Shown: positions 1 to 64,000 of the stretch, in pieces
How the letters are laid out: each line of letters begins with the position of its first letter
Position numbering within the stretch: the first letter of the stretch is position 1
DNA from: Tagaea sp.
Lineage (GTDB): Bacteria; Pseudomonadota; Alphaproteobacteria; CACIAM-22H2
Direction: 5' to 3'
Length of the DNA: 64,000 nt
Assembly (NCBI GenBank): GCA_965279525.1
Contig: CBDIIB010000002.1
Location: forward strand, 352,001-416,000
Notes under the pieces: generated by a model
What the model was told of the DNA's origin: nothing
The model's database searches: none
What the model saw: only the letters and a program-made list of their open reading frames with translations
Program-made: the position numbers and the translations under genes

Positions 1-1
1 C

Positions 2-997
2 CTGCCTCATGGCCAGCGCAGAGAGGCAATTCGCAAGGTTCTGTCGCTTGCCCCTGGTCGAGTACACGAATCCGCTCGACCGGATTTGCTTCTGAGTCTT
101 GTACTGTCAGGCGAAGAGATCGATGTCGCTGATGTCAATGCAGGCATTGCCGAGACGCTAGAGGCGTCAAAGCGAGATCCATGGATTCTGACGCAGAGCG
201 AGGGCTGGTATCTCCGCGTTTGGCTTCGTCTAATCCCCTTCACGAATAGTCCACTAGAGGCGATGCCCTTGGTGATCGAACTGCCCGAGGCTCTGCGCCA
301 AGCCTACGCTCTGCAAGATATGGTTGGCGCGTTCGCCTATGCACCATCGCCGCAGGCGGAAGAATTCTTGTTTCGGCTCGCCGAAATTGACCAACGCTTC
401 TACCGCCGAAATGAATGGTGGGACAGCGTGATGGCACTCGAGACGCTGTCTTCCGCGCGGCGTTTGGTTGATCTGATTGCGGGTAATGTAGCCAACTCTG
501 CCTTTCGACCGGGCGCGATGACATTTGATATATTTCATTTCGTGAAAAGGCTCGGTGAGCTACTTCCAGCGATGCCTGAACTGCGGGCGTACGTCTATTC
601 ATTGATAAAAAATGGTACACCCGCAGAAAGTGCAGCCATGCTGGCTGGGATTGTTTCTGAGAACCCTGATGCCGAAGGGCTACTGCTGATATTGAATTAC
701 GAGCGGCAAGGCCGCTCAATATTCAACTGGCAATTGGTCAAGGAGGTCGTGACTGAAAAAGTACCTGTTGCCGGATACGCTAATGCCTACAGCTTAGTGC
801 CAGTTCCGTCAGCAGAGTTCCGGAAAAGCATCTTTTCTCTGACGACAGATGGAGGAGCAAGGGACGTAGCGGCGCACTGGCTCAATTACATCGATGAGTT
901 ACGCGACAATTATGGGCTACCTGAAACCGAGCCGCGTCATCCTGATCTAGCCTCCGGAAAGCAGTGGCCAATCTTGAGGTCGTCCGCTGAGGCGTGA
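2..997 (+). CDS. C-terminal part of a large protein, 5' end outside window; possibly a NACHT/STAND NTPase
   Basis: Frame is open from base 2 (LPHGQRREAIRKVL...) to TGA at 995-997. The ending IDELRDNYG..EPRHPDLASGKQWP recalls alphaproteobacterial NACHT proteins (from memory; no NTPase domain in the window). Confidence 0.5.
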   Translation: MPHGQRREAIRKVLSLAPGRVHESARPDLLLSLVLSGEEIDVADVNAGIAETLEASKRDPWILTQSEGWYLRVWLRLIPFTNSPLEAMPLVIELPEALRQAYALQDMVGAFAYAPSPQAEEFLFRLAEIDQRFYRRNEWWDSVMALETLSSARRLVDLIAGNVANSAFRPGAMTFDIFHFVKRLGELLPAMPELRAYVYSLIKNGTPAESAAMLAGIVSENPDAEGLLLILNYERQGRSIFNWQLVKEVVTEKVPVAGYANAYSLVPVPSAEFRKSIFSLTTDGGARDVAAHWLNYIDELRDNYGLPETEPRHPDLASGKQWPILRSSAEA

Positions 998-1051
998 GTT
1001 CTATTCATGTACCTTTTGAATTCTTAGTCTACAGCCCCATTTAGGTGTCAC

Positions 1052-1762
1052 ATGAAGTCTCGCATGGGCAACCTTGATCTAAAACTGACACGCGCCGAAA
1101 TCGATGAGTTCAGAGAGAAGGCTCGCGGTCAAATTTTTGGATTTTTAGAACGCGGTTATTGGGTCTATGCGCTGGTAGCTGCAGATCGCCCGATTTATGT
1201 CGGCCAAACTAGCAATCCTGAATCGCGATTTCACAATCATCTCAAAGTGGCTTATGGCGGCCGTGCCGAGCCCGGCCAGCTACGTAGGGCAGCAGTTAAA
1301 TCTGGGCAGCTGCTTTCAATGGTTGCCCTTGTTCGACTGGCTGGACGCATCGAAGCGCTTGCTTATGAATCCGCTTGGGCACGGCAACTTCGGTTGCTCG
1401 GCCACGAACTGGAAAATACATGGTCGGAACACACCCTACGTTCAACGGCATGCCGCGTTCCGCTTGGTCGTCTTTGGGACATGTCGTTCGATGAGACTCA
1501 AAATCAAGGTATTCGTCTCGAATATGTATGCGCGCCATGTGGTGTAGGAATAGAAATTCCCGGGAGGGAGTTGGCGGCTCGTATGCAAGGAAACCCCACA
1601 ATTCGGAGTGTACGGTCAAAATTCAGGTGCCCAACGTGTGGCGCTGGTGATGTCTTGAAGCTGCAACTGTCTGATGAAGCGCAGAAGGCAAGAGTCTTTC
1701 CTGACCTTTCATCTCAAATTTGGCCCCCCGCTACGTATTCATCACAAAAGCTTCCTACCTAA
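1052..1762 (+). CDS. GIY-YIG nuclease domain protein with C-terminal Zn ribbon
   Basis: WVYAL...IYVGQT..P..R...H with a downstream E fits GIY-YIG; CAPC...CPTC at the C-terminus. Confidence 0.75.
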   Translation: MKSRMGNLDLKLTRAEIDEFREKARGQIFGFLERGYWVYALVAADRPIYVGQTSNPESRFHNHLKVAYGGRAEPGQLRRAAVKSGQLLSMVALVRLAGRIEALAYESAWARQLRLLGHELENTWSEHTLRSTACRVPLGRLWDMSFDETQNQGIRLEYVCAPCGVGIEIPGRELAARMQGNPTIRSVRSKFRCPTCGAGDVLKLQLSDEAQKARVFPDLSSQIWPPATYSSQKLPT

Positions 1763-1851
1763 CTTCGCGTCAATAAGACAACTGCGACATTCAGCGCGGA
1801 AGGAGATGCCGGCTGAAATAGCTTGGCATCTGAAGTGGTCAATTCTGGCGG

Positions 1852-2694
1852 TCATGCCTCAAGTGGCGGGAAGCCCAAAACAAGCCTCCAGTCATCATTC
1901 TGCTGCTTCGCGTATAGCTGGCCCACACCCCATCCAATCCCACGCCCAGTAGTTCTGAAGCAGGGGATGCACATGCTTGCCCATAAAGGGCTATCTTTTA
2001 CATGGCCATCAACATAGAGGCCGCAGTCTAAAAGTTTACGGCGACAGATGTCGCAGTGTTCCGCGCCTTCAGAAAACATTGGCTCTCGGAGCATGACCTC
2101 ATGTTGGTCAATCTCCTTGGCTACTTCTTCCTCTAACCGATCAATTGGTGTGACCGACAACTCGATCAATTCGGAACTTTCTAACGATTCGTCGTCATCT
2201 TCGTCAGACTCCTCCAAGAGAGGATTGTCGGCATCCTCAACCCCGACGCGGTATTTGCCTTCACTGAAATCGATGAAGTTGATGGCGTCTGGATACGACA
2301 TTAAATCGGGAACGGCACTAAGATGGGCACGATAGTCTCTAAACTCGCTTTTGCTTTCTGGTGAAATTGACCAAGAAAAACTGGTGAAAGAGTCGCCACC
2401 GGTACCCGGGTCATAGAAATGACCACCACTGCCCAAATGCAACTCACCATCTGAAAGTCGAATGTCCCAATAGTGCCATGTCTCTATTCTCCCGAACTTC
2501 CGACGTGGCCCAGTCACCGTAACTTCAACGGTTAGAGCCGACGTAACCCTTGGAAGTCTCGAAAGCGCATGCTGCAACTTGGCAACGCTTACGAGTTTGG
2601 CCGCGGAAATCGCATCCGATTTTACAATCTTTGCCAGCATCGATGCTGCAGCACCTAAAAACGCTTGGTCTGCGCCATTGAGCACGTATTTCAT
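1852..2694 (-). CDS. Hypothetical protein with acidic linker and C-terminal CxxC..CxxC domain
   Basis: 280-aa ORF directly downstream of hsdR; EESDEDDDES linker, then CDIC...CIPC...GRGIGWGVGQLY. Confidence 0.7.
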   Translation of the reverse strand: MKYVLNGADQAFLGAAASMLAKIVKSDAISAAKLVSVAKLQHALSRLPRVTSALTVEVTVTGPRRKFGRIETWHYWDIRLSDGELHLGSGGHFYDPGTGGDSFTSFSWSISPESKSEFRDYRAHLSAVPDLMSYPDAINFIDFSEGKYRVGVEDADNPLLEESDEDDDESLESSELIELSVTPIDRLEEEVAKEIDQHEVMLREPMFSEGAEHCDICRRKLLDCGLYVDGHVKDSPLWASMCIPCFRTTGRGIGWGVGQLYAKQQNDDWRLVLGFPPLEA

Positions 2695-2736
2695 CGCAGA
2701 GCCCCTTCAATTCGACCCGTGTGACTTTGGGATCAA

Positions 2737-5700
2737 TTAAGCCCTATCGGCATAGACCCCGGCATTCCGCTCCGGGTAGCGCTCGTAGACATGCTCGAAC
2801 AGCGCAGCGCACTTCTCTTGATACATCTCCGGCGAATAGGCCCGTGGTAGCCCGGCATCGAGCGTGTCCTCGATGATCAGTTTGACCTGGGACCGCGCTG
2901 CCGATTTCTGGCGCCAGTTGAGTACGAGCAGCGCCTTGAAGCGCTCGAGCATCGCGCGGGCGACCTTCTTGACCTCGGCGCGCTCCTCGGTGGTCAGCTC
3001 GGGCGCGGGGCGGGTCAGGATGTCAAAGATGACGAGCTCTTCCTCAGTCAGGTTCTCGCGGACATGCCTTTCCTGCTCCTCGGAGAGGCTTTGGGAGAGC
3101 TTGAGGAGCTCTTCCAGGAGTTCCTCGATACTTCGGCTGCCGGCGTTGTAGCTGTCGATCAGGGCCTCGAATTTCTCCGAGAAGTCCGTCCGCGTCGGAT
3201 TCAGCCGGATCATCTTCTCCAACTGGGCGCGGATCGCGGCCTTGAGTACCTCGATGTCGGTGTTTTTGTTCTTGGACGCCTTGAAGCGGTCCGCCAGCGC
3301 CTTGAAATTAATCTTCGAGAGATCGAGCGCGGGCGGGCCCTGATCCCGGATCTGGTGGCCGGTGATGGACTGGTCGAGCAGGGCGGCAATGTCTCCCATT
3401 ACCTCGGAGATATCGGCCGGGTTCGGGTTCAGCTTGGCACGGATCGATTCCGCCAGCGTCGTGAGGCACGCGACCCGGCTGGCAAACCCCAGCGCGACCG
3501 GATCCGGCTTGATCGCCCGGTAAAGAGTGGCGACCAGCCGCTCGTGCCCGAACAGCTCGCGACGGACGGGGTCCGGGGAGATCAGTCGGTTCATCGCGTC
3601 CTGGATCAACTGGAGGCGCGTGAGGCTGCCCACCTCTACGGCTTCGATTTTCTCTAGGTCGACCGAATGCCCGGTACAAAACGCGGTCGCGCCGGCAATC
3701 GCCTTCCGCAATTCCTCGACGAGCAGCTTCTTGTCGCGAACGGGGTTTGCCCCCGCTTTGCCGGCGCCGTAGATCGCAAGCGCCTTCTCGAGCGAAGCGA
3801 AGACGTTGGCATAGTCGACGATCAGGCCGCTGTGTTTTCCGGGAAACACCCGGTTGGCCCGTGCGATGGTCTGCATGAGGGTGTGGTTGCGCATCGGCTT
3901 GTCGAGATAGATGGTCGAGCAGCTCGGTGCATCGAACCCGGTCAGCCACATCGCGCAGACGAAGACGAGGCGGAGCGGATCGCCGGTATCCTTGAATTTC
4001 TCGTCCAGCCCCGGCTGGGATTCGTTCATCCGCTTCCGGTGCGGCGCGATATCCAGGCCAAGCGCCTGCATCTGCTGGATCTCGTTCTGGCCCGGCGAGA
4101 CGATCAGCGCCATGTCGGCCGTTGTCAATGCGTCGAGCCGCGCCGTCAGTTCCGCGTGCCGGTCGGGCGCCAGGTTCTTGCCTGCCAACTCCTTGCGGAC
4201 CCGGGTGGTCTCCGCCGCCCAGTGCTTGCGAACCTTGTCGTGCATCCGCAAAGCCGTCGCCTTGTCGATGGAGACGACCATCGCCTTGCCGGCAAAGCCC
4301 CGGCCGAGGAAGTGGGCGACAATGTCCTTCGCCACGGCCTCGAGCCGATCGTCCCGAGTAAGGATCTGGTACTGGCGCGCAAGTTCGCGTTCGAGCTTGG
4401 CTTCCTGCTCGGGGTCGAGTTCGGCCTCCTCGATCAGCCGATAGATGTCGTCGTTCAGGTCAGGGTTCGTGAGCTGGAGCTCCGGCGTGCGGTTCTCGTA
4501 GAAGAGGGGGACCGTTGCACCATCCTCGACCGACTGCTGGAAGTCGTAGATCGAGACATAGTCGCCGAATACCTCCTTGGTCCGCTCCTCGCCCACGATC
4601 AGCGGCGTCCCCGTAAATGCGAGGAACATCGCCTTCGGGAGGGCGGCGCGCATGTTCAATGCCAGCGTGTCGTACTGGCTGCGATGGGCTTCGTCGGTCA
4701 GGACGATGACATCTTCCCGGTCGCAGAGCAGTTCGGACGTCTGGAACTTGTGCACGAGTGTGAAGACGTAGCGGTGATTTCCGGTCAGCAGCTCGCGCAG
4801 ATGCGCGCCGCTCGTCGCATGGCACTCGTCGCCTTCCGCACCGGCGACGGCACCCACGGCCTTGAAGGTCTTCGCGATCTGCTCGTCGAGTTCGACGCGG
4901 TCGGTCACGATGACGAAGGTCCAGTTGCCGACGAGCTTCCGAAGGACCTTCTGGGCAAAGAAGACCATCGAGAAGCTCTTACCGCTGCCCTGCGTCTGCC
5001 AGAAGACGCCGCCGCGGCCATGGCCCAGCTTGCGCGCCTCGAGCATCGAGGCGACGGCATTGTTGACGCCGAGCACCTGATGGTTCTGGCCGAGTATCTT
5101 GAGCAGTCCTGCCTTGTGCTCGGAGAACAGCGTGAAGTTCTCGACGAGATCGAGCAGGCGGTTCCGGTCACAGGTCCCGCGCAGCATCACTTCAAGCGAG
5201 ACGCGGCGCGGCTCGTTCTCCCGTTCGATGCGCTTCCACTCGAAGAACCGGTCCCAATCGGCGGTGAGCGAACCGACGCGACTGTCGGTCCCGTTGCTGG
5301 CGATCAGCAGCGCGTTGAACCAGAAGAGCTGCGGGATCTGCTGCTTGTAGTGGGTCAGGTTCTCGTCGAAGGCGGCGCGGGCCGGCACGCCGGGCTTTTT
5401 GAGCTCGATCACGACCCACGGTAGGCCGTTGACGAAGCCGACGAGGTCAGGCCGGCAAGTATAGAGGCTGCCGACCACGCTGAACTGGCTGACCAGCAGG
5501 AAGTCGTTCTGCTCCGGCTTCCCCCAATCGACCACACGCAGCCGCTCGGTCTTCTGCCCACCATGCTCGCGGTCGGGAATTGATACCGGGATGCCGTCTT
5601 TCAGCAACCGGTAGACCTCGCGGTTGGCGGCCTCCAAGCTCATTGTCGCGCGGTCGCGGGTCAGTTCGTCGATGGCCGCCTGTATCGCCTCAGCGGGCGC

Positions 5701-5892
5701 ACCATTGTTGAACTTGCTGAGTGCCGCGCGCAGCCGGTCCGTGAGCACGACCTCGCCCTTGGTCTCGCGTCCGAGCGTGCCGTCCGTGCCAAAGGATTCC
5801 TCCAACGCCGACACCGACTGCCAGCCGAGCGTCGAGAACAACCCAATGGCGGGCTGCTCGACGAGCTGGTCCTCGGTGTAGGCGTGCGACAC
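2737..5892 (-). CDS. hsdR: Type I restriction enzyme, R subunit
   Basis: PDLVGFVNGLP..VIELK nuclease motif, QGSGKS Walker A, DEAH, FTGTP, QTIARANR. Confidence 0.97.
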   Translation of the reverse strand: MSHAYTEDQLVEQPAIGLFSTLGWQSVSALEESFGTDGTLGRETKGEVVLTDRLRAALSKFNNGAPAEAIQAAIDELTRDRATMSLEAANREVYRLLKDGIPVSIPDREHGGQKTERLRVVDWGKPEQNDFLLVSQFSVVGSLYTCRPDLVGFVNGLPWVVIELKKPGVPARAAFDENLTHYKQQIPQLFWFNALLIASNGTDSRVGSLTADWDRFFEWKRIERENEPRRVSLEVMLRGTCDRNRLLDLVENFTLFSEHKAGLLKILGQNHQVLGVNNAVASMLEARKLGHGRGGVFWQTQGSGKSFSMVFFAQKVLRKLVGNWTFVIVTDRVELDEQIAKTFKAVGAVAGAEGDECHATSGAHLRELLTGNHRYVFTLVHKFQTSELLCDREDVIVLTDEAHRSQYDTLALNMRAALPKAMFLAFTGTPLIVGEERTKEVFGDYVSIYDFQQSVEDGATVPLFYENRTPELQLTNPDLNDDIYRLIEEAELDPEQEAKLERELARQYQILTRDDRLEAVAKDIVAHFLGRGFAGKAMVVSIDKATALRMHDKVRKHWAAETTRVRKELAGKNLAPDRHAELTARLDALTTADMALIVSPGQNEIQQMQALGLDIAPHRKRMNESQPGLDEKFKDTGDPLRLVFVCAMWLTGFDAPSCSTIYLDKPMRNHTLMQTIARANRVFPGKHSGLIVDYANVFASLEKALAIYGAGKAGANPVRDKKLLVEELRKAIAGATAFCTGHSVDLEKIEAVEVGSLTRLQLIQDAMNRLISPDPVRRELFGHERLVATLYRAIKPDPVALGFASRVACLTTLAESIRAKLNPNPADISEVMGDIAALLDQSITGHQIRDQGPPALDLSKINFKALADRFKASKNKNTDIEVLKAAIRAQLEKMIRLNPTRTDFSEKFEALIDSYNAGSRSIEELLEELLKLSQSLSEEQERHVRENLTEEELVIFDILTRPAPELTTEERAEVKKVARAMLERFKALLVLNWRQKSAARSQVKLIIEDTLDAGLPRAYSPEMYQEKCAALFEHVYERYPERNAGVYADRA

Positions 5893-5894
5893 GT

Positions 5895-7985
5895 CTACTC
5901 CGTTACCCGTTCATAGGCCTGCTTCACGACATGCATGGCAGACTGGATTTCCGTTAATTCTCGAAGCGAGAAGGTCACATCACCCGATTCGCTGGCATTC
6001 GTGATGAATGAGCTGCCCGACGAATCTTGTGCGATTCCCGATGGGTCGTCGACCTCGTCGAACTCCATGTTCAGCACCAGCAAAACACGGCGGCTGCGCG
6101 GGAGAACTTCGAGGAAATGGTCGTATACGCGATACACCACGCTCTTTGCCCCGCACAGTTCTACTACATCGTCGCCTAGAGCACACAGATGTGGTCGTAT
6201 CGCGTCGAACAGTGCACGGGCCTCGGGATCAAACCCAATCGCCTCGACGCTATACTGGGCAGCGGCCGCGCGCCGCTCTTCCAACTCGGAGGCACGCACT
6301 GCGTCCATGTCTACAGATAAGCCTGGCCAGATCTTCACGGCCTGTTGAGCGAGAGCTTTTCCGCGCGCCTCGATTTCAGTTGGCGTCCAGCAAGCCTGTT
6401 CGCGGATAAATCGGTTCAAGCGCAGTGGGCTATCGTTGAATCCCTTCGGTATTGTCTTCTTTTCGTGGAAGGGACGGTCTCCGTATTCGGAGTTGTAGCC
6501 GGTCAAAGTCAAGTTGCCGAGGCGATGAAGCCAAGCTTCTTGTATCTGCTTCCAGTCCGATCCAAGCATCTCACGCCAGGGTGGCAACAGGTTCTCGTTC
6601 TGGGGCATGACGTGTTCGATCGTAAAGTCGCTGGTATCGATCTTCTCCTTGCTGTCGTTTTCAAGTCGATCGAGCAAGTAGGAGCAAGAGCGCATTGCAT
6701 AAACATTTCGCGTTTCCAGCGCGTCGCGGAACTCGATATCGGTCGGAAAGCGGCGCTTCTTTCCGCCTCGATACAAGGCCACTTTCAGGCTCTGCAACGG
6801 ATCAGCGTTACTGATCTTGTAGGCGATGCCAGCAAAGATTTGGTACAAACTGCGCGTCTGCATGTCGCAAGCCGAGCGACGGAAAACGTAGCTTTCGAGT
6901 AATTCGATTGCCTCACCGAATGCACGGCTGTCGAAGGCATTGGTGCGTGTATGGCAGTCGTACAAGCGCAGCATTAAGGGCGAGGCGACTTCCACCAGCG
7001 TACGAAGTCGGCCGGCCGCCGCAGCAAACTGCGGGTCCCCTTCGCGACCAAGGCTGAAGCGTACGTAGTAGTCCGCAAAGCGCTTCAGCTCGGCAAGCAC
7101 ATCTTCCACCTTACTGGCGGTGGTTTCAGAATGGAAGTAACTGCGGAACTGCTGGTAGATCGCATCGGAGCGTAGTTGCTTGCTCGGTTGCAGCTTGAGG
7201 ACCAGAAAATCGCGGCAGAACTTGTCGAAATCGCTACGATAGCGGTTACCAAACGCAAGCTCGATGGGGCGCCAATAATCCTCGTACAGCCGAGTTTGCA
7301 ATTCGTCTTCTAGCCGCATAAGCACAAAGTTACGGATAAGATCGGCCTGCGTCAGATCTAGCCCCGTGGAATTGAGACTCTCAAAAATCATCTGCGGGTC
7401 GTCGTGGCCGCGAGTCAGGCTGACATCGACTATTACCAGCTTGGCAATGCCGGCATACACCTTGGCAGCGTCAGCCTCGGCGATCTGGTCTCGGAAGAAG
7501 GCATAGTTTTCGCGTACAGACTCGGCCGCAGTTTCTGAGAGTGCTTGCTTCGCAACTAGGGCAAGCAGGGCTTCGTTGTCGGCTCGGCGTAACATCAATT
7601 TGCTTCGCCGCTCATTCTTGCCATGGCGATTGCGCAAGAAGCGGTCTTCCACCTCCTCTGCCGACGGTAGGGCGTCATCATTTGTCGGGTGGGCGTTGAG
7701 GTGATCGCGCAGCGCAGTGAGCAGGAGAGTAACGGTAGTTAACCGCTGCTGCCCGTCGATCAACAGCCAGCGCGGAATAGCGGCCTGATTGTCCTCGGCG
7801 GCGATGTAGACCACTGAGCCCAAGAAGTGAGCGCGGGTTGCCGGGTCACCTCCGACCCGCAAGATGTCGTTCCAGAGCTGCTGGCAGTGCTTCGTGCCCC
7901 AGGAATAGTCACGCTGGAAGATCGGCACGATGAACTGCTTAGCGCCATCGAGAAGTTGGGTAAGTGGTAGGTCTTGGGCGTTCAT
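5895..7985 (-). CDS. gmrSD: GmrSD-like type IV restriction protein (DUF262 + DUF1524 HNH + C-terminal extension)
   Basis: PIFQRDYSW, IDGQQRLTT, FESLNSTG, TIEHVMPQ, LGNLTL..YNS. Likely ATG at 7985 overlaps the hsdS stop (ATGA); the ORF-track 5' extension is an artefact. Confidence 0.9.
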   Translation of the reverse strand: MNAQDLPLTQLLDGAKQFIVPIFQRDYSWGTKHCQQLWNDILRVGGDPATRAHFLGSVVYIAAEDNQAAIPRWLLIDGQQRLTTVTLLLTALRDHLNAHPTNDDALPSAEEVEDRFLRNRHGKNERRSKLMLRRADNEALLALVAKQALSETAAESVRENYAFFRDQIAEADAAKVYAGIAKLVIVDVSLTRGHDDPQMIFESLNSTGLDLTQADLIRNFVLMRLEDELQTRLYEDYWRPIELAFGNRYRSDFDKFCRDFLVLKLQPSKQLRSDAIYQQFRSYFHSETTASKVEDVLAELKRFADYYVRFSLGREGDPQFAAAAGRLRTLVEVASPLMLRLYDCHTRTNAFDSRAFGEAIELLESYVFRRSACDMQTRSLYQIFAGIAYKISNADPLQSLKVALYRGGKKRRFPTDIEFRDALETRNVYAMRSCSYLLDRLENDSKEKIDTSDFTIEHVMPQNENLLPPWREMLGSDWKQIQEAWLHRLGNLTLTGYNSEYGDRPFHEKKTIPKGFNDSPLRLNRFIREQACWTPTEIEARGKALAQQAVKIWPGLSVDMDAVRASELEERRAAAAQYSVEAIGFDPEARALFDAIRPHLCALGDDVVELCGAKSVVYRVYDHFLEVLPRSRRVLLVLNMEFDEVDDPSGIAQDSSGSSFITNASESGDVTFSLRELTEIQSAMHVVKQAYERVTE

Positions 7986-9235
7986 GCGGCCACCGATTGG
8001 GAGAGTTTGGACATTTCGATCTGACCAGAGAGCAGGCGCGGCAGGAGGAGGTCGCGGACACGGCGGAGATTCTTGATTTGAAAGATGAGAGCCTGTTGCT
8101 GATCGATGATTCCGGAAAACAGTCTGGTGAACCTTTCGCCGACATCGCCTTTCGGAATCAATATAGGGAATCTCTCCAGCACATCCCAATTGGCGCGCGG
8201 CATCTTCGCGCCGTTGGCAGTCGCGCTCGCCTCGGCAACAAATGCGTCGCTTGAGACGCACGCAACTACGATGGCGTAGTGCTCGGGCTGGCGAGCACGG
8301 ATGACAATTGTATCTGCGGAGCAAAGGCCATCGAACGGAGCGACACTGACCTTGTGGAAATATGGCCGTATTTTGCCGAATAGGACCTCGCCTTTCTTGA
8401 ACTCCAATTTGTTGGAGCCGAGTTCTGACACTGTTTCCCAAGCGTTGAGAGCAATTGAGCGGCGCGGAATGTGTTCAAGGCCGACGTAGGGCTTCGGCTC
8501 CTTGAGTTCGCCTTTGGGCACGTTGCGGCGCATCTCTTCCGCCACTTCCCCCAGCTTTTTTATCTCCAACCCCTTTGGAATGTCGCCGAGAGGGGGCGGT
8601 ACACCGCGAGTGGATTCGTGACCGGGAAAACGAAAGTTGACGAACCACTCGCGGTAGAGGGCGCGGGCCATCGACTCCAGAATCTTGATGCGCCGTTGGC
8701 TGTTTTCGATCAGCTCGTCGTAGGTCGACAGGATGCTTGATATGCGGCGTTGTATAGGTAGGGGCGGGAGCGTGAACTCGAAGTCAAGAATCTGCTGGCC
8801 GCTGATGTGCGGAATGCTTACGCCGGTTGTGATTGGCCTTACGTAACTTTCGAAGCCGAAACTACCAATCACGAAGCGCAAGAAGCTCTGGTCAAGGCGT
8901 CCGTTGCTGGAGCGAAGTCGGGCGCAGCGCTGAACCAATAGCGCTTTTGGGTCGCCTGCTCGAATGAATGACCACTTCAAGCCAGCGGGGATCCACGGAC
9001 GGTCCATCGCGACAACCACGTCGCCGGGGAGCAGATGAAACTTCTCCATTTTCTCCCAGTCGGACGCTGGCCAGCGTTTGGAAATCTCCCATAGGATGCG
9101 GCCCTGACTGACGTTTTCGCCTTTAACGAGCGGCACATCGTCAGGTTTGTCGGTGAAATGCTCGCTCTTAAACGGAAAGCCGGCGAGTAGGTTCACGCAA
9201 TCAGCAAGTTTCACTTTTGGCCAAGTCTCCATCAT
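7982..9235 (-). CDS. hsdS: Type I R-M specificity subunit
   Basis: Two TRDs with conserved spacers PPLPIQRRI..ARALYREWFVNFRFPG and RDLLLPRLLSG. Confidence 0.95.
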   Translation of the reverse strand: MMETWPKVKLADCVNLLAGFPFKSEHFTDKPDDVPLVKGENVSQGRILWEISKRWPASDWEKMEKFHLLPGDVVVAMDRPWIPAGLKWSFIRAGDPKALLVQRCARLRSSNGRLDQSFLRFVIGSFGFESYVRPITTGVSIPHISGQQILDFEFTLPPLPIQRRISSILSTYDELIENSQRRIKILESMARALYREWFVNFRFPGHESTRGVPPPLGDIPKGLEIKKLGEVAEEMRRNVPKGELKEPKPYVGLEHIPRRSIALNAWETVSELGSNKLEFKKGEVLFGKIRPYFHKVSVAPFDGLCSADTIVIRARQPEHYAIVVACVSSDAFVAEASATANGAKMPRANWDVLERFPILIPKGDVGERFTRLFSGIIDQQQALIFQIKNLRRVRDLLLPRLLSGQIEMSKLSQSVAA

Positions 9236-10854
9236 TACAGCTCTAATATAGCCGCAACGTTCGTGGCGATGGTCTGCTCAAGCGTCCGCGCCTGAGCGTT
9301 GAGGGCTTCCAGTTCCTCGTTCAGCGTTTCGATCTGCGTCTTGAAGTCCTCGTCGCTTACCTCGTCGCCCGGAGCCACACCTACATAGCGGCCAGGGTTG
9401 AGCGACCAGCCTTGCGCCTCAATCTCCTCGAGCGTTGCCGCCTTGCACAGGCCGAGAATGTCGGCATAGGCAGCCTTCTTGCCGAACACTTCCTTCAGCT
9501 TGTTCGCGGTCTCTTCGCCGCCGACGGTCAGGTTCGGTGCTTCGCCGCGATAGAGGCGCACGAGGTTGGCGATGAAGCCTATCTGCGCGGGCGTCCAGTC
9601 GCGATGCGCGCGGTCCACCTGCCGGTAGATGTGGCGGGCGTCGATGAAGAGGACGGTGTCGGCGCGCTTGGTCTTGGCCCTGCCTCGGTCGAGGAACCAC
9701 AGCGTGCAGGGCAGCGTGACCGTGTAAAACATGTTGGGGCCGACGGCGACCATCACGTCCACCGCCCGAGCCTCGATCAGCTTCTGCCGCAGCTCCTGTT
9801 CGCTGGAGCGTGCGTCTGACGCCGAATTGGCCATGACGAAGCCGGCGCGGCCCTTGGTGTTGAGCGCCGAGTAGAAAAGCTGGATCCAGAGATAGTTCGC
9901 GTTGTCGGGCTTTGGCAGGCCGAACGGGAACCGGCGGCCGGCGCCGACCATGTCCTTGAGCCGTTCCTTGTCCACCGCGTTGACGTTGAAGGGCGGATTG
10001 GCGAGGACGAAGTCGAACTGGCCGGTGGCTGCGTGCGGGTCGTCGTAATAGCTGTTCACGTTGCCGCCGTGGCGGATGTCGCCCTCCAGCCCGTGTACGG
10101 CAAGGTTCAGGCGGCACAGGCGGCCGGTCTCGTCGGTCTTCTCCACACCGCAGATGGCGAGTTCGGCGGCAGGGTTCTTCTGGTGCTCGGCCACAAATCG
10201 GGCTGACTGAACAAACATGCCGCCGGACCCGCAGGCGGGGTCGAGGATGCGGCCATGGAATGGCTCGATGATTTCGGCCAGCAGCCGGACAATGCTGGAG
10301 GGTGTGTAAAACTCGCCGCCCTTCTGGCCCTCGGTGCGCGCGAACTCGCCCAGGAAGTATTCGTAGATGCGACCGAAGGCGTCGAAATCCACGCTGGCCG
10401 GGATTTCGGAAACCTTCTTGAGCAGTTCCTTGAGCAGCGTGCCGGTGAAGAGGTTGTACGTCTTGGGTAGCACGCCGGCGAGCTGGGGATTGTGCTTCTC
10501 GATCGCGCGCATGGCCGCGTTGACCTTGGCGCCGATATCGGCCGCCTCCGGCAGCTTCAACAGATAGTCGAACCGGGCCTCGGGGCCGAGATAGAGGATG
10601 CCTTCGGAATGGTAGGCGGCCGCCTCGTCGACCCGGCTTCCCCGGCGGGACGAGGTGCTGGCCTTCTCGAGCTTTGCGCGCTGGGCCGTAAAGCGGACCT
10701 CGGTAAAGCGCAGGAAGATCAGGCCGAGGATCGGTCCGGAATACTCCTGGGCCTTGAGGCCGGAATTGGCCCGGAACTGGTCGGCCGTGTCCCAGAGGCT
10801 CTTTTCGAGTGATGTACTGGCCGTGTCTTTTTCGGAAGTTGCGACCCAACGCAT
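9235..10854 (-). CDS. hsdM: Type I R-M N6-adenine methyltransferase
   Basis: [20 protein letters not shown]. Likely start MRWVATSEK at 10854. Confidence 0.96.
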
Positions 10855-11148
10855 GCTCGGGGGGTTTCCTCTGGTTACAGCGGCCGTACTTGCCTCGGCA
10901 TCCGGCTTCGACCGCACCGGATTTGACCCTAACCCGACCCGATTTGGCAACCGCTGGTCGATTCACCGATCGGCAGCAATCGGGCCGGGCCAGGCACGGG
11001 TTCGGACCTGGCTCAGGTCTATCCCGCGTATACGCGTATACAGGTGCGGGCGCGCGAGCTTTGCCGGCTGTGTTGGCCACCGTCGCTATTCCGCGTTTGA
11101 CGGTCTGCGGCCGGCCTTCGGCGGCTAGCCTAAGCCCAAGCCAACGAT

Positions 11149-11251
11149 ATGCCGGCAGATTGCGGGTGAGATGCGGACGGGTTGCGGACGATTTGAGCGC
11201 GATCTGTATCCACGTTCCCGCTGGGGGCCGGTGCCACTTTGGTGCCAGTCT
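11149..11251. repeat. 11-bp-phased degenerate repeats (TGCGG-type, then GGTGCCA x2)
   Basis: TG at 11150, 11161, 11172, 11183, 11194 and 11205 (TGCGG at 11161/11172/11183); GGTGCCA at 11230 and 11241. Confidence 0.55.
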
Positions 11252-11506
11252 GAGGTCATTTGGCCGCTGCAGGCTTGATGCAAGTACGCTGCAATCCCTG
11301 CGACAGCCCACACTATGCCCGCAATGGCGGCCCGAAGTTCAGCAGGGTGGGGGAGACCCGCTGCCCGCTACCACCCCAGCCAAATCGATACCGACTCCAA
11401 GAAACGCGCCTAATCGCGTTTTCCACCCAGCACTCCGAGTAGCCACAATTTCCACTGGTAGGGTACTTCGAAGCGTAGGTTCAATTTCTACTCGGAGGAA
11501 CCGTCA

Positions 11507-12256
11507 ATGCGCCGTCTTTTTCTGGTCGCTGCCCTGCTGCTGTCCGGTTGCCAGACCGACAAGCTCGTGACGGCAGCGCCGTCAGGTGGAAATTCCGAAC
11601 TCGTCTCGCTCGGTCACCCCCTTGGGTCAGCCAAGGCGAAGGGCGTTGTTCTCTATCTTCACGGCTCAGTCGCGCGCGGACGGCACGGGCGGGACTATGA
11701 AGCCCCCCGTGTCGTTGAGGACTTCGGGGACGCATCCTTCGATGTCTACCAACTGCAACTCGCGGACATTCACAGTAACCGAGACGACAGGCTGCGGCTT
11801 ACGCACGACGCACTCAAGCAGATGCGGACCCTCGGCTATCGGTTCGTGGTCGTCGCCGGGCACTCTGCCGGCGGGACGATGGCCTTGCTCGCGGCCGGCC
11901 AGCTCGGCGGTGCGGACGCCGCCATCGTGTTCGCCCCCGGTTGGAACGCGCGGGAATCGCTCGATCGGCAGAGCGACATCATGCGGGCCCTCATCAGCGA
12001 GCTTCGCCCGAATATCCGCGTGGCCGCGTTCTACTTCACCGACGACGAGGTCATCACCCACTGGAAGGAAATAGCTACACTCGCGTCATCCGAGCTGGCG
12101 AAGCGCAATCAGCCCTCGTTCGTCATCATCCCCCAGATGCAGAACACCAAGGGACATGGCGGAATTTCCAGTTACGGCTTCGCGGACCGCTATTCCAAGT
12201 GCCTTGTGGAGTTCGTCACCGCGCCGGTCGCCAATCCGAACGTCTGCGCCGACTGA
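11507..12256 (+). CDS. Lipoprotein alpha/beta hydrolase
   Basis: Lipobox LLLSGC; YLHG; GHSAGG nucleophile elbow; late GHG; GGAGG RBS. Confidence 0.85.
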   Translation: MRRLFLVAALLLSGCQTDKLVTAAPSGGNSELVSLGHPLGSAKAKGVVLYLHGSVARGRHGRDYEAPRVVEDFGDASFDVYQLQLADIHSNRDDRLRLTHDALKQMRTLGYRFVVVAGHSAGGTMALLAAGQLGGADAAIVFAPGWNARESLDRQSDIMRALISELRPNIRVAAFYFTDDEVITHWKEIATLASSELAKRNQPSFVIIPQMQNTKGHGGISSYGFADRYSKCLVEFVTAPVANPNVCAD

Positions 12257-12367
12257 ACTTCGTTGCCGAACGTCCGTCCGAGCTTAACAAAGGTGTTGGT
12301 TCTCGGTTCGTAAAAGTTTCCGCGCCATAGCCTTCCAAGTCGTTCTAATCACTTAATACAGGTTCAT

Positions 12368-12433
12368 TTTGACGGAGCTTTGCGGCAGCTTTGCCGGAGG
12401 TTTGGCCAGCTTTTGACGTGGGTTTGCCGACCG
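12368..12433. repeat. Six 11-bp-period TTTG-N7 repeats
   Basis: TTTG at 12368, 12379, 12390, 12401, 12412 and 12423. Confidence 0.8.
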
Positions 12434-13117
12434 TTACTCCAATTGCATTGTTGAGTTCCTCATCCGCGGCGGCGGCCAGTCCGTGCGTCTGCGCGGACTA
12501 GCCGCCTATGCGTGCGCGTGTATACGCACAACCTTCATGACGGCCTAAGTACTGCTCTCAATTCGCCTGCGTTCAAGCCGTAGAAGGCCGGAACTTCAGA
12601 CGGTCCCGCATTTGAATTGGCGGAGTTAGGAAACGTACCAATCGCATTCTGGTAGCGACCAACTATCGTCTGGTGAGAAGCGGGATGAATCCCGAGATCC
12701 AAGTGCTGTTAACGTGAAGCGATGCCGATGCCCTGCCAAAACATGCCGGCCCAGGTCGAAAGACAGGCGCTAGATGGGGTAGCCGGGCCTTTCCTTGAGC
12801 CCCCTAGCCAAATTCGAAACCGACTCACAGAATCGCGTCTAATGGACTCGGCCAGATTGATATCGATCCGAGCCATAGCGCGACAATGAAGAGGAAATCG
12901 AGACCCACGGCCATTGCATGCCGTTTGTGGGCTGTAGAGCATTGAGCGGGATATCGCGGAACCGGCATGCTTGGCCTCAGTCACGTCGACAGTCAAAACC
13001 CGCGCCGACTCTGAGGGGCTGATTTCAGGTCAACTTCCGTAGCTTTGCTTCTCAGCATCTCAATCCCCCTCACATGGGGAGTAAAGGCGGTTCTTATCCG
13101 GACCACTACGCGGCATT

Positions 13118-13615
13118 TTAGACCCCTGACGGGTGCTCCAGCGGACCACAAAGCATTCCAGAGGTCCGGTCGGGAACCGCAACGGGCTTCCTGTGGTCCG
13201 CCTCAGAACCGCGCGGCTTCCCTGCCGAGGTCTTCGGCGTCCAGCGCAGCCAGTCGCGGGTGGCCGGCTGGCCAATGTGTACCCGGTCCGTCACGCGCCA
13301 AGTCGCCGCCATTCGGCCGCACCACCGGCCGCGATGGGTAAGCACGAGGAACCCCTTCTCCGACAACTCCTCAAAAGCCCGCTTCGCAGTTGCCTTGCCG
13401 ATGTGCAGCAAGCGCGCTGCCTCATCGAGCGACAGCGACAGATCCCCATTGTTACTTCCGTTGTAGCGACACCTCAGCTCGCAATAGACCTTGAGCGCCG
13501 GGCCGCTCAGGCTGCGCCAAGCCGGCGACCTCGCGACCGAGTACGCGAGGGGATAGTACTGTTCCGGTCCATCGTTCCGCCCCGTCGCATTTGACCTACG
13601 CCTACCCCGAGCCAC
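13118..13615 (-). CDS. Winged-HTH protein, putative replication initiator
   Basis: SPAWRSLSGPALKVY..L..RYNGSNNGDLSLS...IGKATAKRAFEEL..KGFL. GTG start overlaps the PC4 stop (TAGTG). Confidence 0.7.
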   Translation of the reverse strand: MARGRRRSNATGRNDGPEQYYPLAYSVARSPAWRSLSGPALKVYCELRCRYNGSNNGDLSLSLDEAARLLHIGKATAKRAFEELSEKGFLVLTHRGRWCGRMAATWRVTDRVHIGQPATRDWLRWTPKTSAGKPRGSEADHRKPVAVPDRTSGMLCGPLEHPSGV

Positions 13616-13872
13616 TACGACGCCTCCGCTGCATCGTCCGCACCGATCAGGCCGGCTTTCCGAGCGGCAGCCTCGATGGTGCGGAGCGATTTCACGAGCG
13701 TCGGAAGATCCTTCAACTCGATTCGCACCCCCATGCGTGTCGGCCCCCATCCTCCATCCGGCAAATAGGGCGCGTGCTTGCGGAGATCGATCGACCGCTT
13801 CTTGCCAAAATCGGTGAACGACACGACAACACGCTCCCGCGGCGACTTTTGGATGGTCAGGAGGGTCTTCAT
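13615..13872 (-). CDS. PC4/p15 (PdbC-like) ssDNA-binding protein
   Basis: IQKSPRERVVVS..FGKKRSIDLRK...WGPTRMGV.I..KDLP; ATGA-coupled to the upstream gene. Confidence 0.8.
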   Translation of the reverse strand: MKTLLTIQKSPRERVVVSFTDFGKKRSIDLRKHAPYLPDGGWGPTRMGVRIELKDLPTLVKSLRTIEAAARKAGLIGADDAAEAS

Positions 13873-14168
13873 GCCGCCACCTGCATCGGTTCGCCCAGAA
13901 GGCGGACGTGGGACCGGAGGACGTACCGGGCGTGCCGGCCCGCGAATTGCCCTCCGTGGCTTTCGTGAATAGTTTCGATCATCAGGCCCGCCTTGCGCAG
14001 GTTGTAGACGTAGCCGGACCAACGGGGCCCCACGTGGGTCAAAGGCGTGCAGCCTTCGGCGCCAGCGCGGTGCAGTTCGAGGAGCGCCCAGGCATCGCGG
14101 CCCTTGAGGGTCACGATGCTCGGCGCTTCGGGGTTGTCGAGGATTTCCACCTCGAGATAGAGACGCAT
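13869..14168 (-). CDS. Winged-helix domain protein
   Basis: GRDAWAL..L..AG..GCTP...GPRWSGYV..LRK.G..IET..E.HGG.FAG.HARY; typical of alphaproteobacterial islands. Confidence 0.75.
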   Translation of the reverse strand: MRLYLEVEILDNPEAPSIVTLKGRDAWALLELHRAGAEGCTPLTHVGPRWSGYVYNLRKAGLMIETIHESHGGQFAGRHARYVLRSHVRLLGEPMQVAA

Positions 14169-14173
14169 CCGGA

Positions 14174-14362
14174 TCAAAGGACACCTCCCACGCCAAAGGC
14201 CAACTCGGAGACGGTACGGGCCGTGGCGGGAGCCATCCGGAACCGCTGGGTGAGGCGCTTCGCAGACAGGGGAAGCTCGGCGCGCTGGCGACGGTCGGCC
14301 CAGTCGAACAACGGGCCATGGGAGTAAGCGGCATTGCACGCCGCAGCGGGGTTCGGGTACAT
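14174..14362 (-). CDS. Small hypothetical protein of the island core
   Basis: 62 aa (..PLFDWA..AKRLTQRFRM.PATARTVSELA) in a tight operon with its neighbours. Confidence 0.6.
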   Translation of the reverse strand: MYPNPAAACNAAYSHGPLFDWADRRQRAELPLSAKRLTQRFRMAPATARTVSELAFGVGGVL

Positions 14363-14449
14363 TGGGATAATTCCTTTTCGAACGGGGAATTGCATCTGAC
14401 GAAATCGAGCCCGGCAGGCGCCTCCAGCGCTTGTCGGGCTTTTCGTTGG

Positions 14450-14650
14450 CTACGCGGCGAGCGGGGCCCTCGGCTGACGCTCAATGAAAGCGTCGATCGA
14501 GCGGCGCAGCACGAGCCGCCGCTTGCCGACCTTCACCGCTTCGATTTCGCCGGCACCCATCAGCGAGTACAGCCGGGTGCGGGACAGGCCTGAGTAAGCA
14601 ACAGCAGTGGGCATCTGCATCGCGGTCGGATCGATTTTGGCGGGAGCCAT
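14450..14650 (-). CDS. Excisionase/AlpA-like HTH protein
   Basis: AVAYSGLSRTRLYSLM..GEI.AVKVGKRRLV.R.SID; AT-rich upstream region at about 14730-14830. Confidence 0.85.
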   Translation of the reverse strand: MAPAKIDPTAMQMPTAVAYSGLSRTRLYSLMGAGEIEAVKVGKRRLVLRRSIDAFIERQPRAPLAA

Positions 14651-14848
14651 ATTGACTGTCCTTCCAAGTTGCGGCCGTGATTGGCCGGGAAGGGACGATG
14701 CAGAGCGTTGGCCTGATCTGCCAATCACTTAGCCGAATATGAAATCCTATAAGTATTTGAAAATAATATAGTATTTGCTATTATTTTTGAATAATACAAT
14801 TTATAACTATATCAATAAGATGTCACACTTTCAGATATCTTGCCTACG

Positions 14849-15559
14849 TCACGCGTCTCGAAGCTGCGAAATCAGTAGCTTCAGTTTCGACGAGGAAATG
14901 GGCGGTACGAGGCATTCTCCAAATGTGAAAAGTAGGAGATTGAAAAGGCTTCTGTCGTGGCTATCTGGGCTGGAGCAAAGCGGATCCATTCCGGTCACGC
15001 TCTGAAAATGTTTGGAAAATGCGAACACAAACTGCCTTGCAACATCATCAGGTGCAAATCTGCCCCGCGAATCGTTTGTCAGTCGAGCACCCCGTTTCAG
15101 GACATCGTTTAATAGATGATGAATGTTTTTGAGTACTTGACGGCTCGGAGGACTAGTGAGCAGCGAATTTTTGACTGCTTCAAATTCAAAATCCTCGCCT
15201 GTGTTCGTGATTGCAAACACGCAAAATGGGTCGATATCCTTTCGGTTTAGCCACGCTCTAAGCAAATACAATCCGATCCGCCCTTCAGCCGTAGCAGGGC
15301 GAGCTCGAACCAACGCCACGTACTTGCGAAGCTCGGAGAGCTGGCGTGCGGCCCGGGATTTCCTGCCGATGAGAAGAGTCGGTGATTTTCGCCGTTCGTA
15401 GATTCGTCCGAGCTCAAATAGCGAGCTTGCAAGGTGCCGCCGCTTATATTTTGAGAGCTTCCGGAACGATGCGCCTACACTGAGGTCTTCCTCCAGCAGA
15501 AGGAGGATATCAGCCGAACCCGCGGCTTCGATTTCACAGAGCTCGCGATAGACTTTCAC
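14849..15559 (-). CDS. Hypothetical protein
   Basis: 236-aa low-GC ORF between the integrase and the xis-like gene. Confidence 0.6.
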   Translation of the reverse strand: MKVYRELCEIEAAGSADILLLLEEDLSVGASFRKLSKYKRRHLASSLFELGRIYERRKSPTLLIGRKSRAARQLSELRKYVALVRARPATAEGRIGLYLLRAWLNRKDIDPFCVFAITNTGEDFEFEAVKNSLLTSPPSRQVLKNIHHLLNDVLKRGARLTNDSRGRFAPDDVARQFVFAFSKHFQSVTGMDPLCSSPDSHDRSLFNLLLFTFGECLVPPISSSKLKLLISQLRDA

Positions 15560-15591
15560 TATTCGTACATCCGCTGGCGCTCCGCATGGTG

Positions 15592-15645
15592 CGATGGGGA
15601 AGTGCGTGCGGTACGCGCTTATCGGGCGGCCGCCCTATCCCCTCG
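15592..15645 (-). ncRNA. Putative structured RNA (three-way junction)
   Basis: Minus strand GGGGA-TA-GGGC(GGCC)GCCC-GATAA-GCGCGT(ACCGC)ACGCAC-T-TCCCC; folded by eye only. Confidence 0.35.
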
Positions 15646-15676
15646 AACTAGTTGCTATCGGCATTTCAAGGTCTAC

Positions 15677-15874
15677 TTAAGCCCTCGAGCGTGCCGTTAG
15701 CGTTTCATCGATCACCTTCGCGACGGTGTAATAGGCGGCATTCATACGCTCGCGATCGACGCGAACGCTGGCCTTATCGATTTCCTTGAATAGAAGGCCG
15801 GTTGCGTTCAATTGAGCGAGCATTGCTGCTCCGACTGTTCGACAATCAACCGCGCTGTGTGCTTCGCTGCTCAT
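15677..15874 (-). CDS. Small hypothetical protein coupled to the integrase
   Basis: ATGA overlap with the integrase stop; 65 aa. Confidence 0.45.
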   Translation of the reverse strand: MSSEAHSAVDCRTVGAAMLAQLNATGLLFKEIDKASVRVDRERMNAAYYTVAKVIDETLTARSRA

Positions 15875-17238
15875 CGCTCATTCCTTATCTTTACGACTTT
15901 CGCGGAGCCGCCGTGCGCGGGCTGCTTAGTGCGCGCATCGTTGATCGATGCGACATTGCCAGTCTGAATGTCTTCCAAGCCCATCGAGCCGAAAGCCGCG
16001 CGGACGGTATCGGCAACATAGCCAGGCGATAGGTGCGCGTAGTGGCGCGCCGTAATCCGGAGGTCTGCGTGCCCAAGCTGGGCGGCAATCACCGCCATGG
16101 GGACGCCGGCCCGTACCAGGCGCGAAGCATAGCTGTGCCTGAGCACATGGAAGCTGACGGAGGGTGATATTTTCGCGACTTTGCTGGCTGCGCGTAGAGG
16201 ACGGGCTTGATCGGTTGGGTTCCAGCGTTGGCCGTTGGTACGAAGGAAAACTAGTGCGGTGGGTGCCTTGCCTGTGACAACACGAGTCAGAAAGGCTCTG
16301 CCTTCGTCGGTCAGGACGATATGGCGAGGCTTGCCACTTTTTGAAACTGGAACATTGAGCGATCCGGTTTCCTGATCGAAATCCCCGGCGCGCATACGGA
16401 CGAGTTCGCCAAACCGGCAACCTGTGAGCAGCGCGGCAGTTATCATCCGGCGCATGTCGGGCGCCGCTGCATTGGCCAAGAGTTGGGCCTCAGCATCGGA
16501 CAGATAGCGCACTCGAGGCTCATCAACGTTCTTGAATGGCTTAATGCCTATCCATGCGGCGTTGGTCGATACCCGTCGCTGTTGCAGGGCTAGATTGAGG
16601 GCGGCACGAAGGAACGTGAAAATCCGGTTGGCCGTGGCGCGACGCTTTCGAAGCTGCTCAGCATTGCCCTTCGCGAGCTTTTCGAACCGTGGGGCGGCGC
16701 CGGGCTTAGTCCGAAAGCGCCGGCCAGTCTCGGCGAGGCCGTCTCGGAACTGCTTCACATGAGCGTGGGTCAGCTTCGAGAGCAGGATTTGGCCAACCAC
16801 CGGGCGGATCAATGTCTCTATTGCCCGCCGCGCTGCCCGTTCGGCCTTTCCGCCTTCGGTCACGTAGTGGGACAGGTAAGCATCGAGCGCGTCGTTGACG
16901 CTGTAGGGGAGGCTAGCATCGACCCCGCCTATCGCTGCAATGCTGGCCTCCCGAGCCCATTTGCGGGCCGCTCCTTGCGCTTGAGTAAAGCTCAGCACCC
17001 TAACCCCGTCCGCGTCCCCAGCATCGTCTGCGAGGCCGAGCTTGCTTTCGATGTATTTTGAGCCAGGCCCGACGTCGTCCTTGCGCCGTCGCGCCACCCA
17101 CACACCGGAAGGTCGATGCCGGCGATAGCCTAGGTGAAGCCCTTGCTCAAGCAGCCGCCAATAGGGCTCGGGACGTGCCTTGAGCCTGTCTCGTGCGGTT
17201 CGAGTATCGAGCGTCGTGTCTTTGACTTTTCGAGGCAC
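15871..17238 (-). CDS. int: Tyrosine integrase (island 1)
   Basis: TGCRFGE, SKSGK, FHVLRH, LGHA, RHY catalytic set; N-terminal arm-binding region; adjacent to att. Confidence 0.96.
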   Translation of the reverse strand: MPRKVKDTTLDTRTARDRLKARPEPYWRLLEQGLHLGYRRHRPSGVWVARRRKDDVGPGSKYIESKLGLADDAGDADGVRVLSFTQAQGAARKWAREASIAAIGGVDASLPYSVNDALDAYLSHYVTEGGKAERAARRAIETLIRPVVGQILLSKLTHAHVKQFRDGLAETGRRFRTKPGAAPRFEKLAKGNAEQLRKRRATANRIFTFLRAALNLALQQRRVSTNAAWIGIKPFKNVDEPRVRYLSDAEAQLLANAAAPDMRRMITAALLTGCRFGELVRMRAGDFDQETGSLNVPVSKSGKPRHIVLTDEGRAFLTRVVTGKAPTALVFLRTNGQRWNPTDQARPLRAASKVAKISPSVSFHVLRHSYASRLVRAGVPMAVIAAQLGHADLRITARHYAHLSPGYVADTVRAAFGSMGLEDIQTGNVASINDARTKQPAHGGSAKVVKIRNER

Positions 17239-17380
17239 CGAGCCCTCAAAATGACTTGGCTACAATATGGCTACTATACGGGTTGGAACGATGCTGAACA
17301 AGGTTGAACAGGAAGTAACGATATATGCTGAATTATTTGAGTTTCTCTGAGTTCCGGGTTGTCCAGAAATCTATTGTTCC

Positions 17381-17428
17381 CACCCTCTCACGGTGCAGAC
17401 CGGGGTTCGAATCCCCGTGGGGACGCCA
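17381..17428 (+). other. attR of island 1: 3' portion of tRNA-Glu(CTC)
   Basis: CACC-CTCTCAC-GGTG anticodon arm, GGGG-TTCGAAT-CCCC T-arm, GTGGGGACG-CCA. No acceptor 5' strand or D-arm upstream. Confidence 0.9.
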
Positions 17429-17517
17429 GCGAATTATTATTATTATATTTCAATTATTTATAAGAAAAATTCGCAGCAGTTCCACCAATGATTTCCACCC
17501 ATGTCATTCGCGAGACT

Positions 17518-19113
17518 TCATAAATGTGCGCCCGTCGCGGAGCTGAGGCGATAGCTTGAGCCTTTGCCGTCGGCAGCGTCGATTTGTTCGAGGATGCCGG
17601 CATCAATCAGGCGGTTCTTGTAGCGCGCACGTGATGTTCGATTTCTTGCCACCTTGTCCAAGCAGGAATTGAGAGTTGCACTATCCAGCCCCTTAGTTCC
17701 TCCGGCCTTCACAAGCGCGACGACAATCGGCTCAAGCTCAGGTGGGATACTTGCCGTCCCATCTCTGAGAATTGCCGCTGTTTGTCGAGTGTCGGCGACT
17801 TTCACAACCTCAACGTCGAATCTAATCGGTGAAGGCCGGGATATTCCCTTTACTCTGAGCGGAGTAAACTGGCCGGAGTATGGACGCTTTAAATCGGCCA
17901 TGCTGCCAGAACGGTGGACACGATATAGCCCTTGGGTGTTTGCCCCGATGGCGCGATGCCCAGCAAAATCCTGCCCAGTCTTTGTCTGATGATGAATAAC
18001 GACGACATGCGTTGCGACGGGCCAAGTTGGCGCATCTTGATCGCTGGAAAGAAGATCGTCTCTAGTTTTTAGTAAGTCTAAGCATCGCTGGATAAACTCT
18101 ACCGACCCGGCGCCCTTTTCATCTTCACCGCCCAGCGCCATTGACAGTGTATCGATGACCACGACGCATTTAGCGTTTTCGTCAACTAGAGATCGATAGA
18201 TGGGCATGGCAAACTCTTCGCCTTCCCGATCTTGAAGTGTCTTGGTCGGGAGCTCTCCCAACTCCTCGCGGGCGTCAAGAACGCGATTCCAGCGCTCTCG
18301 TATGCCTTCAATTTGGTATCTCCATTCTATTGGGTCCGATGGAATCCGATCTAGAACTGTAAGCGGTATCCCGTCGTCACCCCACGGGGAGTTCATGCGC
18401 TTTAGCTTCTGTTCAAGGGCGCGAAGACGTACAGGGATTTCTTCGACCCCTTCCAGAGCGTACCAAACAACGGGGAACGGCTTGACCGATCTGCCTTGCC
18501 AAGATGTTCCTGTGGCCACGTGCGCCATTAAGTCCAAAACGAGAGTCGTTTTAAATTCATCAAAATCCCCAAACACAATTGAAACCCCTCGCTCGCGCAT
18601 GAGTCCTTCCACAAGCATGGGGGTGTCGTCGGTTATTCGCGCGGAGCTTGCATAGAGGTCGGCAGTGGGTTTTCGCTCGTCAGCTAAAAGGCGTATTGCA
18701 TTTTCTCGCGAAACTTCTTCCATAACTTTATAGCGATAACTTTTGATGATATCCGAAACTTGCTCGGCAGTCGGCCAAGCTCTGGCCTTTGGAGTATGAA
18801 TATCTCCGTTGGCGATGATTTCCGCCCCCAGTGATTGCTTGCAACATTTCCTTTCAAAGTCCGCTGGGAGTCGTGACTCCGGTACCAAGAAATATGTCGT
18901 TTCTTGATAGCATATGCTTGGCAAGCAATCGGGAACTTGAGCCGATGGACAAGCTCTGCATTCTACGAAAATCAAAGGATCGCCACATTCCGTGACGCAG
19001 CGGAGAATTGAGCCCCGCACAAGTTCGAGATTTTGATACCGGCAAATCAGACGGTCTATTTCTGGCCGGGAGATTTGCGGAACTTCCAAAGCGTCATCAT
19101 GTCTTCTGCGCAT
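17518..19113 (-). CDS. AAA_25/RepA-like helicase with Cys-rich N-terminus
   Basis: LVEGLM...SIVFGDFDEFKTT (variant Walker A), VVWYALEG, VVVIDTLS (Walker B), VVVIHH.TK. Confidence 0.8.
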   Translation of the reverse strand: MRRRHDDALEVPQISRPEIDRLICRYQNLELVRGSILRCVTECGDPLIFVECRACPSAQVPDCLPSICYQETTYFLVPESRLPADFERKCCKQSLGAEIIANGDIHTPKARAWPTAEQVSDIIKSYRYKVMEEVSRENAIRLLADERKPTADLYASSARITDDTPMLVEGLMRERGVSIVFGDFDEFKTTLVLDLMAHVATGTSWQGRSVKPFPVVWYALEGVEEIPVRLRALEQKLKRMNSPWGDDGIPLTVLDRIPSDPIEWRYQIEGIRERWNRVLDAREELGELPTKTLQDREGEEFAMPIYRSLVDENAKCVVVIDTLSMALGGEDEKGAGSVEFIQRCLDLLKTRDDLLSSDQDAPTWPVATHVVVIHHQTKTGQDFAGHRAIGANTQGLYRVHRSGSMADLKRPYSGQFTPLRVKGISRPSPIRFDVEVVKVADTRQTAAILRDGTASIPPELEPIVVALVKAGGTKGLDSATLNSCLDKVARNRTSRARYKNRLIDAGILEQIDAADGKGSSYRLSSATGAHL

Positions 19114-19440
19114 AGTTCGTACCTGTCCTCCTTTTGCTAGTCAGTGCTGAGCCTTTGCTCCGCACGCACCTCCATTTCAATGCTCTAGATTGTATCAGAA
19201 ATATGCAGAAATTGCATCTGCAATTGATCGCCTGAACTCACGAGAAGCGCAGCGCTCTTAGTGAGCTACTACAAGAATGCTCGAAGCGTCTCAATATCTG
19301 GAACTGGATTATGCACGGGCCAGGAAAGGTAGAATGATTGGTATCTCGTGATACCAAGAGCCTAAGCCAAGAGAATTTTCGCTTAGGTTAGTCACGGCTC
19401 TAAAATATGGCGTGACATCTGAATTACTTTTCGTCGTCAC

Positions 19441-19468
19441 ATTTTCCTCCCCTAAAGGGGAGGAAAAT
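19441..19468. repeat. Perfect 13-bp inverted repeat ATTTTCCTCCCCT-AA-AGGGGAGGAAAAT
   Basis: Read directly; extends imperfectly to about 19427-19483; no U-tract on either strand. Confidence 0.8.
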
Positions 19469-19595
19469 AACGAGCGAGAAAAGCGCACTTGCCTTCATGG
19501 CTGCAATATAAGCTTAGAAAATATGGGTCAATTGCGGATTTGTCCCTTCCTTGCGCGCAACAGTTGGCCATGTAACGCTGCTTTGAGAAGTGGCT

Positions 19596-20273
19596 TTATA
19601 TCCGCGCAAGAGCTCTTTGCACCCCAGCCGCCGTCCATTGGCCTCCTCGACTTGCTTTCAAGTCTTGCTCATTGAGCCGACGGGCGATGGCTCTTAGAGA
19701 AAGTCCCTCGCGAGATAGAGCGCGAAGGTCGTCGGCTACATCGCTAAGGCGCTGAGCCGCTTTCTCTTGTGCCGCCGCAACACCGATTTTCTGGTATTCC
19801 GATATTTTTGCAGCGCCAATGCGGTGCCCGCCAAGCACTGTTCCTCTTGCTCTCGCGGCGGCAAGTGCGGCCTTAGTGCGAGATGAAATGGCTTCACGCT
19901 CGTACTGAGCGACAACTGCCATTACCCCGACGGTCATTGTATTCGCCTCGGGAAGGTCGGCCGCGACAAACGCAATGCCGCTATCTCGGAGGGTCATTAG
20001 GAAGGCCGCATTTCGGGAGAGGCGATCCAATTTCGCGACAATTAAGGTCGCCCCGGTGGCACGGCATCGCCGCATTGCCCGTTCTAGCTCCGGACGGTCA
20101 TTTCTCTTTCCTGTTTCGATTTCAACAAACTCTGGCGCCACGATCCTTCCGCTTCTGTCGGCAACGAAGCGCCGCACGGTCTCACGTTGAGCCTCGATGC
20201 CAAGCCCCGAGCGGCCTTGCTTGGCAGTCGAAACACGAAGGTAGGCGACAAAAGTGTTGGAGATTTTGACCAT
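19596..20273 (-). CDS. Serine recombinase (resolvase family)
   Basis: FVAYLRVST..QG.SGLG.EAQ, ETGK...RPEL, AKLDRLSR. Start MVKISN at 20273 with GAGG RBS. Confidence 0.92.
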   Translation of the reverse strand: MVKISNTFVAYLRVSTAKQGRSGLGIEAQRETVRRFVADRSGRIVAPEFVEIETGKRNDRPELERAMRRCRATGATLIVAKLDRLSRNAAFLMTLRDSGIAFVAADLPEANTMTVGVMAVVAQYEREAISSRTKAALAAARARGTVLGGHRIGAAKISEYQKIGVAAAQEKAAQRLSDVADDLRALSREGLSLRAIARRLNEQDLKASRGGQWTAAGVQRALARI

Positions 20274-20274
20274 T

Positions 20275-20312
20275 GTATCAATCCTCTCAACGAGCGATGT
20301 GAGGAATGATAC
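20275..20312. promoter_or_regulatory. Imperfect inverted repeat over the resolvase RBS (res/operator candidate)
   Basis: GTATCAATCCTC...GAGGAATGATAC flanking TCAACGAGCGATGT. Confidence 0.45.
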
Positions 20313-20717
20313 GGAAGGTACGCTACTCGCGCAATTGCCTTTCTGCCAATTTCTACGTGCTCTGAAACGGCAAAGCGACGTTACGACTTCTCCGGCCAAT
20401 CTTACTGCCCGGTCGTCATTTGTCGCATAGGCGCACCAAGACGCCTGCTGGGTAAACCGGCTCGATGGCATATGGGACGTGCAATATGTCGGATGTATCG
20501 CCGATACAGTCAGCTTCAATTTTCCGTAGAGGCCATGCTCATAGGCGATAGAACGTCTAGCGCTAACTGTGAGCGCTAATAATTCTGTGGCCCTACCCAC
20601 TTTGGGGGACGCCCCCCGTCCCGCTCGGCTGGAAGCCTCTAGATCGCCGAAGCGATTTTATGTAATTTTTGGTGTTTAAAAAAAAGTTCTCGCAATTTTC
20701 AATTTCGGAAATGAAAA

Positions 20718-21548
20718 ATGCAAATCGGTGACGACAAGCAAGAATTAGATAGTAGGGCACCACTTGCATGTTCCCCAGCGCCTGATGACAGGGGGCTAAA
20801 AAAATTTCGAACAGCCATCGTCACGATAATTTCGAAAAAAATTCGGAAGAGCGTTGAAGATCGGGCATTCCGGGAATGGAAAACCAGATGGACTGCAAAG
20901 GAACTCGCAGAGCAAGAGAAAGACTGGGAGGCGCAAGAAATCGCCCGCGAAGAACGGGCCGAAACTGAACGCCAAGTGGAGCAGGATAAAGCAGAGCAAG
21001 TTCAATTGCTGTTTTTGAAAGCTTATAGTGCCGAAAACAATGCAACGCCGATTGAAAGTACCGCCGCAAGGCATGCGAGCGAGGTAGCGGGGAATGCAGA
21101 TAGTGAGCGTGAGTTTGAAAGTCTCTGGCTAAGTGCCTTCGATGCGGAGTTTTCTAGAGCGACTGATTCCGAGAGCCGCGCTTACGCAGAAGCGCGTTCA
21201 AATTGGGTCAAGCGACTATTGATTGAGCCTGGTGAATCGCTGCTAGGAATGATGATAATTTTTCTAGTTGGCGCCTATGTGATCGGACTTAGCAATGGCA
21301 TCTATCGTGCCATGCAGGCCGAAGCAAGCTATGGCGATCTTGCCAACGGCGTTGTTGCGGCATACGGCACACTTGGAAGCATATTCATCTATGCACGCCG
21401 TATCGACGCAAATCAGAAAAAGAAAGAAGAAGAGTACAAAGAATTAGTCGATATCAGAGAAAAGTATAAGAGTGAGAAGCGGGATGGTTTGTTGATAGGT
21501 GCAAAAATGAAGTGGAGAGGGAGAAAAGCAAATGCACACCTTCGTTGA
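20718..21548 (+). CDS. Hypothetical coiled-coil protein with two TM segments
   Basis: E/Q/K-rich helices; hydrophobic segments LLGMMIIFLVGAYVIG and VVAAYGTLGSIFIY. Confidence 0.7.
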   Translation: MQIGDDKQELDSRAPLACSPAPDDRGLKKFRTAIVTIISKKIRKSVEDRAFREWKTRWTAKELAEQEKDWEAQEIAREERAETERQVEQDKAEQVQLLFLKAYSAENNATPIESTAARHASEVAGNADSEREFESLWLSAFDAEFSRATDSESRAYAEARSNWVKRLLIEPGESLLGMMIIFLVGAYVIGLSNGIYRAMQAEASYGDLANGVVAAYGTLGSIFIYARRIDANQKKKEEEYKELVDIREKYKSEKRDGLLIGAKMKWRGRKANAHLR

Positions 21549-21750
21549 GCTGATCGCGATGCTCCTATTTCTCCCGGTAGGCATGTTCATTTGTGTTGCA
21601 GTTACGATGGAAGTTATAATGCGCGATCCAAAGCGATATGAGTCAGGCTCTGGCGCATTGCTAGGATACTCGACGATAATTGGATCAGCATTTGCTTTGA
21701 ATATTGCTTTTACAGGCGGGTCTGCACTCTTGCGTGCTATTTTTGAGTGA
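21532..21750 (+). CDS. Small two-TM membrane protein
   Basis: 72 aa with two hydrophobic stretches; overlaps the previous gene; GGAG RBS. Confidence 0.6.
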   Translation: MHTFVELIAMLLFLPVGMFICVAVTMEVIMRDPKRYESGSGALLGYSTIIGSAFALNIAFTGGSALLRAIFE

Positions 21751-22972
21751 TGGCCGGATATGTAAGCTTTTCGATTGCGTGCTTCCGCATTTCTAACGTC
21801 GATTTTCCGCTGTATGTGCTTCCCGTCAATGTGGATCGTTCATGCCCAACTATATCTTGGACAGTGCTTTCTGGGACGCCGGCGCGCTCTAGAAGCGTAA
21901 TAACAGTTCCACGAAAACTATGGAATGTATGGCGCGGTCCAAAATTTAGGGATCGCTTAAGTCGCGTGAATCGCTTTCCAAGGATGTCGCCACGATCACC
22001 ATTCTTATTCGGAACCAAACCGGAGATTAGAAATCCGTCCTTGGATTTCTTGGTTAGGCGCTTAATGGTTGTACTCAACTCACTATGAATGGGTACGATT
22101 CGAATTCCAGCTTCTGTTTTTGCATCAATGATTTCAAACCGGTCACGAAGAATATTCTCGACCTTTAGGCTGCAAAGCTCTTCACGGCGTGCGCCGCTAT
22201 ACATGGCCAGTCGCACTAGGTCGCAAAGCTGCGGGTCTGGCGCTGCGGTGGATAGCAACAGCGCAACCTCTTTGGGGCTATAGGGAAGCCAAGAAGCCGA
22301 TTTGACCTTAAGGCCTAGGCGATCAAACGGAGCGCTGTCTTCCGGCGCGGCTTCAATGGCTTCCAAGTATGCCCAATACGTTCGGCAATCGCTCATTAGG
22401 CGTTTTACGGTCGCAGGCGCGATCGATTGCAGCAGCTCAGGAACCCAGCGCCGAACCTCTTTGCGTGTGATGTCTTGTATGTTCGGAAATTTGACAGTCA
22501 GCCTTGCTATGGTAGCGCGACGCATGGCCGCTGTTTTGCCTTTGACCTGGAGGGAGCCAATCCACTCATCGAGATATTCGTCGGTTGCAGAAATTGCGCC
22601 GGTCGCTGCCGCGAAGAACTGAATTGCTTCAGGATTAGTCGATGGCCTATCGCCAATTTGATCAACGTTGGAAGCGCCGATGTCCCATGCCACAGCGTCA
22701 ATCTGCTCTAGGACCCGCGCTCGGTCTTCCGGCGTCTTTGTTCGCCGAAGTGCATCGCGCCAGAATTTTGAGTCGTTGTGATTTGGCTCTTCCCGGAGCC
22801 GTGCAATTTCCGCTTTCCATTGGGCAACTAGAGGCGCCGCCCTGCGGAGTGCCACAGCTCTGCTATCAGTCTGAAGGGTCTGCCGGAAGACTCGGCGGCG
22901 CGCCCGTTTGCGAACGTCGGCCGGTACGTCTAGATATGCGAAATAAGTTCGATGCCTAAGCTCTATCGGCAT
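21737..22972 (-). CDS. int: Tyrosine integrase with DUF6538-like N-terminus (island 2)
   Basis: TYFAYLDVPADVR N-terminus; SGARREE, AKT, FHSFR, VGHE, TY. Confidence 0.93.
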   Translation of the reverse strand: MPIELRHRTYFAYLDVPADVRKRARRRVFRQTLQTDSRAVALRRAAPLVAQWKAEIARLREEPNHNDSKFWRDALRRTKTPEDRARVLEQIDAVAWDIGASNVDQIGDRPSTNPEAIQFFAAATGAISATDEYLDEWIGSLQVKGKTAAMRRATIARLTVKFPNIQDITRKEVRRWVPELLQSIAPATVKRLMSDCRTYWAYLEAIEAAPEDSAPFDRLGLKVKSASWLPYSPKEVALLLSTAAPDPQLCDLVRLAMYSGARREELCSLKVENILRDRFEIIDAKTEAGIRIVPIHSELSTTIKRLTKKSKDGFLISGLVPNKNGDRGDILGKRFTRLKRSLNFGPRHTFHSFRGTVITLLERAGVPESTVQDIVGHERSTLTGSTYSGKSTLEMRKHAIEKLTYPAITQK

Positions 22973-23320
22973 GGAAAAACCTCTTTTTCCACCAATAACT
23001 ACCACCAATATAACCGTCTAGAAACCCAGTAATATAGATGATACAACGGTTTTCAATTCGTTTTAGTCCCCTCCCCGTGGGGACGCCAGCGCTTCCAGGC
23101 AGAATCGGGAATCTAATTCGAGCCCTCCTTGGGAGCCGTGGTCGGCGCCGCCGCCGATGCTGTTCCATATGTGAGCCGTGTGAACCAATTGCCAGCGAGC
23201 AGTACCCCAATCGCTGTTTCGGCGCTTGACTGGGTTCGCATGAGGTGAATAGTCTGCATAAATCTGCAACCTAAAAGATATGCGGCATTGCACCCTTAGC
23301 AAAAAGAGGGGAACATCGGT

Positions 23321-23866
23321 ATGTCCGGGAAGTCGTCGCTCGTTCTGGCCTTGTCCGCCTTCTTGGTTCTCTCCGCCTGTTCGGCCGCCTACAATAGGCA
23401 GGATACCGGCGGAGCCGAATTTAGCGGCGTCACGCTCGACAAGGCGAAAGCCGTTCTTATCGCCATCCCAGCTGATGGCGCCTATGGCGGAAAGCCGTAT
23501 CTCGGTTCCGGGCAGATGGTTGCCCAGCAGGTGGCGGCGGCGTTCGCTAGATACGCCCAGAAAGTGGACATGGCGCCATCCAACGCCGCCGACAGAACGG
23601 CGTTAGTGGACGCCGCGAAGAAGGGGGGATTTGGCTATATCGTGATGCCCGTGATTGCCCACTGGGAGCACCGTGCAACGGCGTGGTCCGGTATACCTAG
23701 CCGTGCATCCGTCGGCGTTTCCGTGCTCGACGGCCAGACAGGAGACAAGCTTCAGTCAAGCAGCCTTGAGGGGCGGAGCCGCATCGTCAGCTGGACTTCA
23801 ACCAGCCCTGAGTCACTGTTGCCAGACATGATCACCGGATACGTCAACGCCCTGTACGGTCGTTGA
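23321..23866 (+). CDS. DUF4823-like lipoprotein
   Basis: Lipobox LSAC; P.DG.Y....Y.GSG and HWE.RAT.WSG.P motifs. Confidence 0.75.
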   Translation: MSGKSSLVLALSAFLVLSACSAAYNRQDTGGAEFSGVTLDKAKAVLIAIPADGAYGGKPYLGSGQMVAQQVAAAFARYAQKVDMAPSNAADRTALVDAAKKGGFGYIVMPVIAHWEHRATAWSGIPSRASVGVSVLDGQTGDKLQSSSLEGRSRIVSWTSTSPESLLPDMITGYVNALYGR

Positions 23867-24127
23867 GGCCCGGCAGATATCTTTCGCCAATCCGGATGCG
23901 CCCCAGCCTTGGTTCTTTGCCAATTCGTGCGCCGCGCTGACGCTCATCTTCTCGCTGACGAAGACTGGATATGAGAACGATAGCCTTGTTCATGACGGCG
24001 ACTTTTTAGGAAGTGAAAGTCGATCGTGCCGTACGAATCTTCAAGCTATAGCCTAGGTCAAGTTAACCAAAGCTCCCAATAGTTCTCACCAATTTCATCG
24101 TCGGCACGCCAGCTTTCGAGGCCTGCG

Positions 24128-25243
24128 CTATTTATCCGTCGGCGCCGGCGCGTCGCGCGCCATGAGTTCGTCGAGCGCCGTGCGGAGCGTCGAGATCCGG
24201 CGCACGCTGGCCGACCAGTCGGCAAACCGGGCATAGTTGTTGACGAACCAGCTCAGCGTATCCTGGACCGTGATGAAGGCCGCGGTCGCCTGCATCAGGC
24301 CGCCCAGCGTGATGACGTACGCGAAGTAGTCCGGTGCGGCGATCAGGACCGGAATGCCGGTCGCGAGGATCGCGTAGCCGGACGTCATGAAGCTGAGGCT
24401 CCGGGTGCGCAGCATGAGCTGGCGCCACGTGACGATTACGCTCGCGAAGCTGTCGCCCAGTCTGCGCCGGTCGTCGTCGGTGCAGTCGGGCAGCGCTTCA
24501 TCGGGGCCGGTTTCGCTGATCTTCTGGAGATCAAGCCGGAAGCAGGCTTCGTTGCTGAGCTTCTCCTGGTTGAGAGTCACGAGCGGCCGGCCGAGCAGAT
24601 AGGTCAGCGCCGTTCCGACCGCGGCATAGGCGAAGGCCGCCCACACGAGGTAGCCGGGGACCGAGATGTCGACATAGGGCGGGTAGGCGATCTTCAGCGC
24701 GCCGGAGAGCGTCCAGAGGACACCGACGAAGCTGATGAGCTGCAGGGTCGCGCGGAAAATGCCTTCCGCGAAATCGACCGCACCCTCGGCGGCGATGCGC
24801 ACGTCCTCCGATATCCGCTGGTCGGGATTGTTGTGCGTCAGCCCCATCCGTGCCAGCTCGGCATTGCGCCCCTGTGCGAGCCAGTCAGAAACGAGTCGGT
24901 TCGTTATCCAGGCGCGCCACTCGACCTGGATGCGCATCTTTGTGAACATGTTGTAGCCCGAAAGGGCGAGGAACGACGTCGCCAGAGCGGCAAACACGCC
25001 GACCTGATGCAGCACGCCGACTGTGTCGCGCTGTTCGATCGCGTTGAAGACCGCCCCGCTCCAGACGTTCAGGAGCAGTTGGACGACGACCTGTGCAACC
25101 GCAAGCACGGCGAGCAGCAACGCAAGACCGCGCATCCGCCAGCGCCGTTCGCCCGAGAAGACCGCGCCGCCGATCTGCCAGTATCTGTGGACGGGAGAGC
25201 CGAAATGGGGAGGCGCTTCTGGCTCGTTTACGCAAGCCGTCAT
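24128..25243 (-). CDS. SbmA/BacA/YddA-type transporter membrane domain, no ATPase
   Basis: WRAWIT..L...WL, NPDQRISED, ISFVGVLW.LSG, ITLGGLMQ; ends before any NBD. Confidence 0.85.
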   Translation of the reverse strand: MTACVNEPEAPPHFGSPVHRYWQIGGAVFSGERRWRMRGLALLLAVLAVAQVVVQLLLNVWSGAVFNAIEQRDTVGVLHQVGVFAALATSFLALSGYNMFTKMRIQVEWRAWITNRLVSDWLAQGRNAELARMGLTHNNPDQRISEDVRIAAEGAVDFAEGIFRATLQLISFVGVLWTLSGALKIAYPPYVDISVPGYLVWAAFAYAAVGTALTYLLGRPLVTLNQEKLSNEACFRLDLQKISETGPDEALPDCTDDDRRRLGDSFASVIVTWRQLMLRTRSLSFMTSGYAILATGIPVLIAAPDYFAYVITLGGLMQATAAFITVQDTLSWFVNNYARFADWSASVRRISTLRTALDELMARDAPAPTDK

Positions 25244-25425
25244 GGAGCCCTGGTGCTGCGGACGGCGTGCGGCAGATAGCGCACGATCCGGCCGAGGAGA
25301 CCGCGTCGCTCGCTGCTGTCGGCCGCGGGAAGCGAGCGGCTCCAGGCGAGAAGCCGCGTCGCGTCTTCGCGTGCGGCCTCGACTTCGGTCAATGTCGGCC
25401 AGATCGCTTCGTCGGGTCTTCCCAT
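25240..25425 (-). CDS. Small hypothetical protein
   Basis: Translationally coupled on both sides (TGATG and ATGA). Confidence 0.5.
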   Translation of the reverse strand: MGRPDEAIWPTLTEVEAAREDATRLLAWSRSLPAADSSERRGLLGRIVRYLPHAVRSTRAP

Positions 25426-25637
25426 CAGAAGATGCGGCGACCGAACAGCGTCATCAGCGCGCCGCCGACAATCGAAACGGTACCGCCGACCATGTACCAG
25501 ACGATCCGGTCGGTGTGGCGACCGGTCAGCGCCATCGTCACTTCATCGAGCGGGGCATTCGACTCGCCATAGGCAAGCCAGAGGAGGACGGCGCCGAGTG
25601 CGAAGAGTGCGCCACCGGCGATCTGGGTCGGGTTCAT
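25425..25637 (-). CDS. DUF3185-family membrane protein
   Basis: MNPTQIAG..L...G.VLL..AY..SNAP.DEV...LTGR.TD..VWY. Confidence 0.8.
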   Translation of the reverse strand: MNPTQIAGGALFALGAVLLWLAYGESNAPLDEVTMALTGRHTDRIVWYMVGGTVSIVGGALMTLFGRRIF

Positions 25638-25672
25638 TCTAGTTTCCTTTTCCGATTTTCGGATTCGAAGTT

Positions 25673-26317
25673 TCAGGTTTGTGCGGTCAGGGCCCGGACA
25701 TAGCGCCGTTCGACTTCCTGCCAGTCGATATTGCGCATGAACGCATCGACGTACTTCGGTGCGGCAGCGCCATAGTCGATCTGGTATGCATGCTCGTACA
25801 TGTCGAGCACCAGCAGCGGCACGCCGGCGGCGATGCCTTGCGTGTGATCGCTGGCCCAATGGTTGCGCAGCGTCCGGGTATGGAGATTGTAGACGAGAAC
25901 GCACCAGCCTGACCCGCCTGCAAGCGACAGGCCTGTCCGCCGGAACTCGGCCTCCCAATTCGCGAAGGTCCCGAAGGCCGCAGCGAGTGCGTCGACGATC
26001 GTCCCGGCCGGCTTGCCGTCACCGCCGAGATTTCCGAAATAGCAGTCGTGAAGGACGATCGAGCCGGTGCGATGGAGTTCTTCGCGCTTCAGTCCAGAAT
26101 AAAGGACCGGCGGAAAATCGACGTCGCGCAACGCGCCATCGAGATGCTCCTCGACGAGATTCAGCCCGTTGACCGATGCGACATAGTTGTTCTTCCAGTG
26201 GGAGAGAAGGAGCTTGACGGACAGACCCTCGCAACGCGACGGATCGAAGGCGAGCGGGCGGGGTGCATGCGCGCCCGCGAAGGCCGGCGGCCGGCGTGTG
26301 GCGGACTGGCCGTCCAT
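25673..26317 (-). CDS. Fe/Mn superoxide dismutase (ChrC-like)
   Basis: SHWKNNY, LHDCYF, GGSGW, LDMYEHAY; metal ligands H/H/D/H present. Confidence 0.88.
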   Translation of the reverse strand: MDGQSATRRPPAFAGAHAPRPLAFDPSRCEGLSVKLLLSHWKNNYVASVNGLNLVEEHLDGALRDVDFPPVLYSGLKREELHRTGSIVLHDCYFGNLGGDGKPAGTIVDALAAAFGTFANWEAEFRRTGLSLAGGSGWCVLVYNLHTRTLRNHWASDHTQGIAAGVPLLVLDMYEHAYQIDYGAAAPKYVDAFMRNIDWQEVERRYVRALTAQT

Positions 26318-26700
26318 CAGCTCTTTTCCGGCGCGCGCCAGTAGCTCGGCGCCTTGTAATAGTCGTCCACCGTGCGCCCGTAATCGGGCGTCCATTCGAA
26401 ATCCGATCCCGTCGAATAGGTCGGCGCACCGACGAGCTTTTCCTTGTCGAGATCGACCACGTAGCCGCCCTTCGCCTCGTCGTAGTTCAGCGTCGCCCAG
26501 GGGAGCGGATGGTATTTCTCGCCCATGCCGAGAAAGCCGCCGAAAGACATGACCGCGTAGATCGCGCGGCCGGAGACCTTGTCGATCATGATGTCGTCGA
26601 CGCTGCCGAGTTTCTCGCCCGCCACGTTGTAGACGTTGGTGCCTTCGACCTTGTCGGCGGCGATCAGGGTTCCGGTCGTAATCGAAGTGTCCTCGGTCAT
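26317..26700 (-). CDS. PRC-barrel domain protein
   Basis: LIAADKVEGT.VYN..GEKLG....MIDK.SG...YAVMSFGGFLGMG..YHPLPW. Confidence 0.92.
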   Translation of the reverse strand: MTEDTSITTGTLIAADKVEGTNVYNVAGEKLGSVDDIMIDKVSGRAIYAVMSFGGFLGMGEKYHPLPWATLNYDEAKGGYVVDLDKEKLVGAPTYSTGSDFEWTPDYGRTVDDYYKAPSYWRAPEKS

Positions 26701-26761
26701 TCTGGCGTTCCTTTGGTTTGCTCGCCGGACAGTAGCCGTCCGCGGCAGCCGACCGCGAGAC

Positions 26762-26776
26762 TCGGAAACTACCTAG
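26762..26776 (-). promoter_or_regulatory. FixJ-like box 1, CTAGGTAGTTTCCGA
   Basis: 27 bp upstream of TACTGT (26729-26734), ahead of the PRC-barrel operon. Confidence 0.7.
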
Positions 26777-26786
26777 ACGCGCTTCT

Positions 26787-26801
26787 CTAAGTAGATTCCG
26801 A
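26787..26801 (+). promoter_or_regulatory. FixJ-like box 2, CTAAGTAGATTCCGA
   Basis: 27 bp upstream of TATGGT (26829-26834), ahead of the csbD/BON unit. Confidence 0.7.
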
Positions 26802-26871
26802 TCCTTCCGGCCCGCCATCGCCGACGCCTATGGTCGCCGGAATGGGACGCTTCACTCGAAAGGGGCATCAC

Positions 26872-27063
26872 ATGGAAATGGAATACGGTCCGTTCGGCGT
26901 CGCCAACCTGATCGCCGATGCCGGTCGTGGCATCGCGCACGCGTGGAGTGCCGCGACGGGCAGCGAAAAGCTGACGTGGATGCTGCTCATCGCCGCATTT
27001 CCGGCAGTGGCATATGCCGTCTGGCGCCTGGCCGGACGACACGGCCCTCGGCACTACGGCTGA
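26872..27063 (+). CDS. Small single-TM hypothetical protein
   Basis: AAAGGGG RBS; 63 aa with WMLLIAAFPAVAYAVW. Confidence 0.55.
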   Translation: MEMEYGPFGVANLIADAGRGIAHAWSAATGSEKLTWMLLIAAFPAVAYAVWRLAGRHGPRHYG

Positions 27064-27097
27064 GCATCAAATCGAAACGACAACGTGGAGACAGTCG

Positions 27098-27283
27098 ATG
27101 GACAAGGACCGCATCAAAGGCTCGCTCAAGCAGATCACCGGCGGCATCAAGGAAGCGGCCGGCAAGCTTCTCGGCGACAAGAAGACGGAGACGGCCGGCA
27201 AGATCGAGAAGGCGGACGGTGCCGTCCAGAATGCCATCGGCGGAATGAAGGACAGCATCCGCGAGACGATGGGAAAGAAATAG
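27098..27283 (+). CDS. csbD: CsbD family stress protein
   Basis: MDKDRIKG..KQ..G.IKE.AGK..GD.K....GK.EK..G.VQN.IGG.KD. Confidence 0.92.
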   Translation: MDKDRIKGSLKQITGGIKEAAGKLLGDKKTETAGKIEKADGAVQNAIGGMKDSIRETMGKK

Positions 27284-27321
27284 TGCCCAACTCATACAGC
27301 CAGAACTGGAGTCAGAAAGTC

Positions 27322-27636
27322 ATGATCAACACAAGATCGGTTCTCAATGCCACTTTTGCGGGCTTGCTTGCACTTTCGATCGTCGGCTGTGCCGGAACCA
27401 GCACCACGTCAAGCGCCGGCGAATATATCGACGACTCGGTGATCAGCAATACGGTCCGCTCCCAGGTGATTGCCGACAAGGACCTGAAGCTCACCCAGAT
27501 CGACGTCGAGACCTTCAAGGGCGTCGTCCAGCTGAGCGGCTTCGTCGACACGCAGGCCGCCAAGTCGCGCGCCGGCTGGGTCGCCGGCGGCGTCAACGGC
27601 GTCAAGCAGGTCCATAACAACCTGATCGTCAAATAA
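27322..27636 (+). CDS. BON-domain lipoprotein
   Basis: Lipobox IVGC; GEYIDDSVI..V...I.VETFKGVVQLSGFV. Confidence 0.92.
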   Translation: MINTRSVLNATFAGLLALSIVGCAGTSTTSSAGEYIDDSVISNTVRSQVIADKDLKLTQIDVETFKGVVQLSGFVDTQAAKSRAGWVAGGVNGVKQVHNNLIVK

Positions 27637-27655
27637 CGTACCGATCAGGCGGACA

Positions 27656-27697
27656 GACGGAAAAGCCCGGCACGCATGCGTGCCGGGCTTTTCCGTC
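27656..27697. terminator. Perfect 42-bp palindrome; bidirectional terminator
   Basis: GACGGAAAAGCCCGGCACGCA|TGCGTGCCGGGCTTTTCCGTC between the convergent BON and OmpA genes. Confidence 0.85.
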
Positions 27698-27747
27698 GTG
27701 GCAGGTGGCGTTGCCGGCCCGTCGTGGCGACGGACCGGCGAAGCCGA

Positions 27748-28221
27748 TCAGTTGAACAGCTTCACGACGGTGATGTCGACGACGCGGTTGCGACGGTCTG
27801 CGGCATCGTCGGCCGTGGCGACTTCCTGCTTGGTCTCGCCGGTCCAGGTCGTGTCGATACGGCCGGAGGGCACGCCCGCCGCGATCAGTGCGCTGCGGAC
27901 AGTGTCCGCACGGCGCTGCGACAGGATCATGTTGGCCGACTGGGTGCCGACGCGATCGGTCTTGCCGATGACGTTCACGCGGGTGGTCGAGTTGTTCGTC
28001 ACGACATAAGCGACGTTGCGGACGATCGTCCGGCCGCGGTCGCCGATTTCGGTGCTGTTGGTGTCGAAATAGATCTCGTACCAGGCGCCGGCGAGTTCGG
28101 GGCCGGCGACCGAGGCGACCGGTGCCGATGCAGTTGCAGCCGGCTGCTGCGTGCAGGCGGCTCCCATTGCGAGTGCGAGCGTGGCGACGAAGGCGCGTGC
28201 GATCGTGGAATGCGATGTCAT
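27748..28221 (-). CDS. OmpA-family lipoprotein
   Basis: Lipobox GAAC; IYFDTNS, V.GKTDRVG...N..LSQRRAD.V, RNRVV. Confidence 0.9.
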   Translation of the reverse strand: MTSHSTIARAFVATLALAMGAACTQQPAATASAPVASVAGPELAGAWYEIYFDTNSTEIGDRGRTIVRNVAYVVTNNSTTRVNVIGKTDRVGTQSANMILSQRRADTVRSALIAAGVPSGRIDTTWTGETKQEVATADDAADRRNRVVDITVVKLFN

Positions 28222-28258
28222 TGGATTCTCCGTTCTCTGATGTTGGGATGCAGCTGGC

Positions 28259-28501
28259 TCAGCGCCAGATGGGTCGTCCGAGATTGATCTGCTTTTCGTT
28301 GGTCAGCGCACCGGTGCCACCGCCGACGGCGCCGCCGATCAGTGCGCCTTCGAGAGGTGCCCCGACCATCAGCCCGCCAAGCAGGCCGACGCCGGCACCG
28401 ATGCCGGCACCGGATGCGGCGCGATCACCGGTCGTGTTCCCGCATGCCGCGAGTGTAAGAAGCAGTGCCAGAAGCACCGCCGAGTTCCTTGTCCGATTCA
28501 T
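28259..28501 (-). CDS. Glycine-zipper lipoprotein
   Basis: LAACG.T.GDRA.SGAGIGA...GALIGGAVG...GALT....INLG.P.W. Confidence 0.85.
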   Translation of the reverse strand: MNRTRNSAVLLALLLTLAACGNTTGDRAASGAGIGAGVGLLGGLMVGAPLEGALIGGAVGGGTGALTNEKQINLGRPIWR

Positions 28502-28534
28502 GTTCTGTCTCCGGTTGGTTCGAAAGCGCGGATT

Positions 28535-29011
28535 TCAGCGCGGGATGCACTGGAAGGTCGCCGTCTTCGACCCGTTCGCGTTCATGCCGATGTTCGAGAC
28601 AGTCTGCTGCTGTCCGCTGTTCGAGCAGTAAAGCTGGGCATTGCGGGACCCATCGAGAAGCTCCTGGTCCGTCCGATAGGTGTAGGACAGGTTCTGATTG
28701 GCCTGCGCCATCTGGGGAGCCATCGGACCGGCCGGGACACAGTCGAATACGACGCTGCGGCCGCCGTTCGCCTCGTTGGCGAAGCGCACGGTCTGCGGTA
28801 CCGATTGATAGCGGTTGCAGAACATCGAAGCGCTCTGGTTGGCCTGGATGAGTTCGGAATCGCTTGTGTAGGTGTAGGTGACGCTTGGATTGGTCGCCTT
28901 GACCTGCATGGGTGCCGAACTCTGAGGCGTGCAGGCTGCCACGGCGAGGCCTGCCACGATCGCGGCCGCGAAGGCACCCGCTGTACGCGCATGTCCGAAT
29001 AGGATCGACAT
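28535..29011 (-). CDS. Lipoprotein with two tandem Cys-containing repeats
   Basis: Lipobox VAAC; VTYTYTSDSEL..C..FDC and LSYTYRTDQEL..C..FQC; GGGAGA RBS. Confidence 0.75.
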   Translation of the reverse strand: MSILFGHARTAGAFAAAIVAGLAVAACTPQSSAPMQVKATNPSVTYTYTSDSELIQANQSASMFCNRYQSVPQTVRFANEANGGRSVVFDCVPAGPMAPQMAQANQNLSYTYRTDQELLDGSRNAQLYCSNSGQQQTVSNIGMNANGSKTATFQCIPR

Positions 29012-29115
29012 CGGGATTTCTCCCTTTCATTGTTTGTTTGTTTTCGGGCTACAAGCCGGTCTCGGGCTTGGCCTGATGCTGCGACTTTATGAGTCTGTCG
29101 CCTGGCGCGGTAGGA

Positions 29116-29130
29116 TCGGAATCTACCTAG
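29116..29130 (-). promoter_or_regulatory. FixJ-like box 3, CTAGGTAGATTCCGA
   Basis: 26 bp upstream of TAAAGT (29084-29089). Confidence 0.7.
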
Positions 29131-29135
29131 GGTTT

Positions 29136-29300
29136 TCAGATCCGCCCGAGCAGGATCAGGACGATCACGATGATCAGGATCGTGCCGAGTACCCCGACGC
29201 CGCCGTGCCCGAATCCGTACCCGTAACCGCCGAAGCGGCCGCTGAAACCGCCGAGCAGGAAGATGACGAGGATGATGGCGAGAATGGTGCCGAGCGACAT
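29136..29300 (-). CDS. DUF3309-family small membrane protein (absent from ORF track, 54 aa)
   Basis: MSLGTILAIILVIFLLGGFSGRFGGYGYGFGHGGVGVLGTILIIVIVLILLGRI. Confidence 0.88.
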   Translation of the reverse strand: MSLGTILAIILVIFLLGGFSGRFGGYGYGFGHGGVGVLGTILIIVIVLILLGRI

Positions 29301-29391
29301 TGCAGGAATTCCTTGATGTGGGTGGCGTGCCGCCGGCCAGCCCGGGGTTCGCGCGCGCTTATATCGCGCGGCGTCCGGTCGGCGGCCAGCC

Positions 29392-29406
29392 CCGGAAACT
29401 ACTCAG
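29392..29406 (-). promoter_or_regulatory. FixJ-like box 4, CTGAGTAGTTTCCGG
   Basis: 28 bp upstream of TATAAG (29358-29363), ahead of DUF3309. Confidence 0.6.
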
Positions 29407-29963
29407 GGGCCGAAGGCGGACAGGAACGCGATCGGGTCGGCCCGGATGACGGCAGCATGCGTGTCGATCCGTGCCGCGTCGGACGCCACGAACACGCCAC
29501 GCGCATGTGCGAAATCCGGGCTGGTGCCATGCGCAATGACGATGTATCCGTCCGCCTTCACGGCGAACTCGTACTGGACCACGCTGTCGCTCGGGATTCC
29601 GATCCCGGATAGCGCGATTCCGATCGCATTCGATCCGCCGGTGCGGTTCGCGTCGTCGACGGCCGACATCGCCCTCGTCGCGAGGCTCCCGAGCACGATG
29701 ACATGGCCGACGGCCGGCACGGTCACGAACAGGCCACCCGAAAACAGGCTCCAAAGACGCGCCCAGAACGCACCGCGTTCGCCCCAGAAGCGGACTTTCC
29801 CTCCGGTGTCGAAAAAGCCGACGGCCTTGTCGCCCCGGTCGTAGGCTTTCCCGAGAACGCTGAGGGAATCGACCGCAAACCCCTCCTGCGTGAGGCGCCG
29901 CACGGCAACCTCGGCGGCCCCATGGTCGGCGAAAACGGCGATGACCGAGCCAGATGCATGCAT
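29403..29963 (-). CDS. General stress protein (17M/DUF1269-like) membrane protein
   Basis: VIAVF.DH..AE.AV..L...GF....LS..GK.Y...FWG..GAFW..LW..., IGIP.DSV.QYE..VKAD. Confidence 0.8.
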   Translation of the reverse strand: MHASGSVIAVFADHGAAEVAVRRLTQEGFAVDSLSVLGKAYDRGDKAVGFFDTGGKVRFWGERGAFWARLWSLFSGGLFVTVPAVGHVIVLGSLATRAMSAVDDANRTGGSNAIGIALSGIGIPSDSVVQYEFAVKADGYIVIAHGTSPDFAHARGVFVASDAARIDTHAAVIRADPIAFLSAFGP

Positions 29964-30059
29964 TTTTCGCCCTCGAGACGGGAATCGAATGACGGTTCCA
30001 CATCGCCGTACGTCGAACCGGGCAACCATCTAGACCTCGATGCGGTCTCCGGGCGAGCA

Positions 30060-30074
30060 TCGGAATCTACCTAT
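30060..30074 (-). promoter_or_regulatory. FixJ-like box 5, ATAGGTAGATTCCGA
   Basis: 27 bp upstream of TAGATG (30027-30032). Confidence 0.6.
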
Positions 30075-30174
30075 ACCCAGTTCACGCGACCGGACCCTCG
30101 ATTTACGCCTTCGGGGCGCGGATGCGTGATAGCTTTCCTCGAATGACATTCCGCGCGCCGACCTACACGGATCG

Positions 30175-32439
30175 ATGACTGCAATGCGCGGCACAAAGTC
30201 CCCGTCGATTGGCAAGGTGCCGCTGGCGCAGATGGGACAGGCGGCTGATCGACGCACGATGGCGAACGATCTGCGGAACGTCCTCTACAGCACAGATGTC
30301 GCGACGATCTTTCTGGATACGTCATTGAACATCCGCCTCTTCACGCCGGCCACGACGGCGCTCTTCCGTGTGGTTCCGGACGATATCGGGCGGCCGCTGG
30401 CCGATCTGCAGTCGCTGGCTTCGGATGCGACGCTGCTGGCCGACGCACATGCCGTGCTGGCGGACCTGACGCCGATCGAACGGGAGATCGGTGCTGCGAG
30501 CGGTGCCTGGTTCATCCGGCGGGTCCTGCCGTGCCGCGCGCCGGACGACGCGGTCGAGGGCGTGGTCATCACGTTCACGGACGTAACGGAGAGAAAACTT
30601 ATCGCACTTGCACTGGAGGCGGCGAAGCACCAGGCCGAGCAAGCGAATATCGCCAAGTCGCGCTTTCTTGCTGCGGCAAGCCACGATCTTCGTCAGCCGC
30701 TGCAGACGCTCGCGTTGCTCCAGGGATTGCTCGCGAAAACTGCCGACGCGACGAAAATGCAGAAACTTGTCGTGCGGCTCGACGAAGCGCTGGCCACGAT
30801 GTCGGGCATGCTCAATACGCTCCTCGACATCAACCAGATCGAAGCCGGGATCGTGAAGGCCGAGATCGCCCGGTTTCCGGTCGACGCACTCCTCGACCGG
30901 GTTCGGGAGGAGTACGCGGACCAGGCGGAATCCGACGGATTGAAGCTCAGGGTCGTCGGGTGCGGCGTGTTGGTCGCGAGCGACAGGCACCTGCTCGAGC
31001 AGATGCTCCGCAATCTCGTCTCGAACGCGCTCAAATACACCAAGCGTGGCAAGGTCCTGGTGGGCTGCCGCCGTCGGGCCGGCCTGTTGAGCATCGAAGT
31101 CTGGGATACGGGCATCGGCATCCCGGCGACGGAGCTCGAAGCGATCTTCGAAGAGTACCATCAGCTCGGCAATGTCGCACGGCAGAGAAGTCTCGGCCTT
31201 GGCCTCGGCCTGTCGATCGTGAAGCGTTTGAGCTTGCTCCTCAAGCACAAGATCCGTGTGCGCTCGAGATTGGGCGGAGGCTCCGTCTTCGCGATTGATA
31301 TTCCGACGAAGGGCGATTCGGTTCCTGCAGGCATCGCGTCGAGCGTCCGTGACGCGGCTGCCGAAGAAAGTCCGAAAGCCCGGCGAACCGGCACCGTTCT
31401 CGTGGTCGAGGACGATCCGGAAGTACGGGATCTGCTGGAACTCCTGCTTGCCGAGGAAGGCCATCGGGTCGTCACCGCCTCGGATGGAGTCGTCGCACTC
31501 GGGCTCGTCAAGACCGGCAAGGCGCATCCCGACATCGTCCTGGCCGACTATAATCTTCCGAACGGTCTCGATGGACTTCAGACCATCGCGAAGGTCCGCG
31601 AGAGCCTTCGCCGGCTCGTGCCGGCGATTGTCCTGACCGGCGACATTTCGACCGGAGCATTGAGCAATATCGCGCGACACAGCTGCATTCTTCTCAACAA
31701 ACCGGTGAAGACGAAGGAACTGGTGCAGGCCATCCAGCGACAGCTGGGCGGTCTGACGCCCGACGTCGAAGCACCGCAAGCGACTGGCAGGGGCGCAAGC
31801 GGTCCGGAACGTGCGGTCGTTTACGTCGTCGACGATGACGATGGCGTGCGCGGCGCATTGCGAAGTGTGCTCGAGGCGGATGGACATGCTGTCGAGGACT
31901 ACGGCAGCGGCGAGTCGTTCCTGGCGGCATTCCGCCCCGGCGGCGAAGGCTGCCTGCTGGTGGATGCCCATCTGCCCGGAATGAGCGGACTCGAGCTTCT
32001 GCAGCATCTGCGCGCCGCCGGCAGCCGGCTTCCGGCGATCATGATAACGGGTGGCGGCGATATCTCGATGGCCGTGGAAGCGATGAAGGCCGGTGCCGCC
32101 GACTTCGTCGAGAAGCCGATCGGCGCTGCCGATCTTTCCGCAAGCGTGGAAAGGGCTCTCGATCGGTCGAAGGATTCGAACAAGCTTGCGGCTTGGCTGA
32201 CGAGCGCAAGCGATCAGGTCTCCAGCCTGAGCAGCCGCCAGCGCCAGATCATGGACATGGTCCTGGCTGGCCATCCCAGCAAGAACATCGCTGCGGATCT
32301 CGCCATCAGCCAGCGCACGGTCGAAAACCATCGTTCGGAGATCATGAAGCGGACCGGGGCGAAGTCGTTGCCCGAGCTCGCCCGACTGGCGCTTGCCGCG
32401 GCACAGGACAAGCGCGAGGCGCCGGCAGGCCGGGAATAG
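30175..32439 (+). CDS. Hybrid sensor kinase/regulator PAS-HisKA-HATPase-REC-REC-LuxR HTH
   Basis: ASHDLRQPL H-box; NLVSNA, DTGIG, GLGLGL; two REC domains (ADYNLP, VDAHLP); FixJ-like HTH SKNIAADLAISQRTVENHR. Exact start uncertain. Confidence 0.9.
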   Translation: MTAMRGTKSPSIGKVPLAQMGQAADRRTMANDLRNVLYSTDVATIFLDTSLNIRLFTPATTALFRVVPDDIGRPLADLQSLASDATLLADAHAVLADLTPIEREIGAASGAWFIRRVLPCRAPDDAVEGVVITFTDVTERKLIALALEAAKHQAEQANIAKSRFLAAASHDLRQPLQTLALLQGLLAKTADATKMQKLVVRLDEALATMSGMLNTLLDINQIEAGIVKAEIARFPVDALLDRVREEYADQAESDGLKLRVVGCGVLVASDRHLLEQMLRNLVSNALKYTKRGKVLVGCRRRAGLLSIEVWDTGIGIPATELEAIFEEYHQLGNVARQRSLGLGLGLSIVKRLSLLLKHKIRVRSRLGGGSVFAIDIPTKGDSVPAGIASSVRDAAAEESPKARRTGTVLVVEDDPEVRDLLELLLAEEGHRVVTASDGVVALGLVKTGKAHPDIVLADYNLPNGLDGLQTIAKVRESLRRLVPAIVLTGDISTGALSNIARHSCILLNKPVKTKELVQAIQRQLGGLTPDVEAPQATGRGASGPERAVVYVVDDDDGVRGALRSVLEADGHAVEDYGSGESFLAAFRPGGEGCLLVDAHLPGMSGLELLQHLRAAGSRLPAIMITGGGDISMAVEAMKAGAADFVEKPIGAADLSASVERALDRSKDSNKLAAWLTSASDQVSSLSSRQRQIMDMVLAGHPSKNIAADLAISQRTVENHRSEIMKRTGAKSLPELARLALAAAQDKREAPAGRE

Positions 32440-32511
32440 TCTCTCGACCGCGATCGATCCCCGGGCCGTACTGGACGTCAAGGGCATCGGGCGGCGATAC
32501 TCGGGAGTATC

Positions 32512-33216
32512 ATGAAGCTGTCTCGTCGGAACTTCGGGATGGGGATGCTCGGCGCGCTGGCCGGAATCCCGTCGCGCGCGCCCGCACAAGGTGGCGATGT
32601 CGACATGTTGCTCGTCCTGCTGAATGACGGTTCGGGCTCGATCGACGCGGACGAGTACCGGCTGCAGCGCGAAGGGACGGCATCGGCACTCGAACGGCCG
32701 GAGATCCTGCAGGCGATCGCACGTCTGCCGACGCGCTCGATCGCTGTCGCTTACGGCGAGTGGGGCTCGCCTGGTGCGCCGCAGGTCATCGTGCCGTGGA
32801 TGCGCATCGCGGGTCCCGAGGATGCAGAGCGCTTTGCAGGTCTGCTTGTCGCCGCCCCGCGGCATTTCCAGAGCTGGAACGCGATCGGCGACGGGCTCGC
32901 GGTCGCGACCGACCTGATCCGGGACGCTCCTTTCCGTGCCGCGCGCGCGAAGATCGACATCGCAGGCGACGGACCGGACATGCGCGGCCTGATGCCCGCG
33001 GCCGCGGCCCGCGATCGCGCGGTTGCGGCCGGCATCACGATCAACGCGCTTGCCATCCAGTCCGAAGGGTCGGGGCCGGCAATGCGGCTGACAAATCTGC
33101 GCGCACACTACGAGGACCACGTGATCGGCGGACCGGGCGCTTTCGTCGCAACCGCCCGAGATCGGATCGATTTTGCCTATGCGATTTTCAACAAGATGGT
33201 GCGCGAGCTTTCCTGA
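32512..33216 (+). CDS. DUF1194 (vWA-like) protein with Tat signal
   Basis: SRRNF; DGSGSID..EY.LQ.EG; IDIAGDGP; GITINAL; VIGGPGAF. Confidence 0.88.
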   Translation: MKLSRRNFGMGMLGALAGIPSRAPAQGGDVDMLLVLLNDGSGSIDADEYRLQREGTASALERPEILQAIARLPTRSIAVAYGEWGSPGAPQVIVPWMRIAGPEDAERFAGLLVAAPRHFQSWNAIGDGLAVATDLIRDAPFRAARAKIDIAGDGPDMRGLMPAAAARDRAVAAGITINALAIQSEGSGPAMRLTNLRAHYEDHVIGGPGAFVATARDRIDFAYAIFNKMVRELS

Positions 33217-33220
33217 CCCG

Positions 33221-34060
33221 TCATCGCGCGGCCGGAAGTCCGAGCAGTTCGCGGGTGATGCGGCCATCCGGCGACTGGAGCTCGTCCAGGATCGTGAAAT
33301 GATCTGCACCTGGGACGGGGACGAGGTTGCCTGCGGCATGGGACGCCGCGCGCCGCGCGTGCATCGCCCGGCTGTCGGCGACCAGTCGCGGCAACTCTGC
33401 CGTTCCGTAGGCGAACACCATCGGCTTGGCGACCACCGGAAGGCGCAGCGGTGAAAGCGTTTCGACCTCGACGTCGGTGAGCTTCAGCTTCTCGTCGAGA
33501 TACGTGTCGCGGATCGGGCCCAACTCGAATACGCCGGAGATTGATAGGCCTGCGCAGACGCGGGCGTGGTCGAGCGCCATCGCCGTCAGATGTCCACCGG
33601 CCGACCAGCCGCTCAGGACGATCGGCCCCGCAATGCCATGTGCCGGCCCCTCGGCCGCCATCCAGTCGAGCGCCGCGCGGATCTCGGCGACAATTTCGGT
33701 CAGCGTCGCATCGGGTGCAAGTGTGTAGCCCGGAAATGCCGCCGCCCAGCCATGCGCCATGACGCCTTTGGCCAGCACGCTGATCGCTTCCCGGCTGTTG
33801 CGCTGCCAGTAGCCGCCGTGGATATAGACCAGGCACGGCGCATCGGCCGAGGCGGCGGGGAACAGATCCCAGCGGTTTCGCTCGCGCGGACCGTAGGGAA
33901 GGTCGAGGCCCTTGGGATGTCTGGCGCGGAACTCGGCCGAGGCCGCCGCCCGCTCGGCGAGAATGCGCCCGCTTTCCTTGACGGCTGCCGTGTTGTTGTA
34001 GGCCGCATCGCGCGCCGGGCGCGAGAGGCGGGCCCAGTCGTCACCGGTCCCCGGCGTCAT
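33221..34060 (-). CDS. Alpha/beta hydrolase, arylformamidase-like
   Basis: HGGYWQ, GWSAGG, GADHF. Confidence 0.85.
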   Translation of the reverse strand: MTPGTGDDWARLSRPARDAAYNNTAAVKESGRILAERAAASAEFRARHPKGLDLPYGPRERNRWDLFPAASADAPCLVYIHGGYWQRNSREAISVLAKGVMAHGWAAAFPGYTLAPDATLTEIVAEIRAALDWMAAEGPAHGIAGPIVLSGWSAGGHLTAMALDHARVCAGLSISGVFELGPIRDTYLDEKLKLTDVEVETLSPLRLPVVAKPMVFAYGTAELPRLVADSRAMHARRAASHAAGNLVPVPGADHFTILDELQSPDGRITRELLGLPAAR

Positions 34061-34830
34061 GCAGCACTTGCCGCCTTGCCGTGATGGGAATGGAGCTGTG
34101 CTGACAGCACGCGCCGCAGTTCGTTGAACTCGGGCGAGGAGACGTCGCGCGGACGCGGCAGGCCGATCCGGTTATCCGACACGATGCGTCCGGGCCCCGG
34201 GGACATGACCACGACCCGGTCGGCGAGGAAGATCGCCTCCTCGATCGAATGCGTGACGAAGATGACCGTAAGTCCCGTCTTTGCCCAGAGTTCGAGCAAT
34301 TCGTCCTGCAGCCGTTCGCGGGTCATCGCGTCGAGCGCGCCGAAGGGTTCGTCCATCAGCACGACGCGCGCGTCGTTGGCGAGCACCCGGGCGATCGCCA
34401 CGCGCTGTTTCATGCCGCCCGAAAGCTGATGCGGAAAGGCGTCGGCGAACTTGCGCAGTCCCACCACTTCGATGAAACGGTCGACGATCTCGGTGACCTT
34501 CGCGCGCGGCAGGCCGCGCGCCGCGGGGCCGAAAGCGATATTCTGCCGCACCGACAGCCACGGGAAGAGGCCATAGTCCTGGAAGACCATGCCCCGGTCC
34601 GGACCCGGCCCACCGACCGGACTTCCGGCCATCAGGACCTGGCCTTCGCTCGCCGCCTCGAAGCCCGCGACGATCCGCAGCAATGTCGATTTGCCGCAAC
34701 CCGAAGCACCGATGAGGCAGACGAACTCGCCCTGGTCGATCGCGAGATTGGCGCGCTCGAGCGCGACGATCTCGCCGGCCGGGCCGTCGAACCGCTTGGT
34801 GACGTAGTCGACGCGGATCAGTTCAGCCAT
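34057..34830 (-). CDS. NitT/TauT ABC transporter ATPase
   Basis: GASGCGKST, LSGGMKQR, MDEPFGALD. Confidence 0.93.
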   Translation of the reverse strand: MAELIRVDYVTKRFDGPAGEIVALERANLAIDQGEFVCLIGASGCGKSTLLRIVAGFEAASEGQVLMAGSPVGGPGPDRGMVFQDYGLFPWLSVRQNIAFGPAARGLPRAKVTEIVDRFIEVVGLRKFADAFPHQLSGGMKQRVAIARVLANDARVVLMDEPFGALDAMTRERLQDELLELWAKTGLTVIFVTHSIEEAIFLADRVVVMSPGPGRIVSDNRIGLPRPRDVSSPEFNELRRVLSAQLHSHHGKAASAA

Positions 34831-35608
34831 GTTGTGGGCTCCAGCGCAGCAGACGCTTGCCGAGCATCTGGACAGCCTTGTCGGAGAGATAACCGGCGAT
34901 CCCGATCACGATCATTCCGGCAATGACGATCTCGGTGCGCGACAGCTGGCGCGCATCCATGATCATGGCGCCCAAGCCCGTCTGTACGCCCGTCATCTCG
35001 CCGACGACGATGACGACCCACGAGAAGCCGAGTCCGAGCCGCAGCCCCGTGAAGATGCCGGGCATCGATGCAGGCAGCACGACCTTGAAGAACATGGCGG
35101 CCGGCCGTATCCCCAGCATCGAGGCCGCCTCGAACAGGCGCGGCTCGACGCTGCGCACGCCGAAGATGGTGTTGACGAGGATCGGATAGAACGCGCCGAG
35201 TGCGACGAGGAAGAATGCCGAACGCGGCCCGAGGCCGAAGACGATCATCGACAGCGGCAGCCACGCCGTGACCGGCACGGGCCGCAGGAGCTGGAACATC
35301 GGATCGAGCAGGTCGCGGGCGAGGGGGAGACGCCCGATGAGCATGCCCAGCGGCAGCGCCAATGCCGCCGCCATCAGGAACGCGCCGTAGACCCGGCTTG
35401 CCGACGCCAGCAGGTGCGTCAGCAGCGTGCTGCTGAACGCATCGTCGTAGACACCCCCGACCGCGACGTCGAGCATGATCACCGCCACCTCCCTGGGCGG
35501 CGGGATCAGCCCGTGGGGCGAGTTGAGCGTCCCGAGCCACCAGCCGAATAGGCAAAGGCCCGGTATCGCCGCCGCAAGCAGCGCGCGTCTTGCGTCAAAG
35601 CCGTGCAT
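34823..35608 (-). CDS. NitT/TauT ABC permease
   Basis: LRPVP..AWLPL; EAASMLG loop. Confidence 0.92.
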   Translation of the reverse strand: MHGFDARRALLAAAIPGLCLFGWWLGTLNSPHGLIPPPREVAVIMLDVAVGGVYDDAFSSTLLTHLLASASRVYGAFLMAAALALPLGMLIGRLPLARDLLDPMFQLLRPVPVTAWLPLSMIVFGLGPRSAFFLVALGAFYPILVNTIFGVRSVEPRLFEAASMLGIRPAAMFFKVVLPASMPGIFTGLRLGLGFSWVVIVVGEMTGVQTGLGAMIMDARQLSRTEIVIAGMIVIGIAGYLSDKAVQMLGKRLLRWSPQHG

Positions 35609-35624
35609 ATCTATTCGCCGGTGC

Positions 35625-36575
35625 TCAGGCGTTTTTGGCGACTTCGTCGGAGAACTTCGTGCTGATGAACGTGTCGTAGTTCGGCAGCGCGCGGATCTGC
35701 TTCAGCTCCAGCATCTGCTCGGAATAGGTCTTCACCTGCTGGACCATCAGCGGCGTCATCTGCCAGTTGAGCTCCACGTTCGGCACCGAAACCTCGAGTG
35801 CCTCGCGCTTCTGGCCGAGCTTGGCCATCGACATCGAGATCATTTCCTCGCGGTTGGCCATCGCGAAGCCGCTTGCCTTGCGCTGGATGTCGAGGATCAT
35901 GCGCACCATGTCGGGCTTGGCCGTCAGCATGTCGGTGTGGGTGCCGAGGATCATGTTGAGGCTGCCCATCGCGGTCGAGTAGGGGTACTCGACGATCTTG
36001 CCCACGCCGGAGCTGACCGACACGCCCGGTGCAGGTTCCGCGCCGACATAGGCGTCGACGTCGCCGCGCGCGAGCGCGGTGTGCATCTCGCTGAAGCTGA
36101 CGCGGACCGACTGGATGTCCTTGATCGTCATGCCTTCCATGCGCAGGCGCTCGAGGATGAAGACTTCCTGGGTCGAGCCCGGCCAGATCGCGACCTTCTT
36201 GCCGCGCAGGTCCTTGAGATTGGCGATGGGCGAATCCTTGCCCGCGACGACCGCCATGCCCTTGTTGCAGGCGGAGCCGAACACCGTCACGGGCTCGCGC
36301 GCCGCCGCCCCGAGGATTCCGGCGGCGATCCCGAACGTGGCGAACTCGACCGACTTGGTGACCACGGCGTTCTTCGCCTCGGTCGGGCTTTCGAACGGGA
36401 TCACCTCGATCTTGTATCCGGCCGGCGTGAAGCGATCATAGAAATAGGGCGTGATTGAGTGGATCAGCTTGAGGGCACCCATCTTGATCACGGTGGGGTT
36501 CTGCTGGGCGGATGCCGGACGCACGAAAGGCATCGCAAGGCCGGCGGCCAGAACGGAACGGCGCGAAAGACGCAT
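35625..36575 (-). CDS. NitT/TauT ABC substrate-binding protein (Tat signal)
   Basis: MRLSRRSVL; DLRGKKVA; AL.RGDVDAY...EP. Confidence 0.9.
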   Translation of the reverse strand: MRLSRRSVLAAGLAMPFVRPASAQQNPTVIKMGALKLIHSITPYFYDRFTPAGYKIEVIPFESPTEAKNAVVTKSVEFATFGIAAGILGAAAREPVTVFGSACNKGMAVVAGKDSPIANLKDLRGKKVAIWPGSTQEVFILERLRMEGMTIKDIQSVRVSFSEMHTALARGDVDAYVGAEPAPGVSVSSGVGKIVEYPYSTAMGSLNMILGTHTDMLTAKPDMVRMILDIQRKASGFAMANREEMISMSMAKLGQKREALEVSVPNVELNWQMTPLMVQQVKTYSEQMLELKQIRALPNYDTFISTKFSDEVAKNA

Positions 36576-36621
36576 GGGTGATCTCCTTGGATTGGCGGCG
36601 GAATTCTGTGCCCGCTTTTTA

Positions 36622-36637
36622 AGCAACATTCGGGCCA
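36622..36637 (-). promoter_or_regulatory. Sigma54 -24/-12 promoter TGGCCCGAATGTTGCT
   Basis: GG-N10-GC about 47 bp upstream of the SBP start. Confidence 0.7.
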
Positions 36638-36662
36638 CGGGCATCCGGCAATCCAGGTGGCG

Positions 36663-38201
36663 TCAATCCGTCGAAGGCAGGACGGCCCTTACTTCCGGCA
36701 GATCGGCGGTGAAGCCGCCGTCGGCGATCTGGGCCGCCATCCGGACGATCTCAGCCGCGAGCGAGCGATCGGCATCGAGGAACCCCGATATCTTCCGGAC
36801 CTTGTCGACGGCACCCTTGGCGCGCGGGCCGGGGCGCAGGGGGGCGCGCATCTCGATGCCCTGTGCGGCCATCAACGCCTCGATCGCAACGATATTAGCA
36901 AGATTGGCCGCCATCGGAAGCAGGCGCCGTGCGCCATGGGCCGCCATCGAAACGTGATCTTCCTGGTTGATGGACGTGGAGATCGAGTCGATCGACGCAG
37001 GCGCCGCGCGCATCCTGTTCTCCGACGCGAGGGCCGCCGACGTGACCTCGGGGATCATGAAGCCGGAGTTCAGTCCCGGCTTCGGGATCAGGAAGGCCGG
37101 CAGGCCGGAAAGCGACGGGTCCACCAGCATCGCGCAGCGGCGCTGGGCGATGTTGCCGATCTCGGCGGCGGCGAGTGCGAGCATGTCCGCCGCGAACGCG
37201 ACGGGCTCGGCATGGAAGTTCCCGCCGGAGAGCACTTCGCCGGTATCCTGCATTACCAGCGGGTTGTCGGTGACGCCATTGGCCTCGCGCTCCAGCATTC
37301 CGGCCGCGGCACGCATGACGTCGAGTGCGGCCCCCATCACCTGCGGCTGGCAGCGCAGCGAGTAGGGGTCCTGCACGCGCGGATCGTCGGCAAGATGCGA
37401 GCGGCGGATCTCGCTGTCGGCCATCAGGGCGCGCAGCACGTTTGCCACGTCGATCTGGCCGGGCTGGCCGCGCAGCGCCTGGATGCGCGCGTCGAACGGC
37501 GTGTCGGCGCCCGCCGCCGCGTCGACCGACATGGCGCCCGTCACGAGGGCGGATGCAAAGCACTCCTCGATCGCGAACAGGCCGGCGAGTGCCAGCGCCG
37601 TCGAGACCTGCGTGCCGTTGAGGAGTGCGAGGCCTTCCTTCGGGCCCAGCACGACCGGTGACAGGCCCGCTCGCGAAAGGGCCGCGGCACCCGGCATGAC
37701 GGTTCCGTCGAGCACGGCATCGCCCTCGCCGATCAGCACGGCGGCCAGATGCGCGAGCGGCGCCAGATCGCCGGACGCCCCGACCGATCCCTGGCCGGGA
37801 ATGACCGGCAGCACGCCGCGCGCGAGCATCTGCGCCAGAAGTTCGAGCGTGGCCGGATTCACGCCCGATGCGCCATGCGCGAGGCTGGCGATCTTCAACG
37901 CCATCACGAGCCGGACGACGGGACCATCGAGCGGCGTGCCGACGCCGGCACAATGCGAGCGCACGATGTTGACCTGCAGCTCGGCCAGCTTGTCGGTCGG
38001 GATGCGCACGCTCGCGAGCTTGCCGAATCCGGTATTGACGCCGTAGATCGCGTCGTTGCCGCGTGCGGCGCGGGCAAGAAGTTCGTGCCCGCTGGCGACG
38101 CGATCCATCGCTACGACAGGAATTTCCAGCAAGTCGCCGCGCATCATGGCGCGCCAGAGCGACAGCTTCGCGGAACCGGGATCCAGACGGCGGGAATTCA
38201 T
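36663..38201 (-). CDS. hutH: Histidine ammonia-lyase
   Basis: [10 protein letters not shown] specificity pair (RSHCAG), [12 protein letters not shown] (MIO), [21 protein letters not shown]. Confidence 0.92.
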
Positions 38202-38291
38202 GCGGGCGTGAACCGGATTTGACGTTCAGGATATGGGAAATCAGGCAACCATGTTGCCCGCCTCCGGAGCAAGCGGATTGTCCTGCGCGCG

Positions 38292-38969
38292 ATGCGCCGC
38301 TATAAGCGCCTGATGCTCGATCATCTGAAAGCGAACAACCGCGCATGGTCCCAGAGGATGATGTCCGCCGACGGCGGCTTCTTCCGCCGGCTCGAACGCC
38401 AGCAGGCGCCCGAGTATCTTTGGATCGGCTGCTCGGACAGCCGGGTGCCGGCCAACGAGATCGTCGGGCTTGATCCGGGCGAGCTCTTCGTCCACCGGAA
38501 TGTCGCGAACCTGGCGCCGCCGCAGGACGCCAACTACCTTTCGGTCCTCCAATTCGCTGTCGATGTCCTCAAGGTCAAGCACATCATCGTCGTCGGTCAC
38601 TATGGGTGTGGCGGCGTGAAGGCGGCGGTGGACGGGCAGCGGCGCGGACTCGTCGATCATTGGCTGCACCCGATCCGCGAGTTGCGACACACGCATCGCG
38701 AGGAGCTCGACGCGATCCTCGACGAACGTTCGATGCTCGACCGGCTATGCGAGCTCAACGTGATCCGGCAGGTGCGCAACGTCGCATCGGACGTTTTCGT
38801 GCACGAGGCGTGGACGCGCGGCCAGACACTGGCCGTGCATGGCTGGGTCTATTCTCTGGCGAACGGACTGGTGCGCGATCTCGATGCGACCGTGTCCCGG
38901 ATCGAGGAACTCGATCGGCTCCACAATCTGCCCGCCCGCCGGCCGCTGGGCCTGGACCCCAGCAGATAA
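38292..38969 (+). CDS. can: Beta-class carbonic anhydrase
   Basis: WIGCSDSR, FVHRNVAN, GHYGCGG, HGWVY. Confidence 0.95.
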   Translation: MRRYKRLMLDHLKANNRAWSQRMMSADGGFFRRLERQQAPEYLWIGCSDSRVPANEIVGLDPGELFVHRNVANLAPPQDANYLSVLQFAVDVLKVKHIIVVGHYGCGGVKAAVDGQRRGLVDHWLHPIRELRHTHREELDAILDERSMLDRLCELNVIRQVRNVASDVFVHEAWTRGQTLAVHGWVYSLANGLVRDLDATVSRIEELDRLHNLPARRPLGLDPSR

Positions 38970-39021
38970 CATCATGTTTCGTATATCTTAGAAATTGGTT
39001 ATCCAGTTATGCTCGCGGTCA

Positions 39022-39037
39022 TGGCATCTGGTTTGCC
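39022..39037 (+). promoter_or_regulatory. Possible sigma54 promoter TGGCATCTGGTTTGCC
   Basis: GG-N10-GC about 130 bp upstream of the SBP gene. Confidence 0.45.
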
Positions 39038-39164
39038 GACAGTTGCTGCCTGTTGACGGTGCGACGGTCGATTGCCTACGCACGCTGTGATCGGCGAACA
39101 TGATCCCGTGAAACCGTGACCGGACAACCGGCGCGCACGACATAAAAGTTCGAGGGAGAGAACG

Positions 39165-40298
39165 ATGAAAAAGTGGATATTTGGCGCCGTACTTGCGACC
39201 GCTCTTGCGTTGCCGGCGACGGCTCAGCAGACCGTCAAGCTTGTCAATGTCGTCGAGCTTTCCGGGGCGGGTGCCAGTGCGGGCACCAACTGGCGCAACG
39301 GCATCGAACTGGCGGCGGCACACATCAATGCCAAGGGCGGCATTCTCGGCCGCCAGATCCAGCTCGTGCATTACGATACCCAGACGAATCCCGGCAACAC
39401 GCGCGCGGCGGTCCAGCGCGCCATCGACGAGGATACGTACGTCGTTCTTGGCCCGGTCTTCTCCGGCCCGATCGGTGCATCGATGCAGATCGCCCAGCGG
39501 GCCGAGATTGCCCAGATCGTCGGTGGCGAGGCCGCCGGCCTCACAATGCAAGGCAATCCCTATATCTTCCGCACGTCGCTGAGCCAGTCGGCCGCAATGC
39601 CGAAGATCGCGAACTACCTGAAGGACACGGTAAAGGCTTCGTCACTCGCGATCATCTGGGTGAACAACGACTTCGGCAAGGGAGGTCGCGACGCGATCAT
39701 GCCAGAGCTTGCCAAGCGCGGGATCAAAGTGGTCGCAGACGTTTCGACCGAGCAGGGTCAGGCCGATTTCGCGGCCGACGCGATCAAGATCAAGAACTCG
39801 GGTGCCGATGCGGTCTTCGTCTATCTCAACGAGGACGAAAGTGCGCGTTTTCTGCGGGCCGCCCGCCAGCAGGGGATCGACAAGCCGCTTGTCGGCGAGA
39901 CGACACTGCTCGGCGCCAAGGTCATCGAACTGGCCGGCGATGCCGCCAACGGGGCACGCGGGCATGTCGGGCTGTCGGTTGACGCGCCGATCCCGGCTTT
40001 CCAGGAATTCGGCAAGCAGTTCCGCGAGAAGTTCAACGCCACGCCCGATCACAACGGCCTCAAAGGCTACATGGCCGTCTACATGGTCAAGTGGGCGACC
40101 GAGAAGATGGGCAAGTTCGACAAGAAGGGCGTGGCCGATACGCTGCGGGGTGCCACGATCACCACGCAGATGGAGCCTGGAATCCTGATCACGACGAAGA
40201 TCGAGAGGAACGGCGATCTGGATCGCGAGAGCTTCCTGGGCGAAGTGATAGGCGGCAAGCAGGTCATCAACGTCAAGCTGCCGATGGTCAATCCCTAG
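39165..40298 (+). CDS. HAAT/Liv-type ABC substrate-binding protein
   Basis: Signal peptide; INAKGGILGR.I; NNDFGKGG. Confidence 0.92.
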   Translation: MKKWIFGAVLATALALPATAQQTVKLVNVVELSGAGASAGTNWRNGIELAAAHINAKGGILGRQIQLVHYDTQTNPGNTRAAVQRAIDEDTYVVLGPVFSGPIGASMQIAQRAEIAQIVGGEAAGLTMQGNPYIFRTSLSQSAAMPKIANYLKDTVKASSLAIIWVNNDFGKGGRDAIMPELAKRGIKVVADVSTEQGQADFAADAIKIKNSGADAVFVYLNEDESARFLRAARQQGIDKPLVGETTLLGAKVIELAGDAANGARGHVGLSVDAPIPAFQEFGKQFREKFNATPDHNGLKGYMAVYMVKWATEKMGKFDKKGVADTLRGATITTQMEPGILITTKIERNGDLDRESFLGEVIGGKQVINVKLPMVNP

Positions 40299-40315
40299 GC
40301 GTCCGCAGGCGCACG

Positions 40316-40345
40316 CCGTATCCGGGATCGCGTTCCCGGATACGG
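40316..40345 (+). other. Intercistronic stem-loop after the SBP gene
   Basis: CCGTATCCGGGA-N6-TCCCGGATACGG. Confidence 0.7.
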
Positions 40346-40367
40346 TGGCCCGGAAACCCTATTGTCG

Positions 40368-41246
40368 ATGACCGAATTCATCCAGATCCTGATGGCCGGC
40401 CTTGCGACGGGCGCCATCTACTCGCTCGCCGCCATCGGCTTCACGCTTGTCTGGCAGACGTCTCAGACGATCAATTTCGCGCAAGGCGAGTTCGTCATGC
40501 TGCCGGCGATCTTCGTGCTGGCCGGCACGCTCGTCTTCGGACTGCCGCTGTGGCTGGCGGTTGTCGCGGGGTTTGCGGCGTTCGTGCTGCTGTTCGGTTT
40601 CGGCTTCAAGCGACTGATCGTCGATCCGATGATCACGCAGGGCGTGTTGCCGCTCGCGTTCGCGACGATGGCGCTGTCGATCTTGATGAAAGAAGGGGCC
40701 AAGGATTTCTTCTCGGCCGAAGCGCAGGTCTTTCCGTCGCTGGCACCTGAGGGAAATCTCTCGGCCTTCGGCATTTCAATCGCATGGCAGAACATCGTTG
40801 TCGTCGCCGTCGCGTTCCTGGCGATCGGTCTCTTGCAGTGGTTCGTGAACCGGACTCGGACAGGCCGCCAGATGCAGGCGACCGCGCAGAATCCATCCGT
40901 GGCGCTCATTCTGGGTATCCCGGTCCAGCGGATGATCCTGCTGACATTCCTGATCAATGCTGGGCTCGCCGCAGTCGCGAGTTTCCTCGTGGCGCCGATC
41001 TATCTCGCAAAGTTTTCCAACGGCGAGGTCATCGGGCTTGCCGCGTTCATTGCCGCGATAATCGGCGGGTTCAACCAGGTACGAGGGGCGCTGTGGGGCG
41101 GGCTGCTCGTCGGCGTCATCGACGCGCTCGCCGCCTCATATGTTTCGACAAGCTATCGTAGTGCCGTGCCGCTCGTCCTGCTTGTCGCGATCATCCTGCT
41201 CAAGCCGGAAGGCCTGTTCGGCAGCCGCGAGGAGCGGCGGGTATGA
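40368..41246 (+). CDS. livH: Liv-type ABC permease
   Basis: GAIYSLAAIG..L......INFAQGE; LL.KPEGLFG. Confidence 0.9.
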   Translation: MTEFIQILMAGLATGAIYSLAAIGFTLVWQTSQTINFAQGEFVMLPAIFVLAGTLVFGLPLWLAVVAGFAAFVLLFGFGFKRLIVDPMITQGVLPLAFATMALSILMKEGAKDFFSAEAQVFPSLAPEGNLSAFGISIAWQNIVVVAVAFLAIGLLQWFVNRTRTGRQMQATAQNPSVALILGIPVQRMILLTFLINAGLAAVASFLVAPIYLAKFSNGEVIGLAAFIAAIIGGFNQVRGALWGGLLVGVIDALAASYVSTSYRSAVPLVLLVAIILLKPEGLFGSREERRV

Positions 41247-42199
41247 ACAGACGGTTCGGTGCGCTTGACGGCGTGTTCGCGTGCCTCGTCGCCGGTGCAG
41301 TCGTCCTGTGGTTCGTTCCGACGGGCATGGGCCGCTACGGCACATACGTCCTGTCGCTGTGGCTGGTGATGACCGTCGCGGCGATGGGCCTCAATCTCGT
41401 GCTTGGCTATGCTGGCCTGAAGGCCCTGTGCCAGGCCGCGTTCCTCGGGATAGGCGCATATGCGACGGCGCTGCTCACCAAGGCCGGGGTGCCGTGGATC
41501 GCGGCCTTCGGTATTTCGGGCATGCTCTGCTTCCTTGCTGGCATCGTCATCGGTTTTCCCGCGTTGCGCGTGCGCGCGCATTACCTCGGCTTCGTCACAC
41601 TCGCTTTTGCCACCGTCGTATGGCTGGTGATGCGCAACGAGCAATGGCTGACCGGGGGCACGTTCGGCATCGGCAACATCCCGCGCCCGGAAGTTTTCGG
41701 ATTCAAGACCGACGGCGCGCTCGCTTTCCATCGCTTCGTCGTCGGCACGACCCTGCTTCTGGCGCTCGCACTGTGGTGGCTGCTGAAGAGCCCGTGGGGG
41801 CGCGCTTTTCTGGCATTGCGTGAAAATCCCTTGCGCGCGGCAAGCCTCGGTATCGACACACGCCTCTATACCCTGCTCGCGTTCGCGATCAGTGCGGCAT
41901 ATGGCGGCTTTGCGGGTGCCCTCTATGCGCCACTGGTCGAGTTCATCGATCCGAGCCCGTTTTCCCTGTCCGCGTCGTTTTTCCTCGTGCTGATGGTGAT
42001 CGCCGGGGGTGCAGGCTACATGCTGGGGCCTTTCGTGGGAGCGCTTCTCGGGATCGCATTGCCCGAATGGCTGCGTTTCACCGGTGGACTCTACCTGATC
42101 ATCTTCGCCGGCACCGTGCTGCTGCTCCTGATCGCGTGCCCCACGGGTATCCTCGGACTTGCCGATCGCGCGATCGCGCGGATCCGGAGGCCCAAGTGA
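41243..42199 (+). CDS. livM: Liv-type ABC permease
   Basis: GLNL.LGYAG...L.QAAF.GIGAY; S.WGRA..ALREN. Confidence 0.9.
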   Translation: MNRRFGALDGVFACLVAGAVVLWFVPTGMGRYGTYVLSLWLVMTVAAMGLNLVLGYAGLKALCQAAFLGIGAYATALLTKAGVPWIAAFGISGMLCFLAGIVIGFPALRVRAHYLGFVTLAFATVVWLVMRNEQWLTGGTFGIGNIPRPEVFGFKTDGALAFHRFVVGTTLLLALALWWLLKSPWGRAFLALRENPLRAASLGIDTRLYTLLAFAISAAYGGFAGALYAPLVEFIDPSPFSLSASFFLVLMVIAGGAGYMLGPFVGALLGIALPEWLRFTGGLYLIIFAGTVLLLLIACPTGILGLADRAIARIRRPK

Positions 42200-42939
42200 A
42201 GGCGGTACTGTCGGTCCGCAATCTCACGCGACGTTTCGGCGGGATCGTTGCCGTCGACGACGTGTCGTTCGACGTCCGTTCGGGCGAAATTCTGGGCCTG
42301 ATCGGTCCCAACGGGTCGGGCAAGTCGACGCTGTTCAATTGCATCCTTGGCCAGATCCCGCCCACTGCGGGCGAGGTGGAACTCGATGGCAAGTCGATAC
42401 TCGGTTTCGACCCGCCGCAACTCAACCGGCTCGGCGTCGGTCGCACGTTCCAGCTCCTCCAGGTGTTCCCTGAACTGACCGTCCGCGAGAACCTGATCCT
42501 AGCGGGTCAGGAGCATGTCGGGACGCTGATTTCGCGCCTGTTCGGCCGGCGTGACGCAGGTCTTGGAGACGAAGCCGACCGGATGATCGGCTTTTTCCGG
42601 CTCGGGCATCTTGCCGGAGAGCGCGCCGGCCGGCTTTCCTACGGCCAGCAGAAACTTCTCGACGCCGCGATGGCGTTCATGGCTACGCCCCGGCTCGTCC
42701 TGCTCGACGAACCTGCCGGCGGCGTCAACCCGACGATGCTGGAAGGTCTCAAGGAGCGGCTGGCGGCGTATAACCGCGAGATCGGTACGACGTTCGTCGT
42801 GATCGAGCACAACATGGATTTCGTGATGTCGCTGTGCTCGCGGGTGATCGTTCTGGCGGAAGGCCGCGTCATCGCCGAAGGACTTCCTGAAGATATCCGC
42901 CGCGATCCGCGCGTTATCGAAGCCTATCTGGGGGGATGA
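42196..42939 (+). CDS. livG: Liv-type ABC ATPase
   Basis: GPNGSGKST, LSYGQQK, LDEPAGG; GTG start overlaps the livM stop. Confidence 0.9.
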   Translation: MKAVLSVRNLTRRFGGIVAVDDVSFDVRSGEILGLIGPNGSGKSTLFNCILGQIPPTAGEVELDGKSILGFDPPQLNRLGVGRTFQLLQVFPELTVRENLILAGQEHVGTLISRLFGRRDAGLGDEADRMIGFFRLGHLAGERAGRLSYGQQKLLDAAMAFMATPRLVLLDEPAGGVNPTMLEGLKERLAAYNREIGTTFVVIEHNMDFVMSLCSRVIVLAEGRVIAEGLPEDIRRDPRVIEAYLGG

Positions 42940-43673
42940 GCATGCCCGGCATCCTGACCCTTGACAATGTCGTGGCCGGTTACGGACCGATCACGATCCT
43001 GCATGGCACCAGCTTCACCGTGCGCAAGGGCACCATCACGACGGTGATCGGCCCGAACGGTGCCGGCAAGTCGACCGTGTTCAAGTCCGTCTTTGGCCTG
43101 TTGCGCGTGCAGTCCGGGCGAATTCTCTTCGAGAACGAGGACGTGACGGGTCTCGACCCAGCCGGGCTTCTGGCGCGCGGCATCGTCTATGTGCCGCAGG
43201 GCCGCAACGTCTTTCCAGAGCTGTCGGTGCGCCACAATCTCGAATTGGGTGCTGTCGCGATAAAAGGGATCACGGATCTCGACGCCCGCGTCGAGGCGGC
43301 TATGGACCGCTTTCCGGTCCTGCGCCAGAAGGCCGATACCCAGGCTTCGACGCTTTCGGGCGGGCAGCAGAAGATACTCGAAGTGGCGCGCGGCCTGCTG
43401 CTCGACCCCAGGCTCGTGCTCATCGACGAGCCATCGATCGGCCTGTCGCCGCTGATGGTCCAGGAGGTCTTTGCCATCCTGCGGGGGTTGCGCGATCGTG
43501 GCGTGACGATCCTGCTGATCGAGCAGAACGCCAAGAGCGCGCTTGCGATTTCCGATGACGGGATCGTCCTGGAACAGGGGCGCACGCGGATGCATGACAG
43601 TGCGGCTGCACTGCTCGCCGATCCACGCGTGGGTCAGCTATTCTTGGGTGGCGCGCTGGCCGAGACGAGCTGA
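42936..43673 (+). CDS. livF: Liv-type ABC ATPase
   Basis: GPNGAGKST, LSGGQQK, DEPSIGL.P. Confidence 0.9.
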   Translation: MSMPGILTLDNVVAGYGPITILHGTSFTVRKGTITTVIGPNGAGKSTVFKSVFGLLRVQSGRILFENEDVTGLDPAGLLARGIVYVPQGRNVFPELSVRHNLELGAVAIKGITDLDARVEAAMDRFPVLRQKADTQASTLSGGQQKILEVARGLLLDPRLVLIDEPSIGLSPLMVQEVFAILRGLRDRGVTILLIEQNAKSALAISDDGIVLEQGRTRMHDSAAALLADPRVGQLFLGGALAETS

Positions 43674-44582
43674 AGATTCTGCGGGCGACTTGCGCACCAC
43701 GCCGTGCATCTCGCGTCGGAGCAGCTCGATGAAATTGCGCGCGAATGTCGTCGCTGGGCGGCCCGCCTTCGTCGCGACATAGGTCTGGAAGGTCGTCGGC
43801 TCCTCGATGCGCAGCACCTTCACGCCCGGAACCCCGTCATGTGCGATCGTGAACTGGTCGATGACCGCGATCCCGAGACCCGCCTTGACCAGGGCGCAGA
43901 CCGTCGTGCCGAAGCGGGCCTTGATCGGAATCTCGTATGTCAGGCGCTGGCGCTCGAATATCTCGGCCATGATACCGCCATAGGGATCGGCCGGATCGAT
44001 GCCGATCAGCGGATGGCGGACGATCTCGGCCGCCGAGATCGACTTGCGGCGTGCCAGCACGTGATCCAGGGGAACGATACAAAAGAGCTCGCCTGTCGCG
44101 AGGGGTTCGAACTCCACGCTCGGGTGATCGAACCGATAGCTCATGGCTACGACATCGCCCTTGTCGAGAAGGAGATAGTCGATCGCCTCCTCGATCTTCA
44201 GGATGTTGATGTCGATCAGGAGGTTCGCGTACTTCCGGCGAACCTGCTGGATCGCGCGAGGGACCATGACGTTCGCGATGCTCGGCACCGAGCCGATGCG
44301 CAGCCACTGGGAGCGGCCGCGTTTGACGTTCGCGATGGTGAATTGGAGATCCTCGACTTTCTTGAACGTGGCATTGATCTGCTCGAAGATGGCGTTGGCG
44401 ACGGGTGCGGGCGTGTAACGGCCGCTGCGACGGTCGAATAGCCGCAGGCCGATCGCCTGTTCGGTGTATTTCATCAGCCGGCTGATGCCGGGTGCCGACA
44501 CGTTGAGCAGGCGAGCGGCACCGACGATCGTGCCGGTGACCATGATGGCGCGGATGACCTCGATCTGGCGCAGCGTCAGCAA
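43638..44582 (-). CDS. LysR family regulator
   Basis: LRQIE..RA....GT..GAA..LNVS.P.ISR HTH; divergent from quiC. Confidence 0.93.
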   Translation of the reverse strand: MLTLRQIEVIRAIMVTGTIVGAARLLNVSAPGISRLMKYTEQAIGLRLFDRRSGRYTPAPVANAIFEQINATFKKVEDLQFTIANVKRGRSQWLRIGSVPSIANVMVPRAIQQVRRKYANLLIDINILKIEEAIDYLLLDKGDVVAMSYRFDHPSVEFEPLATGELFCIVPLDHVLARRKSISAAEIVRHPLIGIDPADPYGGIMAEIFERQRLTYEIPIKARFGTTVCALVKAGLGIAVIDQFTIAHDGVPGVKVLRIEEPTTFQTYVATKAGRPATTFARNFIELLRREMHGVVRKSPAESSARLGQRATQE

Positions 44583-44702
44583 CGGTTTCCCCCTCTTGTG
44601 GCGCCCGAAAATAACTTGATGTCACGGATATGGCAATTCTTGGTATTGGACGTTACTTTCTGTTCCGCGCGATGCTCCGTCGTTCCGGCCCGGAGGATTT
44701 CG

Positions 44703-46583
44703 ATGCAGACAGCGATCGCAACCGTATGCCTCAGCGGCACGCTCGACGAAAAGCTGACTGCGATTGCCGGTGCACGTTTCCGCGGCGTCGAGATCTTCGA
44801 GAATGACCTGTTGTCCTTCAACGGCTCGCCGCGCGACGTGCGCACGATGGTCGCGGATCTTGGACTGGAAACCGTCGCTTTCCAGCCGTTCCGCGATTTC
44901 GAGGGAATGCCCGAGCCCAAGCGCGCGCGCGTTTTCGCGCGCGCCGAGCGCAAGTTCGACGTGATGGCGGAACTTGGCTGCGACCTGCTCATGGTGTGCA
45001 GCAACGTGTCGCCCGACGCACTGGGGGGTATCGAGCGGGCGGCCGCCGATTTCCATGAGCTGGGCGAGCGTGCGGCCAAGCGCGGCATGCGAGTGGCCTT
45101 CGAGGCGCTTGCCTGGGGCCGGCATATCAACGACTACCGCGACTCGTGGGAAGTCGTGCGCCGGGCGGCCCATCCGAATGTCGGGCTCGTCCTCGACAGT
45201 TTCCACATCCTTGCCCGAGGCACCGACCTGTCGACGATCCGTTCGGTCCCGAAGGACCGGATTTTTCTCGTCCAGATGGCGGATGCGCCGAAGCTGGAGA
45301 TGGATTTCCTGTCGTGGAGCCGGCACTACCGCTGCTTCCCCGGGCAGGGCGATCTTCCGGTCGACGCATTCATGGATGCGCTGCAGGCCACCGGATTCGA
45401 CGGGCTTCTTTCGCTCGAAATCTTCAATGACCGCTTCCGCGCCGGATCGGCGCGCAGCGTGGCGATCGACGGGCAGCGTGCACTCGTCCAGATGCTCGAC
45501 CAGATGCGCCGGCGCAGCGGCATCGCCATCCCCGGTCTGCCGGAACTGCCGCCGCGCGCCAACTGCAAGGGGATCGAGTTCGTCGAATTCGCCATCGACG
45601 AGGGCACGGCGCCGGCCTTCGAGACGCTGCTGCGCGGGCTCGGATTCGCAAAGGCAGGGACGCACCGGTCGAAGGCAGTGACGCGCTGGCGTCAGGGCGA
45701 TGCGAACATCGTCGTGAACTGCGAGAGCGAGGGATTCGCGCATTCGTTCCAACTCGTCCACGGGCCGTCGGTCTGCGCGATGGCGCTGCGCGTCGACGAC
45801 GCCGGGGCAACGGTCGAACGCGCCCTGAAACTGCTCGACAGCCCGTTCGAGCAGGCGGTCGGACCGGGCGAGCTCAATATTCCCGCCGTCCGGGGCCTCG
45901 GCGGCAGTCTCGTGCACTTCATCGACGAGCGTGGCGGCCTGTCGCGCCTGTGGGATGTCGATTTCGAGAAGGTCGAGGCGCCCGCCGCGCCGGACGCCGG
46001 TATCGTCGGCTTCGACCATGTCTCGCAGTCCATGCAGTACGAAGAAGTGCTGACGTGGCTGCTTTTCTACACGTCGCTGTTCGAGACCCGCCGCACGCCG
46101 ACGCAGGCCGTCGTCGACCCCGGCGGCGTCGTGCAGAGCCAGGCGATCGAATCGATGGGCGGCGAGCTGCGCCTGATCCTGAACTCGTCGCAGAGCCGCC
46201 AGACGCAGGCCGCTCGCTTCCTTACCGAGAAATTCGGGTCCGGCGTGCAGCACATCGCTTTCGCCAGCGCCGACATCTTCGCGACCGTCGAACGTCTGCG
46301 CGCGAACGGCGTTGCGATCCTCAAGATCCCTGAAAACTACTACGACGATCTCGAGTCACGCACCGATCTGGGCGAATCCGAGATCGACCGCCTGCGCGCG
46401 AACGACATCCTCTACGACCGCGACGGCACGAGCGAATTCTACCAGTTCTACACGACGGTCCTCGAAGGGGGATTCTTCTTCGAGATCGTCGAGCGCCGCG
46501 GCTATTCGGGCTACGGCGCCGCGAATGCCCCGATCCGCCTCGCCGCGCAGTCGCGCGCCTTCGTCCACCCGGAGTTCGAATGA
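44703..46583 (+). CDS. quiC: 3-dehydroshikimate dehydratase (TIM barrel + HPPD-like fusion)
   Basis: IATV..SG.L.EKL, FEALAWG, WSRH.RCFPGQG, SLEIFND.FR, GVQHIA, FFFEIVERR. Confidence 0.88.
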   Translation: MQTAIATVCLSGTLDEKLTAIAGARFRGVEIFENDLLSFNGSPRDVRTMVADLGLETVAFQPFRDFEGMPEPKRARVFARAERKFDVMAELGCDLLMVCSNVSPDALGGIERAAADFHELGERAAKRGMRVAFEALAWGRHINDYRDSWEVVRRAAHPNVGLVLDSFHILARGTDLSTIRSVPKDRIFLVQMADAPKLEMDFLSWSRHYRCFPGQGDLPVDAFMDALQATGFDGLLSLEIFNDRFRAGSARSVAIDGQRALVQMLDQMRRRSGIAIPGLPELPPRANCKGIEFVEFAIDEGTAPAFETLLRGLGFAKAGTHRSKAVTRWRQGDANIVVNCESEGFAHSFQLVHGPSVCAMALRVDDAGATVERALKLLDSPFEQAVGPGELNIPAVRGLGGSLVHFIDERGGLSRLWDVDFEKVEAPAAPDAGIVGFDHVSQSMQYEEVLTWLLFYTSLFETRRTPTQAVVDPGGVVQSQAIESMGGELRLILNSSQSRQTQAARFLTEKFGSGVQHIAFASADIFATVERLRANGVAILKIPENYYDDLESRTDLGESEIDRLRANDILYDRDGTSEFYQFYTTVLEGGFFFEIVERRGYSGYGAANAPIRLAAQSRAFVHPEFE

Positions 46584-47410
46584 CCACGCCCTGCATCATC
46601 ACGGTGGCGATCACGGGATCGCTGCCGCAGAAGAAGAACAATCCGGCGGTTCCGATCACGATCCCGGAGCAGGTCGAATCGACCCACGCGGCGTTCGAGG
46701 CCGGAGCCACGCTGGCGCACTGCCACGTGCGCAACGACGACGGCACGCCGACTTCGGATCCCGAGCGGTTCGCACGCCTCGTCGAGGGACTGCGCAAGCA
46801 CTGCCCGGGCCTGATCGTCCAGCTCTCCACCGGTGGGCGCTCGGGTGCGGGCAAGGAACGCGGCGGCATGCTGGGCACGAAGCCCGACATGGCTTCCCTT
46901 GCCACCGGCTCGGTCAATTTCCCGACGCGCGTCTACGACAACAGCCCGGACCTGGTCGAATGGCTGGCGGGCGAGATGAAGCGGCTGGGCATCAAGCCGG
47001 AGGTCGAGGCCTTCGACCTGTCGATGGTGTTCAAGGCCGCCGAGATGGGGAAATCGGGCCAGATCGTCGGACCGCTGCACGTGCAGTTCGTCATGGGCGT
47101 CAAGAACGCGATGCCGGTCGACCGGCCGGCGTTCGAGTTCTACGTGGCGACGTTGAAGCGCCTGGCTCCCGACGCGACGTGGACGGGTGCCGGCATCGGG
47201 CGCGACCAATTGACGCTGAACCGCTGGAGCCTCGAACTGGGCGGGCACTGCCGCACCGGTCTGGAAGACAATATCCGGATGGACGAGAGCACGCTGGCGC
47301 CTTCGAACGCGGCCCTGGTCGCGCGCGTGGCGACGCTCTGCGCGGAATACGGCAGGCGGCCCGCAACGGCCACCGAAGCGCGCGCCATTCTCGGGCTCGC
47401 CAGCGTCTAG
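46580..47410 (+). CDS. Beta-keto acid cleavage enzyme (BKACE/DUF849)
   Basis: CIITVAITGS, HCHVR, STGGRS, RTGLEDN. Confidence 0.92.
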   Translation: MTTPCIITVAITGSLPQKKNNPAVPITIPEQVESTHAAFEAGATLAHCHVRNDDGTPTSDPERFARLVEGLRKHCPGLIVQLSTGGRSGAGKERGGMLGTKPDMASLATGSVNFPTRVYDNSPDLVEWLAGEMKRLGIKPEVEAFDLSMVFKAAEMGKSGQIVGPLHVQFVMGVKNAMPVDRPAFEFYVATLKRLAPDATWTGAGIGRDQLTLNRWSLELGGHCRTGLEDNIRMDESTLAPSNAALVARVATLCAEYGRRPATATEARAILGLASV

Positions 47411-47425
47411 ACGAAGCGGGAGGGA

Positions 47426-48154
47426 ATGACGATGGAGACTGGCGAATTCTACCGCCGCGACCGAGCATGGCATCCACCGGGGTTTTCGCCCGGATACAGG
47501 TCGACCGCCCTGCGCAGTCCGCAAAGGGCGCTTTTGTCGCTGCCGCCTTCGCCGGTCGACCTGTCGGGGCCGGTTTTCGGACACGACATGCTCGATCCGC
47601 TCGATCATGACCTCATCTCGAATTTCGGTACCGGCGCCGAGGCGATCGGCGAACGCATCGTCGTGCACGGGCGCGTCAGCGACCAGAACGGCCGGCCGGT
47701 GCCTGGCGCGCTGATCGAGATCTGGCAGGCCAATGCCGGTGGACGCTACAGGCACGTGCGCGATGGCTATGTCGCACCGCTGGATCCGAATTTCGGCGGA
47801 TGTGGCCGGGTTCTCAGCGATTCCGACGGGCGTTATGCGTTCCGTACGGTCCGGCCCGGGCCATACCCATTCCGCAACAACGGCTCGGACTGGCGGCCGG
47901 CGCATATCCACCTGTCGCTCTTCGGGCAGGCCTTCGCGCAGCGCCTGATCACGCAGTTCTACTTCGAGGGCGACCCGCTGATCGCGAAATGCCCGATCGT
48001 CAACACGATCGCCGACAAGGCCGCGATCGAGATGCTGGTCGCAAGGCTCGATCTGGAAAACCAGGGGCCGTTCGACCATCTGACCTACCGGTTCGACATC
48101 GTCCTTCGTGGCCGACGCTCGACGTTCTTCGAGAACCGCCTGGAGGGCAACTGA
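47426..48154 (+). CDS. pcaH: Protocatechuate 3,4-dioxygenase beta subunit
   Basis: EIWQANAGGRYRH, PG.YP.RN...WRPAHIH.S, LITQ.YFEGDP. Confidence 0.96.
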   Translation: MTMETGEFYRRDRAWHPPGFSPGYRSTALRSPQRALLSLPPSPVDLSGPVFGHDMLDPLDHDLISNFGTGAEAIGERIVVHGRVSDQNGRPVPGALIEIWQANAGGRYRHVRDGYVAPLDPNFGGCGRVLSDSDGRYAFRTVRPGPYPFRNNGSDWRPAHIHLSLFGQAFAQRLITQFYFEGDPLIAKCPIVNTIADKAAIEMLVARLDLENQGPFDHLTYRFDIVLRGRRSTFFENRLEGN

Positions 48155-48155
48155 C

Positions 48156-48725
48156 ATGCCGGTCGAGCCGCTGAAGGAAACCCCGTCGCAGACGGCCGGT
48201 CCTTACGTCCATATCGGTACCTGGCCATCGGTCGCCGGCCTCGCCGTGCGGACGCAGGAAAAGCCCAACGTACTGGTCGGTTCCGCCGCGAAGGGCGAAC
48301 GCATCCGGATCGAAGGCGTCGTACGCGACGGTGCGGGCTCGATCGTGACGGATGCCATGCTTGAGATCTGGCAGGCGGACGCTGGCGGAAAACTGCCCGG
48401 CCTGTGGGGGCGCGCGGTCAGCGACTTCCAGACCGGCGAATGGTTCTTCGAGACGGTCAAGCCTGGTGTCGTGCAGGCGAAGGCCGAAGCGCCTTGCGTG
48501 ACGGTGCTGGTGTTCGCGCGCGGCATCAACATCCACCTTCACACGCGGATGTACTTTTCCGACGAGGCGGCCGCGAACGCGACCGACCCGACGCTCAAAG
48601 CCGTCGCGGAGCCGCATCTCCAGAAGACCCTGATTGCCGCCCGTACGACGCGCGACGGCCAGATCGTCTACCGTTTCGACATCCGTCTGCAGGGCGAAGG
48701 CGAGACGGTCTTCTTCGACGTCTAG
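48156..48725 (+). CDS. pcaG: Protocatechuate 3,4-dioxygenase alpha subunit
   Basis: LKETPSQTAGPYVHIG, FARGINI.L.TR.YF, FDIRLQGE.ETVFFD. Confidence 0.95.
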   Translation: MPVEPLKETPSQTAGPYVHIGTWPSVAGLAVRTQEKPNVLVGSAAKGERIRIEGVVRDGAGSIVTDAMLEIWQADAGGKLPGLWGRAVSDFQTGEWFFETVKPGVVQAKAEAPCVTVLVFARGINIHLHTRMYFSDEAAANATDPTLKAVAEPHLQKTLIAARTTRDGQIVYRFDIRLQGEGETVFFDV

Positions 48726-49969
48726 GCCGCCATTGCGCGCGACGGCTGGCGCGGCAGGAACGCCGTCAGCAGTCCGATCGCGGGCAGGAACGAGCAGATG
48801 AGATAGACCGTCTCGATGCTCGTATAGTCGGCAATACGGCCGATCGCCGCCGCTCCCAGTCCGCCGAGACCGAAAGAGAAACCGAAAAACAGGCCCGCGA
48901 CCATGCCCACGCGGCCGGGCATCAGCTCCTGCGCGTAGACAAGAATCGCCGAGAAGGCCGAGGACATCATCAGGCCGATGACGAGCGACAGGACGAGCGT
49001 GACTGGCAACCCGGCATAGGGCATCGCCAGCGTGAACGGCAGGGGGCCGAGGATGGAGAACCAGATGATCGGGATCCGCCCGACCTTGTCGCCGATCCAG
49101 CCGCCGGCGAGCGTGCCAAGTGCGAGCGACGTCAGGAACGCGAACAGGGCGATCTGCGCGAACTGGACGGATACCTCGAACTTGTGGATCAGGTAAAACG
49201 TGTAATAGGACGTCAGGCTCGCGGTGTAGAAGGTCTTCGAGAACAGCAGAGCGACGAGGACCGCGACCGCGAGAATCACCTGATTCCTCGGCAGCGGAAG
49301 GCTCGGGGCCACCTTTCTGGCGCGCGGGCCGGCGACGGCGCCCGCTCGGCGGCGCTCGGCGTACCACCGGCCGACGGCAAACAGGATCGACATCGCGACG
49401 AAAGCAGCGGCCGAGAACCAGATGATGCTGCCCTGGCCCTGCGGCACGATGATGAATGCCGCAAGCAGGGGACCGATCGCGGAACCGGTGTTGCCGCCGA
49501 CCTGAAACAGCGACTGGGCAAGCCCGTGCCGCCCGCCGGATGCAAGGCGCGCGACGCGCGAGGCCTCAGGGTGGAAGACGGCCGAGCCGACGCCGATCAG
49601 GGCGGCTGCCGCAAGGATCGACGGATAGCTCGATGCCTGCGACATCATCACGAGTCCGCAGAGCGTGAATCCCATGCCGATGGCCAGCGAATAGGGCATC
49701 GGCCGGCGATCCGTGGTGAACCCGACGATCGGCTGCAGCATCGAGGCCGTGCATTGGAAGGCGAGCGTGATGAGGCCGATCTGCGCGTAGTCGAGCGCGT
49801 ACGATTCCTTGAGGATCGGATAGATCGCCGGCACCATCGACTGCATCATGTCGTTGAGCATGTGGCAGAAGCTGAGCGAGAAGATGACGGCGAATGCGGA
49901 ATCATCGGCCGCAGCCGAGCGTGCATCTTCAGTCTTCGGGGCGGGAGCGGTCACGGCGTCGTCGGGCAT
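48722..49969 (-). CDS. MFS transporter, Fsr-like
   Basis: H.LND..QS..PA.YP; FHPEASRVAR.ASGGR.G.AQS.FQVGGN. Confidence 0.9.
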   Translation of the reverse strand: MPDDAVTAPAPKTEDARSAAADDSAFAVIFSLSFCHMLNDMMQSMVPAIYPILKESYALDYAQIGLITLAFQCTASMLQPIVGFTTDRRPMPYSLAIGMGFTLCGLVMMSQASSYPSILAAAALIGVGSAVFHPEASRVARLASGGRHGLAQSLFQVGGNTGSAIGPLLAAFIIVPQGQGSIIWFSAAAFVAMSILFAVGRWYAERRRAGAVAGPRARKVAPSLPLPRNQVILAVAVLVALLFSKTFYTASLTSYYTFYLIHKFEVSVQFAQIALFAFLTSLALGTLAGGWIGDKVGRIPIIWFSILGPLPFTLAMPYAGLPVTLVLSLVIGLMMSSAFSAILVYAQELMPGRVGMVAGLFFGFSFGLGGLGAAAIGRIADYTSIETVYLICSFLPAIGLLTAFLPRQPSRAMAA

Positions 49970-49992
49970 CGCGGAATCCTCGAAGGTGCGGT

Positions 49993-50730
49993 TCAGGCGC
50001 CGTGGCGCATGCGGGTCGAGACGATCTGGCCGGTCATGAAGCGGCCGGCAGTGCCGGCGAGAAATAGCACGATCTCGGCGATCTCCTCGGGCAAACTGTG
50101 CGTTCCGAGCACGTCCAGCGCCTGTTTTTCCTGCCATTGCGGATTGCCCCCGCGGGCAAGCGGCGTATCGGTCATGCCCGGATTGATGCCGTTCACGGTC
50201 ACGCCGTACTTGCCCATGTTGAGCGCAAGGCTCTTGGCGAGCGCGATCATGCCCCCCTTGGCGGCGGCGTAGTGCGCGAAATCAATGCTGCCGTGCACGC
50301 CACGATCGGACGTCATGAGGATCATCGTTCCGGATCGCTGGTCCGCCATGACCCGGGCCACATCGCGCGTGACGTAGAACGTCCCGTCGAGATTGATCCG
50401 CATCACGTGCCGCCACTGTTCGTCGGTCATCTCGAGCAGCGGATTCTTCGGGTAGATCCCGGCGGCGTGCAGCAGGATGTCGATCCGTCCGAAGGTCGAT
50501 CGTACATCCTCGACGAGCCGGGCGACCTGTGCCGAGTCGCCGACATCGAGTTCGTGGGCGCGTGCGGTCCCCTGTCGGTCGGATATCTCGGCCGCAGCCG
50601 CCTCGGCCGCAGGTCCGTTCCGGTCGGCGAGGACCACGTTTGCGCCGTTCCGCGCGAGCAGTCGCGCCGACGCCAGGCCGATGCCGGACGCGCCGCCCGT
50701 CACGATCGCGGTCTTTCCGGTCAGGCTCAT
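49993..50730 (-). CDS. SDR oxidoreductase
   Basis: TGGASGIG; YAAAK. Confidence 0.92.
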   Translation of the reverse strand: MSLTGKTAIVTGGASGIGLASARLLARNGANVVLADRNGPAAEAAAAEISDRQGTARAHELDVGDSAQVARLVEDVRSTFGRIDILLHAAGIYPKNPLLEMTDEQWRHVMRINLDGTFYVTRDVARVMADQRSGTMILMTSDRGVHGSIDFAHYAAAKGGMIALAKSLALNMGKYGVTVNGINPGMTDTPLARGGNPQWQEKQALDVLGTHSLPEEIAEIVLFLAGTAGRFMTGQIVSTRMRHGA

Positions 50731-50744
50731 GCTTGATTCCTTTT

Positions 50745-51527
50745 TCATGTGCCGGCCAGCCAGGCGCCGTCGATGGCGATCGGCGTTCCCGTCATGTCAC
50801 CGGCGTCATCGCTGCAAAGGAAGGCGGCAAGTGCCCCGACCTTCTCGGGTGCCACCAGTCGCCGCGACGGCTGGTGGCCGATCCAGAACGCGTCCAGCGT
50901 CTCTTCCATCGTCTTTCCCGACGCGGCGCTGCGCTCGGCAAGGACCTTGCGCATGTTCGGCGTGTCGACCGCACCGGGGCAGAGCGCGTTGCAGGTGACG
51001 TTGTACGCGATTCCTTCCAGCGCCACCGTGCGCGTCAGGCCGACTAGGCCGTGCTTGGTGGCGCAGTAGTCGACGCGCCGGGGGGTGCCGATCACGCCAT
51101 AGGTCGAGGCAAGATTGATGATTCGGCCCCATCGGCGCGACTTCATGCCCGCCATTGTCAGGCGGATGAGGTGGAACGGTGCCGAAAGGTTGACGGCGAT
51201 CGCGTAGTCCCATTTGTCGGCGGGAAAATTTTCGATTTCGGCCGAGTGTCGCGTAACCGCGTTGTTGACGAGGATGTCGATGGTGCCGAAGCGGCGCTCC
51301 GTGGCGGAAACCATCTCCTCGATCTGTGCCGGCTTCGAGATGTCGGCGCCGTGATAGTCGGCCTCGCCCCCATGTCGCCGCAGGGCCCGCGTGCGCTCGC
51401 CGACCAGCTCGGCCGGGCCGAAGCCGTTGAGCATGATGCTGGCGCCCTTCGCGGCAAGCGCGTCGGCGATCGCGAACCCGATCCCGTCGAGTGAACCCGT
51501 GATAAGTGCCGTGCGGCCCTTGAGCAT
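50745..51527 (-). CDS. SDR, 3-hydroxybutyrate dehydrogenase-like
   Basis: TGSLDGIG, LNGFG, YCATKHG.VGLT, CNA.CPG.V.TP. Confidence 0.88.
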   Translation of the reverse strand: MLKGRTALITGSLDGIGFAIADALAAKGASIMLNGFGPAELVGERTRALRRHGGEADYHGADISKPAQIEEMVSATERRFGTIDILVNNAVTRHSAEIENFPADKWDYAIAVNLSAPFHLIRLTMAGMKSRRWGRIINLASTYGVIGTPRRVDYCATKHGLVGLTRTVALEGIAYNVTCNALCPGAVDTPNMRKVLAERSAASGKTMEETLDAFWIGHQPSRRLVAPEKVGALAAFLCSDDAGDMTGTPIAIDGAWLAGT

Positions 51528-51544
51528 CGATATGTCTTTCCGGT

Positions 51545-53044
51545 TCAGTCCTTGAGGGCGATTTCGCGGGTCTTGCGGAAGTTCGGGCTGACGACGAAGG
51601 CAAGCGCGATGGCGGCGAATGCCAGCATCGTCGCGCTGATCGGACTCGTCAGGAACACCATCGGATCGCCGCGCGACAGCAGCATGGCCCGCCGGAGATA
51701 CTCCTCCATCAACGGCCCGAGGATGTACCCGAGCAGCATCGGCGCCGGCTCGCAGCCGAGTTTCGAGAGGACATATCCGATGGCCCCGAACGCGGCGAGA
51801 ACCCAGAGGTCGAAGATCGAGTTGTTGAGGCTGACGGCGCCGATCGCGCAGAACACGAGGATCGCCGGGAAAAGCAGGTGATACGGAACGGCAAGCAGCC
51901 GGACCCACATCCCGATGAGCGGCAGGTTGAGGACGAGCAGCATCAGGTTGCCGATCCACATCGACACGATCAGGCCCCAGAACAGGTCGGGCTTCGCTGT
52001 CATCACCTGCGGGCCGGGGCTGATGCCCTGGATGATCATCGCGCCGATCATCAGCGCCATGACCGGATTGGACGGGATGCCGAGCGTCAGCATCGGGATG
52101 AAGCTTGTCTGCGCGCCGGCATTGTTGGCGCTTTCCGGTCCCGCCACGCCCTGGATGGCGCCGTGGCCGAACTCAGCCGGATTGTCAGCGATCTTCTTCT
52201 CGACCGAATACGAAGCGAAAGACGCGAGAAGCGCGCCGCCGCCGGGCAGTATCCCGAGAATCGAGCCGAGCGCCGTGCCGCGCACGATCGGCCCGAGCAT
52301 CCGGCGGAAATCCTCGCGCGTCGGGAGAAGATTGGTGACTTTCTCGGCGACCATCGTCCGGACATGCTGGTTCTCGAGATTGCGGACGATTTCGGCGATG
52401 CCGAACATGCCCATCGCGATGCCGACGAAGCCGATCCCGTCCGACAGGTCCGTCGTGTCGAACGTGAAGCGCTGCTGGCCGCTGTTCACGTCGGTTCCGA
52501 CGAGTCCGAGCAGCAGGCCGAGCAGGATCATGGCGAAGGCCTTCAGCAGGGATCCCGACGCGATGACGACGGCGCCCACGAGCCCGAGCACCATCAGCGA
52601 GAAATAGTCGGCAGGACCGAAATTGAGTGCGACCTTGGCAAGTGGCGGGGCGAACAGGATGATGACGCCGGTGGCAACCGTCCCGGCGAAGAAGGAGCCG
52701 ATCGCGGCGGTGGCAAGGGCCACGCCGGCGCGGCCCTTGCGGGCCATCTGATAGCCATCGATCGCCGTCACGATGGACGAGCTTTCGCCCGGAATGTTGA
52801 TGAGGATCGCCGTCGTCGATCCGCCATACTGTGCGCCATAGTAGATTCCGGAAAGCATGATCAGCGCGCTGGTCGGCGACAGCGTGAATGTGATCGGCAG
52901 CAGCATGGCGATCGTGGCGGCGGGCCCGAGGCCCGGGAGGACGCCGATCAGCGTGCCCAGGAGCACGCCGACGAAGCAGAACGCGATATTGGTCAGCGAC
53001 AGCGCTTCGCCGAAACCCAGCATCACGTTTGCGACGACATCCAT
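51545..53044 (-). CDS. tctA: Tripartite tricarboxylate transporter large subunit
   Basis: GVLPGLGP, YYGAQYGG, PESANNA. Confidence 0.95.
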   Translation of the reverse strand: MDVVANVMLGFGEALSLTNIAFCFVGVLLGTLIGVLPGLGPAATIAMLLPITFTLSPTSALIMLSGIYYGAQYGGSTTAILINIPGESSSIVTAIDGYQMARKGRAGVALATAAIGSFFAGTVATGVIILFAPPLAKVALNFGPADYFSLMVLGLVGAVVIASGSLLKAFAMILLGLLLGLVGTDVNSGQQRFTFDTTDLSDGIGFVGIAMGMFGIAEIVRNLENQHVRTMVAEKVTNLLPTREDFRRMLGPIVRGTALGSILGILPGGGALLASFASYSVEKKIADNPAEFGHGAIQGVAGPESANNAGAQTSFIPMLTLGIPSNPVMALMIGAMIIQGISPGPQVMTAKPDLFWGLIVSMWIGNLMLLVLNLPLIGMWVRLLAVPYHLLFPAILVFCAIGAVSLNNSIFDLWVLAAFGAIGYVLSKLGCEPAPMLLGYILGPLMEEYLRRAMLLSRGDPMVFLTSPISATMLAFAAIALAFVVSPNFRKTREIALKD

Positions 53045-53053
53045 CGTGCCGCC

Positions 53054-53515
53054 TCAGATCCCGAACCAGGTGCCGAACGCCGGCAACGGAAGGCCGAGGC
53101 CGAAGCGGAAGACGCTCCAGGAAAACAGGGCGAGCACCGCGGCGAGGGCAAGTGCCGTCGTCGGGCGGAAGCGATCGCTGGCGGCAAAGCTCGTGATCGT
53201 CAGCAGGACGATCGCTGGCACGAGGCCGGCCCCACGGACCGTCAGGCCGAACACGACGATCGCGGCGACGACGACCAGCAACGGCCGCCACGAGAAGCGC
53301 TCAAGTGCGCCGTCCTTGCCGAACTGGCCCTTGAGCGCCAGCACGGCTCCCAGAAGGGTCAGGAGGATTCCAAGGACCGTCGGAAAATAGCCCGGGCCCA
53401 TCTGCCGCGCGGTACCGAGCCGGTAGTCACCGGAAACCGTCACGAACATGATGCCGAGCCCGACGAAGAGCAGGCCCGTCAGGAGGTCGGTCGGATTTCG
53501 GGGACGCAAGGCCAT
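53054..53515 (-). CDS. tctB: Tripartite tricarboxylate transporter small subunit
   Basis: Y.LGT..QMGPGYFP; four TM segments. Confidence 0.92.
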   Translation of the reverse strand: MALRPRNPTDLLTGLLFVGLGIMFVTVSGDYRLGTARQMGPGYFPTVLGILLTLLGAVLALKGQFGKDGALERFSWRPLLVVVAAIVVFGLTVRGAGLVPAIVLLTITSFAASDRFRPTTALALAAVLALFSWSVFRFGLGLPLPAFGTWFGI

Positions 53516-53537
53516 CGGAGGTCTTTCGTCGGGGAAC

Positions 53538-53563
53538 CGGCCCGGCACGCCCGTGCCGGGCCG
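53538..53563. repeat. Palindrome CGGCCCGGCACG-CC-CGTGCCGGGCCG between tctC and tctB
   Basis: Read directly; shares 10-bp arms with the 27656-27697 palindrome. Confidence 0.65.
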
Positions 53564-53573
53564 TCTCGGGTGT

Positions 53574-54551
53574 CTACTGGGCCGTTATCTTCGCGACGCG
53601 CGCGACGTCCGCCCAGATGTCCATGTCCTTGCGGATGAGTTCGGCGAAAGTCGCCGGCGTGCTCTTGCCGTCGATCTCGTTGCCGGAAGGTGCCATGCGC
53701 TCGAGGACTTCCTTGTTGGTCAGGACCTTGTTGACGGCGGCCGCCATCCGCTCGGCGGCGGCCATCGGCATTCCCTTGGGCCCGAGCAGGCCGTTCCAGT
53801 AGCTGGCGGCGGCGAAATCGGGAAAACCCTGTTCGATCATGGTCGGGATCTCGGGTGCTGCCGCGAGCCGCTGCCGGCTGGTCACGGCAAGCGCCGTGAC
53901 GGTTCCCTGGCGGACCTGCGGCAGGGCGGTGGAAGAGTTGGCGACCGAGAAGTGCACGCGTCCGGCGATCTGGTCGACCATCGCTTCCGGAGATCCGCGG
54001 AAGGGCACGCCGACCGCGTCGATCCCGGTGCGTGCCCGGAACATCTCGGTCACGAAGTGGGACGGTGCGCCGTGCCCTGCGGTCGCATAGAAGAGCTGGC
54101 CCGGCTTGGATTTGGCGAGCGCCACGAGATCCTGCGGCGTCTTGAGCGCCAGCGACGGATGCGCCAGCAGGAGCGAGGGTGTCCAGGCGACGTTGACGAT
54201 CGGCACGAAGCTTTCGCGGACGTTGTAGGTCGTCTTGGTTCCCATCGCGGCGACCATGTTCAGCGCCGACGACGTGAACAGGATCGTGTAGCCGTCCGCC
54301 GCCGCGTTGGCGACGGCCTGCGAGCCGATGACGCCGGCTGCCCCACCGCGGTTCTCGATGATGATCGGCTGACCGAGTTCGGCGCGCAACGCCTCGCTCA
54401 TATGCCGCACCATCACGTCGATGCCGCTGCCCGGCGGCCATGCGACGACGATGGTGACCGGGCGTGCCGGGTAGGTCTGCGCGTCGGCAGAACCCGACAG
54501 TCCGGCGAGCAGGGCGGTTGCACACAGTAGTCCAGCCAATGCGCGTTTCAT
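53574..54551 (-). CDS. tctC: TctC/Bug substrate-binding protein
   Basis: YP.RPV.IVV..PPG...D...R; IENR.GA.G.IG; DGYT.L. Confidence 0.93.
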   Translation of the reverse strand: MKRALAGLLCATALLAGLSGSADAQTYPARPVTIVVAWPPGSGIDVMVRHMSEALRAELGQPIIIENRGGAAGVIGSQAVANAAADGYTILFTSSALNMVAAMGTKTTYNVRESFVPIVNVAWTPSLLLAHPSLALKTPQDLVALAKSKPGQLFYATAGHGAPSHFVTEMFRARTGIDAVGVPFRGSPEAMVDQIAGRVHFSVANSSTALPQVRQGTVTALAVTSRQRLAAAPEIPTMIEQGFPDFAAASYWNGLLGPKGMPMAAAERMAAAVNKVLTNKEVLERMAPSGNEIDGKSTPATFAELIRKDMDIWADVARVAKITAQ

Positions 54552-54616
54552 GGCGTATCTCCCTTTTTCACGGCCTGCCCCGTCGTCGACGGCGCGGCCT
54601 TTTGGCAGTTGCAAGA

Positions 54617-55417
54617 TCAGGCCGTCGTCGACCCCTGTTTTCGCAGCGATGCCGCGGCCGTCTTTGCCGCGGACATCATGTAGCCGATGTCCGTTCCCCC
54701 CATGAAAATGCGCGCACCCAGGGCCGCCATCTCGCCGGCCTCCGGGCCGCCGGCACCGCCGGCCACGAAGTGCTTGCCGTTCGCGCGCGCGGCCTTGGCG
54801 GCCACATGATAGGCGTCCCGGATCCGCGCATGACGGACTTCGCCCGGAATGCCGAGTTCGGCGCTCAGGTCGCTGGGTCCGATCATCAGCGCGTCGATCC
54901 CCGGCACCGCGGCGATCTCGTTCGCGGCCTCGATGCCGTCGGCCGTTTCGAGCATCGCGATGACCATCGTGATGTCGTTGACGATGCGGATGGCTTCCGC
55001 GGCCGGAAGTGAACGATATCGCGTCGTCGGGCCGAGTGCGGCCATCGAACGTCCGCCCTGCAGCGGGAACTTGGCGGCGTGCACCGCGCGGGCGGCGTCC
55101 GTCACGCCCGTGACGTGCGGAACGATCACGCACAGGGCGCCCGCATCGAGTGCGCCCCCGATATCCGCGGCAGCGTTGGCGCGCACGCGCACGGCCGGCA
55201 TCAGTCCCATCATCTGGCCGCTCGCGCAAAGTGCGGCCGTCTCCGCATCGGAAAACATGCCGTGCTCGCGATCGACATAGAAGCCATCGAAGCCGCACTC
55301 GCGAACGATCATAGCGGCATCGGGCGTGCGCAGCTGGCGCAGCGACATCATCGTGACGGGTTCGCCGGCTGCCAGCTTGTGCTTGACGGGATTGACGATC
55401 AGCGTCGCATCGGTCAT
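54617..55417 (-). CDS. HpcH/HpaI aldolase family protein
   Basis: GFD....D.EHG, ALDAGA..VIVPHV, MLET, IGPSDLS. Confidence 0.9.
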   Translation of the reverse strand: MTDATLIVNPVKHKLAAGEPVTMMSLRQLRTPDAAMIVRECGFDGFYVDREHGMFSDAETAALCASGQMMGLMPAVRVRANAAADIGGALDAGALCVIVPHVTGVTDAARAVHAAKFPLQGGRSMAALGPTTRYRSLPAAEAIRIVNDITMVIAMLETADGIEAANEIAAVPGIDALMIGPSDLSAELGIPGEVRHARIRDAYHVAAKAARANGKHFVAGGAGGPEAGEMAALGARIFMGGTDIGYMMSAAKTAAASLRKQGSTTA

Positions 55418-56232
55418 CGGCGCGGTTCTCCTGGCGGGGTCTGCCGTTTGGGCGGCGGATAGCCGCGCGAGGCGAAGCCGGCATCGACCGTGACGATGTG
55501 ACCCGACATGGCGCTGGCACGATCCGAGGCGACGAATGCGACGACGTCGGCGATCTCCGCCGGCTGGATAAGCCGCCCGCGCGGCCAGTCGACGACCAGC
55601 TCCTGCCAGCGCGCCTCGTCGCCAAGCTCGGTGGCAGCGCGCTTGCGCAGCGACCGCTTGGCCTTCTCCGTCTCGACCCATCCCGGGCTTACACCCATCA
55701 CGCGCACGCCATAGTCGAGACTGACGCTGCCCACCGAGCGTGTCAGCGTGGCGATCGCGGAGTTGCCGGCGCCGCCGGCTGCATAAGCGTATTCGAGCTT
55801 CTCGGCGCCGATGCCGATCACATTGACGATGACGCCGCTGCCGCGCGCGCACATCTGGCGATAGAATTCCCGCGTCATGTTGATGTAGCCGAAAATCTTC
55901 AGTTCCCACCCGTCGCGCCATGTCTGCTCGTCGACCGACAGGATGTCGCCGCGCGGCGTGTTGCCGGCGTTGTTGACGAGAATGTCGACGTTTCCGCAGA
56001 TCACCGCGAGCTCCGCCGCGGCGCCGCGTCGGGAAAGGTCGGTCGGATGGACATCGACTTCGACCGCGAAGTTCCTGCGCAGCTCCATCGCGGCGGCAGC
56101 GAGTGCTTCTTCGCTGCGCGCGGACAGATGCAGATGGCAGCCTTCGCGCGCCAGCGATTCGGCGATCGCCCGCCCGATCCCCTGCGAGGCACCGGTGACG
56201 AGTGCGCGGCGTCCCTTGAGGCCGAGATCCAT
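55414..56232 (-). CDS. SDR oxidoreductase, atypical active site
   Basis: TGASQGIG, NNAG; YAAGGAGN in place of YxxxK. Confidence 0.88.
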   Translation of the reverse strand: MDLGLKGRRALVTGASQGIGRAIAESLAREGCHLHLSARSEEALAAAAMELRRNFAVEVDVHPTDLSRRGAAAELAVICGNVDILVNNAGNTPRGDILSVDEQTWRDGWELKIFGYINMTREFYRQMCARGSGVIVNVIGIGAEKLEYAYAAGGAGNSAIATLTRSVGSVSLDYGVRVMGVSPGWVETEKAKRSLRKRAATELGDEARWQELVVDWPRGRLIQPAEIADVVAFVASDRASAMSGHIVTVDAGFASRGYPPPKRQTPPGEPRR

Positions 56233-56235
56233 CCG

Positions 56236-56961
56236 TCAGGCGTCCTTCGGCCGCAGTTCGACCAGGTCCGGGCAGCAGCCCGCAGGCGCCGTCACGGCGA
56301 AGATGACGCCTTCGGCGACGTCCTCGGGCGTGAGCGGCTTGTACTTGCGTGCGGCAAGCGACTTGACGACCTCCGGATGGCGGCTGCTTTCGCGGATCCC
56401 GGTGTCGACCATGCCGGGTGCGATCTCGCTGACCTTGAGGCCGGAACCCTTGAGTTCGAGACGGAAGCCCTTGGCGAACGCGGAGAGCGCATGCTTCGTC
56501 GCCGCATAGACGACGGCAAACTGGTTGACGTTGCGGGCGGCACCGGAGGTCACGAACACGAGATGGCCGTCGCGCCGCTCGGCCATCCGGCGCGCGATCT
56601 CGAGGGTGATGGCGAAAGCGGAAACGACGTTGGTGCGGAACATCGCCTCCACGTCTTCCATCTTCGTGTCGAGCAGCGGCGCATAGGTGAGGATGCCGGC
56701 GTTGTTGACGAAGATGTCGGCGTCAGCGGCCGCGTCGGCGAGTCGCCGCACGAAAGCGGGATCGTCGAGGTCGCCGGCGATCGCGACGGCATCGACGCCC
56801 GATTGCCGGCAGGCGGCCGCGACCTCGTCGAGAGCCGCCTGCCGGCGACCGGTGACGATGACGGCGGCCCCTTCGCGCGCGAGCGCCACGGCGCAGGCCT
56901 TGCCGATTCCCGCACTGGCACCGGTGACGAGGGCTCTCCTGTTCTTGAGGCGCCCGGTCAC
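56236..56961 (-). CDS. SDR oxidoreductase (YdfG-like)
   Basis: TGASAGIG, NNAG, YAATK, PGMVDT; GTG start overlaps the cupin stop. Confidence 0.88.
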   Translation of the reverse strand: MTGRLKNRRALVTGASAGIGKACAVALAREGAAVIVTGRRQAALDEVAAACRQSGVDAVAIAGDLDDPAFVRRLADAAADADIFVNNAGILTYAPLLDTKMEDVEAMFRTNVVSAFAITLEIARRMAERRDGHLVFVTSGAARNVNQFAVVYAATKHALSAFAKGFRLELKGSGLKVSEIAPGMVDTGIRESSRHPEVVKSLAARKYKPLTPEDVAEGVIFAVTAPAGCCPDLVELRPKDA

Positions 56962-57446
56962 GGCTTTTCCGTCACCGGTCCGGCGATGTTCACCGTATCG
57001 TACTCGGCGGGAAGGATGATCTCGAGAAGCTCGAGATCGTCCGAATAGTCGCGTACGCAGTGCTTGATGCCCGGGGGCTGGATCCACGAACTGCCCTCGC
57101 GCATCTCGATGATGCCATGGCCCTCGAACTCGCTGCGCACCCAGCCCTTCAGGATGTAGACCATCTGGAACAGCGTGTCGTGGAAGTGCGGCTTCGAGAC
57201 CTCGGCCGCGTTGAACGGGCGTGCGCGGCGGTTGACGTGCGCCTGCACCATGCCGCCGGTCGCTTTCGCGAAGCCAAGGTCGCGCACCATCGTGTAGGCG
57301 CGGAACCCTTCGTTGGTGAAATCCTCCTCGCGCAGATGGCTGACATGGAATGTCTGCGCGGGCCAGCCGCTCTTCTTGGCAAGCGAGTTGCTCGGATCGT
57401 ACTCCGCCTCTTTCAGCAGGCGGCTCTTGGTTGCGGGCTTGGCCAT
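56958..57446 (-). CDS. Cupin domain protein
   Basis: RDLG...AT.G...AHV, H.H...FQM.Y.LKGW, QPPGIKH. Confidence 0.88.
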   Translation of the reverse strand: MAKPATKSRLLKEAEYDPSNSLAKKSGWPAQTFHVSHLREEDFTNEGFRAYTMVRDLGFAKATGGMVQAHVNRRARPFNAAEVSKPHFHDTLFQMVYILKGWVRSEFEGHGIIEMREGSSWIQPPGIKHCVRDYSDDLELLEIILPAEYDTVNIAGPVTEKP

Positions 57447-57472
57447 CGTTTTCTCCGTCGTCTGCAAAACCG

Positions 57473-58288
57473 TCATGCCGCTGCGGTGAGCGGATTTTCC
57501 CGTGCGCGTGCCGTGATGTCCGCCGCCGTGCGCGCGACCTGCACGCCGAGGGCCGCCGTCTGGCGTCGGTCGACCTGGCTGGTCGCGAACGCGATGGACA
57601 GAACCGCAAGCAGCCCGCCTGTCTGGTCGAGGATCGGTGCCGCGATCGAGCCGACGCCAGGCGTGTTTTCTTCCCAGTTGATCGAATAGCCGCGCGCGCG
57701 GATTCCGGCGAGATCGGCGACCAGCGCGTTGCGGTCGGTCACCGTATTCGGCGTGACCGGTCGCATCCCGGTCTGTTCGAGAAGCCGCGTCGCGGCGTCC
57801 GTCGGGAGCAGTGCGAGCGCCACCTTGCCGGTCGCGGTGCTGTGCAGCGGCAGGCGCTGGCCGACCTGGGCATAGTACCGGATCGGGCCCGCACCCTCGA
57901 CGGCCGCGGTCATGACCATCGTGTCGTGGCGCAGGACCGAGAGATAGACGGTGAAAGTCGTCTTGGCGCCCAAGGCTTCCATGTCGGGGCGCGCCAAGAC
58001 TTCGAGCTGCCGGCCGAGCGCGAAGAGATTGCCGATCCGGAACGCCTGGACGCCGATGCGGTACTTCCTGTTGCGCGGATTCTGCTCGAGGAACTGGTGC
58101 ATCTCGAGCGTCTGGACAAGGCGCTGGACGGCGGTGCGCGACAGTTCGAGCGTGCGTGCAATTTCGCTCACGCCCATCTCCGAGCGGTTCGAATCGAACG
58201 CCGAGAGAACCTGGAGCGCGCGGCTGGCGGTCAGCGAAAATTCGGCTTCGCCCTGGCCCCTCGGGAGGGCAACGGTCGGTCGCGGCAT
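57473..58288 (-). CDS. IclR family regulator
   Basis: RAL.VL.AF......GVSEIA..L.L.R..V.RL..TL; PLH.TA.GK; IAAPI. Confidence 0.93.
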   Translation of the reverse strand: MPRPTVALPRGQGEAEFSLTASRALQVLSAFDSNRSEMGVSEIARTLELSRTAVQRLVQTLEMHQFLEQNPRNRKYRIGVQAFRIGNLFALGRQLEVLARPDMEALGAKTTFTVYLSVLRHDTMVMTAAVEGAGPIRYYAQVGQRLPLHSTATGKVALALLPTDAATRLLEQTGMRPVTPNTVTDRNALVADLAGIRARGYSINWEENTPGVGSIAAPILDQTGGLLAVLSIAFATSQVDRRQTAALGVQVARTAADITARARENPLTAAA

Positions 58289-58543
58289 TTCTCTCCCCAG
58301 CCTTGCGGCAATTCCGGCCAATTGGCCATTTGTTCCGTTAATCGGTCCATGAATCCCGAATAACGGAGCAATTAGACGCACGCAGCTACCCTCCCGTCAA
58401 TGGGCGAGAGATAATTTTTGTGGAAGTCACTGCGATCGCAGTGAAAATTGATCGCATGACGGATCGGTGACATGTTGCCGTTGGTTGCATGTGTTTTCCG
58501 CGCGCTGAAAGGCTGAATACGGTGATCCGGATCGGACGTTCGC

Positions 58544-59665
58544 GTGCTGCCTGAGTCCCGTCCGATTCCCGCGGCCGGCATGGCGCGGCCGTCGTGGCTG
58601 CTCGCCATCGCGATGTCCGGGGACGGCCTGCTCTATGCCCTGCTTCCGCTGATGCCGGAAGCGTTCGGCATCGATCTGGCGTGGGCGGGTCTGCTGCTGG
58701 CCGCGAACCGTATCGTGCGCATCTTCGCCTATACGCAATTGGCGCGTCTCACGGCCTGGCTTGGCGCGCGACGGGCCGGGACGTTCGCGGCAATCGGCGC
58801 GATCGTCTCGACGGCGATCTTCGCGATCGAACCTGGCCAGTGGGTCCAGCTTGGCGGCAGGCTCCTATGGGGATTGTCGTTCGCAGCCATCAATCTCGTG
58901 ACGTTCGCCTACGCGGCCAGCGTGCCGGAACAGGCGGGTCGCCGCATCGGGACCAGCCGGGCGGTGACAGGCGTCACCATCACGTTCGCGCTGCTGGCCG
59001 GCTGTTTCGCCGTCGACCGGATCGGCGTGCCGATGCTGTTCACGATCGTGACGCTCGTGATGCTCGCCTGCATCCCGCTGGCGCTGACGCTGGAGCCCGT
59101 CGAGATCCGTCCACCGCGCCATCGTGCGCTGTTGATGCCGCTGCCGGGACGGATCGACGTCTGGGCCGCTGCCCAGGGGTTTGTCGTCGACGGCATCTTC
59201 ATCGTCTCCGTGACGCTCCTTCTCAAGGACAGCGTGACCGCGTTTTCTCCGGCGGTCGCGACAGGCATCGTTTTTTCGCTGAGGTGGATCGTCGAAAGCT
59301 TCTGTGCGCCGCTTGGCGGCCGGCTTGCCGACCGCTTCGGGGCCACGAACGTGATGCTCGTGTTCGGGACCATCATGGCGCTGGCACTCGGCTCGATCGC
59401 ATTCGGCTACGTCTACGCCGGTGCCGTCGCCGTGACGGTCGTGCGCGGACTCACCAACACGATCGCCGCCGCGATGGTCGCCGAGCGCAATCCGGGCGAT
59501 ACCGTCGGCGCGCAGTCGGTCTACTCGACCTATCGCGATATCGGGGCATCGCTCGGGCCGCTTTTTGCCGGCTTCTTTCTCGACGACATCGACCGGATGC
59601 CGCTTTATCTGGCGCTCAGCGTCATCCTCGGCGGGACGACCCTGATGCTCCGGCGCTGGCGCTAG
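58544..59665 (+). CDS. MFS transporter
   Basis: GD.LLY..LP, LL.ANR.VR, G.LADRFG, Y.T.RD.G...GP. Start uncertain. Confidence 0.85.
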   Translation: MLPESRPIPAAGMARPSWLLAIAMSGDGLLYALLPLMPEAFGIDLAWAGLLLAANRIVRIFAYTQLARLTAWLGARRAGTFAAIGAIVSTAIFAIEPGQWVQLGGRLLWGLSFAAINLVTFAYAASVPEQAGRRIGTSRAVTGVTITFALLAGCFAVDRIGVPMLFTIVTLVMLACIPLALTLEPVEIRPPRHRALLMPLPGRIDVWAAAQGFVVDGIFIVSVTLLLKDSVTAFSPAVATGIVFSLRWIVESFCAPLGGRLADRFGATNVMLVFGTIMALALGSIAFGYVYAGAVAVTVVRGLTNTIAAAMVAERNPGDTVGAQSVYSTYRDIGASLGPLFAGFFLDDIDRMPLYLALSVILGGTTLMLRRWR

Positions 59666-59685
59666 CCGGACGCACCGCGCGAGGC

Positions 59686-59701
59686 TGGCATCGATCTTGC
59701 T
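59686..59701 (+). promoter_or_regulatory. Sigma54 -24/-12 promoter TGGCATCGATCTTGCT
   Basis: Close match to TGGCAC-N5-TTGCW, 33 bp upstream of the ATG; GGAGG RBS follows. Confidence 0.78.
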
Positions 59702-59733
59702 CCTCTCCCGTCTACCGAATGGAGGGGTTCGAG

Positions 59734-61332
59734 ATGAAATGCAGACTGATGGCTGTGGCTGCCGCCGTAACTGTGGCGCTGGCTTTTTCTCAGGCACATG
59801 CGCAAGGCACGCTGCGCATCGGCATGACCGCCTCCGACATCCCCTTGACCACCGGCCAGACCGACCAGGGCGGCGAGGGCATGCGATTCCTCGGCTATAC
59901 GGTCTATGACGCGCTGATCAATTGGGACCTGTCGAAATCCGACAAGGCTTCGGATCTGGTACCCGGACTTTCGACGGAATGGACAGTCGACCCGACCGAC
60001 AAGACCAAGTGGACGTTCAAGCTCCGGCCGGGCGTCAAGTTCCACGACGGGTCCGAGTTCGATGCCGCCGCCGTCGTCTGGAATTTCGAAAAACTGCTCA
60101 ACCAGCAGGCACCGCATTTCGACCCCCGCCAGTCCGGACAGGGCCGCAGCCGCATTCCTGCGGTAGCCAGCTACAAGGCGGTCGACAAGCTGACGCTCGA
60201 GATCGTCACCAAGACGCCCGACGCGACGCTGCCCTACCAGATCGCCTGGATCATGTTCTCGAGCCCGGCGCAGTTCGAGAAGGTCGGCAAGAGCTGGGAG
60301 AATTTCGCCAAGACGCCGTCGGGTACCGGCCCGTGGAAGGTCGTGAACTTCGTGCCGCGCGAGCGCGTCGAGATGATCCCGAACACCGAATACTGGGACA
60401 AGGGCCGCATCCCGAAGCTGGAGCGGCTTGTCCTCGTGCCGCTCCCCGAAGCGAGCGCGCGCACGGCCGCCCTGCGCTCCGGCCAGGTCGACTGGATCGA
60501 AGCACCGTCGCCCGATGCCGTCGCCTCGCTCAAGCAGGCCGGCATACAGATCGTCACCAACGCTTATCCGCATAACTGGACGTGGCACCTGAGCCGCGCC
60601 GAGGGCAGCCCGTGGAACGACATCCGCGTGCGCCGTGCGGCGAACCTCGCGATCGATCGCGAGGGCATGAAAGAATTGCTTGGCGGCATGGCGATACCGG
60701 CGCAGGGCTTTTTCCCGCCCGGCCACCAGTGGTTCGGCAATCCGAAATTCAAGCTTCGCCAGGACGTCGCGGAAGCCAAGAAGCTTCTTGCGGAAGCCGG
60801 GTTCGGCCCGGGCAAGCCGCTCGAGACGAAGATCCTGATCGCCCCCTCCGGCTCGGGCCAGATGCAGCCGCTGCCGATGAACGAGTTCGTGCAGCAGAAC
60901 CTCGCCGATGTCGGGATCAAGATCACGTTCGAGGTCGTCGACTGGAACACGTTGATCAACATCTGGCGTGCGGGCGCCAAGCACGAGTCTTCGCGCGCGG
61001 CGACGGGCATGAACTACACCTACTTCATTCAGGATCCGTTCACGGGCTTCATCCGGCACCTGCAGAGCACACTGGCGCCGCCTGCCGGGACGAACTGGGG
61101 CTACTACGCCGACCCCGAGATGGACGCGCTGTTCGACAAGGTGCGCAACACGTTCGATGCGGTCGAACTGAACAAGGTGCTGCAGGCGATCCACGAGAAG
61201 TACGTCGACGAAGCGCTGTTCCTGATGGTCACGCACGACGTCAATCCGCGCGCGATGAGCCCGCGCGTGAAAGGCTTCGTCCAGGCGCAGAACTGGTTCC
61301 AGGACTTCTCGCAGGTCTTCATGGCGAGGTAG
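59734..61332 (+). CDS. Peptide/nickel (family 5) ABC substrate-binding protein
   Basis: WTFKLRPGVKFHDGS; SGTGPW; DIRVRRA.NLAIDR. Start MKCRLM at 59734. Confidence 0.93.
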   Translation: MKCRLMAVAAAVTVALAFSQAHAQGTLRIGMTASDIPLTTGQTDQGGEGMRFLGYTVYDALINWDLSKSDKASDLVPGLSTEWTVDPTDKTKWTFKLRPGVKFHDGSEFDAAAVVWNFEKLLNQQAPHFDPRQSGQGRSRIPAVASYKAVDKLTLEIVTKTPDATLPYQIAWIMFSSPAQFEKVGKSWENFAKTPSGTGPWKVVNFVPRERVEMIPNTEYWDKGRIPKLERLVLVPLPEASARTAALRSGQVDWIEAPSPDAVASLKQAGIQIVTNAYPHNWTWHLSRAEGSPWNDIRVRRAANLAIDREGMKELLGGMAIPAQGFFPPGHQWFGNPKFKLRQDVAEAKKLLAEAGFGPGKPLETKILIAPSGSGQMQPLPMNEFVQQNLADVGIKITFEVVDWNTLINIWRAGAKHESSRAATGMNYTYFIQDPFTGFIRHLQSTLAPPAGTNWGYYADPEMDALFDKVRNTFDAVELNKVLQAIHEKYVDEALFLMVTHDVNPRAMSPRVKGFVQAQNWFQDFSQVFMAR

Positions 61333-61411
61333 CTCCGGACGTCGCCGCAGCTGGGCCATACCGCCATAAACACAGCAACTCGTAACCCCCCATATCTGGA
61401 GCGGACATCGC

Positions 61412-63055
61412 ATGAAAAACAGGCTTTTTGCGGCCGCGGCGCTCGGTTTCGGTCTGCTTGCCGGAGTTCAGCCCGCAGGCGCCCAGACGGTGCTGCGCAT
61501 CGGAATGACCGCTGCCGACATCCCGCGCACGCTCGGCCAGCCCGACCAGGGTTTCGAGGGCAACCGTTTCACCGGTCTCACGATGTACGACGCCCTGGTC
61601 CTGTGGGACCTGTCGAGCGCCGAAAAGCCGTCCGTCCTTGTTCCTGGTCTTGCGACTGACTGGGCCGCGGACGCGTCGGACCGGACGAAGTGGACGTTCA
61701 AGCTGCGTCCGGGCGTGAAATTCCATGACGGCAGCGCATTCGACGCCGACGCCATCGTCTGGAACGTGCGCAAAGTGCTCGACCGGGAAGCGCCGCATTT
61801 CGACGCGAGCCAGGTCGGCGTGACTGCCAGCCGCATGCCGACGCTGCGCAGCGCGCGCAAGATCGACGCATTGACCGTCGAACTGACGACGAGCGAGCCG
61901 GACTCGTTCCTGCCGATTAATCTCACCAACCTGTTCATCGCCAGCCCGGCGCACTGGTCGGCAAAGCTCGCTGCCGTGCCGGCCAGCGTGACCGACGCGG
62001 GCGAGCGCGCCAAGCAGGCATGGACCGCCTTCGCCGCTGACGCGTCGGGGACCGGACCCTGGAAGATGGTCCGTTTCGTGCCGCGCGAGCGGCTCGAACT
62101 CGTCAAGAACGATGCCTATTGGAATGCCGCCCGCGTGCCGAAGGTCGACCGCATGGTGCTGCTGCCGATGCCGGAGACCAACGCGCGCACCGCTGCCCTT
62201 CTCGCCGGGCAGATCGACTGGGCCGAAGCGCCGTCGCCCGACGCCGTCGCCCAGATCAAGTCGCGCGGCTTCCAGATCTACGCGAACCAGCAGCCGCACG
62301 TGTGGCCGTGGCAGTTCTCGATGATCGAGGGCTCGCCCTGGGCCGACAAGCGCGTGCGCCAGGCGGCGAACCTGTGCGTCAACCGCACCGACATGAAGCA
62401 GCTGCTCGGCGGCCTGATGGCCGAAGCCGTGGGCTCGGTGCCGCCCGGCCATCCGTGGTGGGGCAATCCCGAATTCAAGATCGGCTACCGGCCCGACGAG
62501 GCGAAGCGCATGATGGCCGCAGCCGGCCATTCAGCGCAGAAGCCCCTGAAGGTCAAGATCCAGGTCTCGGCTTCGGGATCGGGCCAGATGCAGCCGCTCC
62601 CGATGAACGAGTATCTCCAGCAGGCGCTGCGCGACTGCTATTTCGACGTCGAGCTCGACGTGATCGAGTGGAACACGCTGTTCACGAACTGGCGTCTGGG
62701 TGCCAAGGACGCGTCGGCACGCGGCGCACACGCGACGAACGTCTCGTTCGCCGCGATGGATCCGTTCTTCGCCTTCGTGCGCTTCGTCGAAAGCAAGATG
62801 GCGCCGCCGGTGTCGAACAACTGGGGCTTCGTCAACGATCCGGAGTTCGATCGGTTGGTCGCGAAGGCAAGGACCACGTTCGACGCTGCCGGCCGGGATG
62901 CGGCACTTGCCGAGCTGCACAAGCGGATCGTCGACGAGACGGTGTTCCTGTGGGTCGCACACGACGTCGGGCCGCGCGCGATGAGCCCGAAGATCAAGGG
63001 CTTCGTGCCGCCGCAGAGCTGGTTCGTCGATTTCTCGCCGATCACGATGAACTGA
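61412..63055 (+). CDS. Family 5 ABC substrate-binding protein (paralogue)
   Basis: Same motifs as the preceding gene. Confidence 0.93.
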   Translation: MKNRLFAAAALGFGLLAGVQPAGAQTVLRIGMTAADIPRTLGQPDQGFEGNRFTGLTMYDALVLWDLSSAEKPSVLVPGLATDWAADASDRTKWTFKLRPGVKFHDGSAFDADAIVWNVRKVLDREAPHFDASQVGVTASRMPTLRSARKIDALTVELTTSEPDSFLPINLTNLFIASPAHWSAKLAAVPASVTDAGERAKQAWTAFAADASGTGPWKMVRFVPRERLELVKNDAYWNAARVPKVDRMVLLPMPETNARTAALLAGQIDWAEAPSPDAVAQIKSRGFQIYANQQPHVWPWQFSMIEGSPWADKRVRQAANLCVNRTDMKQLLGGLMAEAVGSVPPGHPWWGNPEFKIGYRPDEAKRMMAAAGHSAQKPLKVKIQVSASGSGQMQPLPMNEYLQQALRDCYFDVELDVIEWNTLFTNWRLGAKDASARGAHATNVSFAAMDPFFAFVRFVESKMAPPVSNNWGFVNDPEFDRLVAKARTTFDAAGRDAALAELHKRIVDETVFLWVAHDVGPRAMSPKIKGFVPPQSWFVDFSPITMN

Positions 63056-63104
63056 ACGGGACGGGCGCGGGCCGGCTTCGACGGCCCGCGCTCCTCCGCA
63101 TCCC

Positions 63105-64000
63105 ATGTTCGAGTATCTTCTCAAGCGCATCCTCTACGTCGTGCCGATCGGACTGGGCGTGAGCCTCGTCTGTTTCGGGTTGGTCCATATCGCGCCGGGA
63201 GATCCGCTCGTCTCGGTGCTTCCCGCCGACGCATCGATGGAGATGCAGGAGCAGCTGCGCAGCGCATACGGCTTTGACAAGCCGCTGCCCTACCAGTTCG
63301 GCCTGTGGATCTGGCGCGCGATCAACGGCGACTTGGGATATTCGATTGCGACCGGCCGTCCAGTCGCCCCCGAAGTCTGGCGGGCGCTGGGCAATACCTT
63401 CATGGTTGCAGTACTTGCGGCGGCCTTCGGCTTCCTCGTCGGATCGGTGCTCGGCTTTGTCGCCGGCTACTATCGCGGGACGTGGATCGACCGCGCGGCG
63501 AGCGCGCTTGCGGTCGCGGGCATATCGCTGCCGCACTACTGGCTGGGCATGGTGCTGGTCATCCTGTTTTCGGTGCAGCTCAACTGGCTGCCGGCGACCG
63601 GGGCGGGGCCCGGCGGCTCGGCCGACTGGCTCTGGAATTGGGAGCATGTGCGCCATCTGATCCTGCCGGCGCTGACCATGTCGGTCATACCGCTCGGGAT
63701 CGTGGCGCGTTCGGTGCGGGCCCTCGTCTCCGACATCCTTTCGCAGGAATTCGTGGAGGCCCTGCGCGCCAAGGGCCTTTCGGAAGGCGGAATTTTCGCG
63801 CACATCCTCAAGAACGCTGCGCCGACGGGCCTTGCCGTCATGGGCCTGCAACTCGGCTATCTGCTCGGTGGCTCGATCCTGATCGAGACGGTGTTCGCCT
63901 GGCCGGGAACGGGCTTCCTGCTCGGCAACGCGATCCTGCAGCGCGATCTGCCGCTGCTGCAGGGCACGATACTCGTGCTGGCGATGTTCTTCGTCTCGCT
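63105..64000 (+). CDS. DppB/OppB-type ABC permease, runs off the window
   Basis: MFEYLLKRILYVVP...HIAPGDP; RAKGLSE....AH.LKNA; IETVFAWPG.G. Confidence 0.92.
   Translation, partial: MFEYLLKRILYVVPIGLGVSLVCFGLVHIAPGDPLVSVLPADASMEMQEQLRSAYGFDKPLPYQFGLWIWRAINGDLGYSIATGRPVAPEVWRALGNTFMVAVLAAAFGFLVGSVLGFVAGYYRGTWIDRAASALAVAGISLPHYWLGMVLVILFSVQLNWLPATGAGPGGSADWLWNWEHVRHLILPALTMSVIPLGIVARSVRALVSDILSQEFVEALRAKGLSEGGIFAHILKNAAPTGLAVMGLQLGYLLGGSILIETVFAWPGTGFLLGNAILQRDLPLLQGTILVLAMFFVS

Follow-up and report, generated by a model that had tools for sequence, protein, structure and literature searches.

The upstream regions of a cluster of small stress and envelope genes in Tagaea sp. contain five copies of a conserved box. 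They were found in the window, that is, the whole stretch of 64,000 nucleotides analysed. These are real promoter boxes, and they are very probable targets of the FixJ-like regulator fused to a neighbouring sensor kinase. The best explanation as a whole, to which we assign a probability of about 0.7, is that the boxes are binding sites of a distinct clade of FixJ-family REC+GerE modules, represented here by the C-terminal part of the PAS_10 hybrid kinase next to them. The boxes belong to a larger set of stress promoters in the Tagaea sp. genome and several other alphaproteobacterial lineages, and the predicted FixJ-type regulon is a variant that we judge new and widespread.

The five 15-mers of the initial annotation lie at 26762-76 (-), 26787-801 (+), 29116-30 (-), 29392-406 (-) and 30060-74 (-), each directed toward the adjacent gene, as had been claimed. 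The TA-starting hexamers TACTGT, TATGGT, TAAAGT, TATAAG and TAGATG are likewise present, 27, 27, 26, 28 and 27 bp after the 15-mers; counted from the G of GTAG, they start at +39, +39, +38, +40 and +39 in boxes 1-5. The boxes in their full length, the hexamers and the candidate regulator are as follows.

26755..26776, minus strand: box 1 (CTAGGTAGTTTCCGAGTCTCGC), directed toward the PRC-barrel operon
26729..26734, minus strand: -10-like hexamer of box 1, TACTGT, 27 bp beyond the 15-mer
26787..26808, plus strand: box 2 (CTAAGTAGATTCCGATCCTTCC), which forms a divergent pair with box 1
26829..26834, plus strand: -10-like hexamer of box 2, TATGGT
29109..29130, minus strand: box 3, in front of the operon of lipoprotein, Gly-zipper and OmpA-like genes
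29084..29089, minus strand: -10-like hexamer of box 3, TAAAGT
29385..29406, minus strand: box 4, in front of the DUF3309 gene
29358..29363, minus strand: -10-like hexamer of box 4, TATAAG
30053..30074, minus strand: box 5, in front of the YflT-like gene; the regulator gene diverges from it
30027..30032, minus strand: -10-like hexamer of box 5, TAGATG
30175..32439, plus strand: candidate regulator, 754 aa, PAS_10 - HisKA - HATPase - REC - REC - GerE(LuxR) by Pfam

The full motif is longer than the 15-mer and reads T-R-G-GTAG-W-TTCCG-R-NN-CT-g-n-C, followed by a TAnnnT -10 element 38-39 nt past the first G. It reaches further in the 3' direction, with CT at +14/15 (invariant by construction) and a frequent C at +18. 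The alignment comprises 64 sites from the Tagaea sp. genome and 14 loci of relatives, with TTCCG, GTA and CT imposed; among the positions that were not imposed, T at -2 occurs in 49/64 sites, R at -1 in 63/64, R at +11 in 60/64 and C at +18 in 48/64. TAnnnT starts at +38 in 18 and at +39 in 17 of these sites, that is, in 35/64. In the Tagaea sp. genome alone it is found at +37 to +39 in 10 of the 26 regex matches; for +38 or +39 alone, TAnnnT has a background frequency of 0.3%. A search of 25300-30300 for canonical or consensus sigma-70 promoters gave none. As far as the sequence can tell, the -10 at a fixed distance and the weak -35 form the layout of an activator-dependent sigma-70 promoter, and the invariant CT may be a part of the -35 element rather than of the site bound by the protein. 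Two further features count against the best explanation. At 18-19 nt, the implied -35/-10 spacer is long, and the box is asymmetric, its dyad (AG-N9-CT) being weak, whereas LuxR/FixJ-type proteins usually act as dimers on repeat sites.

Short AT-containing words are conspicuous in a genome of 66% GC, and the boxes might be a dispersed repeat or a chance similarity without regulatory meaning. This is refuted by shuffles, by the reversed control and by the fixed geometry between box and -10, and its probability is negligible. With at most two mismatches allowed, the degenerate 15-mer occurs six times in the window; shuffled sequences average 1.3 matches, and 0/100 shuffles reach six. The extended pattern GTAGWTTCCGNNNCT has 12 matches in the Tagaea sp. 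genome against one for its reversed version, and 20 of the 32 matches of GTAG[AT]TTCC fall in the 18% of the genome left uncovered by crude gene calls. The boxes keep a fixed position and orientation relative to the genes as well as to the -10 element, with start codons 50-140 nt downstream, and among relatives the flanking sequence has diverged whereas the box is kept in front of the same gene families. The divergent pair of boxes 1 and 2 is kept in seven other loci of six genomes of the genus, with box starts 31-39 bp apart.

The sixth match in the window, at 52837-52851 (+), was rejected as a site. The earlier observation that the window has no further copies holds, because this sole extra match has two mismatches and no downstream CT and lies inside coding sequence. 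The motif does occur outside the locus: a genome-wide search finds boxes beyond it. Nor is the regulon a self-contained one of five promoters, since the genome has at least 17 boxed promoters, three further contigs with boxes and another, paralogous regulator that has a cluster of its own.

The genes downstream of the boxes in the window, together with a terminator between two of them, are as follows.

26317..26700, minus strand: PRC-barrel protein, 127 aa (Pfam PF05239, E 5e-16), first gene past box 1
25673..26317, minus strand: protein with an Fe/Mn superoxide dismutase C-terminal domain only; probably a member of the PRC operon, since its start and the PRC stop overlap
25425..25637, minus strand: DUF3185 small membrane protein, probably also in the PRC operon
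26872..27063, plus strand: membrane protein of 63 aa without a Pfam match; first gene past box 2, conserved in the relative locus L017
27098..27283, plus strand: CsbD-like protein (Pfam PF05532)
27322..27636, plus strand: BON-domain lipoprotein (Pfam PF04972)
27656..27697, no strand: bidirectional terminator hairpin (RNA fold) between the convergent BON and OmpA-like genes
27748..28221, minus strand: OmpA-family lipoprotein (Pfam PF00691)
28259..28501, minus strand: glycine-zipper lipoprotein (Pfam PF13441, E 1.8e-6, slightly below the curated cut-off)
28535..29011, minus strand: 158-aa lipoprotein without Pfam family, first gene past box 3, conserved in relatives
29136..29300, minus strand: DUF3309 small membrane protein (Pfam PF11752)
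29403..29963, minus strand: YflT-like membrane protein of the general stress protein 17M type (Pfam PF11181, E 1.3e-4, below the cut-off)

The order of the PRC and superoxide dismutase-domain genes is repeated in L017. The terminator hairpin has a folding energy of -43.5 kcal/mol (z -6.7), equalled by 0/200 shuffles. A YflT-like paralogue behind another box scores above the PF11181 cut-off (E 1.5e-8). In the whole genome, boxes precede genes of the PRC-barrel, CsbD, BON, YflT, DUF3309, Gly-zipper, OmpA-like and M48 peptidase families, as well as Zn-ADH, cytochrome c/kdp and PAS-HisKA_2 kinase plus receiver genes. The targets thus boxed make up a single coherent functional class, with paralogues behind several boxes, and in relatives the boxes precede the same families (PRC, BON, DUF3309, DUF3185, OmpA, ferritin/Dps, DUF883-like).

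The adjacent kinase does carry the FixJ-type HTH ascribed to it by the initial annotation. Its FixJ-type REC+GerE module covers approximately residues 540-754. The receiver (Pfam Response_reg, E 3e-42) has D24, D67, T95 and K117 invariant in nine orthologues, and the GerE/LuxR-type helix-turn-helix (Pfam GerE, E 6.5e-17) spans residues 683-739, with the recognition helix ISQRTVENHR unchanged in 8/9 orthologues. The tail has full-length FixJ 5xso as its best solved relative (E 1.4e-40), followed by StyR, and the helix-turn-helix also aligns with 1x3u, the C-terminal domain of FixJ. The regulator of the second cluster is a giant CheB-CheR-PAS-kinase-REC-REC-LuxR protein of 1,400 aa, and the window regulator is 62% identical to its C-terminal 570 aa. 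Two points count against the best explanation: the genome has two paralogous regulators, and in the candidate regulator, which carries two receivers and lacks an Hpt domain, the phosphotransfer route is not obvious. Both proteins belong to a widespread family, named in the sources 'Two-component system CheB/CheR fusion protein', from which the window copy differs by having no CheB/CheR part. Of the 8,000 proteins that were scored, at least 1,499 are related to the tail at E<=1e-20, and the best 120 are 60-100% identical to it and have the same Pfam domains. The only annotations that relatives carry are 'CheB/CheR fusion protein' and 'FixJ family response regulator'. In the literature searched, no function, DNA site or regulon was found for the CheB/CheR fusion family.

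According to PMC4999443, the SELEX consensus of FixJ is GTAGTTTCCC, the site in the fixK promoter is TAAGTAATTTCCCTTA, and the FixJ footprints on that promoter, at -69/-44 and -57/-31, are activating. The window box had been called FixJ-box-like, and indeed nine of ten bases match the SELEX consensus given there; box 2 matches the fixK site in 11/16 bases, by eye. The pattern TAAGTA-n-TTCC is common to the fixK-promoter site and the window site. However, position 10 is G in all credible window-type sites and C in the sites published there, and the 3' half is NNN-CT versus CTTA. By these comparisons the window box is related to the FixJ box and is not the same site. As with the fixK footprints of FixJ in Sinorhizobium meliloti/Bradyrhizobium, the window site lies upstream of the -35 region and abuts it. 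The canonical FixJ loci have approximately 40-46% identity to the window regulator module; in one of them, L105, CTAAGTAATTTCCCTTAG is found just past fixJ. FixLJ has a separate haem-PAS FixL, whereas here the kinase, a PAS_10 protein often with CheB/CheR, is fused to the regulator, and the sensor domain scores as PAS_10/PAS_4 in Pfam. The targets also differ: fixK/nifA in FixLJ, stress and envelope genes here, and no Crp/Fnr or NifA-type domain was observed among the scanned genes downstream of boxes.

Regulator and box occur together. In the genus, the HTH type is present in 12 of 21 genomes, each with 3-12 boxes, while the other nine have 0-1 boxes and the reversed pattern gives 0-2 matches, with the reservation that the groups were defined after the listings had been seen and that related genomes are not independent. 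Nine of the carriers have the REC-GerE module at >=50% identity, and three have an HTH match only (61-67%). G018 has both regulator types; the two HTH-only regulators scanned with Pfam (G018, G009) are PAS_10-GerE one-component forms. Regulator-less genomes have 0-2 PRC-barrel matches and regulator-bearing ones 2-6, and therefore the regulator and the targets are gained and lost together. Among 300 genomes of other genera, only six have at least three boxes, and five of these six carry the tail (48-65% identity) on the contig of the box cluster, inside the cluster or at most ~17 kb away. Only 1/274 homologue-less genomes has three boxes. On the other hand, no homologue was found in the box-rich G229 (81% complete), and some genomes have a close homologue yet few exact boxes: G080 (62% identity) has one, G205 (58%) two, and G067 (51%) and G258 (47%) none.

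Such co-occurrence alone cannot tell a binder from a co-inherited passenger. One possibility is that another transcription factor or an alternative sigma reads the box, while the FixJ-type genes travel with stress islands or are themselves regulon members; the box often lies right beside regulator genes (G003-G006, G008, G018, G098, G205), an observation that speaks for the best explanation but agrees with this one as well. Nevertheless, we consider it unlikely. The box nearly coincides with the experimentally selected FixJ site, and the adjacent HTH is FixJ-like. Three architectures, the giant fusion, a stand-alone REC-GerE and PAS_10-GerE, have only the HTH type in common and go with the same box. 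G015, with a 39%-identical FixJ-like paralogue, has no boxes. As for a sigma factor, the 28 nt from GTAGWTTCCG to the -10 do not fit a -35/-10 pair.

In alphaproteobacteria, CsbD, PRC-barrel, BON/OsmY-like, YflT, DUF883-like and Dps are families usually assigned to the EcfG regulon, so the targets resemble those of PhyR-NepR-EcfG. The latter is a partner switch of an ECF sigma factor, whereas here we propose an activator with sigma-70-like -10 elements. PhyR (NF006623) has no match above the cut-off in the Tagaea sp. genome, where 40/40 candidates were scored and gave receiver-only partial matches, and is found in 0/21 genomes of the genus; the same search finds it in three of four genomes from other genera of the family, and the Caulobacter control is positive. 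No NepR scores above the cut-off: the best PF18557 match (E 0.057, 16 bits versus a cut-off of 25.7) sits in a 352-aa anti-sigma-like ORF adjoining an ordinary ECF sigma gene. The EcfG-type promoter consensus is GGAAC-N16-17-CGTT. It has no matches in 20000-38000 of the window and one in the paralogous cluster, and genome-wide it is not enriched above chance (78 matches, 14 of them intergenic, a share close to the 18% of the genome uncovered by gene calls). The absence of PhyR from the 21 genomes and the lack of enrichment therefore support independence from EcfG, which had been suggested earlier and is plausible. A functional likeness is DosR/DevR of mycobacteria, a NarL/FixJ-family, LuxR-type response regulator that switches on many small stress/dormancy genes from a conserved box. 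However, the DosR box is a 20-bp palindrome and the lineage is unrelated.

The best explanation would work as follows. A signal would be sensed by the PAS_10 domain, and the CheB/CheR methylation domains of the larger paralogue may join in. The kinase would autophosphorylate and pass the phosphate to the C-terminal receiver, upon which the HTH would bind GTAGWTTCCG, centred at about -45, directly upstream of the poor -35 (CTgnC) and 38-39 nt upstream of the TAnnnT -10. This would recruit sigma-70 RNA polymerase to promoters without a usable -35, and the output would be a genome-wide stress and envelope regulon with at least 17 promoters in the Tagaea sp. genome. We infer the signal, the binding, the phosphorylation route, the start sites and activation rather than repression. 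The regulator could instead bind the box as a repressor or anti-activator, the stress genes being expressed when it is inactive. A 2026 paper on Rhodopseudomonas palustris reports repression of nifHDK by unphosphorylated FixJ (PMC13327599), and therefore FixJ-type proteins can repress. But the box is situated upstream of the -35 region and covers neither the -10 nor the start site, and a good -35 and a sigma-70 consensus are missing from the promoters, as is usual in activator-dependent ones. The comparable footprints on fixK reported in PMC4999443 are those of an activator. We consider repression quite improbable.

With the predicted activator, a large signalling family with at least the above number of relatives would gain a regulon, a DNA site and a promoter architecture, all of them predicted, and a FixJ-type module would serve stress and envelope genes, not oxygen or nitrogen-fixation control. 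A wider reading, tentative and rather doubtful, is that FixJ-type PAS_10 regulators took over as master regulators of the general stress response in about half of the species of the genus, and that the CheB/CheR fusion kinases are one-protein pathways reading the GTAGWTTCCG box, with the stress regulon as their output. If so, the partner switch of alphaproteobacteria would have been replaced, non-orthologously, by a DNA-binding kinase fusion, and the very common 'CheB/CheR fusion' kinases of soil alphaproteobacteria would each unite sensor, methylation-based adaptation, kinase, receiver and DNA binding in a single pathway. In this alphaproteobacterial genus without PhyR, the typical general-stress genes would sit behind a different switch, which would open the organisation of its stress protection to a direct test by means of a defined box and one or two deletions.

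The positions and strands assigned to five FixJ-box-like 15-mers in the initial annotation proved correct, and its TA-starting hexamer is present 26-28 bp past each of them. Allowing up to two mismatches, a degenerate 15-mer finds six matches in the window; dinucleotide-preserving shuffles average 1.3, and none of 100 reaches six. The sixth match (52837-52851) was rejected as a box: it has two mismatches, falls inside a coding region and is missing the motif's downstream part. The gene content of the cluster is borne out by Pfam.

Genes of the window cluster
26317-26700, minus strand: PRC-barrel protein
26872-27636, plus strand: small membrane protein, CsbD, BON
29011-27748, minus strand: lipoprotein, Gly-zipper, OmpA-like protein
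29136-29300, minus strand: DUF3309 protein
29403-29963, minus strand: YflT-like protein
30175-32439, plus strand: PAS_10-HisKA-HATPase-REC-REC-GerE protein, 754 aa

A strong hairpin between the convergent units (27656-27697) was established by RNA folding; a terminator scan of 25300-30300 had not flagged it. The gene at 25673-26317 (minus strand), translationally coupled to the PRC-barrel gene, encodes only the C-terminal domain of an Fe/Mn superoxide dismutase. This arrangement recurs in a relative (locus L017).

The extended motif is genome-wide and not confined to the window. In the genome (4.35 Mb, 66% GC, five contigs, the window sitting on one of 459 kb) the core GTAG[AT]TTCC has 32 matches, 20 of which fall in the 18% left uncovered by crude, GC3-based gene calls. 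A position weight matrix derived from 11 clear sites picks up more sites, with GTAT or GTAC replacing GTAG. The expression GTA[GTC][ATC][TA]TCCG...CT finds 26 matches in the genome, and another 44 come from 14 loci of relatives. Six genomic matches, coding or implausible, were left out (C4 874879, C5 194802, C5 667044, C5 666678, C5 1016111 and C3 321329, by contig), and the 64 retained sites align without gaps. Several positions not imposed by the expression are conserved among these sites, many of which are orthologous and thus not independent: T at -2 (49/64), A or G at -1 (63/64), A or G at +11 (60/64) and C at +18 (48/64). The pattern TAnnnT starts at +38 in 18 aligned sites and at +39 in 17. 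In the genome under study alone it occurs at +37 to +39 in 10 of the 26 matches, compared with a background frequency of 0.3% for +38 or +39 alone.

If the hexamer is the -10 element, GTAGWTTCCG is located at about -49 to -40, CTgnC occupies the place of the -35 element, and the spacer is 18-19 nt. A sigma-70 consensus scan of 25300-30300 gave no promoter-like sites. A reading of the box as an ECF-type -35 element was rejected: no conservation is seen 16-17 nt downstream, and the conserved -10 is 28 nt away. Strict dyad symmetry was also ruled out, pairing being limited to A3/G4 with C14/T15.

The boxes face gene starts 50-140 nt downstream. The genome has at least 17 credible boxed promoters, with five in the window, and another three or four that are questionable, among them one situated 40 nt before a tRNA gene. 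Four boxes belong to a second, paralogous cluster, L001 (G000:C4:81000-97000, G000 being the genome under study).

Boxed genes outside the window
L001: cytochrome c gene, then kdpA
L001: operon of PRC-barrel, DUF883-like, membrane protein and Gly-zipper genes
L001: YflT-like gene
L001: PRC-barrel gene, then pgaA
Elsewhere: two more PRC-barrel genes, one with a TPR-glycosyltransferase next
Elsewhere: second DUF3309 gene
Elsewhere: another YflT gene, above the Pfam cut-off
Elsewhere: M48 peptidase
Elsewhere: Zn-dependent alcohol dehydrogenase
Elsewhere: family-less 156-aa protein, then AsmA-like protein
Elsewhere: PAS-HisKA_2/HWE kinase and single-domain receiver
Elsewhere: pentapeptide-repeat protein

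The boxed small cytochrome c gene with kdpA next to it (3987-4405 and 1828-3537 of L001, minus strand) suggests that potassium-uptake genes may be part of the regulon. The box near the apparent tRNA gene, at about 3737 on the minus strand of L009 (G000:C5:342000-347000) and some 40 nt upstream of the gene, is a weaker variant, GTATATTCCGCGCCT, and may be due to chance.

L001 also encodes a 1,400-aa CheB-CheR-PAS_10-HK-REC-REC-GerE paralogue (7280-11972), which shares 62% identity with the window protein over its C-terminal 570 residues. Its gene has a frameshift in the last receiver near 11470-11500, within a G/C run, which could be real, making it a pseudogene, or an assembly error. The orthologues in two relatives, G018 and G003, are intact.

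We compared 21 genomes of the genus, including the one under study. Nine of them (G000, G003, G004, G005, G006, G008, G012, G018, G019) possess a REC-GerE module, fused to a kinase or stand-alone, that shares 50% identity or more with the window tail. G001, G002 and G009 have a match to the HTH alone (61-67% identity), and G018 has an HTH-type match (56%) besides its REC-GerE module. The HTH proteins of G018 and G009, the two scanned with Pfam, are one-component PAS_10-GerE proteins. Exact GTAGWTTCCGNNNCT boxes number 3-12 in each of the 12 regulator-bearing genomes and 0-1 in the nine others (G007, G010, G011, G013, G014, G015, G016, G017, G020), a division made post hoc and among genomes that, being related, do not count as independent. 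With the pattern reversed, 0-2 matches per genome were obtained. G015, which lacks boxes, contains nothing closer than a FixJ-like paralogue of 39% identity. By Pfam, the 12 genomes with a regulator have 2-6 PRC matches each and the nine others 0-2, and thus targets and regulator are present or absent together. The boxes of the relatives often directly flank the regulator gene and precede similar families: divergent PRC/BON pairs, CsbD, DUF3309, DUF3185, OmpA-like, DUF883-like, ferritin/Dps and PLDc_N. That the box is a chance string or a dispersed repeat can be practically dismissed given the shuffles, the reversed-pattern control and the fixed placement relative to genes and the -10 element.

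In five relatives with stand-alone REC-GerE proteins (loci L023 and L026-L029, from G003-G006 and G008), the boxed operon on the divergent side has genes for a ferredoxin-NAD(P) reductase-like protein, a membrane protein and a multihaem cytochrome c, making the output one of redox functions instead of stress; Pfam was applied to L023 alone.

Elsewhere in the class, 300 genomes from other genera were examined, and only six have three or more boxes: G049 (6), G093 (4), G098 (5), G229 (3), G235 (4) and G279 (8). Two genomes flagged as unpublished, G064 in this count and G264 in the class-wide PhyR tally below, contribute a single row each, and no conclusion depends on them. A search with the window tail at E<=1e-45 gave matches in 26 of the 300, including five of the six box-rich genomes (identities 64, 64, 48, 48 and 65%). 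In all five, one contig bears both the match and the box cluster, with the match lying within the cluster or at most about 17 kb away. Full boxes also occur at named metagenome-assembled loci whose tails are 55-70% identical, and there the -10 element keeps its distance; the genes downstream, identified by eye, encode Dps, DUF3309-like, DUF883-like and BON proteins. Several genomes count against a simple rule: the sixth box-rich genome, G229 (81% complete), which gave no tail match at this threshold, G080 (tail 62% identical, one box), G205 (58%, two boxes, one just past the stop codon of the regulator gene), and G067 (51%) and G258 (47%), which have a tail homologue and no boxes. We regard binding of the box by another factor as unlikely. 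The initial annotation proposed a self-contained regulon of five promoters; this was wrong, the boxes forming an accessory, genome-wide FixJ-type regulon present in several lineages.

As only part of the genus has the regulon, the stress cluster may have an island origin. An ORF of 423 aa at 21737-23008 (minus strand), about 3 kb from the cluster, is of the phage integrase type. A search of 15000-36000 revealed no tRNA gene, and 26300-32500 had no match in the plasmid collection.

The suggestion that the system is possibly independent of EcfG gained support. The PhyR model NF006623 gave nothing above the cut-off in G000 (40 of 40 candidates scored) and no PhyR in the 20 other genomes of the genus; it found PhyR in three of four other genera of the family, and the Caulobacter control was positive. 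NepR had no match above the cut-off in G000. A weak NepR-like match was rejected, as it lies inside a 352-aa anti-sigma-like ORF adjoining an ordinary ECF sigma gene. This locus, L031 (G000:C5:1558338-1561388; 871-2494, minus strand), encodes a 181-aa ECF sigma factor and the anti-sigma-like partner with a duplicated N-terminal motif; no other sequence bears even a weak resemblance to the sigma-like half of PhyR. The EcfG promoter consensus, GGAAC-N16-17-CGTT, has 78 matches in the genome, 14 of them intergenic, which is about the 18% share uncovered by gene calls, and none in 20000-38000 of the window.

Pairs of a PAS-HisKA_2/HWE kinase and a single-domain receiver feed PhyR in other Alphaproteobacteria. 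One such pair (2090-3576 of L004, G000:C4:662000-668000), preceded by a box at 1963, is present although PhyR was not found in G000. PhyR is present in two of five box-rich genomes of other genera and absent from three, all fully scored, so the box system and the classical response are compatible within one genome. Across the class, PhyR was tallied in 46 of 300 genomes from other genera with only eight candidates per genome scored, which gives no basis for claiming that box-bearing lineages have lost PhyR more often than others.

Among solved structures, the window REC-GerE tail, about residues 540-754 of the 30175-32439 product, is closest to full-length FixJ (5xso, E 1.4e-40), followed by StyR. 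Passages of PMC4999443 describe two SELEX classes of FixJ sites, GTAGTTTCCC and GTAMGTAG, the fixK-promoter site TAAGTAATTTCCCTTA, and protection of -69/-44 and -57/-31 of the fixK promoter by FixJ; these passages agree with the Sinorhizobium meliloti site given in the initial annotation. The window boxes match the SELEX class in these passages at 9 of 10 bases. However, the studied box differs in its 3' half and in having G at position 10, and thus appears to be a site related to the FixJ box, not identical with it. The canonical fixJ loci that were fetched bear the canonical box, e.g. CTAAGTAATTTCCCTTAG right after fixJ in L105. The comparative evidence makes a FixJ-type reading of the boxes well supported.

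We consider it probable (roughly 0.7) that the FixJ-type module binds the box and activates sigma-70 transcription. The fused PAS_10 kinase would phosphorylate the receiver of the module, which would sit on the box at about -45 and activate promoters with a weak -35 element. Repression of the boxed genes is unlikely, slightly more so than binding by another factor. In its favour, FixJ is capable of repression in R. palustris (PMC13327599); against it, the box position upstream of a weak -35 region is what an activator would be expected to occupy.

The window tail has at least 1,499 relatives of 414-1,320 aa at E<=1e-20 among 8,000 candidates scored. The best 120 of these show 60-100% tail identity and contain PAS_10, HisKA, HATPase, REC and GerE, many also CheR and CheB. 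Databases name the relatives 'two-component system CheB/CheR fusion protein' or 'FixJ family two-component response regulator'. The literature searched, with subscription journals largely outside it, gave no DNA site or regulon for the CheB/CheR-fusion family, and no paper on the regulon described here. The box 9-mer occurred only in unrelated primer and miRNA papers, and the FixJ, LuxR and stress literature gave nothing relevant. The regulon supplies a testable output for this large uncharacterised family of sensor proteins.
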